DNA from: Paraspadella gotoi
Lineage: Eukaryota; Animalia; Chaetognatha
Assembly: GCA_051294375.1 (NCBI GenBank)
Contig: CM119271.1
Coordinates: forward strand, 4,093,990 to 4,157,989
DNA: 64,000 nucleotides
Reading direction: 5' to 3'
Within the stretch, counting starts at the first letter, position 1, and the number at the start of each line of letters is the position of its first letter. The notes under the pieces are model-generated. The model worked only from the letters and a program-made list of their open reading frames with translations, made no database searches and was not told the DNA's origin. Positions 1 to 64,000 of this stretch are shown here, one piece after another. The position numbers and the translations under genes were made by a program.

Positions 1-970
1 AAAAATAATCTATCATGAGCATAGATTATAGTATTAAAATACTTTTTTGTCAAAATGCTTTCTTCTGATGTACTGCCAATTACTATATTAGAGAATTTTT
101 TTTTAGTCTTTTAATTTTTGATGATTCTGATAGCGCAATAAAAAGTTAAACGAGAAATATAAGTAAACAGCAGCCTTTTCAAAATTTCTACATTTCTCTG
201 AAAAATTTAAAAAAACTGGATAAATCATCGAAAGATGATGATAGAGATAATTTTTTTTTCCGTTTTTCTTATTTTACCTACTTATCATAAATTATATTTA
301 AAAAGAATTATAGCTTAATATAGACAAATTTAATTATGAATCTGGTCTTAAAAATTTACAAATCCTCCAAAAATATTGCCTTTCCCATCTATAAATAAAT
401 ATTTAAAAATTAATTAACTAGGGTAATAGAGCCATACTAAAATTTTTTTGACTACTCCCATTGAGTGAAGCTCCTACTTAAACCATCCACAAGCCTGTCC
501 AAAGTAAGGGCAAGATAGCTTTAATTTAGATTAAATGAAAGGATAAATTTTTATATTGGTTGTACCAAACCGAAGAAGTGAGAAGAGTCTCCGTAAATTC
601 TACGAACGGGTACTTGTCTTGGAACAAGGCTTTGGGGTCGCTCGCTTACGGCTGGCCTCCCTCCCATCTAGACAACCATTAGTATTTTTCTTTTAAAATC
701 AATCGTTTTAAAAGAAAATTTCGGAAAAAACGTCTTTGAACTTACCCCAACCAACGTCATTTTATTTTTTGTCCCTGATGTTAATGTTAAGTCTTAAGAT
801 ATCATATTTTCTCGCGTCAAGAGTTTTTTTTCTTTACGGGATCGATTTTTGCTTTTTCTCAAACAACAAAGAATCATTGAAAAAAACTCAGGCTAACGCA
901 TTTTTTTTTCCTCGTTTCTACCTCTGTTCGTTTTTTTTTCCCCTTTGAACGCAGAGAGAGAGAAGAGAGA

Positions 971-1048
<78 letters not shown>

Positions 1049-1165
1049 AAGAAATCGATAGAAGAGAAAACTTTCCGTTCTCAATACGCAATCATGCTTG
1101 TTGATTCCGTTGAAGAGGAAGCAAACATCGGGAAAATAAACAGGGCGGGCGGTACCACATTGTTA

Positions 1166-1209
<44 letters not shown>

Positions 1210-2533
1210 AAAGAAAGAAAGAAAGAAAGAAAAAAAGAAAGAAGAAAGATAATAAAGTGCGCGAAAAAAGAAAGAAAGAAAAAGAAAGATAAAGAGCGCG
1301 AAAAAAAAAAGAAGTTGGATTCGGACTTCCATATCTCCTCATATTAATCAAACAAAAACGAAAGTAACAAAAAAAACAAAAGAAATAGAGGCAACCGGGG
1401 AGCTGTTCTAATATGAACGAAATGATGTTAATAAACCCGAAAAAAAAATAATCCGTTTATAGCGAAATCAATAATTCATCGTCGGGAAGTCAAACAGACG
1501 GTGGGAGGTAGAAGAAGAAAGGAGAGAGATAGAAGGAGAAGAAGTAGAGGAAAGGAGTTTAAGAATGAAGGGAAGAAGAAGAAAAATAGGCGAGGGAGGA
1601 GTAAGAGGAAGTGAAGGAAAGAAGTATGAGAAAAGGAGCTAGTTTAAGAAATAGGAAACAAGAATGTGTTGCGCCGCAGTGACTGACTTATCACGTGTAT
1701 TTCTCGTGACATGAATGACAAGAGCTCGTATATTTATAACATGCACTGCATCAAATTCCGTCTTTTATTCTATTTTAGTTTTAGGATTTCCTGAGGCGGC
1801 GCGAGCCAGTCCCTAGATTGAGGTCTTTTCCTGTCTTAACAAAAAGAGCCAATTCTTGGAAATTATATGCATTTTTAAACGTATGTGGGACAGACCGATA
1901 GACAGACATACCGACCGACGGACCGACGGACGAACGAAATGACTAAAAATGGAAACGAAGGTAATAAGAGAGAAACGAAAGAAAAGGCAGATGAAAACAA
2001 TTGCTAAAGAAAAGAGTTTTGATTTTAAAAAAGAAATGTAACACTAAGGTAGTTTGTCGATTTTTTTCTTACCATTTTTAAATCGATAAAAATGTAAATC
2101 TTCATCGATCACACATAATTTCGGGAAAGTCGATCCGCACAGCCGACCCTACACCAGACAGACATCATCAACAAATCAACAAAAGAGCAACGGGATGACC
2201 ATTAGGCATCAGGCGGTGAAGCTCTCCTACGAAGAATGGCGCGTTGAAGCCTCAATGACGTCCGAAGCCGACGATTTGCTTGCTCTTCACACAACGAGTT
2301 GCAGGGGTGGAGAAAAGAAAGGGGGAAGTGGATGAGAGGGAGAGGGATAAAAACAAATAATGGGTAAGATGAAAAGGAGACATGACAGGAAAAAAAGAAG
2401 GTTGAAAAAAAAAGTGGGAAAACAGTTAAGATGGATAAAAAAATATATCCGAGAAAGGAGAAAAGTTGTGACAAAAAAAAAAACGGACAAAATGGAGAGA
2501 CTGGAAAATGGGGTCACTGTGATCGAAAAGTGA
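1..2533 (+). repeat. About 2.5-kb block duplicated at 9763-12292 (composite of repeats and microsatellites)
   Basis: Colinear near-identity from aaaaataatctatcatgagc to gatcgaaaagtgag; differences are mostly 1-bp indels. Confidence 0.9.
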
Positions 2534-3133
2534 GAGAGAGAGAGAGAGAAACGCCCCCAGCATTCATGGTTTATGCAGAGTCTTGGAGGTTTCATGACTA
2601 CGGAATGAAGCACCGTCGCGTCGACGACGACGACGACGACGACGACAATGACAACGACGAATTTACCGAGTGGCTTTTTTTTCTCTCTTGGCGCCAAGAA
2701 TCATCGGCGGTGGGCGTGTCTCTTCGACGGCGGCGGTGGCGGCGATGAGGAAGTTGGTCTCGTGGGTCCGTCGTCAGAAGTGGCATCAAGTGGCGGTCGA
2801 TGGAATTCGGAAGTCATATGGAGAGAATAGAGAATTGGCGGGGCTGAGGTTAGAGAGACAGAGACAGAGACAGATCTGTTTTTCTTTTTTTTTGTTCCTG
2901 TGTCGGCGCTTACGTCGCCAACGGTCGCAACGCCCGTTGAACTTTCTCGTGTCTAATAGTTTGATTTTTTAACAAATATCAAGGGAAAATAAACATACAA
3001 TATGAAATAATAATGTTTTGCTAAAAATTTGGCATGAAAATCATACACATTTATTCTCAAAAAAAAAAAAAAATCAAACCCGGTGATTCCCGAGTGTAAT
3101 CGAAAAATAAAAGTGTTTTGCTGATGATAACAA

Positions 3134-3252
3134 GACAAGAGCGACATCTGCAAGAAACAAAAGACAATAGCGACATCTGCAAGAAACAAAAGACAAGAGC
3201 GACATCTGCAAGAAACAAAAGACAAGAGCGACATCTGCAAGAAACAAAAGAC
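3134..3252 (+). repeat. 29-bp minisatellite, about 4 copies (gacaagagcgacatctgcaagaaacaaaa)
   Basis: Directly visible tandem units. Confidence 0.9.
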
Positions 3253-3839
3253 GCCCAATAAGAAAGAGAGAGTGACTCTTTTTTCTTAATATCGTAAAAA
3301 CGCGTCGAAGGAGACGAAGGAAACGATTTCGAAATGGAGGGGGGCGGCGCACGAGGAGGGGGGGGGAATCTCTCGGATCCGCAATCGACGAAATTGACGT
3401 CGCAATATTTTTTTTTCTTCATTTCGCGCGATGAAAAAATATAAAGATGGCGTCGAAATGAATCGACCGTTGGCATATCGACGCCGTCGGGAGATAAGAA
3501 GATTGAAATCTTTGTCGGTAAGACGGTGGCCGACAATAGATGGCGATACGATGTCGAAGTGACCGACAAAGTGACAGTTTGGTCCTTGGTTACGATCCGG
3601 CGAATCCGAAAAAAAAAAGTTTGGATATCGGATTATATTGTTATAAAAATATATATGAAGAACAAAAAGTAACCACTGGAAAATATTGAAAAAGTAAGAC
3701 AAAAGAAAAGAAAAAGAGAAAACTAAAAAAAAAAAAGAAAAGAAAAAAAACTCGACGAAACAATCTAAGAAAGAGAGCCTCGTATTACCTTTGGGAAGAG
3801 GCGTTGTCAATTTATTGAGAACAACGCTCTCGATATGAG

Positions 3840-3934
<95 letters not shown>

Positions 3935-5224
3935 CCATTTTCTCCAAGCTCATCTTTTGATTCATCTCTCGGAAACCATTTGTTTTTTTTCCCCCCCCCT
4001 CCGCCCCCGACGGCAAAAAAAAAAAAAAAAAAAAAAAGGCCGGAGGAAATCTGCGCAGAAGATTAAAGGAAAGTCAGTTGCACGCCCGTCCACAGGAGGT
4101 TCATTATGTTTATTGGATAATATTTATTGTTTATTTATTCTCTTTATTTTCTTTAAGTTTTATTATGAAATTGGTATATTATAAAGGCAAGTAATCTCGG
4201 CCAGTGAGTCAAAATGCTTCTTGTTATAAAGATGACAAAGTACTTGTTTCACTATTTCAAATGTCTTAATCTTAAAATATTTAACAAACATGGTTTTATT
4301 CATTTTATTTGTATTTTTCTCCTATTTTTTATCTTCTCCTTCTAATTATCTAAAATTTTTTAAAAAAATTATCCATTACTGGGAATAGAAATGGAGTGAG
4401 CATCTGTACGAAGCAAGGATAAAACTACTAAAGTTTTTTTGAGGAGGAAAAAAAAAACAACGTATTTTGTCGCTCGAGATTTTAATCACGTCACCAAATC
4501 CGAAGTTCCGTGACAAAAAAAAAGAATACTCATGTGACGAAGACATGAAGGTCGGGCCGTTGCTAAGTAACGCCGGAAAACAAAAATTCCTTTTGTGGCC
4601 CTTTTTGGCCCTTTTTAGTAGCTCGTTAGTCGAAAGTCGAAATTGGTGATGTGAAAATCTTAAATTGATTTTTTTTGTAGAAACGGAGTGCTTGTCACGA
4701 CTACCTTAAAACGTAATTCTTATCTTACTTATTAATCATTACATTGACGAACCAACAGAAAGAATTGTGGCTTTTTAGCCGCCAGTAAATAACTAAATAT
4801 TTCTTTCATCACATTTTCTTTTGAGAAAACTTTTCAACGCAGCGAGAAGCGCGACGTTTGACATAACAACAGGAAAGAATCGAAAGAACAAAGATGCTTT
4901 TTTCAAAAAAAGAAAAAAAAAAACTAAAAAAAAAAAACAAATGATCAAGATGGAAAACAACGGGAGAACTTCGCATCAAACGTCTTTTCCGCCATCGCCT
5001 TCACTTCTACCGTCAGATGGCTTCTTCGGCGGAAAACTTGTCACCAACGAAGCAGACTGCCTTTTTTTTTTAAATTTTAAGTGTCGACGACGACGACGAC
5101 AACGACAACGACGACGACAACGACGACGAGGGAGAGCGCACCTCAGGCGGGAAAGAATCGCGTGGGCGTCTTTGATAACTGCACTAAATCTTTCATGCTT
5201 TATTTCTCTCTCTCTTTCTCTCTC

Positions 5225-5278
<54 letters not shown>

Positions 5279-5398
5279 TCTCTCTCCTCTCTCTCTCTCT
5301 CTTTCTCTCTCTTCTTTTCCTTTTTTCTTGCCTTTTTTGTCTCAGGTCCATAAAGAGAGGAGAAGAAATTGAGAGAGCTGTGGAATGAGGGGAAAGGG

Positions 5399-5482
<84 letters not shown>

Positions 5483-6917
5483 AGACCAAGAAACGTACAC
5501 TCCAAATTAATTTATTGCAGCGATGCTCTTCTGAATTTCTTGGAAAATACTAAAAAAATTTAAAATTTAAAATATAAAACCACTTCCTTTACATGAAAAA
5601 TTAAGAAACCTGCATAATGCATATATTTTTTGTGGAAACACAAATATGTGAAACGAAAGTTTTAGTCAATTTAAAAACCGCAATGGTCGGTAAATTTTTT
5701 TATTTTGTTTTAAAAGTCATTAATCCTTATGTCTGTGTCTATGTGACATGTTAAGGAAAGCGGACTTAAGTCGTGGAGGTCGCATTAGTTAAGTTTAAAA
5801 GCAACAAGTCGATTTTGCTTTATACTAATGGATGCTTTAGGCCAATGTTGATTTTTTTTTTTTTTTCATATTGTGCATATTTCTTGCAGAAAAAAAAAAT
5901 GTTGATTCAAAATTTAAGAAAGATATAGTAAAAATCCATTAGAGCATTAAAATAAAAAAAAGCATAAAACTTTTACGTTATCAGAAATATTCTTTTTTTT
6001 ATTCTTAAAGAGTTTTCCAAATCGGTACCACTATTTTTCAAAAGCTCCCCATTTCTGTTCTAATACTTGTACTCGATTTTAAATCAAATATCTAATCCCA
6101 ATTTCTTCCTAAATATTTAAAAATAATTCCAAATACTAACCCCTTATCTAACCCTAACCAAATCTTTAAACCATTTCCTTAATATCTAAACTTAATCTGT
6201 AAAGCGATACCTTAACCTTCGACCTTGATGTTAATCCACAACCCTAACCTTTAACCAAGTCTCTAACCAAATCCTTAACTTAATGCTTATCTCTAACCCC
6301 TAACCTTAATGCTTATATCTAGCCCTTAACCTAATCCTTAAACTTAAAAACTAATTCAATTTTAAATTAAAACTGTATTGGGGTACTTTTGGAAAATATA
6401 CACATATTACAAATATAGTCTCTAAATTTTTAATTTTTGTTTTTTCAATATCGGAGAAAGGGAGCTCCTTTTCTCTTCCGTCCCTCTCTGTCAATTTGTC
6501 TCGCTTTCTTTCTTCTTCGCTATTATATTTCGTAGAATTTATATATAAATGTAATCTTCTATATTCAATATTATTCAATATACAATACAGTAAGATAACA
6601 ATTTGCTTTCGGCCATATACAATAAAAATATAACATCTGAAGTAATACACTAATCTAACTTCGCTAAAAAACAAAAATTAAATCCAAATTTTCAATAGGC
6701 AACAACAACAACAACACGACAACGACAACCAAAAAAAAAAAAAAACTAAACGAGAAGCAAATCAAAAGTCAAACTCAAAAGGGAAAAGGAAAAAAAAATA
6801 ATAATCGATCCCCTGAGTCGACGTCATCGACGAAACACTCAAAAAAAAAAAACTCTTATTTTTTCTTAGCAACGTCATTGTTGAGAGTCCTTGTTACCGG
6901 TAATCCTCAAGAGTCGA

Positions 6918-6964
<47 letters not shown>

Positions 6965-7402
6965 AATAGAACTTTCGCGACGACAATCGTTTCTCTCTAA
7001 CTCTCTCTGTCTCTCTCTCTCTCTCTGTCTCACTTATGTCACCCTCACATTTTTTTTTCCAAATTTAATTTTTATCGCGATACAAAGACAAGAAAATATA
7101 AAAAAGTCAATAAAAAAAGACGAAACTAATAAAAAAAAACCCAAAAAATAAGAATAACGAGATCGGAATCCATTATTTATATACAAAATCGTCGCGATAA
7201 TATAAAATTTTTATATATATTCTCCATTTCTAAATCGACAAAAAAAAAAACAAACTCTCCAACGGAAAAAAAAAAGCTTTTAGCAAGAGTTAAAAAGTAA
7301 ACAAGAATCGAGATTAATTCAAAAAATAAACTATTTTTAAAAAAATACCCGTTCTTGACGATAATAACGAATGATAAACAAACAAACATCAACGTAAACA
7401 AA

Positions 7403-10400
7403 ATGATATCGCCGTTCGGACTTTTTTTCGTTTGTTTATTGACGACGAATTTGGTTCCGTCCATCGTCGCCGAAGATCCCACGGTTGCGGCAACCGAAGC
7501 AACCGATTCTGCATCTGTACCAACGACGGATGCAGGTACAGATGCAGCGACAGATTCACTAACGGATGCATCAACTGTAGCAGTGACCGATGCTGCTACA
7601 GATTCGACAACAGACGCAGTAACCGAAGTTACGACGGCTGCGGCAACAGAAGCAGTAACCGAAGTTACGACGGCTGCGGCAACAGAAGCAGCTACGGATG
7701 CAGCAACAGAGGAGACGACGGCGGCGCCGACATCTGCGGCAACAGATGCGGCGACAAACGCGACAGATGCCGTCACGGAAGAAAACAACGCGACGTCGAC
7801 GACGCCGAACGTTACCGAGGCCGAGACGACGCAGCCGCCGCCGACTACAGCGCCGACGACAGCGACGCAGCCGCCGCGGCGCCGCATCGTCCTCACCATG
7901 ACGCTGACCATCGCCGACGTTTCGAAGGTCGAGTGCGAGAAGGTGAAGGCGAAGTTTGACGAGGGCGACCCAACGACGACGATGGCGACGACGACGATGG
8001 CGACGACGACGATGGCGACGACGACGATGGCGACGACAGACGATGGCGACGACGACGATGGCGGCCGTGGACGACGACGAAGGATGGCGACGACGACATA
8101 GGGCGTCTGCAACATCAGAGGTTGCGACGCGGGACGGAGCAGCGACGACGGCAGCTGCCTCCCCAGCGTCAGACGCCTCCCCGCCGGCCGTCACCACCTC
8201 AGCGCGAAGGCGTCGGGAAGCGGGGCAGGAGGCGGAGGCGTCGACGGCGGCAGCGGAGAAGGCGGTGAACGAGAAGACGTTCCTCGAAGACGCGACGAAG
8301 GCGTGGACGAAATTCGTAGAGGACGCTGGCGGCGTCAACGCGACCGCCAAAATAACTGCGGTTAGTCAGAGGAGGAGGGGGAGGAGGGGGAGGAGGAGGA
8401 GGAGGAGGAGGAGGAGGAGGAGGGGGAGAGGAAAGAGGAGGTTGAAGGCAAGTATTCCGTCAGAATAAAAGCCTTCCCCCTGGCGGGTGGCTAGGGTCGA
8501 CGCCGGGAGGTTATACCTAAGGATAGCCTCTGGGGGTGAGCAAAACCTATATACCTAGGTGTGTCCCCAAGGGGGATAGTTTCTTTAGCATTTAGGGGCA
8601 GACCTATGGCAGATCCCTTTGGGGTACAAAAAATTGCCTTCGACAGGGGTAACCCCTAAGTATAAAAAAACCTTCTTAAATGAAGCCAAGCTTTCTTAAT
8701 CAAGTAAGTTTTATTGTTCCCACAAAGAATTAGCATTGGGAGTGTCCTTGTAAAAGTCAAAAATTTATTCACCAAGGGTTAGCCCCTAGGAGTCACCCCT
8801 TAGTATATTGCATTAATGGCGCTCTTAAATGATTAAAAATTTTTTCCCCTTGGGATAGACTGCCCCAGGGGGCAGCCTCTTCTATCGTCCCAAGGGGAAG
8901 GCTTTTTGAGCGACGGTATATCTCGTTGAAGGCGGAGGTGTATTGCATTGGACGTTGCGGATTCAAGGATGAGATTGGTATATAAAACTGGAATAAAAAA
9001 GTACAAATATTTAACAAATACTAAATATTGAGAACGAGAATTTAACAAGAAGCAAATTTTAAAATTCAGCATGAAAGTTTTAAATTTGATAACTGTGATT
9101 AATGATAAATGATTATGACGAATATTTTGATGATGATGATGATGATGATGATGTTGCTGATGATGATGATGATGTTGCTGATGATGACTAAGATTTTTAT
9201 AATGATGATGATGATAATAATAATCTTGATACTTTCAATCAATAATCTCCCCCTCGATGCCTACCCCCGAATCCGATCTCTCCAACCCCCGAACCCCCAC
9301 AGGTGTACTGCGGGTCGATCTCCCTCGACCTCACCGTCGCCGCCAGCTCCCCGTCCGAAGAGGCCCTCAAGGATGGCATGGAGGCCAAAGCGGACGAGGG
9401 CCTCGACATCCAAGGCTTCGAAGTCTTGCCGAGGGAGATCAAGGCTGGAGTCAAGTGGGCAAGGCCGAAGGTGAGGTTTCATTTAGTTGTTGTTGTTGTT
9501 GTTGTTTTGTACATAAAAACTGGAGAATTAGGCCGATGGTAATGTCAATCATCATCATTACTATGGTGTGGTTGTAACTTTGTTGGAAGTGGTTTTATGT
9601 ACAATGAAAATGATACGATTAAAACAATGAGAAAAACATTGATAGGGAAGCCAGGTACTCTGGGAGTGAATAAACAAGACTGTGAGAGAGCCTTGATTGA
9701 AAACTTGCCGGGAACAGCTATAAGAGCCTTAAACTAGCCATAGCCGATGAAATTTAAATACTAAAAATAATCTATCATGAGCATAGATTATAGTATTAAA
9801 ATATTTTTTGTCAAAAATGCTTTCTTCTGATGGTACTAGCCTAATTACTATATAGAGAATTTTTTTTTAGTCTTTTAATTTTTTGATGGATTCTGATAGC
9901 GCATAAAAAGTTAAACGAGAAATATAATTACAGCTTTCAAAAATTCTTACATTTTCTCTGTAAAAATTTAAAAAAACTGATAAAATCATCGAAAGATGAT
10001 GATGATGATAATTTTTTCCGTTTTTTCTTATTTTTTACCTACTTATCATAATTATATTTAAAAAAGAATTATACTTAATATAGACAACTTTATTATGAAT
10101 CTGGTCTTAAAATTTACAATTTTCCTCCAAAAATTTGGCCTTTCCCATCTATAAATAAATATTTAAAAATTAATTACTAGGGTATAGAGCCATATAAAAT
10201 TTTTTTGACTACTCCCATTGAGTGCAGCTCCCCCTACTTAAACCATCAAAGCCTGTCCAAAGTAAGGGCAAGATAGCTTATTTATTAAATGAAAGGATAA
10301 TTTTTATATTGGTTGTACCAACCGAAGAAGGTGGAGAAGAGTCTCCGTAAATTCTACGGAACGGGTACTTGTCTTGGAACAAGGCTTTGGGGTCGCTCCG

Positions 10401-10710
10401 GCTTACGGCTGGCCTCCCTCTCATCTAGGACAACCAATTAGTATTTTCTTTTAAATCAATCTTTTAAAAGAAAAGTTTGCGAAACGTCTTTGAACTTACC
10501 CACAACCAACGTCAGTTTTATTTTTTGTCCCTGATGTTAAATGTTAAGTCTTAAGATAATTCATATTTTCTCGCGTCAAGAGTTTTTTTTCTTTACGGGA
10601 TCGATTTTTGCTTTTTCTCAAACAACAAAGAATCATTGAAAAAAACTCAGGCTAACGCATTTTTTTTTCCTCGTTTCTACCTCTGTTTCGTTTTTTTTTC
10701 CCCCTTGAAC

Positions 10711-10761
<51 letters not shown>

Positions 10762-10877
10762 AATCGATAGAAGAGAAAACCTTTCCGTTCTCAAATACGC
10801 AATCATGCTTGGTTGATTCCGTTGAAGAGGAGCAAACATCGGGAAAATAACACAGGGCGGCGGTACCATCATTGTGA

Positions 10878-10975
<98 letters not shown>

Positions 10976-13900
10976 AAGTGCGCGAAAAAAAGAAAGAAAG
11001 AAAGAAAGATAAAGAGCGCGAAAAAAAAAGAAGGTTGGATTCGGACTTCCATATCTCCTCATATTAATCAAACAAAAACGAAAGTTAACAAAAAAAACAA
11101 AAGAAATAGAGAGCAAACCGGGGAAGCTGTTCTAATATGAACGAGAATGATGTTAATAAACCCGAAAAAAAAAATAATCCGTTTATAGCGAAATCAATAA
11201 TTCATCGTCGGGAGAGTCAAACAAGACGGTGGGAGGTAGAAGAAGAAAGGAGAGAGATAGAAGGAGAAGAAGTAGAGGAAAGGAGTTTAAGAAGAAGGAA
11301 GAAGAAGAAAAATAGGCGAGGGAAGGAGTAAAGAGGAAGTGAAGGAAAGAAGTATGAGAAAAGGAGGATAGTATTAAAGAAGGTAGGAAACAAGAATGTG
11401 TTGCGCCGCAGTGACTGACTTATCACGTGTATTTCTCGTGACATGACATGACAAGAGCTCGTGTATTTATAACATGCACTGCATCAAAATTCCGTCTTTT
11501 ATTCTATTTTAGTTTTAGGATTTCCTGAAGGCGGCGCGAGCAGTCCCTTAGATTCGAGGTCTTTTCCTGTCTTAACAAAAGAGCAATTCTTGGGAAATTA
11601 TATGCATTTTTAACGTATGTGGGACAGACCGATAGACAGACATACCGACCGACGGACCGACGGACCGAACGAAAAGTGACTAAAAAATGGAAACGAAGGT
11701 AATAAGAGAGAAACGAAAAAGAAAAGGCAGATGAAAGACAATTGCTAAAGAAAAGAGTTTTGATTTAAAAAAAGAAATGTAAACACTAAGGTAGTTTGTC
11801 CGATTTTTTTTTCTTCCATTTTTAAATCGATAAAAATGTAAAATCTTCATCGATCCACACATAATTTCGGGAAAGTCGATCCGCACAGCCGACCCTACAC
11901 CAGACAGACATGCAATCAACAATCAACAAAAGAGCAACGGATGACCATTAGGGCATCAGGCGGTGAAGCTCTCCTAACGAAGAATGGCGCGTTGAAGCCT
12001 CAATGACGTCCGAAGCCGACGATTTGCTTGCTTCTTCACAAGCAAACGAGTTGCAGGGGTGGAGAAGAGAAAGGGGGAGAGTGGAGTGAGAGGGAGAGGG
12101 ATAAAAACAAATAATGGGGTAATGAGAAAAGGAGACATGACAGGATAAAAAAGAAGGTTGAAAAAAAAAGTGGGAAAACAGTTAAGATGGATAAAAAAAA
12201 TATATCCGAGAAAGGAGAAAAAGTTGTGACAAAAAAAAACGGACAAAAATGGAGAGACTGGAAAATGGGGGTCACTGTGATCGAAAAGTGAGTATGGGGA
12301 GCTGATTATCATAAGGAAACGAAAAGAACGGATCGCTATATGTAGTCGGGCATTGCCTAGGTTCACCTCGCCTATAAGCATGACACTTTCAATTTTAACC
12401 CGGTGGCTCATTGGGAAGCGTGAGAACGGCCGTAAGCCACCTTGGGGGTGTGGTAAACCCTCAAGCCTGGTTCCAAGCTCAGGACCCGTTCCATGGCTGC
12501 TAGAGGGGGTTATAGAAGTTACGGATAGTCATCTTCAGCCCACTTAGCGCCTTATCCACATATATCTACGACAACATTGGGTACAGCCACAAAGCAGTCA
12601 AGATTGGAGCGGAAATGTTAAAGAAACGAAAAGAGGGAGGACTGGGATTTTCGAGCGGACGAGATGTTCATTTGTCATTTCGGCGGACAAAAGAAAAATG
12701 AATCTCGTCGGCGTCGTTAGAGGGACAGAGAGGGACTTTTTTGACCAATCCCCTTTTTTTTTTCTTTGTCGAGAAAAAAAAATTGAACAGCGGGAAGAAA
12801 GATTGAAGATACTGGAATATGGACGTCGACGATGACGGCGACGATGACAGAGACGTCGGTGACAGAGGCCACTTCTGACACAGAGTGACAGCGACTGTCG
12901 GGGACTGATACGAGACGACGCGCGAAATGCGTGAAACTTGTCTTTGACGTTGACGTCAACGAGAGAGACAGAGACGAAAAAAAAAATATAGTGTCTGGAA
13001 TCTGGATGGAGGAAAGGAGAGAAAGACGATCAAAAAGGAACGAATTACTTAATCTCGTAGGGTAGCTTAAAATGAACTTGACTTAATGACTATATCAGAC
13101 CCTAAAAGTAACCAAAACTAACCATATATATTGCGAACTCGTTTTACACCTTAATTTTAATTTCCTCTCATTGAAATGTCGATTTATTGACAATTAAGAT
13201 TTTTATTTATCTTTCCAAATCCTGTTGATTATTTTCCCAGGATGAGGGCGATAAAAAGCCGAGGGAGATTTTAACCAACAATCCGGGACTCACCGAGGGC
13301 TCGATAGCAGGTAATACAGTATGATTTTTTTCAATTGTAACATTTCCTGTAGCGATATCTCAGAGTCCCTTCACCCTAGGTACTTAAATTATGGCTCATT
13401 TTACAGCCTGCTGTCTGGCATTTTTAGATCGATCAATTTTTACATTATTCTAATAACTTCTAGTCCCCAATGAACTCGTCAAATTTGTCAATCAACTTTT
13501 GATTTGTTTACCTTTTAATGTTTCACGTTGTCACAAGTTACTCACAACCAATCAAAACTTATTTAAATTTATATTCTAATATTTATATTCTAATATTTAT
13601 TCTTTAAAACTTGGTACAGGTTTTGTTTTCGTGCATTGAACAATAATATGACTAATGCTTTACAACATATTTTACATATTTTAGCTCTCAGTAGTATTTT
13701 GATATTTGAATTCACTTAAATTATATTTCATTTTAAAGAGGAGAAAAAATGCTACATGTTCTTTACCTCATATTTTTTTTGCTTTCATTTTAAGTACATT
13801 TTAAAAAAAAATTGGAAAATTGTATCGATGAAGTTTCAAATTTGACCTCCTCTTAATAGACGGTCACTAAATAAAGAAGACTCATTACAAATATGTTGAA

Positions 13901-14670
13901 TTATATATCATATAAAATGCCAGACCGAGACCTTCATCATTAATCTTTTTAAATTTTATGGTTGCATAGATATACTGTCACGAAATGTTACAAACGAGAA
14001 AAATCATACTGTAGTCGGGAATAACGATCTTTTACGAATCGATTTAACGAATTACATTACGAAGATTGGATGGAAACGCGAAACTGATCGAAGTTCGAGA
14101 AAATCGTTTCGAGATAAGTGGTCGTTAGAAAGCGAACTTTACTGTACTTGCGGTCACAAAAGAGGTCCATTCATTCTAGTCGCCATTGTCCTCTGCCAGA
14201 AGAATCGTTAATGAACGTCCGTTCCCTTTTTTATGTTCCTTTTTTTCTATTTTTTTTTTTCTTCACTTTTTGTTGAGATTTTTTTTATTTATTTTCTTCC
14301 TTTCTCTTTTTTTTTTTTTTTGCTAACTTTCTTTGTCTCTCACATCTCTAACATGTTCATCATTTAGTTTTTATATTTTTTTCTTTTTTTCCTTTTTTCG
14401 CTAATCGCAAATCAAATTTACCGCGTATACTATTTTAAGTAATACATAGCTCACATCCTCTTTGTCTCTCTTCTCTTTCTCACTCTTCTTTCCCCTCCTC
14501 CTCTTCCACCTTTCTCCAATCCCTACGCGCCGCCTCCAGCCATCGTGATCGGCGTCCTCGCTCTCTTCTTCATCATCGGCGCCGTCTATTTTTCCCTCAA
14601 AAAGGGTCACCGGAAGACGGCGCAGATCACGTCCACGTCGAGGATGAAGCTCAGCGACGTCGCCGAGTAG
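7403..14670 (+). CDS. Type I transmembrane mucin-like protein (signal peptide, Thr/Ala-rich O-glycosylation region, SEA-like module, single TM helix, short cytoplasmic tail); 4 exons
   Basis: Exons 7403-8360 (ATG; MISPFGLFFVCLLTTNLVPSIVAED signal-like; T/A/D/E-rich repeats; donor GTTAGT, phase 0), 9303-9470 (VYCGSISLDLTV...KWARPK; donor GTGAGG), 13241-13310 (DEGDKK...PGLTEGSIA, phase 1, donor GTAATA), 14540-14670 (AIVIGVLALFFIIGAVYFSLKKGHRK...SDVAE*). Phases join correctly. One net frameshift inside the (ACG/ATG)n MATTT repeat near 8035-8100 is needed to join ORF 7355..8101 to ORF 7956..8468. Confidence 0.8.
9763..12292 (+). repeat. Second copy of the 1-2533 block, inside intron 2 of the mucin gene
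   Basis: Same sequence order, including (GA)n, (GAAA)n and the gacagaccgatagacagac element. Confidence 0.9.
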
Positions 14671-16979
14671 AAATCGGCCGGAGTCGGGCCTCCGCTGGAG
14701 GGCGGGGTTGGAGAGCTTTTCCGGAAAAAAAAAAACACGAAACGATAAAACAAAACTGTTCCTCAACCCCCCCCCCAAAAAAAAACACTCAAACCCGATG
14801 GAAGGCCGAAAAAACATCGAAAAATCATAAAACTAAATTTCAACTGATCGACGTTAGGTTTAGTTGAATTTCGAATGAAATTATTGTAAATTGTTTAATG
14901 AAATTGTTTTGGCATTGAATCCGAGTAATTTTTGTATATGTAGTTGTATGATATTTGCCGAACTAGTCAAAAACATCCACTATGAATTGAAATGCATAAT
15001 TAAATTATACACAATCAAAAATAATCCGGTCGAATTTTTAAAATGTCCTCATTCGGCTCTCGAAATACTTTTTTTTTTTTTTGCTCCACGTTTTTCTCTG
15101 TATTTTTTAAACCCTGACCGCGAATGTCTAAACATTTAAATTTAAAATAAAATTCGATCTTTCGATCCGCTAAACTCAACGGCTCGTTTATTTATTTATT
15201 TATTTTTTTTTAGATTCTACAAAAAAATATTGGATCAATTTTAGTTAGAATAGAACTTCAAGGTGCGTCTAACTTTTATTACGGATTTACCTTGGGCGGG
15301 GATTTCTTTTTTTTTTTTTTTAACTAAAGATCCCTGGATCTGAAAACGCGAGATAAGAGACAAAAAAAAAGAGAGAGAAATTCAAAAGTAAACACTCTCG
15401 TGGCTCAACGCAACTTATGGCCTAATTCAGTTTTGCATATAATTAGTAGAAGCCTTTTCGACGAAGGCTCTGGCGACTCTTGGGGTAATTTTCAGAAGTA
15501 TTCGAGGCAACCGTACGATATCTCTTACTCAGATTAGTTCCCCTTGTCACTAATTAAAGCGGCCTCATGTGGTTTTTCAGTGATTGCAGATATGTGAACT
15601 ACTTATGGTCTTAAAGATCCGAAATTAACGATTTCATTGATAATGGAGGTTTGTTTTAAATAAAAGTATGAAAGGTCAATTCGATTCAATTCAATTCAAC
15701 GAAATTAATGATGAATATTAAACAAATACAGTTTGGGAACTCAAATGATTTGAACAAAGACGACGACGACGACGACGAACACAACGACGAAGACGACGAC
15801 GACGTCTATATACTTTGTGACCCGTAGTGGTCAGTAAGAATGACCTTGTTATGGCTGACCTTTTCAGTCAATATGAATACGTAGTTGTTGTTGTTGTTAT
15901 TTTTACCGTTTTGATTTTTACTCTGTTTTTTGTTATGTTTTCTCTTCTCACAAAAACACGTTTCTAATTTTTTTGGTATTGCACGACGCTCCTTTTGGAC
16001 ATCCTTTGCAACCTTTTAGACACTTTTGGTCCCTGTTAAACGAAATTAAACAAAATATTTTACCTTTAATTATCCCAACAATATCGAAATCACTTAAAAT
16101 ATGAGTTTATACAAACTATTGCATAGAAAAATTGCAATTGCAATTGCAATTGAAATTGCACAGCCAAAAACCTCCACACAAAAAGAGAATTTTCTAGTCA
16201 ATGATCATTTGCCATCCGCTTCGGGTCAAAGACGAAGCGCGTTTAACCCTTTACGATCTGTTTAAAACTTAGCATACTGTGAGCCTGATCTGGAATAATT
16301 TCAGACCGTTTACGATTTAGTCGGTGAAAAAAATTATCTGCCATATAGCACACTATCGCAGAGAACGGAGACAAAGGTTCCAATCGAGAAAAAAATCTAC
16401 AGCATTGGAAAAGTCTGAAAAACACGCTATTTTCTTAATTTTTAGTTGCGCCGCGAGTACTCGCGGCGAGTACTTTTTCTGAACTTAATCTTAATTTATT
16501 CTTAACCTTAATTTATCATATTTTACAAATATTAACGAGAAATTATCCATCTCGGTTCCGTTTTGTTCTTCTTTTTTCGCCAATTCATTGAGAAAAACCT
16601 TGCTCTTCCTTTTCCCATATACATCTGGAACGTATTAATCTCCAGGAATGCCTATTTCTCTTTACTCTCCATAAATATTTTGCATTAAATTAACTAAAAG
16701 ATTATTAGTCATTTTAAAATCAAAAAGACTTTATTCAGAGTAAATAAAGGTGACGGTTAGGCGCACCAGGAAGCCTGATTCAATGCTACTGAAACTAAGG
16801 GAGAACTAAAAGTCTATAACAAAGAGACAGTATCAGAGGCAAGACGGTTCCATCGTTCTCGCAAGCCGATTGGTCGATCTCGGCCAATCGGCGTTCGATG
16901 ATTCCATTCCATTCTGATCTCCTGCGATATTATTTAGCATAAGAAAAAAATAGCTATTTTTAGCATAATATAGGGAGTA

Positions 16980-17804
16980 AGGCGGGTTAAATTTGATCCC
17001 TTTTTATCATTAGAAGTTGTTATATAAAATTCATTTGTCTATCATATACTTAATCAATATTTACTATCACTTTTATAACTAGTGAAGCAGAGTATAACAT
17101 TGAAGTATTTAAATATTTATAAATGCATAAGCAATAAAAAATCTTTTTGTAAAAATTTTATTTTTTAAGAACAAAGTATAATGCGTTTTTCAATATTTCG
17201 ATGATAAGTGGGTCAAATACAGGAAAAACCCTTAAAAATCATCTTGATTATTATCATACTATGGCAACGGAAGGATAGCCTGTGATACCCGGGGCGCGGG
17301 GTATCTCACCAACTGGCGTAGGGGCTGCGGACCCTCAGTGACCGCCTCCTGTCACTGGCATGTTTATACCGGCACCGTCACATTTAAGCCAGAACCGGGA
17401 TACCCAGGGATTGAACCCGGGACGCACGGATGGAATGAGATGATTTAGCCTGCTCAGCCATTGAGACGAGGCTGAGGACGGACAGCAGTGAGGCAGCTTT
17501 AAGTCTTGCTGCCACAATACCATAATTTTTATAGTTTTTGATAATTTTAACCAATAAAACATAAAAATTTTGAATTCTTGTAATATTTTTATTTATTTTT
17601 TCAAGCTCTACCCGAATCCGTTTTTAAAAATTCTGATTTTGAAATATAAAATTTTCATGATTTATAGTAATACGATAAACTTTAAATACTTCTATGTTAT
17701 TAACTATACATAATATCTTAATTTTTTTTAAATTTCGTTATCCCACAGGGATGCTTTAACATTATTTATATGACAGAACTCTTAGTTTCTATCTTGTTCC
17801 GCCT
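16980..17804. mobile_element. MITE-like element (ends AGGCGG...CCGCCT, TA/TWA flanks), containing a SINE insertion
   Basis: Short terminal inverted repeats. The 3' end (...tgttccgcct) recurs at ~24720-24852 and ~56505-56617. Confidence 0.45.
17270..17514 (-). mobile_element. tRNA-derived SINE-like element, family B
   Basis: Reverse-complement match to 32146-32420; B-box-like GGGTTCAATCCC. Confidence 0.65.
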
Positions 17805-18425
17805 TAATAGGGAGCCATCTAGCACATTTCTTTCCTGCTGAGTTTGATTTAGAGACTCGTGCTTCAGACTTCAGAGACTTTTAATCAGACTCGTGCTGCT
17901 GCGCTGCAGACTGCAGGGGTTCAGGGTGCAGCCGCGAAACCAAATGAAATTTCTGGGAAATCCTGAAAATCCAGAAATTCAGATATCGAGACAAAAAAAT
18001 CGAAAAAAACGAGAAATCTGAGAAAGGAATCAAAATTAACTGAGGACTTCGTCTGTAACCACGAGATTTCCATTCCTGTTTCCTTATCTAATCTAATATT
18101 ATTTCTTTTTTCTATTATAATCCTATTTCTTTATCTAATCTAATCATATTTATTTTTTCTATTTTATTCCCATTTCTATATCTAATCATATTTATTTTTT
18201 CTATTCTATTCTTATTTCTTTTTCTATTTTTATTCAATTGGAATTTTTTAGCAACGAAATATCTCGCTCTGAAAAAAAAAGGACGGGAAAATTACTGATT
18301 ATTTTTATTTTTTCGCTATACTCGTGTTTGATGTAATTTCCCTTTTTTTGACGTTTTCTCGACAGTAATGTTTCTATTCTTTTATGTATTTTAGATAAAT
18401 CAATCTGTAATCATTGATCAACGTA

Positions 18426-21400
18426 ATGTCAAATTTTTACAAAACGGTCCGAGGAGCATGGAGCAGTGCCAATATCGACGAGGCGGAAAACGAGGTAGAT
18501 TTCGGCAAAGATAAAGTAAGGTTTTGATCCTTTATTTCCGCGAACTCGCTTATTTTTATATATTATATTATTATATATAATAATAATAATAATATATGAC
18601 AGGAGTTCGGGACGCCCGAGCCGTCGCCTCCTCCGTCGGTATCTTCGCCACCAACGCGGTCACGGAGCCCGTCACCCAAAGCGCCCTGCGCGCCGAAGTC
18701 CGAGAGCCCCGCCCTGGCCGCGTCTATTGATACCTGGGTCCGCCCGCTCATCGAAATTGTTGACAAACTGCGGAGTCTCGGGATCGAGAAACACGAGTTA
18801 GTAATTAGTTACGAATTTGATGAATAATAATTGTTTGAAAATTAAAACAGAATAACGGGTAAAAGGTATAGTTAAATTTTGACTATTTTTTTTGCATAAT
18901 GAAAGCAATTTAAGCTAGTATCGTAATTGAGCCAAATTTAACGTATTTTTCAGTATTGCCTTGCCCCGAATCGTCATTACCGGTGATCAAAGTTCGGGCA
19001 AGTCTACCGTCGTCGAAGCTCTGTCGGGCATCGCCCTGCCGAGAGGGATGGGCATGGTGACGCGGGCGCCGCTGGAACTCAGGTCGGATCTGAGGAAACG
19101 TGGGCCGAGAGTGATCCAAAATAGTTACCCTTTTTTACGTTTTAATTTAATTTAATAATGGACACTGGACAGTACTTTCAATAATAATTAAACTTAAGCA
19201 ACATTTTAACGATAGAATGATAAAGATGGACTGCGAGTGGTCGGCTAAACTCTCCTACCGTTTGAACGAAGAAGATATCACCTTCAACATCCTCGATCCG
19301 AAAGATGTCGGCCAAAAGGTAATTTTTTGCCATCAATTTGTTCAGCATCCTTATTGTACATCGCTTTTTTCAATTTTTGTAAGTCACCTTTCAAGTACCA
19401 AAAATGTTATTAGTGCCTCAGTAACAGTTCAGTTTCAAGCCCTTGGAAAGCGATTTAAATGTATTGGCGCAGCCACTGGTTTAAAAAAATATTTGTTACA
19501 CAGCTTTGTAGTCCCAAGATATTTTGCTAGTTTATTTCGTTCGAATAAGATTCTGGATGCGCAAAATGAATTGACGAGCGAGGAGTCCTGCGTATCCGAA
19601 AAAGAGCTCAAGCTGGAGGTTCGCGCCCCGAACGTGCCCGATTTGACCGTGGTCGACCTGCCCGGCATCGTGAGGACCGTCGCTGAGGGGCAAGAGCTCG
19701 ACATCGAGGAAAAGATCAAGAATTTAATCAGGAAGTAAGTCGAATCTTTAAATTACGAAAGTTAAAAAAATTTGTACAATCTGTATAAGAATTATTCCAT
19801 AAACAAGCTATCTTTGCACAGGCTATGGCTTTGGCAATAAATGGTGATTAATAATTGGTTANNNNNNNNNNTATGCCTATGGCTTTAGAAATAAATGGTG
19901 ATTAATAATTGGTTATTAGTAAGTTATTGTTTTCTGTCGCGTAAAATTTACTTTTTTTTTTTGGAATTACAGATACATCGAAGCTCCTAACACGATCGAT
20001 TTGGTTGTTTGTCCTGCCAATGTAGACCCGGCCGTTAACGAAGCGATCAAACTCGCCAAAGATGTGCGTCGATTTTCTAAGATGTTACATAAAAAAAAGA
20101 AAAAAAAGAAAAACTTGAAAAATGATACTTTCCCCTCGGCCTAGGTTGATCCCACTTTCGAAAGAACTCTTGCAGTAGTGACAAAGCCGGATCTCGTGGA
20201 CAAAGGAGCGGAGAATTCTGTCGTTGATCTGGTCAACAACAAGTCACCGGTATTGACACTGAAGAGACAGTAAGAATTGTTATGAGTTAGTGACAAAACA
20301 GTTCGATATGAGCAGTCCCTGAGCTTCGGATCAGACTGTAACACCGTGTTACACTTACAGGCGGGTTAAGCGCCTCGGCTCTCTGAACTGTTAGGTAACC
20401 ACCGGACTAGAACTCTGGACCTTCGGGTTGGGAGGCGAATGACTTGCCTCCTGCACCAATGGCCGCTTGGTGGATTTTAGTCCTCCATAACAAGATTATT
20501 TCTAGTATACACACCTACTTGCCTTACTTTTTTACTTAACCAGGTCAAACTTGCCGGTTCGAGCAGTTGGACGATGATTAAAGGAAGGTCGCAGGCCGAT
20601 TTGGATAAAGGGATCTCGTTGGCACAAGCAACAGCCCAGGAGGTGAGTGAAGAGTTAGTTGCGTCACACAATCTGTTTTAAATTATAATTAAGATCGGCT
20701 TATAACGTTTTCAGGCAAGTTTCTTTACGAAACACAAGCAATACAGTCGAATTGAGGAAACGAAACTCGGGGTCAACAATTTGGCCACCAAATTAACATG
20801 GATTTTGGTGAACAAAATCAAAGACGAGCTGCCCATTTGTCGCCAACAGGTAGTTGTCTAAAAATACACGGATTTCAATTGTGAGTGAAATGAAAAGATA
20901 ATTATAGCGACTTAAATTTTGAACCCTGGGTAAAAAAAATTGCCAACGTTTTTTTTTTTTTACAGTAGTACAGCTTGCTTAGTTTCTTAGTTATTTTCTA
21001 ATTAACTAGATAGTTGAAAGTTGAAAAAATTATGCAAATTGAAAAAATTATGCAAGTTAAAAAAATTTTGAACCCTGGTATAAAAAATTGCTAACGTTTT
21101 TTTTATTTTTTAACTCCCAGTAGTACAGCTTGCTTAGTTTCTTAGTTATTTTCTCATTAACACCATGGTCGAATTTCAAAAAAAGAAATTTTTTGTATTT
21201 GAATAGCATCATTCTGTTGTAGGATATACTTAAATGAAAAAAATAAAATATTAAAAAATTTGGGTTTATCTTACAAATTTAGACATTAAAGTATGTCTCT
21301 GAGCAATCAGAATTTTCAAAAACTTTTTCACTGCCACAATGACAGCCCTTTCCATTTGTTAGTTTTTTCTATTTTTTTCTAGTTAAAATAAAAATTTCAG

Positions 21401-24400
21401 CTTTGGAAAAAAAATGGAAAAGAACATTTATCACTAAACCTTGTAATTAAATAATCAAATAAGAGGGGAAAAGTTGTGCAAAAAAAGCTGCTGGAAAGCA
21501 AGCGCACCAGTTGTTATATATATATATATTTTCATACAATTAAAACATTCTTTGAAATATACCACTTCATTGATAGGGAATCCAGGTACTCTGGGAGTGA
21601 ATAAACGAGACTGTTAGGGAGTCGTGATTGAAAGCTTGCTGGGAGCTGCTATATCATTATCTTGTAAGAGTGATGGAGGCCTTAAACCATCAACGCCTGT
21701 CCAAAGTCAGGGGCAAGATAGCTTGTTTATTAAATGAATTTTTATATTGGTTGTACCAATTTAATAGGAACATAAACGTCAGGGAATTTTCTAACTAATG
21801 AAATGATCAAATATCAATCATATTGAGTTAGTTAACAGGAATATTTATTTAACAAAGCTTTTCATTTCACTGAACGTAGTGTTTTCTTAATTTGATTTCT
21901 AAATATAATCGAATTTATCTTCTTTTGCAGATAATGGACAGGTTGAATTCGTTGACGACCCAGTTGGAGAAGTTCGGGGAATATCCTTGCAACCTCGAAG
22001 ATGTGAACGCGATGATGTTTTATTTCACAAAAACGACGAGAACTTTTGCCAATCATCTTATCTCCCGATGCTTAGGTCATTTTAAAACGGATTTTTACCA
22101 AGCTTTTGAAATCATAATAGGCTTAAAACTTAAATAATAACCAATGGATATTGTTAATTCAATCCAGGCGAAAGTCAGCGCCGTCCGGAAGGTTGCGAGC
22201 TACTGCGCCAGGCGAGACGCCTGGAAGAGACATTCGCCCAAGGCATCGACGACGCTCGACCGGAAGAAGAGGAGCTGATGATTGAGATTTTGGAGAACAT
22301 GAAAAAATTTCGAGGGAGCGAACTACTTCCCTACATCAGCTTCGACGTCTTTATATTCTCCGCGAAGAAGCTGGTCGCGCAGTTCAAGGAGCCCATCGAT
22401 AAGTGTCTCGGCAAGGTGACGCTTTTTAAATTTTACTAAGTTCACTTAACCACTTTTGTTCAATACTAATATTAATAATTAGGTCCGAGATTTGATTTTA
22501 AAAGATTTGGCCAACCTCGCTCAAGAGGAGCTCAGCAGTTTTCCCGCGCTGAGAGAAAAAGTCCAAGAGATCATCACTTTTTGCTGCGACGAGGCTTATA
22601 AAGAGTGCAAAACAGACTTGGACAAATATATGAAGAAGGAAATGATACCATACGCCAATGTACGTGCTTAACATTATGCTGAAGCGATGATAAAATCGGG
22701 AATATATTTTCGAAAGGAAAAATCGGCATGAAACAATCGAGATCTTGAACGAACTAAAACTCGAAACTTCGCAGAGGGCGAAGAGAGAGAAAAACAAATA
22801 ATCACTGCAATGCTATGGTACTACTGCGTTACAAATTTTCAGTTATATTAATTAGTTATCTATTGATATAATAGGACAATCTTTTCGTACGTGAGATGGA
22901 AACCTGCGCCGAGGACGACAAAAATGTAGAAGACGAAGCGGTTTCTGATTCTCGATTAGACGGATTTTCCGTTGGTCAATGTAGAGGTAAGACTAAGGTT
23001 GTCTGAGAATCGCCAAGAGTGGTCACTCAAGAAAAACAAAAATCCCACCCCTTTCACTCAAGGAAAACCTAAGAGCAGATTTCATCGAAGATTCATTAGG
23101 AGAACGTTTAAAGTTCTTCCTAGTGGTAAGACTAGGATCATCTGGGAATCGAAAGAGTGGTCACTCAAGAACAAGAATGGTAATTCCAATATGTTGCGCC
23201 GCAGTGACTTTATTTTTTTGTGTATTTCCCTTTGATCATATGATATGACATGACATAATTAAAAAAATTTTTCGCCCATGTATTTATGACATGCACTGCA
23301 TCAAAATTCCATCTTTTAGCAGTCCCTTAGATTTGAGGTTTTTTTCTGTCTTAACAAATGAGCAACCAACTATAGGCAAATTATTTGCATTTTTAACATA
23401 AGTGGGACAGACCAATGGACAGACATACCGACCGAACGACCGACCAAAAAGTGACTTGCGGCGCAACAAAAAACAAAATTCCCACTCCTCCAGGAAAATT
23501 TGAGAGCATGTGGCGAGGCTACTTTGCAGATCCACTGGCCAATCGTTTTGGCCGAAGATTCTTGCCGTGACCTCTCTCTCTCTCACCCTCCCTCTTTCCC
23601 TTTCTGCCCAGTTATATGTTATACCTCTATTCTTGTGTCTGAAAAGGTCTGAATTTTTGCTCTTTTCTAATAAAACCTTTACTCATGTTAGAAATCTACT
23701 ATGAAATTAAATTCAATTGGGGCGGGGGTTCAAAACTATATATTGAAGTAAAAAAAATTTTTTAAAAAAGTTCCATTTTAATACTTTTATTGTTGCTATC
23801 AAAATTAAAATATTACTATATAATGATAAATTTTTTTTTAATCAATCTTAACTTTTTTTGATGGATTCTGATAAAGCATAAAAAGTTAAATAAAAAATAT
23901 AACTACAACTTTCAAAAATTTTGATGTTTTTTTGGTCAAAATTAAGAAAAAGTAATAAAATTATTGAAAGATGATGATGATTATAAATAGTTTTTCATAT
24001 GTTTCACCCACTTATGATCAAAATATCGAAAAAAGAATTATACTTTGTGTAGACAACTTTTTGCAAGCTACCTGAATCTTATCTTAAAAATAAAAAAATC
24101 CTAAAAATTGTTTTAGCCTTTCCTATTTATAAATAAATATTAAAAAAATATATTGAGTATGGAGTATTATTAATTTTTTTGTCTATTCACATTTTTTTAA
24201 AAATGTCTAAATTTTCGTTTGAGCAGGTGTTTAATTCAAATTTCTTCACCACCTTACTGAGTTAGGCTCTCCTTAAGGCGGGCCAAAATTTAACATTTTT
24301 TACAATATGAAAAAGTCTGCAATAAAAGTTTTTTGTCCTTTTACAACCAAATTGATTTATGATATTAGATTTTGATTAAATTAATTTTCCTCATGCATGG

Positions 24401-25508
24401 AAGCATTTTAATATTTAACAATATATATGAAATCCTTCAAAAATTTTTAAAAATAGATTCTGATAAAGATTAAAAAGTTAGATAATGGTTAGTACTACAA
24501 ATTTCAAAAATTTTAATGAAATGGGCTAAAATTTGAAAAACTTTAAAAAATCATCATCATCATCATTCATTAAATTTTATAGTTTTTATTAATTTTCATA
24601 AATAAAAAACATTATTATTAATAACCTTCATCTAACTTTTCAAGCACTATCCGATTCCGTTAAAAAAAATTAAAATTTATTAAAAATTTTTTTTCACATT
24701 ATATATTCGTATCGTAGTAATCGGATAATATAAAATAGCTTCCATGCGTTTAGCTATGAAATAAATCTTAATTTTTTAGATTTTCACGATCCTTAATAAA
24801 CACATTAACAATATTTATACCGGACTTCTGTTAGTTTGTAAACTGTTCCGCCTTACTATTCATGTTGCCATCAATATTTTCAGTTTCTTCTATCCAACAC
24901 GGAACTATTCCCATCGCGGTACTACCTGCACCTGTCTCTCCTTCTCAAAGATCCATCAGGACAAAGTTCAAGGTTCTTTCGCCAGACTTGAACCAGTGGC
25001 GGATCCACGAGGCCGGACAGCACTATAAAAATATCATGACCTACTACAAAATGGCCAAAAGACGCCTCATGGAATACGTTCCAATGGAGATCAACTACAC
25101 GATGTTGATTTGTTTGAGCGAAAACATCGATCAAAAAGTTAGTTTTTCTCGTCAAATGTAAAATTGTTTAATGTGTTTTTATTATTATTGTAAGGAGATG
25201 GTGTTATAAACTCCAAATAAGTTATATCCTCTGCAAATAGTATTTTGTTATCATCTAAAAAAGTAAACAAACTAGATGCCGTAACTACTGTAATAAAATC
25301 AACAAACACGCAGGTAATGGCGATGGCAATTTCCGCGGATCCTGCGGAGCGTCGGTCGCTGATGTGCGCTCCCAAACTGGACGCGTATCGCACCAAGCTG
25401 ATGAAGATGATAGCCAATCTGAAGAATTGCCTGCAAGAGTTGAATCGCCTCCTCAACGACAAGATGCTGACCAACCTCAGCTTCGAGGAGTTGAGAATTG
25501 AAGATTGA
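18426..25508 (+). CDS. Mx: Mx-like dynamin-superfamily large GTPase (paralog A), about 753 aa from 15 core exons (774 aa if the 63-nt exon at 23063-23125 is included)
   Basis: Exons 18426-18515, 18603-18796, 18954-19082, 19216-19318, 19550-19734, 19973-20063, 20145-20249, 20544-20642, 20715-20849, 21931-22075, 22168-22415, 22483-22659, 22875-22986, 24884-25137, 25314-25508; all GT-AG and phase-consistent, total 2262 nt. Motifs: [15 protein letters not shown] (Mx BSE helix), G1 [19 protein letters not shown]3 DLPG, G4 TKPDLVDKG, stalk FRGSEL, GED-like [17 protein letters not shown]. No PH or proline-rich C-terminal domain. The first exon and start codon are the least certain part. Confidence 0.92.
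20260..20488 (-). mobile_element. tRNA-derived SINE-like element, family A
   Basis: tRNA-like head gcggccattggtgcaggaggcaagtcattcgcctcccaacccgaaggtccagagttctagtccggtggtt with A-box and B-box-like motifs; homologous to 26398-26621 and 26931-27133. Confidence 0.7.
21535..21762 (+). repeat. Dispersed ~230-bp repeat family C (gatagggaa.ccaggtactctggg...gcctgtccaaagtcaggggcaagatagc...ttggttgtaccaa)
   Basis: Copies or fragments also at ~460-570, 9636-9740 plus 10215-10321, 30150-30260 and 61716-61950. Confidence 0.8.
23063..23125 (+). CDS. Candidate 63-nt symmetric (phase 1-1) exon in the L4-equivalent loop of Mx-A, encoding [21 protein letters not shown]
   Basis: Pyrimidine-rich acceptor cccacccctttcactcaAG, donor GTAAGA, 76-nt upstream intron (similar to the gene's other short introns), open frame in register with both flanking exons. 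Confidence 0.6.
23170..23468 (+). mobile_element. Helentron-associated (HINE/DINE-1-like) non-autonomous element
   Basis: Starts aacaag; subterminal inverted repeat tgttgcgccgca / tgcggcgcaaca; (GACA/GACC)n microsatellite. Related copies at ~1657-1945 and ~11388-11682. It interrupts an otherwise alignable duplicated intron. Confidence 0.55.
23494..23570 (+). CDS. Candidate alternative terminal (or 51-nt cassette) exon of Mx-A: [25 protein letters not shown]
   Basis: Acceptor cccactcctccAG at 23492-23493, phase-1 frame open to TGA at 23568-23570, AATAAA at 23669-23674. Sequence resembles the 23063 exon and its upstream intron. Confidence 0.35.
24276..24852. mobile_element. MITE-like element (AGGCGG...CCGCCT), same family as 16980-17804
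   Basis: Short terminal inverted repeats, TA-flanked, shared 3' end sequence. Confidence 0.45.
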
Positions 25509-25686
25509 GATAAAACTGAAAAGCCAAACGTTGGAGCCACTTCTCTTAGATGTTAGTTTTACTGTTTCTTATTCACGTTCTTTTATCACCCTGTTTTATC
25601 TACTTCGTTAGGTAAATGGATTTTTCATCCATTAATTCACGTTTAGTTTTAAAAAAGTTACAAATTTCGTGTTTTTTTTTTTCTTA

Positions 25687-25692
25687 AATAAA
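25687..25692 (+). terminator. Polyadenylation signal AATAAA of Mx-A
   Basis: AATAAA about 180 nt downstream of the stop at 25508. Confidence 0.55.
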
Positions 25693-26002
25693 AGCGTTTT
25701 TCGTTCCAACTTCTGATAATGTCTTGTAAAGAAGTGCTAGCGATAGCTTTTGTCAAGAAAATTCCTTCAGTACAACGGAGAAGTGTACTTCGTTTCACAA
25801 GATAAATCATTCGGGTATTTGTAAACGATGGAAAAACGGAAGTGGGAACAATATATCAATCACCGAATGACAAACATTGTGGAATGGCCATGCAACAAAC
25901 CTACAGAGCTAATTACAAATCTAATCGGTTCCTACGAATGAAAACTATATATAGAACTCGAAATATCGGTTAATTCTGTAACCCAACCAGCTCTTTCCGG
26001 CG

Positions 26003-29000
26003 TCATAATGAAACGGATACGCCCGTCGACCATCCATCGAGCTGCTTCCGGCAATTTTCCATTTCCCGGATCTTCTCGCGAAGTTTTTCTCTCTCTGCGC
26101 CGATTCGAGGGTCCTCGCTCATCGACCGGATTTCCTCGTCGCTGGCCGTCGACGTAATGGACGTCACCTGCGGAAAATTGGGTAGGGAGACGCTGAATTG
26201 AGGACCGAGTGGTTTGATTTTGGGGACGTTGCTTGAATTTGAAAATAGATGAGCAGAGTTTCCATTTAACGTTAAAACGGTGGGGAATGTTATCCTGGAT
26301 AAAACCCTATCTCGAGTCTGATTATGGCCAACACCAACATTAAGCTTATATTATACATTTATAACTCCAAAATCTGTGCCTTGTTACGTAGAAATTGAAA
26401 AATCCATCAACCATTCATCAGCGGCCATTGGTGCCGAAGGCAAGTCATTCGCCTCCCAAACCAAAGGTCCAGGGTTCTAGCCCGGTGGTCGCCTAGCAGT
26501 TTAGAGGGACGGGGCGCTTAACCCGCCTGTAACATGGTGTTACAGCCTGATCCGAAGCTCAGGGACTGCTTATATTGAACGGTTCTGTCACTAATACATA
26601 TCAATAATTACTGTCTCTTCATTGGTGAGCCCGACTTCCAAACACAACAGCAACAACAACACTTTCAGGCAACATGACTCAACCTGGCGATGCACTTTCC
26701 GCCATCAACACATCAGGCGACATGCCTCAACTTGGTGATGAACTTTCCACCAACACAACAATTCACTGAAGAGACGCAACAGACTTCTCCCTACGGGAGG
26801 GGGGCACAGACCATCAGTTTCACATCCGACCACGGAAAAATTCCTACCACCTCCGTTACCCTTCCTACCGAGTACACGACCATCAGTTCACATCCGACCA
26901 CGGAAAATTCTACCACCTCCGTTACCCTGTATGGTGGACTAAAATCCACCAACCATTCATCAGCGGCCATTGGTGTGGAGGCAAGTCATTCACCTCCCAA
27001 CCCAAAGGTCCGGGGTTCTAGCCTGGTGGTCGTCTGGCAGTTAAGAGGGACGGGGCGCTTAACCCGACTGAAACATGGTGCTTATATTGAACGGTTCTGT
27101 CACTAACACATTTCAATAATTACTGTCTCTTCACTCACCTGATTTTGCACGTTAAAGCTGAGCTTACGCAACATGATGTACAGAATCTTCATGGGTACGA
27201 TCTCCATCATGCGGCGCGAGGACACTCTGAAGTAGGCCTTGATGTTGAGGAGGTGCTTTCGCGCCTCGTTGCGGCACCAAATGTCGGAATCGGGCGACAA
27301 CACCTCGACCTTCGCCAGGGTGAGGCCGGTCGAATCCGGCGTGGGGTTGCTCTCGGGATCAGCGGGCATTCTGAGAACTCCGGCCACCATTTGAACTTCT
27401 TGGTCGTAGATGTTATCCTGCATGACGATGATTGCATAAGATTTTGAAAATCGCAAAATTATTGTAACTCTATATTTTTAAAAATTTTATAAAGTTCAAA
27501 TAATTTTGAATAAATATTGAATAATTTAAGTTTACTTCATATTTTTGTATAATGGGGAAAGGGATGTTACTGTTAGTGCTGTTATTTGGAAATAGAAGGA
27601 ACATCTACACGAAACAACGTTAAAAATATTTTCTGCCCTAGCCTAGGTTTCTAATTAGATATATTGTGGCGGTATATTCACACCGCCTCACGTTCACCCG
27701 GCTGTTGCCATAANNNNNNNNNNCTGTTGCCATAATATCACAACGTTCTTGTTAGAAAGTCATTTAAATTCAAACAAGTTTGAGCAAACAATGTCTGATC
27801 TGCCCACGATCATTAGCGGTAATTAATTAATTAATTCAATTAATTAATTTAATCCTAAATGTTTGTTTTTAGGTGTTTTCGTCACTGAATACGACAAAAG
27901 CAACGAAGATGATGATGACAATAATGCCGATAACGATTCACTTACTTGATTATCGTAATAAGAGGTTTCGATATAATAGTAATGATTTACCGACAAAATT
28001 TTGGGGTGGGACCGACAAAGTGGAGGAATCGGAATCTGCTGATAAGCAGATCCGACTAAAAACAAGTTTGAGCAAACAAGGTCGAATCTGCCCACGATCA
28101 TTATCGGTAATTAATTAATTAATAATTAATTTATTTAAGTTAATTATTTCATTAATTAGGTAATTAATTAATTTGATCCAAAATGTTTGTTTTGATTGAT
28201 TGACTGATTAATTAATTATTGATTAATTACTTGATTAATTAACTGATGAATTATTTGATTAATTAATACATCTTGCATTTACATTTAAAATAAAAAGAAA
28301 AAGAAGCATAATCAATTAGTGAAACAAGTTCTTTGTTTTTTCCATTTAAACTCATTTCCACTCAAACGATTCCATTGAAACTTGATTTCCAGTTAATCAC
28401 ACACTTTTCTACCCAAATACAAAATTTCAAGTCAATCGCCCCATCCATTCATGAGTAATTGGTGTTCAAATAGTGAAATAGATTTTTTTGTTTTTTCCAT
28501 TTAAACTCATTTCCACTCGGACGATTCTATCGAAACTTCATATCCAGCTCAATCACACACTTCCCTACCGACACACAAAATTTTATTCCAATCCATCCAT
28601 CCAAGCACGATTAATTGGTATTTTTTGCTAAGGTGGGACAGACGGACAGACAGACGGACATAGTTTTTTTGGTACTTTTTTTCAAAGAAGCCCCCTTGCT
28701 GCGGCTCCTAAAGCAGCAGACTCAAACACGCACAAAAATTGTATTTTTCTGCTTCCGTCGTCGTTTTATGCGTCACTCCTTTTGTCGTCGCTCTCATCGT
28801 CGCAACTGTTTCCTCCATCGTTCAAATTATCGTCGTCGTTTCTGTCGATCCCGATCCTGACGGAAGCTTAATTCTTTCTCTCGCTGAGACCCAGCAAGCC
28901 AGAATTTTATTGTTGCAAAAGTAGCATAGGAAAAAATAACCCTAATCCCTAACCATAATCCCACCCCTAATCCCTAATATCTATCCCCTAAACTAACCTT

Positions 29001-32000
29001 ATCCCTAACCGAAACCCTAAACAATTAATGCATCGTCGTCGTTTTTGTCGATCCCGATCCTGACTCTGTCATCCAGCCAGAGAGAGAGCTTGACTTGACT
29101 TGAAAGGCATTCGTCCAACGAGGACTACCTCACTCTCAAAGCTGTCTAAGATGGTAGACTTGAGACTTGCCTTGAGAGGCTGCAGCCAGAATGTTGTTTA
29201 ATTAGGGTGGGGAAAGATAGAGGAAGAGAGGGAGAGAGGAGGAGGGAGGAGGGGATTGGGAAGGTGAGGAAGAGGGGGAGGTGACCAGGTCGGCTGGGCC
29301 TGACCCACTCCGTTACTCAAGAAAACAGATCGGGATTCGCCTTTCGGCTTTTCCTTCTCCTTGATCGCTTGAGCCTCCCGTCTCTTTTGCCATCCGAAAG
29401 GATGTTCCCGCTAGCACCGCGTGGAGGTAGAGACGTACTGCTAGCCCAGAGAGAGAGCGCGAGAGAGATTCGCTGCTCCGTCATACGGCAATGGGGCATC
29501 GATGGAAAAGGCCTTTTTTTTTGCATAATTTATCATAATTCGATGTTCTGTTATGATATAAGTGAATGCCCAACAAGATTGAGGGGGCGGACCGACTTAC
29601 CGACAAAGTGAATTATAGAGTCGGGATCTGTTGAAAGCAGATCCGACTAATAAATATCTACTAAAAGGCCAAACAGATAGGGGTGGAAAGTGGATAATTT
29701 GTTTAGGAATCAAGGTTATGCGTGATTTGATATTATTATAGGATAAAACGATGTGATATTAAAGTATAAAAAAATGAAACGTAATTATTAAAATAATTTT
29801 AAAAGGCATTTTTTAATATACATAATTTTAGATTATTTTAAACGGCCAGGACGAGACAAACTGACCTGCGTGTAGATCATGTCCTCCATGTCCATGTACT
29901 CTTCCAGTGAGGCCTTGCACTCGCTCAAGGCTTCCTTACAGAGTTTCGTGATGATGTCGCGAACAGTCTTCTCCATTTCTGGGAACACTTCCAACCTTTC
30001 GTGAGCGAGTTGTTGAAATTCCAGGTCAATTAATTGGTAGACCTGGATGTTTATGATAATTAGTCTTTTACGCTGTCGCTGTTTAAAAAAAAATTAGCAT
30101 CGCAAGATTTATTCTTCATTGTATATGTCATTATGTCACTATGTCATTAACTTGTAAGAGTGATGGAGTCCTTAAACCACCAAAGCCTGTCCAAAGTCAG
30201 GGGCAAGATAGCTTATTTATTAAATTAATGGATAATTTTTATATTGGTTGTACCAATTTCAAATTACAAATTTTAGTTTAAGGGGACCAAGTGAACAGGG
30301 GGGTAAAAAGCTGAAAACATAACATTTGACCCTTTAACTTAAGCTGGTTCTGATCATATAATTTTTTCTTCTATAATCATTTGGGAAAGTAGTTAAAAAA
30401 TTTGATAAAATCAGCGAGCTTAATTTTCTTTAAAAAATCGGTAAGAAGAAAATCTTTTTCAAGTTTAAAATTTTTTTTTCCAAAAAAGGGTAAGATCTAA
30501 TTTTAAAAAGATTTTCAGCTTTTATCACAAAAATTTATAAGAAAAGTATCGACTGATTTATTTAAACTTTCTTTTCAAATGATTCTGTTAATTGGATGAA
30601 AATAAAACTCTTTGAAGTAATATAAATATAAAAAGAAGAGAAAGATTCTGTACTTCTGCTAAATTTTTAATTGTTATAATTAGGAATCAATATAGTTTAA
30701 TTATACATTTAAAGGATGAATATGAATATTAATTAATAATTATTACAGTTTTGTTTCTGTAAGAATAGAAATTTAGGTTTGATTTGTCTGCTTTTAAGTA
30801 AATATAAAATATAAAAATATTAATCTTGTAAAGCTTTTGTTCAATAAGGCTTAAACCTAAAATATAGCTTTGTACAGTAAAAAATAAAAAATTGGAATTT
30901 AGTAAAAAATACTTTCTAATGCAAAAATAAAATAATGGATTATATAAATATTTAGGTAGGGTCAACTAAATTTTTTTTTTATAATTATTAAATTTTTGTT
31001 TCCGCTACAATAAGAGATAGGAATTTTTTTGCCAGTTTCCCGTGCAAAAAAAAATTAATGACTATCACCATTCAAATTCCTTTGATGATAGACCCTTAAG
31101 CTTATGATATCATTTTTATCACTGGGTCCCCTTAAGAAAGAAGCCGCTCCTCTAATTATCTTTTATCCATTACCATCGTAGTAAAAGGGAAATTGGAAGT
31201 AAAATTTAATTTTTGTCTCGATGAAACATCCGCAATTTTTCATGTTTTCGTCTCACTAAAACATATTTAACAATAACAGAAACCGCGAGATCCTACGAAA
31301 TTGTCACCTGCTGAAGACACTCCATGATCGGCACTCGGCACGCCCCCACGAATTCCCGAATGTTCGCCTCAAAGACGGAAAACTTGACATAAGGCAGCAG
31401 CTCCCGTCCGCGCATCTCGTTCATGTCCCGCTTCAAAGTGTTCAGGAGTTCCTCGTCCTTGGAGGAAGGGGCCACGGCTGTCGAAGCGGCGTCCGGAGCG
31501 GCGACGGCGGGGGCGTCCGCTGCAGAAAGACATTCGAAGGCGTCATCAACGCAGTCGAAGGAACCGTCTGACACGGATCGACACCGAGAGGCGTTGCCTG
31601 GAAACGATACGAGGCTCGTCGTCGTCGTCGGCGGCTGACCTTTTCTTCTCCTTATATTGTGAAGTTTATCTCATTCGAATTTCAAGCCAAGAAGTAAAAT
31701 CACGTTTTTTTCTCGCCTTTTAATCGACGTTATCAACTACATTTTTAACCTCGTTATATCTACTTCAAGTATATCGTCCGTTTATTATTGTTTTGAATAT
31801 AATAATAATACGTTGTTGAAACGTAAAATCTCTTTTGCCTTTGTTATTGACATTCCAAGTAGTTGATATAAAATTATTTAAATTAAATCAACGACTTAAT
31901 TCTTTGTGACGAGGGTCTCCAAAACTCTCCTTCTTTGTGAGGTACGAGTTTGTGACAGGCTGATGATCAAATTCATCATGTATTGTAGTCTATTTAGCTC

Positions 32001-35000
32001 TTGCGGATTAATTTATCTCCCATCTGCTCAAGGCTGACTTTTTAAGCGATTCAAATTTCGTAATTTTCATAAATAGCTTTCATAAGCGACGAGCCTTAAC
32101 TTCCCAAAAGCGACAAGAGAATGTTACGCTCTTTAATAAAGCCCTGTGGCAGTACGACTTAAAGCTGCCTCGTCTCAATGGTTAAATCATCTCGTTTCAA
32201 CCGTGCGTCCCGGGTTCAATCCCTTGGATATCCCAGTCACTGAGAAGCCGCTGCTCCAACGCCGGTTGGTGGGATACCCAGCGCCCCGGGTATGTCAGTC
32301 AATCCTCCTTAGCCCTTTCCTTACAACAGACGAGAATCCGCTGCTCCAACGCCGGTTGGTGGGATACCCAGCGCCCCGGGTATGTCAGTCAATCCTCCCT
32401 TAGCCCTTTCCTTACAACAGACGCTGATCCCATTTATTAAAATTCTTATTTCCCAACACCAACAGATGACAGAAAAGTGCTTACCTCCCGTCGGCTGCGG
32501 ATGATCGGCGGTGTCGGGTCGTTTCTCATCGATCTTTCTGGCGAGCTCGTCGAACATCCGTCGGGTTTTCATGAGCAGTTTAACGGAATTAGAGAAACGA
32601 TGGTAGTCGCCTGTTATTTAAGAATGTTATAACCTACGTAGTACCAACTGTCCCTGACCGATTTAATAAAAGCAAAAACCAATACATCAAATACTCTTGA
32701 GCAAACTTCGTAAACTAGCCTAATCCAATTTTACAGTTTAGACTTACCCAAATTTTTAGACACTCCCGACAAACACTTACCCAGACACTCTGACCTCAAC
32801 CTATCGCAGAACGAGTTGAGGACTTTAACAAAGTAGATCTTGAGTTCGTTAACGTTATCTGGCGGACCTTCGCCAAGATCGAGCAGTTCGTCGTTGAGAT
32901 GTTGGATAGTATCGTTGAGCTGAAGGGAAATGTGGAGGTCGTGACGTAATAAGGCCGTTTTCTGGTCTGTCAGTCTCTCTGTCGATTTGTCTACTCAATA
33001 AAAATTTTAAATCTAAAAAATTAAAATGTCCTAATATTAATATTTCTGATTTGTTTTCACAGTAGTATGCCTGATATTGGGAAAAAATATTGGTACAATA
33101 TTTTAGCGATGTATATTGAAAGTCGATATCATTTTTGTGGTAGTTAACAATAAATAACGAAAATTTTATTTTTTTAAAATTTATTTCTTTTTTTTTCTTT
33201 TTTACTCGTCTCGAATTAAATCACAAAGCCCCAACCTGTTCCCTCAGACCAGGAAGAGAGGTTTTGATCTTTCCAATCAAAGATTTCGTTAACTTCGTCG
33301 CCAAATTTTTAAGTCCTCGTTTGTTCTTGGCGACGTGACGATAATGTTTGTGAGAATCAAAATACTGGGTCTGGGAAAGAAAAAGCGTTTTTGATTCATT
33401 ACAAGATGTCAAAGTTACAAGGCGGTTAAATCACGAATACGATACTTTTCTTATAACATTTTCCATGATTCTACAATCTACAGCATCGTAAAAGTTACCT
33501 CTTGAAGGACGGCCTGTTCCAAGAGCATTCCCTCGTTTATGTCTTCTTGGGATCGACACTTGATCATGATCCAGGGAGAAGATCCGGACAATTTGATCTG
33601 GAAAACGGGGTCGGGGTGCAATTGGAAAGATAATCGCAAATCGGATGACGATAAGTAGGCTGGGTATCAGTTTATAAAGCTGTGCAAACTAAGCTACACG
33701 GACTATTTTGGGGTCTTCGCGAGGTCGCCCCTCTTCCGCGCAGGATCCACTGTTGTAAACGCGAGAGAGATAAATAGGCTGAAGAGTAAGGCGTAGTGAA
33801 AGTTACATACGAAAATTCTAAAAGTCAATTATGAACAACATACCATCAGTGAACATTAATTTATAAAAAAAATTAATTTTATGTTTTTTTAATTTTCGCA
33901 GTAGGCTATATTTTTATACTGTACTATATATATTTTTTTAAATTTTTAACCCACTTAACGAAATAATTTTTAAAAATGATTTATATTTTCTTTTAACAAC
34001 TTTTGACGAGGAATTCAAATCTGCAATCAAAATTTAAAACTTTTTCGATTTTATAAGGATAGTACTGTATATAAATATAGCCGACTGCGAAAATTAAAAA
34101 GGTTCCATTGGGATTCCTCCCAACAGGATTCCTCCCACGCGGGATTCCTCCCACGCGGGATTCCTCCCCAAGGGATTCCTCCCAATGGAATTGCTCCCAC
34201 ACGGGATTCCTCCCAAAAGAATTCCTCCCACACGGGATTCCTCCCAAAGGAATTCCTCCCACGCGGGATTCCTCCCACACGGGTTTCCTCCCCACAGAAT
34301 TCCTCCCCATGGAATTCCTCCCAAGCGGGATTCCTCCCACGCGGGATTCCTCCCATGCGAATTCCTCCCACGTGGGATTCCTCCCACACGAGATTCCTCC
34401 TACACGGAATTCCTCCCACACGAGATTCCTCCCATGCGGGATTCCTCCCACGCGGGATTCCTCCCACGCGGGATTCTTCCCACGCGGGATTCCTCCCACA
34501 CGGGATTCCTCCCACGCGGGATTCCTCCCATGCGGGATTCCTCCCATGCGGGATTCCTCCCGTGCGGGATTCCTCCCACGGGGGATTCCTCCCACGGGGG
34601 ATTCCTCCCATGCGGGATTCCTCCCACGCGGGATTCCTCCCGCACGGGATTCCTCACAGGCGGGATTCCTCCCACGCGGGATTCCTCCCGTACGGGATTC
34701 CTCACAGGCGGGATTCCTCCCACGCGGTATTCCTCCCACACGGGATTAAAATGAGTCGGGATCTGTTGAAAAAGCAGATCTCGAGACTTAATATATCTAC
34801 TGAAAGGAACCAAAAGCGAGGAAAATAGGGGTGGAAAGTGGAAATAAATTTGTTTAGGAAAAAATACAAGGCTTTATGCCGTGATTTGCATATTAATTAT
34901 AGGATAAACGATGTGATATAAAAGTAATTAAAAATGAAAACGAAATTATTAAAAATATTTTAAAAGCACAAGTTTTTTATAATATAACGAGTAATTATTT

Positions 35001-38000
35001 AAAAGATTTATATTTAAAAAACAGGTCCACCGCACCGCAGGAGAGAGACGAGACTGACCTGAGCGTGTAAGAATCATAAGTCGCTAAATCGAAGGACGAC
35101 GGATGGTCCATGTACTCTTGTCCAGGTGGAAGGCCTTGCAACTCGTCAAGGCATGTAAACCTTAACGGAGTTTCGTGATTGATGTCGCGAAACGAGTCTT
35201 ACACTCAGCATTTCTGGGAATCTACTTCTAACCTTAATTCCGTGAGGCAGAGTAATAATCGTTATGAATAGATTCCATGAAGAGGGGATCAATATACACA
35301 GAATTGGATATGAGGAGTACCGCAAGAAAAAACCATGGATGTTTATGATATCAAATTAAGCTAAACCTTTTACACGTCATGTCGATGTAATAAAAAGTTA
35401 GCGAATACAAATCGAGCAAGATTATATTCTTACATTGTAAGTTGTGTGTGCTATTAATGTCACTAAATGAGAATCATTAACTTGTAGAAGAGTGATGGGA
35501 AGTCGAAGAAACATTAAACCACAGCCTGATCCAAAAAGAATAAAGAGGCAAGAATAGTTATTTATTAAATTAAAATCGGAAAAATAAAAGAATTATTTAA
35601 TATATAGGTTGTAACCGAATCTATATTAACAATTTTGTAGTTTAACAGGGGAGCGAATAGAATGAACAGAGGAAAAGTGGGAGTAAAACTGAAAACATAA
35701 ACATTATGACGCCTTTAACTTGTAAGGCGTAGGTTACTGATCATATAAAAATAAAGAAATTGTTTTCATTCTATAGTAAATGAAATCAAATATTCGGAAA
35801 AAGTAGTCATAAAAAATTTATAAAAATTCAAGAAGGGGAGCTTAATCTTTTCTATTAAAAAAAATACGGTAAAAGGAAGAAACAAGAAAGGAAAATCTCA
35901 TATCTTTTCAAAGTTTTAAAATTTTTTTTAATCCAAAAAAAGGGTAATGGAATCTAATTAATTAAAAAGATTATTTTAGCAATTTTAAAAATCAACAAAA
36001 CAAAAAAGGCGGATGTATAATAAGAAGAAGTATCAGACTGAGATTTGATTTAATTTAAACTTTTTTTTCACAAATGAATTTGTCTGTAAATTGGAAATGA
36101 AAATAAAACTCTTATAATAGTAAGTATAAATAAAATAGATAAAAAAGAAGAGAAAGTTTGCTAGTAACTATCTGCTAAACTTTTTAAGTTAGAGTGTATA
36201 TAATGCAATTATTAAAAGAAAAGGCGGGGGAAGTAGGAATCAATATAAGTATTTTTATACAAATATTAAAGGAATGAAATAATGAATTAATAATTAATAA
36301 ATAATTACAACGATTTTGGTTTCTGTAAAGAAAAATAGATAATTAGAATGGATATTTGTAAATCTTTAATAAGTAAATGTGAGGAAAAAATAATAAAATA
36401 TTAAGTGATTTTTATCTTAAGTAAAGCTTATTGAAGTTCAAGAAAAATAGGGCTTTAAACCCTAAATATATACATAAGGAGCCTTCTGTACAGTTAATGG
36501 TAATATAAAAAAAAAATTGGAATTATTAGTAGAAGAAAAATATCTTTCTAATGAGAAAAATAATAATAATGGATAATATAGATAGTTATCGGAGACTAAA
36601 GGGGTCAAACTAACATTATTTTTATTAATAATTAAATAAAATAATAATTGAGATTTCGCCGCTAAACAAACAAAAAATAAAAGCATAAGGCTGAAAAGAT
36701 ATTAGTTTTTTAGCCGCAAGTTTCGCCGTGCAGGAGTACAAAAAATTAAAATATAGACTAAATCACCTTAAGATCAACATTCCTTTGATGATGAACCCAA
36801 TAAAACTTATGATATCATTAATATAGTAATCAACTGGTCCCAGCTTAAGAAACCGACGAAGTGAGAGAAGAAGTCAAAAAAGAAAGTCAAGGAGAAGAAA
36901 GAGGAAGGATAAACAGGAGAGAAATGAAAATAGAGAAGAAAAAAAAAAAAAAAAAAATAAAACAGAATTAGAAGAGAAAAAAGAACTAAACAAAGAAACA
37001 GAAACATAATGCAAAACAAAACGAAGCCAGATCAAAAGCGAGATACAAGAAGAAAAAAGAAGAGGACAAAACTGAACAAAAGATGCTAGCAATGAACAAG
37101 TAGCCATCAAACCGACAACACACGAATCATACAGGGAGGAAAAGAGCAAATACGTACATGAAAAGGAACAACAAGAAATGAAAAGACACGACGAAAATTA
37201 AGAAAGGAACAATATCAGAAGAAACAAGCAAAAGAAGCAAGAGCTCAATGCAAAGAAAGAAGGAAAATAAAAAAAAAAGAGGAAAGCAAGCAAATAGAAA
37301 AAAGGAAGTAATATAAGGAAGGAATACTCAGAAGGAAGGAAAAAGACAAATAGAGGAAAATAATCTGAAATCTAAGAGAAGAGGAATGAGAGAAGACAAT
37401 GAAGAAGAGAGAACGAAAGAAAAAGGGATAAAAAAGGAGATACGTGTAGGAACACTGATTAGATAAAAATAAGTGAAAAGACCGCTCCATATACTAAAGA
37501 TTATACAGATATTTTATTCAGCATATACCATCGTAGTAAAAAATCAAAAAATAATGACATAAGAAGGATATGGAAAGGAAAAAATTTAAAGGGTGATTAT
37601 GGGTCTACGAATGAAGAACATACCGGACAAGTTTTTCATGTTTTCGTCTGCCAACTAAACAATAAATATATAAAAAATGGGAGAACAGCAGAACCGAGGA
37701 AGACTCCTAAGCACACACGAAATATGGATCCACCACACAAAGGGGACACTACGAAGAACAAACTCAACGGAAATGGAAATCACCGGACCATAGATCTTCG
37801 GCAACAGAGAACCACCCGCACCGAAAACAGACAGAAGTAAGTACTGGGATAGCGCAGAAAACCGAAGTATTACCGAGACAGCAACAAAAAAAATCCGAAT
37901 GTTCGGAGCCTCGAAAAGAGGGAACCAGGAAAAAACTTACTTTGACATAACGTAACAGTCAGGCAGAGCAGCAATCCCGTTCCCGCGCATCGCGACTCAA

Positions 38001-41000
38001 GTATCGAATGTCCCCGGCATCTTCAAAGATGTTCAGGAGTTACACCTGCGTACACACTTGACGAGGGAAAGAAAGAAGAGGGGCCACAGCATGTCACGAA
38101 GGCGAGACAGAGGTACACACCGGACAGCGGACCGACGAGCGAGGGCGTCCAGAGCTAGGCAGAAAAAGCACAATTCGAGAATAGGCGTCATCAAACGCAG
38201 TCGAAGGAACCCGGTTCTGACACACGGGATTCGCACACACGAGAACGCGCGTTGCAGTGGAAAAATAACGATATACGAGGATCTCGTCGTAACGTACGTA
38301 ACGGAACGCCTGACCGTATATTCTTGCATCGCTTATAAGTAAATTGTAAAAGAAAAAGAGTGATAAATGTTTATAAAATCTCAAATTCGAATAATTCAAG
38401 CCAAAAATTAGAAGCTAAACATGTATCAACAGTATTTTTTTTCTCGCCTATGTCTAATCGCACAGAGCAGTGTGAATCAACTTAAAATATTTATAACCTC
38501 GTTATAAAATCAAAAAAAGCGTCTAGAGTTTACTTCTCAAAATTCAAGTATAACGCATCGATAACCGTTTATTTTGTTTTGAATATCAATAGAAATCAAC
38601 ATACGGATTTGTTACCGAACGACAGATATAACAAATCTACTTTATGCTTTTTGATATATTTAGAACACATGTCCAAGTTAGTTGATATATAAAAATATAT
38701 ATTAAATTAACTATAAAAAAGCAACGACAAATTAATCTCTTAGATGAGGATGACGAGGGTCTATGCCATAAGCTTCTCACTTCGTATTGTGAGGATAATA
38801 AACGACGTTTGAGTAAGAACAGAGGCTGTATGATCAACAAACACAAGAGAGACAAAAAAAAAGAGAACAACGAGAATTCACTGCATGTTATTGAAAACAC
38901 CGTCTAATTAGTTAAGCTCTTGAGCAGGATTAATAATTATCTCACAAAACCGTGCTCAAGAGAGCTGACTTTTTAAAGACGATATACAAACTTTACCGTA
39001 ATTTTCATAAATACGCAATATTCTAACGGCGACGAGTAAGGCCATTGCAATCCCAAAGCAGGAAAACAAAAGAGTAACTGTTAGCGACTCAATTTAATAA
39101 TAAAGGCCGCTGATGGCAGTACGCAATCTATAAAAGCTAGCCTCGTGTCTAAAATAGGGACTAAAAAATGATTCTACCAGAGTGGTATGCAAACCGGTGC
39201 GATCCGGGTTCAAGTTCCCTGAGAAGTAATCGCACAAAGAGTCAAACACCAAAAGAGAAAAAGAAGTTCGGAAAAAATAGCCGCTAGCTACCAGAACGCA
39301 CGGTTGGATGGGAGTATAAACAGCCCAGACAGGCCCCGGGTGACTGTCTGTCAGCAGATAGTAGCCATACCGCTTTAGCCCCTTTACAACGTTAGCATAG
39401 AAGACACAGAAGGAGAGATCATACCCGCTGCTACGGAGGACACAATGGATCCCGGTTGAAAAACGAATTGGGAGATACTAAACAATTATCATCCTCAAGA
39501 GACAACGCCCCAGGGTATGTGGAAGTCAATGTCCTCCCCTTAGCCCTTTCCTTACGAGAGATCAACAGAAAACATGAGACATTTAAAATACCGATACTCC
39601 AACGCCGGTTGGAAGGAAGACATAACAATGGGAATAACACACAGGCCGCCGAGGAATATAGATCAGTACCATAGCAATAAAATACCTCACCTTAGCCCCT
39701 TTCTTAACGAAAACACGGAAAAAATAAGGGGTAAGCACAGACGCTGATCCAAATTTATTAGAAATTCTTATTTATTTCACCAACTACCAACAGAATGACA
39801 AGAAGAAGAAGCAAAAGGTGCTTACAAGAGAAAATCAACCCGTGGCTGCCGGGAGATACGTGAAAGGCTCGAGTGGTCGGAAGTCGTTTCCTACGATGAG
39901 ACAAAATAAAATTCGGATCTTCTCTAGAAGCGAGACAAATCAGGTCGAAGCATACAAGCGTTCGGGTATTTCATGAGCAGATTTATATCGGATTAGAGAC
40001 AAGCTGATAGGTAGTTATCGCGGTGTATTATTATTTGAAGAATGTGTATATTAGAAAATATTAAATAATAAAAACCTATTAACCGTAGTACGGAAAAACG
40101 ACATGTAGCGACCCTGGCCAGATTTAATAAAAAAAGACAAAAACAAGTAACATAAGATAACTAATATTGAGGAAACAAAACCTTAGTAAAAACTAGCCAT
40201 AAGAAATTATAGCATGTATTAAGACTGTACCCAAAGGATATTGAAGTATACATAAAATTGTTTTTAATTAATTGATTGTTTCAATGAAGTTTACAGAGTA
40301 CCACTCCACCAAACGAAAACAACAAACAGTAATACTACTAGCCCTAGACACTCTGACGCGATGCAATATAGTCGCGAGAACGAGTTGAGGACGTTTAACA
40401 AGAAGGTAGACAATCTTGAAGATTCGTTAATCGATTACCTCATGGCGGACCTTCGAGCAAGGATAGGAGAGAAGGCAGTTTACGTCGTAGTTGAGATGAG
40501 TTGAGAAGTAGTAGTGCCTAAAAAGATGTGAAGCTGAAGGGAAAATGTGGAAGGATCGTAAGGGCACGTAAATAAAGGGCCAGTTATAATTCTGGTTCTG
40601 TCAGATCTGAATCAAGTCATGGTGAGTACCGATTTAGTCTAGCTACAACTAAATAATTGTAGAAATTTAAAATTTAATGTCGCTAAGAAAAAGTAAGAAT
40701 AAAAGATTAATATTTCTGAATTGTGTTAAGATTCAAAACAGTAGACTAGTGCACTGATATTGGCGAAAAAGAAAAATATTGGTAAAACAAAATATTGTTA
40801 GCGATGTACAAATAAGATACATATAGAATAACGAAGTCGATAAACAATCAAATTTTTGTGATATAGAATATATATACCAATAACATAAATAGAGAAGAAA
40901 ATTATTATTCTTTTATTAAAATTTAAGTAATTGTCTTTTATATTATTCTTAAAATATATTACTAACGCACGCGGGTTCTCGGACAATTAGAAAGTCATAA

Positions 41001-44000
41001 AGCCCACCAACCATGTTCCAATAAAGAGGAGAATCAGTGAACCAGAGAAAGAAAAGAGGATTTTAAAGAGATCTTATCGCAAATCAAAGATTATTACAAG
41101 ATTAACAGTTCGTCGGACAAATTATTTAATGTCCTCGTGATTGTTCTTGCAAGAACGGTGACGGATAATGAAGTTTGATGACGAGATCAGAAAATAACCT
41201 GGGGGAGGTCTGGAGGAAAAGAGAAAGAGCGTTCTTTGATTTCAGTTACAAAGACTTGGAACAACAGGTTACAAAGGGGGTTGAACAAAAATTCACCCTG
41301 AAATAAACACGATACGTTTCCTTAAATAACTAAGTTATTCCCAAATTGCCCTAACCAACATGTAGCTCAGCCAATCGAGTAAAGTAGTACCTCTTGAAAG
41401 GACAGGACCTGTTCCCAAAGATGCGATTCACCCTCGGTTTAATAATTGTCTCTTAGGGTCAATCGACAAAAGGGTAGAAGAAAAAAAACTATACTTAATG
41501 CATGATACCAGGGAGAACGATCACGTGACGAATGATAAGGATCATGCGAACACGGGGAGTCGGAATGGGTGCCAATTATGGAGAGAACAAAAGATAATGC
41601 ATCGCAAATCGCGGAGGATGACGATACAGAAATAGCTGGGGTTCAAGTTTTAAAAAGCTGTGTGCAAACTAAGCTACACGGCACGATCTAAATATTTGGG
41701 GTCGCTTCGCGAGGAGTACAAGCCCCTACTCTCCAGCGGCAGGATCCAATGTTGTAAAACGCCGAGAGAGATAAATAGGAGGCTAAGAAGGAGTAAGGCG
41801 TAGTGAAAGTTACATACGAAAATTCTATAAAAGTCAATTATGAACACACATACCATCCAGTGAACATTAATTTATAAAAAAAAATTAATTTTATGTTTTT
41901 TTAATAATATACTTTCGAGTACGCTGAGGTAAACAGACTGTTCAATTCTAATATAATAATAGCTTTTGTTTCTATATATATTATAAAATATTTGTTTAAA
42001 GTTTTTTAAACCACATGCACCACCCAAACTTACCGAGAATGAAATTATTTAAGAAATGATATATAATGAATTTCTTATTAAAAAACAAACTATTGACGAG
42101 GAATTTATGAATTACATAAATCCTGCAATGCAAAATTCTGTAATAACTAATTATATCCGGGAGAGATTTTATAAAGGATAACGTACTATAGTATATAAAT
42201 ATAGGCCGACTGCGAAAAAAAGGAGTGTAGAGAAAAGGAAGATACATGGGCATCCTAACCCACACAAGAAGTAATTCCCTCACGCGGGATTTCCTCCGAC
42301 AAGGGCGCGGATTCCTCCCCAAGGGGATGAATAACCTCAGCACCAATGGATGCTCTACCGAAGGCAGAGAGGCATATCAAGTAGATACAAGACACGAGGA
42401 TATACCTCCCAAAAACAGACAGTCATTTGCCATCCAAGAGGGAAACTACATGGAACGCGGACTTCACTTCCCACAAAAAGGAAAAGGAGTTGTCCTACAG
42501 CCAAGAACGCGGAAGAAGATTCCTCCCCAACTACGGGTACGCTACCCAACAAATATTACCTAACCTCAATGATGAAATACCATGAAACCAAAGGATTAAC
42601 ACTTGCCAAAGATACGGGATACCATCACCACGCGGTATTAAAAGAATAAGATGCGCTACCCATAGGGCCGAATAATCTCCCACAGTATGGGAAAACACCC
42701 TAACCGCACACGAAGAATTCCTCCTACAGCGGAAAGAGATTCCCTCCCACCCAAGCGAGACTTATCCCAATGACGGAAATTCTACGCCAACGCGGGATTC
42801 CTACCACGGCCGAGGGAGAATTACCTTCACCAGAGGTATATATTAGATGTAGATTTAATAGAAGGGGCAAGGGAATTTCACCACCCTCACACGCGGGATT
42901 CACGCGTAACGGCACCGACGGGCAATATCCTTCCACGACGGGATTCCTCCCAATAAGAGCGACTTCCTGCCCCACGCAAAGAAAATGGAAAAAAAGGACA
43001 AAAAAAAAAAAGACCAAAAATAAACAAGAAGGCAACAAGTCCAAAAAAAAAGTAAAAAAAAGGTGACGGGATTCCTCCCAGTCGTGGAAATGTCCTACCC
43101 ACGGGGGCAAATTGCGCTCACACATAGTATGCAGAGGAGGATACTTCAAACCTCGATAAACCCACGCAAGGGAATCCCTCACCGCAGAAATGAGACAGGC
43201 GATTCCTCCACCCGGGATTCCCTCACACAGGCGAACGAATTTACTAACCACAAGTCAAGATGGAAATGTAAAAGACCTACAACAGGGCGGATCACCTCCC
43301 CACGCAACACGAGATATTCCTGCACCAACAACCTGGAGAAGTTAAGACTCCCCACCACGGATCGAGAAGACAGAGAGGATTTCTCACCACGTCCAAATAC
43401 AAAAAAGAAAGACAAAAGTTTTAGAGCCAAAACAAAGGAAAGAAAAAAAAAAGAGACCAGTCAGAATAAAAAAAAAAGAAAAAGGTAGCAAAATAGAGTG
43501 AGAAGATAAGGAAAGGAGCAAAGTAGTCCGGAATGATCATATGCACCTAAAGCGGAATAATCTACGAAGTGGTATAAAGCTGAAAACTTGAAGTCAACCT
43601 GTATGCATAATTCATAAAAAGGATCAATCTTGCACACATTATTTTGGAGGAAGGATCAACCTGGGCATACTTTGGTCAACTGACAAAATTTGGTAAACTG
43701 GCATAATTTGGTCAACAGGCATAATTTGGTCAACTGGCATAATTTGGTTAACTCTGCAGAATTTGTCAACTGGCATATTTTTGTCAATTGCATAATTTGG
43801 TCAATCAATCAATCAATCAGAGAGAGATAAGAGAGAGAAATTTAAAAAAATTCAAATAAATGTGTCTTTTGTTTTTCTAATTTGAACTCTTTCCACAACT
43901 AACGTTACATCAAAAAATTTATAATTCAGCTTTATCACATACTTTCCTCCCACACACAAAATTTATTTTAATGAATCAATTTTTTTCCTTGAAACAAGAA

Positions 44001-47000
44001 AATGCAACAAGAAAGTTAATCACAATTTAATGGGAGGAAATCCCGTGTGGGAGGAATCTCTGTGTGAGGAATCCCGTGTGGGAGGAAATGAGTGGGAGGA
44101 AATCGGAGGAGTGAGGAATCCCTTTGAGGAATCCCGCGTGGGAGGAATCCCGTGTGGGCGTGGAATCCTCCCGGAGCGAAAGAAATCCCGCGTGGAGGAA
44201 TACCAACGCCTGTGGAGGAATCCCGCGGTGGGAGGAATCCGTGTGGGAGAATCCTCGCTGGTGGGAGGAATCCCTGCGTGGGAGGAATCCGTGTGGAGGA
44301 ATCCCGCTGTGGGAGGAATCCCGCCCGTGGGAGGAATCCGTGTGGGAGGAATTCCGTGTGGAGGAATTCTTTGGGTCCCGTGCTGGGAGGTAATCCAGAG
44401 TGGGAGGAATCCCTATGCGGGAAGAATTCCANNNNNNNNNNNNNNNNNNNNNNNNNCCTCCCACGCGGGATTTCTCCCACGTCAATTAAAAAAAAACAAG
44501 TTTGAGCAAACAATGTCGGATCTGCCTACGATAATTAAGTGGTAATAAGCTAACTTGGTCAACTTGCATAATTTAATCAACTTGCATTATTTGGTCAACT
44601 GGCATACTTTGTCAACTGACAAAATTTGGTAAACTGGCATAATTTGGTCAACAGGCATAATTTGGTCAACTGGCATAATTTGGTTAACCTGCAGAATTTG
44701 GTCAACTGGCATATTTTTGTCATTGGCATAATTTGGTCAATCAATCAATCAATCAGAGAGAGATAAGAGAGAGAAATTTTAAAAAAATTCAAATAAATGT
44801 GTCTTTTGTTTTTCTAATTTGAACTCTTTTCCACAACTACGATTACATCAAAAAAATTTATATTCAGCTTTATCACATACTTTCCTACCCACACACAAAA
44901 TTTTATTTTAATGAATCAATTTTTTTCCTTGAAACAAGAACATGCAACAAGAAAGTTAATCACAATTTAATGGGAGGAATCCCGTGTGGGAGGAATCCTG
45001 TGTGGGAGGAATCCCGTGTGGGAGGAAATCAGTGTGGGAGGAAATCAGTGTGGGAGAATCCCTTGTAGGAGGAATCCCGCGTGGGAGGAATCCCGTGTGG
45101 GTGGAATCCCGAGTAGGAAGAATCCCGCGTGGGAGGAATCCCGTGTGGGAGGAATCCCGCGTGGGAGGAATCCGTGTGGGAGGAATCCGTGTGGGAGGAA
45201 TCCTGCGTGGAGGAATCCCGTGTGGGAGGAATCCCGTGTGGGAGGAATCCCGCGTGGGAGGAATCCCGTGTGGGAGGAATCCCGTGTGGGAGGAATTCTT
45301 TGGGGAGGAATCCCGTGTGGGAGGAATCCCGAGTGGGAGGAATCCTATGGGGAAGAATTCCATGGGGAGGAATCCCGTGTGGGAGGAATTCCTTGGGGAG
45401 GAATTCCGTGTGGGAGGAATCCCGCGGGAGGAATCCCGTGTGGGAGGAATCCCATGGGGAGGAATCCCGCGTAGGAGGAATCCCGTGTGGGAGAATCCAG
45501 TTGGGAGGAATCCCGTGTGGGAGAATACCACAGCCACCATATAATATATAAAAAATAATTATCCCGTGTGGGAGGAATCCCATGGGGAGGAATCCCGCGT
45601 AGGAGGAATCCCGTGTGGGAAGAATCCAGTTGGGAGGAATCCCGTGTGGGAGGAATACCACAGCCACCATATAATATATAAAAAATTAATTTTCAGCTTA
45701 AATATAGCTTTTTCTAATTTTTGACCCACTTAATAAAGGAATTTTTAATTTTTTTAATAACTTTTTATGACGAATTCAAATCTGCAAAAAAAAAATCTTA
45801 GAAAAAACTTTTATGAAATTTTAACATTTATTGGTTTAATATTAGTATAAATATGGCCTACTGCGTAAATTATAAAATTTATTATAATTTTTTTATTACA
45901 TAAATGTTTATTAATATAATATTGTTCGTTCCTCACTTTTAAAATTTTAATTAAAAAGTTAAATTTATAAATTTTACTACGCCTTACTGAAGAGGTCGAT
46001 ACAAGCGATAAATCCGGCGACAGAAAAGAAAAAGATTCGGGACACGAACTCGTAGACAAATGGATGAAATGGACGAAAGGGCGACGGATAAAAATGGACC
46101 CCGCGGGAGAGAGGGTGACGAGAGGGCGTGGCGGTTTCGCGAAAAAAAAATGGAACGGCCCCGTAAATCGGTGGGTTTATTTTAAACGTTTTTCTCCGTT
46201 ATTTTTATTCACATTTATCTTCCTTTAAATAGTTTTAGGCATTTCTCATAGATTAAAATTTCGTCACAAAGCAACATTTATTATTTTAAACGTGAGACGC
46301 TCACCGAAGACTGATTATTCACGAGGTTGATGACAGTTGATTCGCTTCCCTTGTCGACGAGATCCGGTTTGGTCACCACGCCGAGGGTTCGCTCTCCGTC
46401 GGGGTCAACCTTAAAATGGAAGAACAGGTTGACTTGGTTTACTTTCTCGATTTGAATAAATAAATAATTGTAAAAACTATTTGGGTTGTAAAATTTGTAA
46501 CTAAAGGATGTGTATATTTAAAACATGAATCTGGTTTTGAGACTGTTATTGTTTTCGGTTGTTGTCGTTTTCATTCCTTACGCTTTTGGCGAATTTGATG
46601 GCTTCCACATTAGCGACGTCGACATTGGCGGGGCAGACGACGAGGATGATGGTGTTAGGCTGCTCGATGTAACTGGAAAGTAATAATATGACCAAAGGTT
46701 GAGTCATTACAAATGATCTCACATAAAAAAATCTTAAAAGCATAAGGATCGTCGCAATAGCATAAGAAAAATCTGGATTGAGGACAAATTTTGATACAAA
46801 AAAAATAAAATTTGAGAAAAAAAAATTAAATTATAAACAAAGAAAANNNNNNNNNNNNNNNNNNNNNNNNNGAAGAAACAAATTACCCCTGCGCTAGAGT
46901 TGTGTGGCGGGTCTTGTCAATAAAAAAACGACTAATCTTTAAAGTAACGGAACGAAAATCAAAATTAATGTTTCTGACAAAATAGATAAACTCTGATAAG

Positions 47001-50000
47001 CATGGCACGACATGCGAAAGCTATAATGTTACGCAGTTCAATCCCTAATAACGTGAGAGACGAGAGAGAGAAAGATGAGAGAGAAGACGACAGGCCGAGA
47101 AAAAGACAAGATAATCAAAACAGCAGCACAGAACAGCAGCAGTAGAGAAGAGAGAAAAAGAAAGAGCCACTGCAGAGCCAGCTGCAGACTCAACACATCG
47201 CCAGCAGCAGCAAGCAGCAGCGCAGAACAAGGAGGAGAAAAAGAATAAGCCCCTGCCAGCAGCCAGCTTTGCAAGACATCGTTTTTTCTCCCACTGATTA
47301 GTGAATCCGGTGACTAGCGAAAAGAGGAAGAGGGAGAGAGACATGCTAATAAAAGCAGAATAAGAGAGACTGAGAAAGAGCATTGATCCGAAAATAGCAA
47401 CAGATCAGAAAATTTGGTTTGTTTTTGATAAACCGCCTAAACAAACATATTTTTAATCAACTCGCTCGCAGCACTCCCAATTTTCAAGCACACTCTCCAT
47501 GCACTGGAGAAACGCCCTGCTAATCATAAAAACTTCTTCCAGCTTCATACCACGACCCCAAATTTAATGCAGTCAATTAAAAGGACCTCATCCCTATGGT
47601 CAATCTTGGAACCGCCCGTACGACAAACCAACCACAACCGACCGCCACCCAGACGCACCCACCGGCCGACTCGCCCCACTTTGACCCGCCGCACAAGAGC
47701 GGCTTAGCCAACTATGGCGTCCCCGCCCCAAACGCGCTAGCGTGATTGGCGACCTCGATTAACAAGCCACCCGATCTTTATAATAGCCCCACGGATCGTT
47801 GCCTGTGAACATCTGGGCATGCTCACTGTTTGCTTTGGGGGATTCCCGACTATCCTCAGCAGTGACGATACCTCCCTGCGATCACCGTGAGCGTCGGGTT
47901 TCCCTAGGGACCGGCGTCTCGCCTTTACCAAGCACAGGAATAGTCGTTAGGACGCCGTGCGATGGAACCCTAAGCTGCGTTTAGGATAGTGTGAGCCACG
48001 CCCTCTGAGACCAATCGAGATTGGAATGAATATAGGTGTGAAGTGAGGCCTGTGGTTGATGGTCTTTGATTCAAGCCACGTAACAGTTCACATCAAGACA
48101 TTGAAACTCGGCAAGAGAAAAGCTAAAGTAAAAGAGCCAGTTCTGAAAATCGAACTAGCATAAATCAGTGACCTCGGGTTTGAGTCATATTGCGCTTTAG
48201 ATTTGAGGTCGTCAACTGTCCGCGACTTCGCTGATGCGTCCCGCGGCGAGCCGCACACCCGATGCCGGGCCAGTATCCGAACAGGCGGTCAGATTTCGGG
48301 GCACGCATGGCGCGCTAGAGCCTCGCAGCTTTGGATTCTGCCACGGTTGACACCGCCAGTCCCCGAATTCGCGCCCGTCCAAGTCGTTCGTGGGCCTGCC
48401 AGGCGAATCCGCCCGCATCGGATCTCACCTCCATGCCGTGATGCCGGGATATTGCTGTCCCAGGCCTTTTTTGGCTTGCGCCCCGGTTTATTTTGTAGCT
48501 CCCAGGTGGTTCGGGCGGCGAGAAAAGATCGGATGCGTGGAGTTTCGTAGTGCATTCCTGGTTCGGAGAAAACACAATGATAAAAAATCTTAAAGACGTG
48601 CAAGATGCGAGCCGAGAGCCTACTATGCATTAGGAACAATTAATGAAAAAACCGGGAAAGAAGACGAATGGTCAATCAGTTGCCGGATAGACAGAATTAT
48701 TGACGGGTGTAATAGTTAATTGATTGAGGCTTAATATAATTGGATTGGAGATGTAATAGGTAATTCCTATTGATGTAATAGCAATTGTTATGTTTGGAGT
48801 TGCGATGATAACCAACTATTGATGCCGACTGATAGTCATTTTACTGCCCTGTTGATGCTATATGTCATTCAGCTGATGCCCGCGATGATTGTCATTCCAT
48901 TGATTCGTGATGATAAGTCCCATTAAGTTGACGCGATGTAAATCATATCATCGTAAATTAAAAACAAACAGATGATGGGTGTGATGGAGTTAAATCGAGA
49001 GAGAGAGTAGAGAGAGAGAGACGAAGACTGAGAGAACGAGAGAGAGAGAAAGCAGAGAGGAGAAAGGAAAGAGGAATAAATCCAGAAAATTCTCGGATGT
49101 GAAAACTATGGAATTTTGTTTAAAAAAAATGCGGAGATAAAATCGGGCAAGTAATAAAGTTTTTACTAAGGAAAAAAAATAATCAAATTTTTCAAAAAAA
49201 CAAGACGATCACGCAAGAGATCGGACACGAGGCAGAGACAGACACACCACAGAGAGACACGAGACGAGACAGATGAGAGAAAAATGAGAGAGAGAGAAAG
49301 AGCGCGATAAATAATAATTAAATAGAGACAGAGAGAGAGAGAAACTCCCCACAGCCCCTCTACTCGTCAAAGAATCAAGAGTACCTCTTGGCCGCCGACG
49401 TTAGCCCGTGAGCTCTTCTGCTACCAATGACCCGGGTTTCGCACCCTGTTCGCACCCCTGCTTGATTAGTGATTAAGTGAGCCCTAACATGAAATGAGTA
49501 GTCTCAAAATCTTTTTTGTAAAAAAAGAGCCGAGAAGAGACGGAACTAGACGACGGAGCAATGAGACGGAGAGAGAGAGAGCAAGACAAGAAAAGGCGAC
49601 AAGAAGGCTGGAACAGACCGCTGCCAGGAGCCGGAACTCGGTTTTAGACAAATCAGAAGAAGCAGTGACGCGAGAAAAGAGAGAGAGAGGAGAGCGACAA
49701 TATATTTAAAGAAACGAGTCAGAGAGACAGCGACCATTAATTTAAAAACGTTTTTTTTTGGTAATAATAAGAACGTACTAACAACTATAACAATAGCGAA
49801 TACTTGATAGTGGAACGAGTGGACAATTTTTAAAGATTCGGTGGATCGATGAGAATTCTCCGATGATCATCACCATGTACATAATGTCCATATCTCAAGA
49901 ACTTCTCACGCTATGATATGCACGACGTTTCAATGAAGCATGGATGGGTGCAGAAAAAGCGTGGACCGAATTAGAGCTAAGCCGAATCAGAAGAGGTCTA

Positions 50001-53000
50001 GCCAGACGGGGCGGGTTCGCTAGCGGGTAGCCGCACTCAAGTGGGTTGAGTCGAAACAATCTGTAGGGGCGAGGAGTACATGGCTTCACAGACGAACCGA
50101 TGTTAGACAGTTTTTAATAAAGTACGTTCAGATGGGACAAAAAGGCAATTTCTAGATGGACTGGCTGCTGAGTAGCCCGTAGTAATTAATTTTTTAAATA
50201 TTTAGTTTACGTAGATAGGAAAGGGCCAAAACATTTTTTTAAACGCAATCTTGTTATCTCAATAATTTACGATACCACCCTAGCATTTACAGCCTGATGA
50301 GTAGTCGTTCATGGTGGAGATATAGTATAGTCCGTGCACAAGAGTATAGATTGCTTTTTTTAAAGGGGTAGTTTGTTACGGAATGTTAAGTGTGTTCAGA
50401 AAAATAAGAGAACAAAGGGAACCATAAAAGATCGATCTTATCATTCATCATCTTTCTGTACTGATTTCGGGCCTGTAGTGGGCTCCTGTTCGTTTGCTTT
50501 GCCCATTGTATTCAGCTTGGAGAACGTCGCGTAAGAATTTGATAACAAAGCTGGGGTGAATTGATCATTTCCTGGGTTTGCTGGTGTAACTTTTATAGCT
50601 TCATCGGAATCCATCAGAAAAAATTTCAAAGATTTTTCAAAAAATAATTTTTGCTCCTTATCTATTCAGTTAACAAATAAGTCAGTTTAACTTAGCGCTA
50701 GTACCCTTCCGATAGGAAGCAATTCTTTGACACAAAATATTTTAAATCACCCATAATCTATGCGTCATGATAGATTAAATTTTTACGCGCCTGTTATACG
50801 CGATTAGGCATCTGTCTAAAATTCAGTCGGCTATTGGCCGTAGCTTTTGCCCGCCGTTGTGCCTCCGGATATAAATGATAAAATGGAGAAGCATATACTA
50901 GCCGTATGATAAAAAACATTTTAAGAAGTTAAACCTTAGATTAAGGAACATACTTGATTTTTATCGCCACTGTCCTTACACTAAAAGTTTTTCCAACCCT
51001 TGTGCTTATGACACACTTCGCTTTAAAAACCACCCCACAGGTCCAGACGCCCCACCTGAGCTCTAGAGGCGCCCTCGTCACGATTCCATTTCCTCTCGGG
51101 AGACAGATGCCCGACAACCCTCCACCACAGAGGATTTGCCCGACGATTGGTCGCGCGACGATGACGATGCGAGGCAGACTGATTTGGCTGAAAGAAAAAA
51201 GAAGTTTTAGAAAAGAATATATCGCCGTCGTTAGGTTGTATTGATGTATAGTATATAAAATAATATTGGATAAACGTCACACGTTGTATTCCCCAGCCCC
51301 AGCGAGTGTAGGCTGTCGACGAAATCGAGAAGTGGGCGCACATCTTCGATGAAGGCCGTCGTCAACGCGACGTTCGTGGAACGGAAGAATCGGATGGGGA
51401 GTCTGTCGGGCGAGAACTCTGGAGGAAAAAATAGAAACTCGGATGTTCTTTTGTTTATTTTGAAACAAAAATCCTATTGTCATAGTATTGAAGTTTAAAA
51501 AAAAATGTTTAAAATCAAATTCTCTCTCTCTCTCTCTCTCTCTCTTAGTCCATTTGACCCGACGGCCTTGATCTTGGTGGTCCAAGAGAAAGAGTCGAGG
51601 CTCCGATGCCTGACGAGCGATCGAGTCGAGAGACACGCTCGCTGCTGCTAAGTTTGTCAGAAAAGGTACCGGGCGGGCTAGAAGAGGAGAGAGAGAGAGA
51701 GGAGAGAGTACGATGAGAGGCAGAGTCACGGAGGAAATCGGTCAAAAAGCGTCCGACCGGAGTTGTCGTTTCTCTAGACGCGGTAGTTTCGGATTTAAAC
51801 AAGTGTGCGGTGTAGTGCGGATGATTACTTTCTGTCAGCTTCATACACCCAAATTTAATCATAAAAAAGGCTATATATAATTTGGAACGCCAACGACAAC
51901 AACAACGACGACGACGACAACGACGACGCCGACGCCACTTTTGCGCAAAAGCGTTACAATATCGTCGCAATCGCTAAGCACTATAATGGCACAGCCGGGT
52001 TGCCTGTAACATCTGGGCATCTCACTGTTGGCTTTGGGGGATTCCGACCATCAGTGACGTCTCCTGTCACTGGCGCGGTTTCCCTAGGACGGTCTCGCTT
52101 TGCCAACACAGAGGAAAGTCGTTAGGACCGTGGATGGAACCTAACGCTTTAAGATGTTGCGACGCCCTCTGAGCCAATGAGATTGGATGAATATAGCTGG
52201 AGGTGAGGCGGTGTTTATTCTTTATTCAACCTACTTAACATTCACATCAAGACATTGAAACTCGAAGAAAAGCTAAAATAAAAGACAGTTTTAAAAATCG
52301 AACTCATAAATCATACCTCTTGATCAATGCTTTAATTTGATCGTCAATGTCCGGACTCTGATCGTCGGCGGCGACGCGAACGATGCCGGGCAGATCGACC
52401 ACGGTCAAGTCGGGCACCGATGGCGCGGAGACCTCCAGCTTGATCTCCACGTTGGACACGGCCATCGAATCGCCCGTCAAGTCGTTCTGGGCCTCGCGAA
52501 TCCGATCGTCTACCTCATTCGGATTCGGGATGTCCCAGCCTTTTTGTTCCCCGTTTTTTTTGTAGCTCAGTTTCGCCAAAAAATCGATCGTGGAGTTTCG
52601 TATCATCCTGGAGAAAAACAATGATAAAAATATAAAAATGAGAAATATATACGTATGATAAAAACATTTTAAGAAGTTAAACCTTAGATTAAGGAACATA
52701 CTTGATTTTTATCGCCACTCCTTACACTAAAAGTTTTTCCAACCCTTGTGCTTATGACACACTTCGCTTTAAAAACCCCCCACAGGTCCAGACGCCCCAC
52801 CTGAGCTCTAGAGGCGCCCTCGTCACGATTCCATTTCCTCTCGGGAGACAGATGCCCGACAACGCCTCCACCACAGAGGATTTGCCCGACGATTGGTCGC
52901 CGACGATGACGATGCGAGGCAGACTGATTTGGCTGAAAAGAAAAAAGTTTTAGAAAAGAATATATCGCCGTCTTAGGTTGTATTGAGTATAGATATATAT

Positions 53001-53254
53001 ATTGGATAAACGTCAACCTGTATTCCCCCAGCCCCAGCGAGTGTAGGCTGTCGACGAAATCGAGAAGTGGGCGCACATCTTCGATGAAGGCCGTCGTCAA
53101 CGCGACGTCGTGGAACGGAAGAATCGATGGGGAGTCTGTCGGGCGAGAACTCTGGAGGGAAAAAATAGAAACTCGGATGTTCTTTTGTTTATTTTGAAAA
53201 GAAAAATCCTATTGTCAATAGTATTGAAGTTTAAAAAAAAATGTTTAAAATCAA

Positions 53255-53297
<43 letters not shown>

Positions 53298-53298
53298 T
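26003..53298 (-). CDS. Mx: Mx-like dynamin-superfamily large GTPase (paralog B), about 721 aa, 14 coding exons
   Basis: Minus-strand exons: ATG at 53298-53296 (end of exon ~53422-53296), 53151-53018, 52932-52801, 52607-52317, 46672-46582, 46409-46305, 33597-33499, 33370-33236, 32919-32781, 32610-32485, 31597-31308, 30042-29866, 27417-27139, 26167-26003; all GT-AG and phase-consistent, 2166 nt. Motifs: [93 protein letters not shown]. The frame is open upstream of the ATG ([10 protein letters not shown]...SGQM), so the N-terminus may be longer. Confidence 0.9.
26398..26621 (+). mobile_element. tRNA-derived SINE-like element, family A
   Basis: Homologous to 20260-20488 (reverse) and 26931-27133. 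Confidence 0.7.
26931..27133 (+). mobile_element. tRNA-derived SINE-like element, family A
   Basis: As above; the 3' end tactgtctcttca lies a few nt from the Mx-B splice donor at 27137-27138. Confidence 0.7.
27771..29650 (+). mobile_element. Cluster of HINE/Helentron-like elements (aaacaagtttgagcaaacaa start; gtcgg(g)atctg...cagatccgac terminal hairpin)
   Basis: Start motif at ~27771, ~28059 and ~44494; hairpin ends at ~28028-28056 and ~29619-29648; internal gacagacggacagacag tract at ~28637-28660. Confidence 0.5.
32146..32420 (+). mobile_element. tRNA-derived SINE-like element, family B, with an internal ~80-bp tandem duplication
   Basis: Matches 17270-17514; ccgctgctccaacgccggttggtgggataccc... 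occurs twice. Confidence 0.65.
33892..34094. mobile_element. MITE with ~22-bp terminal inverted repeats
   Basis: attttcgcagtaggctatattt ... aaatatagccgactgcgaaaat; a related, 5'-degenerate copy at ~45685-45875. Confidence 0.6.
34105..34746 (+). repeat. 16-bp satellite array (GGGATTCCTCCCACRC)n, about 40 units
   Basis: Directly visible; it generates the spurious GGIP/WEES/GRNP ORFs. Confidence 0.95.
34750..43500 (-). other. Insertion-riddled second copy of 29615-34746 (Mx-B exons 7-12, SINE, satellite); probable unpolished long-read gap-fill, alternatively a pseudogene
   Basis: Same landmark order (35052 ~ 29860 exon; 37900-38270 ~ 31308 exon; 39110 ~ SINE B; 40340-40540 ~ 32781 exon; 41000-41540 ~ 33236 and 33499 exons; 42240-43400 ~ satellite), but expanded about 1.7-fold by mostly A/G insertions. 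Confidence 0.8.
43660..44740 (+). repeat. 18-bp tandem repeat (ataatttggtcaactggc)n in two duplicated blocks (~43660-43805 and ~44550-44740)
   Basis: Visible units; 43660-44030 duplicates 44600-44970 across the N-gap. Confidence 0.85.
44030..45660 (-). repeat. 16-bp satellite arrays in inverted orientation (GYGTGGGAGGAATCCC)n at 44030-44430 and 44970-45660
   Basis: Reverse complement of the 34105-34746 unit. Confidence 0.95.
46872..51830 (-). other. Noisy, scrambled duplicates of the Mx-B 5' region (47780-48600 ~ 51990-52630; 50880-51830 ~ 52640-53520); probable assembly artifact
   Basis: Starts right after an N-gap; frame-breaking 1-bp indels throughout otherwise near-identical exon and intron copies. 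Confidence 0.75.
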
Positions 53299-54735
53299 TT
53301 GACCCGACGGCCTTGATCTTGGTGGTCCAAGAGAAAGAGTCGAGGCTCCGATGCCTGACGAAGCGATCGAGTCGAGAGACACGCTGCTGCTGCTAAGTTT
53401 GTCAGAAAAGGTACCGGGCGGGCTAAGAGAGAGAGAGAGAGAGAGAGAGAGTAGATAAGCAAGTCACGAGGAATTCAAAAGTCATGAATTTTTTCTAGAC
53501 GCAGTTGATTAAAAATTTGTATCGATATTACTTTTCTTAGGTATTAGTATCATTACTATTATTGTTAGTAATATCGGTTAACAAGAACTTGAACCTCGTG
53601 CAGAATCGTGAGAATGAATGAGGGAAGAAAAAAACCGCGATTGAGCGAGAGTAGGAAATAACCAGTAGATTAAAATGCCGGTAATTGAGGCAAAAAAAAA
53701 ATATTAACATTTATTCGCGCATACAATTTTTTTTTCATTGAGTATAGACAAGCGTAGAAAGTTAGTAGTAATTTCATTTTTTGTACACCCAGACACTATA
53801 TATTATTTAATTTTATCTAATTTTTCTTCACCTGAGGTCTTCCGTGGATGAGGGCATTTTTTTTCTAGTATTAAAAAATAATGTCTAAACGTATTTTCTC
53901 GGTTTTAAAAATATTTTCTTAATTCGACGGCGCGAACTTTTTATACAATTTCGCACAAAAGTTGCAACGTCATTCTCAGGTCTGGGATTTTCGTCTTCCC
54001 GAAAACGACGACTAAGACGACGACATTTCAAGTTGGTTAAGTTCCCCCCGTGATTCCCAAACCACGAGCAATTAAATAAATAATCTTATCAGGCCGTGAT
54101 TCACGGTACCACTCGATCGCAATTTTGGCTTTTCTGAATTTCTTTCTCTCGAAAATTTTTTTGAAAAAATGATTCTTTGGAATTTTAGAGGAAGTTCGGT
54201 TGAGCCTGGGCTTGAGTAATATAATACATTAATATAATACATTAATCGCAAAGATCACTCATTTAAAACTTCTAAGAATTTAGATATTTAACCACTATTA
54301 GATCGTAACTTAGCTTCAAAAAAATAATTTTTTTTAAATAACCTGTTCTTTAGCATTTTTGGATTAACGATTCATTGTTTGTCAAAAATCATGAATCATA
54401 ATAATAAACAAATTTTAAAATTAGTTGGGCCGATTTCAGGTTGGCCCGCAATGTCTCCGAAAGCGGGCTAAAAGGCACTTAACTTTATTTTCTGTTGATA
54501 CCGAATGAAACTAGCCCTTGCCATACTTAACAACTGGAAATACATGATAATTGATATGTATGAAATGAGCTTCAACGTGAACAAAGCAGCCAACGGCCGA
54601 AAACTAGAACGTCAAATATAAACTGTTCCCTTTAACTGTTTCTTCCCGCGTTTTTTTACGCTTGAGAAGAGCGCAGCCTCCAAGGCGGTCACGTGACCGG
54701 AAGTGGCGAGGACGGGCGCCGAGTCTCTCTCTCTT

Positions 54736-54793
<58 letters not shown>

Positions 54794-54957
54794 GTTTACG
54801 TCTCCTACCGACGCCGGAATTTTGGTTCACATTACTGACAGCGTGTGTGATTCGTGGAGGAGACTAACTTCGTGGACTTTGGGCAAAGCGGAACTTAGAT
54901 GAGTACTGCTTCGCCATTTTTTTTTTATCAACCCCGTGTCCAATAAAGATTTTCAAG

Positions 54958-56460
54958 AAAAAAATCTTAAAAGCATAAGGATCGTCGCAATCGCATAAGA
55001 AAAATCTGCATTGACAACAAATTTTGATACTAAAAAAAATAAAATTTGAGAAAAGAAAATTAATTTATAAACAGAAAGAAAAATTATATTTTGCGATTGT
55101 CAATTAAAAAAAAAATAAAGTACCGATGAAAATTAAAGTTACAGTTTCTGAAAAAAAAAATTAACTGATCCCTAAAAAAAACGAAATAAAAACCTAATGT
55201 TGCGATAGCAAAATGATAACATGTACGAATGCGATGCCTAATTTTACGAGTTCACTCCTAATTCAATTTTTTTTTAAATAAAAACGCAGAGAGAGAGAGA
55301 GAAAGAGAGAAAAAAAGAAAGAAATCAAAAGGCAGCAGCAAAATCAGCAGGAGAAAAGAGAGAAAAGAGAGAGTCCCTGCAGAGCCAGCTGCAGACTCAA
55401 AAAGCAGCAGCAGAAGCAGCAGGAAAAAAGAGAGAAAAAGAAAGAGCCCCTGCAGAGCCAGCTGCAGATTTGTTTTTATTCCGATGAATCAGCACTGGGG
55501 AAAAAGAGAGAGAGAAAGAGCTATATATAATTAAAAGAGAAAAGAGAAAGAGAAGGAAACATAAAAATAAAAGAGAGGAAATTTATTTGTTTTGATAAAA
55601 CATAAACAAAACATATTTAATAACTGTCCTGACCCAATTTTAAGCACATCGATGATGAGAAGCTGTATATAAATTTTCAGCTTCATGCACCCAAATTTAA
55701 TCATAAAAAAGGCGATCTATAATTTGGAACGGCGACGACGATGACAACGACGACGACGACTACGCCACTTATGCGCAAAGGCGTTACAAGATCGTCGCAA
55801 ACGCAAAGCGATTGCGACAATAAAAATTATTGGATACGGGATTTTTGGTTTCGTATTCAAAAAATTATAAAATTCAACAAAAAAACAAATAAATGCATTT
55901 TGGCTGGATTTTTACACCGTGAGAGAGAGAGAGAAAAAAAAATCAAAAAGCAGCAGCAGAAGCAGCAGTAGAAAAGAGAGAAAAAGAAAGAGCCCCTGCA
56001 GAGCCAGCTGCAGATAAAGAAATCAAAAGGCAGCAGCAGAAGCAGCAGGAGAAAAGAGAGAAAAAGAATAAGCCCCTGCAGAGCCAGCTGCAGACTCGTT
56101 TTTTTTCTCCTTTGTTTATGAATAAGTGACTAGGGAAAAGAGAGAGGGAGAGAGACATGTAATTAAAAGAGAAAAGAGAGAGAGAAAGAAATATGAAAAT
56201 AAAAGAAAGAAAATTTGTTTGTTATGATAAAACATAAACAAAACATATTTAATAACTGTCCAGACTCAATTTTAAGCACATCGATGATGAGAAGCTGTAT
56301 ATAAATTTTCAGCTTCATACACCCAAATTTAATCATAAAAAAGGCGATCTATAATTTGGAACGCCGACGACAACGCCGACGACGACGACGACGACGACGC
56401 CACTTATGAGCAAAAGCGTTACAATATCGTCGCAAACGCTAAGCGATTGCGATGATAAAA
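54958..56460 (+). mobile_element. HINE/Helentron-like elements (two tandem units) with (ACG)n tract and terminal hairpin atcgtcgcaaacgctaagcgattgcgatgat
   Basis: Subterminal repeat atcgtcgcaatcgc at ~54981; hairpin ends at ~55791-55821 and ~56426-56456. Another copy begins at ~46726 and ends at ~51975. Confidence 0.55.
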
Positions 56461-57794
56461 AATTAAAATTTACCAAAAAAATTTTTTTGATATTATATAG
56501 TATTTGGATAATATAAAATAGCTTCCATCTTAATTTTTTTTTTAGTTTCACGATCTTTAACAAATACATTAACAATATTTATACCGGACTTCTGTTAGGC
56601 TGAAACCTGTTCCGCCTGAGACTAGTAATTGGTGCAATTCAATGAGAGATTAAGTGTCTAATTTCTTAATCCATAATGTTTTTTTACAATACAGAAATAC
56701 TTCGCGGTCAAACTACTAGAGCCGGAACTAAAATCTTTTGACGAGAGTTTGGGAAATAAAAATAGACTCGATCTTATAATTTTGAAATCGGTCATTCTCA
56801 ATATAACCTCCTGTTGAGAATGGAGGAGCAGAGAGAAACAATAAACAACCGAATCGGTGAAAAACCGTCGATCGTCTAACTCAAAATTCGACTGTGCTTG
56901 CCAGCAGAAAGAAAAAGTTCCGCTTCCCTACATTCGAGGACGGAACTTTGAAATTCTTTTCCCCCCGTTATCTTTCTCCATTCTGCCATGTAATTCTATT
57001 TATTTGTTTACGCCAACTTTCCTCTTTCTCGCTATTTTCTTTTTATTTTTTCCTCCATTTTTTCTCCCCTTTTTTTTCTTCCCCTCGGCTCTCGTCTCTA
57101 TTTTCGCCTTTAATATCCCCCAACTGTCCAACGCCGTTTATCTTATTATTCCTCGCGCGATTTATGACGTAGTAAAGAGCGAGAAATGCTCGAGGGGGGC
57201 ACCATTGAAATTGAGCAGAGGGGGGCCTTTGCGGTCTGTCTTTAATATTTATTTTTAAAAAATTACCTGCGGACTCTTGGTAAAATGAAAACAGTACATA
57301 CAGAATATTGTTTAGATTTTAAAATTAAACGGAAATAGGTAGGTACAAACACTATGACCGGATTAAAATTGAATCGTTCTTAACAGAGACCGGCAGAATG
57401 CCATTAATGCCAAAATTGGATTACCGCTTATCCTCGATCATGCTCCAGAGAGGCCTCGCGAGTCGAAAATGCTCAAACCAGGCCCACTAGTGGTTGCGAA
57501 GGCTAAGGAAATAAAGATCCTTATCGCACGCCGTAGAGAAGGAATTTTTCCGAAATAAGTCGGCGCTGTTTGGCGATAATGGGCGTGGCGGCGCGGCAAG
57601 CATTTTCCTTTTCGTCCAACGAAACGCGCTGCGGGTGACTTCTGAGAGGCACACCCGGGGTGGCGTGATCTTGAGCGCCGAGTTTGATAAAGAAAAGTAG
57701 GGAAAAATTGAGAAGAGAGGGGAAAAGGGGAAAAACTAAGAAAAGAAAATGAAGGAAAGAAAGGAGAAGAGAGAGAGAAGAGAGAGAGAGAGAA

Positions 57795-57847
<53 letters not shown>

Positions 57848-59904
57848 AGAAGAGAGAGAGAGAGAAAGAGGAGAGAGAGAGCGCGAATTGCACAACTCAG
57901 ATAGTAATAAGTCTTTCGATTCGATCGTAAGTTAGACAGAGAGCTGATCCCCGAGCTTAAAAAGAAAAGTTCCGGGACAGTTTCGAAGGCTTTTTTTTTC
58001 TTCTTGCATAGAACTCTGAAATTTGATCTCTAGATAAAAAAGTTAAACATAGTAGTAGAAATCATGTTTTGAAATTCTGCTATTATTATCTCGGCTAAAA
58101 TTTCTTTATAGTTTTTGTTAGAGTTGCCTCACTTTCTGACCGATCGAGGTTTAAAAATTGTTTTTAAACAATCCATAATAAGCAATAAAATTTCGGTTAA
58201 AAGGTAAACAAACGGCCTTAAAACCGTTCGACGTCAAGTCCCTGGCAACTGGCGATTCTACAAAATCTCAAATCAAACGAAAAGCAATAAACTCAGATAG
58301 CTTCGGCGAATCAGGGAAACAGTCGTCGGACTTTTGAGCCGTCTCCCCCTACGGCGACGCGCTCGTTGCGGACCGCGAGCGCCAATACAGTTTTGAAAAA
58401 AAAAGGAATTTCTTCCATTAAACTTCGAAATTTCACGGAGGTACATCAAAAACAGCGCCATATCTCCCTCTCGTTCCGCCGATGGGACGGGTGACGTCGT
58501 TGACGATTTTACAGTAATATTTACTAATGTACAATTGCGATTTAAAAAAGAAAATTAATTACCCTTTCGCCGTCAGCCTCCTTCTCCACTTTCCACGACC
58601 CGTCCCCCCCCCTTTCTTTTCTCCCTTCGTCCCCCATCTTCCCGTTTCTGGATTTTCTGACCGGGAAGACTCGTGATAAACTTTGGACTTTCAGACTCAT
58701 TTTCTTCTCGAGAGAGTATTTTTTTTTCTCCGAAGCTCTTTTAAATCCCATTGTCGTCTCTTTCTTAATTCTTTTAGGTTTTTTGTTTTTTTTTAATTTG
58801 AAATATTCTTTTGGGAGAGATTAACGGGATGACAAAGTTAACAAGATGTTACTGTATGTTAGCGATTCGTAAAATAATAAGCGAGACTAACTCGATTGAA
58901 ATTTAAAATTTATTTGATATTTGATATAATTTATATTATAAACGTCTAAAGTTAATTGAGCGCCACTCGACATATATTTCTTAAAATTTTCCAATATTTT
59001 GCTTTCTTCTGAGAGCTGGAAAAAATTTCAAACCTCGCTATTTCTAAGAACAGGGTTAGGGAAACCAATTTTAGGAAATCAGAATTTCTTATCATTTATC
59101 ATTTATCGTTTATCATTTATCATTCATCAGTCATTCCCTTTTTTTCTTATGGAATAGTTTTGGTCTTTTTCCCTCTTAATATATTCTGACACAAAAAAAA
59201 CAATTTATAGCTGAGGGTGGGCGCGTGCCGTTTTTCGAGTTTGGGTTAAGAACTAAGAAAAGAAAAGAAAAAGGAAAAAAAAGAAAGAAAAAAGGAAGAA
59301 GATAGAAAAGAGAGGAAAGGAAAGTATAAAAAAGAGACAAGCAAAAGACAGTAAACGCCACTACGCCCTCTGAGAGAAGCGGGAGAAGATACTACGAAGA
59401 AAAAAAATCCCTTAACCCGAATTCTTTTATGCTCGTTTTCCATTTCGGTTTCTCATTTATGTCAAAGCTCGCTGACCGCAGGGAAAAAGGAGAAACTATT
59501 TATGCGATTTCGGGGTTTCTTACCCCGTTTGATACCCCAGATACTGTGAGCACAGAGAATGCCGTAAAACGACGTCTCTGCCATGGTTAACTCGAAAGAA
59601 ACGGGAGCAGGGATAAACATTTTCGTAGATACTCAAGTCGCATGGGAACTGTGTATTGCATATTGCGCATTTCGTACTGCGAGTTGCGTACTGCGAAAAA
59701 AATTACAATTTTCGATATTATAAAGAAAACTAAAATAAACATCGCACAACCGATGCAACCACTCTGTATAGTATACATACATACATACATACATACATAC
59801 ATACATACATACAGTATACATACATTTGCATTTCGGAATCCATTTTCCACATCTATGTATTTTTCCGCTTTTCATATTGCGTATTTTCCGCTTTCGCAGC
59901 TCTA

Positions 59905-60110
59905 CTTCCATTTTCCGCTTCCACCACCAGTCTCCTTTTCCGCTTCCACCACCAGTCTCTTTTCTGCTCCACCACCACAGCCTCCTTTTCCAGCTTACCA
60001 CGCGAGCTCAGTCTCTTTTTCTGCTTTCCACACACCAAGTCTCCTTTTCCGCTTCCACCACCAGCCTCCTTTCCCGCTTCCACCACCAGCCTCCTTTTCC
60101 GCTTCCGCCC
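59905..60110 (+). repeat. About 25-bp minisatellite (ttttccgcttccaccaccagtctcc)n
   Basis: Visible degenerate tandem units. Confidence 0.8.
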
Positions 60111-60409
60111 GCTGAGACGTAAATCCCGACCGAGAATTAAACCCGACAATAGTTGCTCTCGAACTCAAAGCCCGGAGGTGAACTGGGAGGGTAAGGCCGG
60201 GTGAGGGCGTTGGGGGGTAAGTGGGGCTGAATTGGGGTGAGTTCGAAGAGCATGAGAGGAAAGGGAGGAAGAGGCGTTCTCCGATGGAAGCGAGGTGAGT
60301 CACTTTGGAGCCTTTGTGAGATTTAGTAAGGGAAGGGATCGGAGGTTAACGTGAAGCGTTTAGTGGGACATTCACTTAGTTGCAAAAGTAAGTATCGGGT
60401 AAGGTAGAG

Positions 60410-60476
<67 letters not shown>

Positions 60477-60918
60477 ACGACAATCCTCAGTAATAAGATT
60501 GAGTTTTTCCGCCATCGCTCCCTCGATTCCAACCTTTTGCGTATATTCTTACACCATCCACCCCAATTTCCGCCTCTTCCCTCCTTTTCTCCGGCACTTC
60601 TCGGCATTTCCCTCTTATTTTCCCCCCTCTTGCCGCCTCCTCAGTCCTTTCGCTCCCCCGTGACAGTGTGACCCCAACGTCGTAGCAAAAAGGTCAAAGA
60701 CTCATCGAGAACTCTCAATGACCCGAGGCCGACGTTGGCCGACGAAAGATTAGGAGAGTAGAGAGTCCTCGCGGTCACGATAGTGCCGATGAAAAGTACT
60801 CACGGACTTACTATATTTATTTTAATTAATCTTTGATAAATCAACTTATCAAAGGAACTTAATTTTAATTTCTTTTCAAAAAGATGACAATTTCAAATAT
60901 ATTTTATTACCGGCTAAA

Positions 60919-61058
60919 TTTTACTTTCGCCGACCGCGGTTTTGGCGGCTTTTGAAAAACCACTTAAAAATACTTATTTATAAAAAAAAAATTAAAAATA
61001 CACCCCTAAACCAACCGTAACCCTAACCCCTCCCTAACCCCGGTCGGCGAAAGTAAAA
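60919..61058. mobile_element. Small MITE with 18-bp inverted repeats and internal CCCTAA-like repeats
   Basis: ttttactttcgccgaccg ... cggtcggcgaaagtaaaa. Confidence 0.6.
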
Positions 61059-61286
61059 GTAACCCTTATTTACCAAAATTACCAATAACACGATAGAACA
61101 AATTCCATTTTCGACGGAAAACCACAAACGCCACCGACCAAAGCCACGCCCAAGACGACGCCTCATTTATAGAACGACGCCGGGACGACGGCGCCTAGTT
61201 TCCGGCGTTGACGATCGCTCCGTCCCGCCCCCTTGACCCAAGCGACGATAAGTTTTTTTTTCCTTCCGGCGTCAGTTCTCTTTTAC

Positions 61287-61538
61287 TTCGAATTCGAAAC
61301 TGTTGGTCGTCGTCGTTCGTCGTTCGTCGTCGTTGTCGTCGTCGTTGTTGTTGTTGTTGTTGTTGGCCATAGTTGTTGCTTTTTACGTTATATGCAAAGT
61401 TTTTTTAACACATATAACAAATTTCTTACGGGTTTTGCATATAACGTAATCAGCAACAACTATGGCCAACAACAACAACGACGACGACAACGACGATGAC
61501 GACGACGAACGACGACGACCAACAGTTTCGAATTCGAA
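61287..61538. repeat. Long near-perfect inverted repeat (~105-110-bp arms, ~35-bp loop)
   Basis: ttcgaattcgaaactgttggtcgtcg...ttacgttatatgcaaa / tttgcatataacgtaa...cgacgaccaacagtttcgaattcgaa. Confidence 0.9.
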
Positions 61539-62212
61539 ATTTTAAGTTTAATAAAAATAATATTTAGCTTATTTATTAACTGAATGGATAATTTTTATAT
61601 TGGTTTTACCAATTTCATAAAATTCAGCTTCTTGTAATACAAGTTGTATTTTGATGCTAGTGCGGAGTACAATATAGTATTCCCCGATCTAATACTTAAG
61701 GGAGTGGTCTTTTCATACAATTGAAACATTCTTTGAAATATTATGGCTCTTCATTGATAGGGAAGCCAGGTACTCTGGGTGTGAATAAACGAGTCTGTGA
61801 GAGAGTCTTGATTGAAAGCTTGCAGGGACCTGCTATGTCATTATCTTGTCCGAGTGATGGAGGCCTTCAACCACCAAAGCCTGTCCAAAGTCAGGGGCAA
61901 GTTAGCTTATTTATTAAATGAATGGATAATTTTTATATCTTGTAGCAATTACATTAAATTCGTATGTTGGGATTTCATAATGTTTTTTACTATTGATTAG
62001 CAAAATCCATCCTAAGGCTGCTGGTTAAATTGATGAGTGAATAAAAATAAATACTTTCGTAATAAAAGAAACCCTTTTAATTGTTACTCATGTTTTTATA
62101 GTTTATTACTCAACTCCGAATAAAAAGTAATACGATATTTTCGCAATAAATCCAAAAAAAAAGGCCTTTCGACATTCCGCGTTTGGGAATTGAGATTCAT
62201 AACAGAAAGGAG

Positions 62213-62248
<36 letters not shown>

Positions 62249-62475
62249 AGAGAGAAGAGAGAGAGAGAAGAGATGAGAGAGACGAGAGAGAGAGAGAGAA
62301 GAAGAAAGAGAGAGAGAGGCGTAGCCCCTTAATTTATTTCTCGAAAGGGCGAGAAAAAGGGACGGACAGACACGGGACAGAAATTCGGTTCGCTGAGAGA
62401 AGATAGAGAGAGAGAGAGAGTGGGAGAGAAGAACGGAGTGGATTGCGGGACGAATCCGCCCACTTTCTCGATTGG

Positions 62476-62510
<35 letters not shown>

Positions 62511-63311
62511 CTCTCTCATCATCTCTCTCTCTCTCGTCTTCTCTCGTCCTCATCTCGTCGTTCGCCGAATTTGGAATCCGGGCAAGAATTGCTGATGCGC
62601 GTCTCGAAGCTCAATCAGCGCGCCGTTTCTCCAGCCGGCGCCGTTTCTCCAGCCGGCGCTCTCACGGCCACACGGACGGAAGGACCGACGAACTGAGGAA
62701 ATAAACTCACCGTTTCATCCACTCACGGACGGACGGACTCACTGATGTACGGGCCAACCAACGAACGGACAGGCTCATACCTCGACCTGTAAGCGGTTGA
62801 AAAATCAACGGTAATGTACATTGATAAATAAAATTAGAAAAAATTATTAGACAATCAGTGTTAGACAAGAATCCGAGAGTAGTACTATCTTTTTTTCTAC
62901 TTTAAATTATCTTTCCTTTCTCCTTTCACAACTTTTATGGCAAAATTTAAAATTAAACAACAATAACTCATTTTCTTACCGTAAATGGTTAATGGTCCGT
63001 AAAAGCTTACGCCCACTCATTCTCTTTACCCCCAAAGGGTCGAGACCCATTTTCTCTCTCAAAATTCTTCAAAATCTCTCCGATCCTCATTTTATGCGGA
63101 CGTAAGAGAAAAAAATGCTTTGAAGGTCGGGCCTTGAAGTGAGTTGAAGTAAGGTTTGGGACGAGGGTGAGGCTTAAACAAAAACGATAAACTTAAGAAC
63201 TTCGGTGAAAGGACCCGGCGCTGCGCTTTTGTTGTCTTTTTCCCCTTTCTCTTTCTTTTCTATCTTTTGTTTTTTATCTGACAGCGCCATCGGCGGACGA
63301 ATCTAGTCTCG

Positions 63312-63347
<36 letters not shown>

Positions 63348-64000
63348 TCTCTCTAATCTCTCTCTCTTTTCTCTCTCCTCTCTCTCTCTTTCTCTCCCCT
63401 CCTTATCAAATTCTTCCCCCTTCCTTCCAGTTTCCATTAGAGATTATATACGCACCCACTTCAGGCCCATTTCCAGCCCACTGTGCACGGTTCACTCTCC
63501 ATCTATTACCCTTTCCACTTCTCGTACCTCCTTACTCACTTTCCATTACGTTACCCTTCTCACATCGCAGGCGTATAATATTGTTCCTTCCTACATTCGT
63601 CCCCTCACTTTTAAACTCCGCTCAGCCTTAACGCGCACACTTACTTGCACTTAAATCCGTCGATTTACCTGTCACCCATTTCGACCATAACTTGGTCCGA
63701 AATCTCCAGATGAGACCCCAATCGCCCAAACTACGCTCCATTAAAACACTGCGCCACGCCCACAACCCTGCCCCCACTCGTTTCTTTAGGCGTCTCATTC
63801 CGACCCTCGTCTAACTCTTCGTCTTCGAGACGAGTCTCGTCCAACCCTTTATTCCCCCGCCCTTTCCCCCCCCCTTGACGCATCAAATAACCCGCGTAAG
63901 AAATGATGATCAGCGGCAGCGGCCAGCGGCAGCGGCAGCGGTCATATTTCTGTCGGCCAATATATAAATAAAATTATATATATATATAGGGTATTACTAC

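What the first reader, a model, noticed from the sequence alone, without database searches (positions are those of the whole stretch)
22875..23570. L4 specificity loop of Mx-A built by tandem intron+exon duplication, with a symmetric basic cassette exon
Seen: the donor and intron start gtaagact..gaatcg..aagagtggtcactcaaga occurs at 22987 and again at 23126. Each copy is followed by aaaaacaaaa(a/t)tcccac...AG|GAAAA (23063 and 23494; the second intron copy is split by a HINE insertion). The first unit gives an in-frame 63-nt phase 1-1 exon, [21 protein letters not shown], which also echoes downstream [13 protein letters not shown]. Established: in human MxA, loop L4 is the main determinant of viral target specificity, evolves under positive selection and carries a basic lipid-binding patch. 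Inference: this gene may switch L4 length and charge (about 67 vs 88 aa) by alternative splicing, giving several specificities from one locus.
Basis: partly seen in the sequence, partly recalled or inferred. Interest (0 to 1): 0.85.

Follow-up and report, generated by a model that had tools for sequence, protein, structure and literature searches.

The report
Skipped duplicate exon in Mx gene
An intron in the likely target-recognition loop of an invertebrate Mx-type gene holds a real tandem duplication with an intact-looking 63-base exon, but the one available transcript assembly splices that exon out, so it is likely a dormant leftover rather than a specificity switch.

Summary
The duplication is real. 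Two 88%-identical copies of a donor-to-acceptor unit start at 22987 and 23126; a HINE-like element splits the second. Genomic reads confirm the sequence at single-copy depth. The segment 23063-23125 is an open, phase 1-1, +8-charge candidate exon inside the loop-L4 position of an Mx-clade GTPase. Its 3' half copies part of the next exon in frame.

The switch is not supported. The only RNA run holds one spliced 3,225-nt contig (depth 191) that joins 22986 directly to 24884, and nothing covers the 63-mer. The second copy has lost frame and donor. The expressed protein is the 752-aa skip form, whose already long, acidic L4 does not come from the duplicated unit.

Contigs hide minor isoforms, and this is one library of unknown tissue and state, so rare or inducible inclusion stays open (about 25%). 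Constitutive inclusion and assembly artefact are rejected.

The parts
18426..25508 (+). Gene A, Mx-clade dynamin-like GTPase; 15 exons in the expressed model (752 aa), 773 aa if the 63-nt segment were included
   Evidence: Both models open. X9 contig pieces match exons 9-12, 15, 16; a loose end confirms exon 5>6. Best PDB hits are Mx
22875..22986 (+). Exon 13: end of stalk helix 3 and acidic 5' half of loop L4; expressed
   Evidence: 112 record letters lie between exon 12 and 24884 in the X9 contig, exactly the exon length; bin depths match
22987..24883 (+). The L4 intron as actually spliced (1,897 nt, phase 1); paralog B has no intron here
   Evidence: Skip junction in X9 record 25; B exon 27417-27139 is continuous
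22982..23062 (+). Duplicated unit, copy 1: last exon bases, used donor at 22987, 76-nt would-be intron, AAG acceptor
   Evidence: acceptor ranks 7th of 29 scored sites, and 3 of 176 decoy AGs score as high
23063..23125 (+). Candidate 63-nt phase 1-1 exon (basic, +8); skipped in the observed transcript; 3' half is an in-frame copy of part of exon 15
23121..23169 (+). Duplicated unit, copy 2, 5' part, with donor at 23126
   Evidence: 37 of 45 columns identical to copy 1; donor score mid-range, 6.6 vs 10.0 for 22987
23170..23467 (.). HINE-like non-autonomous rolling-circle element (298 nt) inserted in the A-run of copy 2
   Evidence: Inverted subterminal repeats at 23193 and ending 23467, shared left end with copies at 1668 and 11400; depth in the thousands
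23468..23493 (+). Duplicated unit, copy 2, 3' part, with CAG acceptor
23494..23570 (+). Decayed second exon copy: in-frame stop after 25 codons; the only phase-1 GT before it (23545) scores lowest of all donors
   Evidence: an unspliced X9 contig 23397-23716 at depth 4.25 crosses its acceptor
24884..25137 (+). Exon 15: 3' half of L4 and stalk helix 4 (GED); about 24945-24978 is the stretch echoed by the 63-mer
   Evidence: Pfam GED E=0.043 as a single exon; alignment to P0001; expressed

Best explanation
A local tandem duplication inside the loop-L4 intron of an Mx-clade GTPase gene left two donor-plus-acceptor units; the second is broken, and the first frames a 63-base in-frame segment that the observed mRNA skips, so it is likely a dormant pseudo-exon included rarely or never. 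Shown: the duplication, the element insertion, the loss of frame and donor in copy 2, and splicing from 22986 straight to 24884 in the one RNA assembly. Inferred: the duplicated block carried the exon-13 donor, the following intron bases and a piece of L4 coding sequence related to exon 15. This accounts for the exon-like look (copied splice sites, in-frame echo) without selection for a switch. Inferred: the strong first donor pairs with the distal acceptor while the 76-nt unit is not recognised as an intron (43% GC against 21-34% for 13 of the other 14 model introns). The working protein is likely the 752-aa form with a long, net acidic L4.
For: X9 record 25 has exactly 112 letters between exon 12 and 24884 (exon 13 alone; inclusion needs 175). 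The two bases laid on 24882-24883 match the end of exon 13, not of the 63-mer. The skip model reproduces 7 of 7 bin depths; inclusion predicts 82.3 where 33.7 is seen; residual depth on the 63-mer is at most 0.32 against 190.8. The contig is unbroken at both would-be branch points. The sister copy has decayed. Paralog B has a single L4 exon. The expressed L4 is already the longest of 34 anchored sequences (93; others 31-89), so the 114 form would be a further outlier. The synonymous excess against exon 15 is not significant (3 synonymous, 4 replacement, p=0.21).
Against: One RNA run, contigs only, tissue and state unknown. Logan contigs are simplified and report pieces over 150 bp; an inclusion path would be about 123 nt and could be removed. 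From memory of Minia defaults, untested here, paths under about a quarter of neighbouring depth can be cut. Both splice sites are intact and score like real ones. The segment kept frame and has no stop while its sister copy did not. The pS 0.39 vs pN 0.16 trend leans towards constraint. The first lay of X9 (85% likeness) showed no exon cover at all, so the tool's output depends on settings.
Confidence: 0.65

Rival explanations
1. The 63-mer is a true minor, tissue-specific or infection-induced cassette exon. Inclusion lengthens L4 by 21 aa and moves its net charge from -3 to +5, which would change membrane or target binding and give mixed oligomers from one gene.
For: Symmetric, stop-free, canonical sites; acceptor 7th of 29 with 3 of 176 decoys as good; donor mid-range. 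Survived while copy 2 decayed. The skip form is shown, which a cassette needs. Mixed-L4 MxA oligomers broaden restriction (PMC12047444, passages). Virus-induced MxA exon skipping exists (PMC8306335, passages).
Against: No inclusion sequence in the only RNA run, although an intronic contig at depth 4.25 was kept. A random duplicate is in frame one time in three. No significant coding constraint. No close relative was found to show conservation.
Confidence: 0.25
2. The duplicated sites serve unproductive splicing: use of the 23494 acceptor, or retention of the 76-nt unit, gives a premature stop and would lower Mx output by nonsense-mediated decay.
For: Both routes end in a stop. The 23494 acceptor scores 8.3, like real ones. 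The only unique intronic X9 contig seen in this intron lies over 23397-23716.
Against: That contig is unspliced across 23494 and at 2% of mRNA depth, as expected of pre-mRNA or DNA carry-over. No joint to 23494 was listed (tables were cut).
Confidence: 0.06
3. The exon is always included: a constitutive L4 expansion.
For: Open 773-aa model.
Against: The observed high-depth transcript skips it.
Confidence: 0.02
4. The repeat is an assembly artefact or a dispersed transposon fragment.
For: Other parts of the window hold noisy, frameshifted duplicates.
Against: Copies are 12% diverged. Six DNA runs reproduce the stretch at single-copy depth, three of them also at 85% likeness. No other copy in the window.
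Confidence: 0.02

Closest known systems
Human MxA/MxB (PDB 3szr, 3zys, 5uot) and invertebrate Mx proteins (PMC11789081, passages read)
   Same: GTPase domain, stalk and GED without a PH domain; best PDB hit for 4 of 4 GTPase exons tested; variable loop at the L4 position.
   Different: 33-37% identity to the best full-length relatives. Genes A and B form their own pair outside the vertebrate-like clade. L4 is about twice MxA's length, net acidic and split by an intron that B lacks. Antiviral activity and induction are untested.
varMxA, the HSV-1-induced human MxA isoform lacking exons 14-16, and MxA exon-exclusion isoforms in dengue infection (review PMC8306335, passages); bovine MX1-a/MX1B splice variants (PMC4768776, search listing only)
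   Same: Alternative splicing of an Mx gene in or near the stalk is known.
   Different: Those are deletions or other variants of existing exons; here the candidate is an added in-frame module inside L4, and only the skip form is seen.
Tandem exon duplication with one silent or rarely used copy (general class; search listing only: PMC2592719, PMC5224494)
   Same: Local duplication copies splice sites and coding sequence; new exons are commonly minor or silent (the last point is my recall).
   Different: The unit is donor + short intron + part of an exon, and the second copy is broken, so it is not a mutually exclusive pair.
HINE / DINE-1-like non-autonomous Helentrons (PMC4067079, passages)
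   Same: Subterminal inverted repeats, microsatellite, insertion in a T/A run, very high copy number.
   Different: The 3' palindrome is weak here and no autonomous partner was looked for.

Membership tests
Mx clade of dynamin superfamily | Dynamin-type GTPase domain with G1, G3 and G4 motifs | tested here: met
   Pfam Dynamin_N above cutoff on exons 3 and 5; motifs present in the model
Mx clade of dynamin superfamily | Middle domain and GED | tested here: met
   Single exons give Dynamin_M E=0.0016 and 0.0034 and GED E=0.043, all below cutoff; the skip model aligns to Mx-like P0001 over residues 64-678, E=2e-95, and P0001 scores 675 bits against MxA
Mx clade of dynamin superfamily | No PH domain; a variable loop between stalk helices 3 and 4 | tested here: met
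   Anchors align with P0001 and MxA Y532/Y584; no PH hit on exon 15 or the 22960-23232 frame; exon 13 was not scanned alone; no structure was predicted
Mx clade of dynamin superfamily | Groups with Mx, not dynamin/Drp1/Vps1/OPA1 | tested here: met
   FastTree on 48 rows (5 long-branch rows dropped, unnamed sequences): A+B on the Mx side of a 96-support split; the 53-row quick tree was unresolved. PDB best hits Mx for 4 of 4 exons; margin narrow for exon 5 (37.8 vs 37.0 bits)
Mx clade of dynamin superfamily | Antiviral activity and immune induction | not testable with these tools
   No functional or challenge data
MxA ortholog | Falls within the vertebrate Mx clade | tested here: not met
   A and B are sisters (support 100) outside the 23-row clade holding P0001
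Alternatively spliced cassette exon | Multiple of three, same phase both sides, no stop | tested here: met
   63 nt, phase 1-1, open
Alternatively spliced cassette exon | Usable acceptor and donor | tested here: met
   Rough matrices from 27 acceptors and 26 donors of genes A and B: acceptor 7th of 29, donor mid-range; the matrix also ranks several used acceptors low, so it is weak
Alternatively spliced cassette exon | Both inclusion and skip forms present in RNA | tested here: inconclusive
   Skip seen, inclusion not seen, 1 of 1 RNA run, contigs only
Alternatively spliced cassette exon | Conserved, with coding constraint | tested here: inconclusive
   3 synonymous vs 4 replacement changes against exon 15, p=0.21; no close relative found
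Mutually exclusive duplicated exon pair | Two intact homologous exons of equal phase | tested here: not met
   Copy 2 has a stop and no credible phase-1 donor
HINE element | Subterminal inverted repeats, T/A-run target, non-coding, high copy | tested here: met
   against the features in PMC4067079

The most novel reading that the evidence does not exclude
The 63-nt segment is a young, regulated cassette exon that is switched on in some tissue or on infection, so one invertebrate Mx gene makes an acidic and a basic version of its specificity loop and mixes them in one oligomer: splice-encoded L4 diversification, which I did not find in print.
Probability: 0.2. Interest if true: 0.7.

Novelty: new member of a known kind. 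Interest (0 to 1): 0.3.

Why it matters
As it stands, this is a divergent invertebrate Mx pair with the longest L4 among the 34 sequences measured, and a clear snapshot of local duplication reshaping that loop's intron; useful for Mx evolution, but not a new mechanism. If inclusion proves real and regulated, it would matter: L4 sets MxA's virus specificity, and mixed-L4 oligomers widen its breadth (PMC12047444, passages), so splicing would give one gene what otherwise needs two alleles. One RT-PCR decides it.

Tried and rejected
1. No whole genome is held for this window. 2. Run search, kind 'any': no holder on record as RNA; X9 was listed as a guess. The first lay at 85% likeness showed zero X9 depth on all exons; the second, at 98% on a longer stretch, showed the spliced contig. 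I rely because its coordinates and depths reconcile exactly; the conflict is unexplained. 3. Word search with exon 15 found nothing among 15 candidates; with exon 5, two distant hits; the profile search gave no close relative among the best 150 of 1,363 hits. 4. Idea that the 76-nt unit is former coding sequence related to paralog B's L4 or to the start of exon 15: no DNA similarity (p=0.51 and 0.86); the frame of copy 2 before the insertion is ambiguous (69 or 70 nt); Pfam blank; the Atlas was unavailable. Left open. 5. Third-position GC as a decay test: the 63-mer is low (5 of 20, P=0.004), but so are expressed exon 13 (P=0.009) and the L4 part of exon 15 (P=0.016), so it does not discriminate. 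6. Branch-point motif scan: uninformative, 10 of 15 acceptors lack a match. 7. A third copy upstream of 24884: none detected (p=0.53). 8. PDB searches with single stalk exons found no Mx hit. 9. No structure or complex prediction was run for the spliced protein. 10. Literature: 'chaetognath' + 'myxovirus' gave 0 papers; 'MxA' + 'loop L4' + 'alternative splicing' gave 4 listings, none on an L4 cassette by title or abstract start. No supplements were read.

Full report
Gene context. The window holds two convergent dynamin-like GTPase genes. Gene A (+, 18426-25508) gives an open 773-aa model with the 63-nt segment and an open 752-aa model without it. Gene B (-, 53151-26003) gives an open 734-aa model lacking its start. 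Four of four GTPase exons have human Mx as best PDB hit. In a FastTree of 48 GTPase domains, after dropping 5 long-branch rows, A and B are sisters (100) on the Mx side of a 96-support split from dynamin/Drp-type rows; the labels rest on motifs and on P0001, and the 53-row quick tree was unresolved. Mx genes in invertebrates, with frequent duplication and loss, are published (PMC11789081, passages). An earlier unreviewed note of this scan suggests an arrow-worm genome; I did not test this.

Observation. The repeat is as described. The unit runs from the last bases of exon 13 through a GTAAG donor and about 70-76 nt to AG|GAAAA. The copies share 61 of 69 aligned bases, far above shuffles (p<=0.0005). 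A 298-nt HINE-like element sits in the A-run of copy 2. DNA contigs of six runs reproduce the stretch at single-copy depth, so it is neither an assembly error nor a dispersed repeat; three of the six may be, or share a sample with, the source DNA. Copy 1 frames 23063-23125: 63 nt, phase 1-1, no stop, charge +8. Its 3' half matches exon 15 at 27 of 34 nt in frame. Copy 2 runs into a stop after 25 codons and has no credible phase-1 donor.

Position. Through P0001, which scores 675 bits against MxA, the anchors flanking the segment match MxA Y532 and Y584. The Tyr-to-Tyr distance is 52 in MxA, 59 in P0001, 64 in gene B, 93 in the skip form and 114 with the segment. The segment therefore lies in the L4 position. 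The skip form is already the longest of the 34 of 55 aligned sequences that had aromatic residues at both anchors (others 31-89). That L4 is MxA's fast-evolving specificity determinant is stated in PMC12047444 and PMC4687636 (passages); its lipid-binding lysines are my recall.

RNA test. One run, X9, is RNA: record 25 is a 3,225-nt spliced contig at depth 190.8. Between the end of exon 12 and 24884 it has 112 letters, the length of exon 13; inclusion needs 175. The skip model reproduces 7 of 7 bin depths, whereas inclusion predicts 82.3 in the bin where 33.7 is seen, leaving at most 0.32 of depth for the 63-mer. The piece for exon 13 itself was not printed (the table was cut); the junction is deduced from record coordinates and depths. 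A low-depth unspliced contig (4.25) covers 23397-23716. Limits: one library, unknown tissue and state, contigs only; Logan contigs are simplified and favour pieces over 150 bp (bioRxiv 10.1101/2024.07.30.605881, passages), and an inclusion path would be about 123 nt. The earlier lay at 85% likeness showed no X9 exon cover at all; I cannot explain this.

Sequence signs of use. For: acceptor 7th of 29 with 3 of 176 decoys as good, donor mid-range; frame kept while the sister copy decayed; pS 0.39 vs pN 0.16. Against: that trend is not significant (p=0.21); a random duplicate is in frame one time in three; the 76-nt unit is GC-rich unlike most native introns. Low third-position GC does not discriminate, since the expressed L4 exons share it.

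Mechanism. Most likely (0.65) a local duplication copied a donor, intron bases and a piece of L4 coding sequence; copy 2 was then hit by the element and decayed, and copy 1 persists as a dormant in-frame pseudo-exon in a 1,897-nt intron. The order of events is not resolved: no third copy or homology to B's L4 was detected. A minor or inducible cassette (0.25) is the live rival. Unproductive splicing (0.06), constitutive inclusion (0.02) and artefact (0.02) are unlikely.

Novelty. Mx splice variants are known (PMC8306335, passages; PMC4768776, listing); an added L4 cassette did not appear in my searches, and the scan had no note on it. Since only the skip form is seen, I file this as a new member of known kinds (invertebrate Mx; duplicated, skipped exon), interest 0.3, with a 0.2 chance of a regulated switch worth 0.7.

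Noticed in passing
window 22969-22974: Run X7 (sample S6) carries an in-frame 6-nt deletion in expressed exon 13, inside L4 (one contig, depth 12.7 of 12.7). It is the only coding difference listed in that call; possibly L4 length polymorphism.
   Followed up: partly
window 53151-26003 (- strand): Second Mx-clade gene B, sister to A, convergent. Its L4 is one exon (27417-27139); an X9 loose end confirms its exon 11>12 junction.
   Followed up: partly
window 32610-31308 (- strand): Gene B has its own stalk insertion at another place, split by a phase-1 intron that A lacks. Size is 16-70 aa depending on which of five in-frame acceptors is used; no RNA was laid here.
   Followed up: partly
window 25508-26163: The X9 contig runs from gene A's last exon through to gene B's last exons in antisense, so the two 3' ends likely overlap and could pair as double-stranded RNA; a merged contig does not show one transcript.
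   Followed up: no
window 19319-19549: Gene A intron 4 (231 nt) is in frame and stop-free, and B has no intron there. The X9 contig length upstream of exon 9 (1016 vs 993 coding nt) implies it is spliced out.
   Followed up: partly
window 19060-19082 and about 52820-52801: Both genes have alanine in the switch-I motif where most Mx rows have cysteine and dynamins arginine.
   Followed up: no
window 22875-24978: All L4-coding parts of gene A have low third-position GC compared with the rest of the gene, consistent with recent or fast-evolving sequence.
   Followed up: partly
window 48100-48600 and 51000-51700; 700-3000 vs 10500-12500: Frameshifted near-duplicates of gene B's 5' exons and of a repeat-rich block; likely uncorrected assembly duplicates.
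   Followed up: no
window 7301-14670 (+): Likely gene for a Thr/Ala-rich mucin-like single-pass membrane protein upstream of gene A.
   Followed up: no
window 34100-34750 and 44000-45700: Short-unit tandem arrays of one family, flanking duplicated sequence.
   Followed up: no
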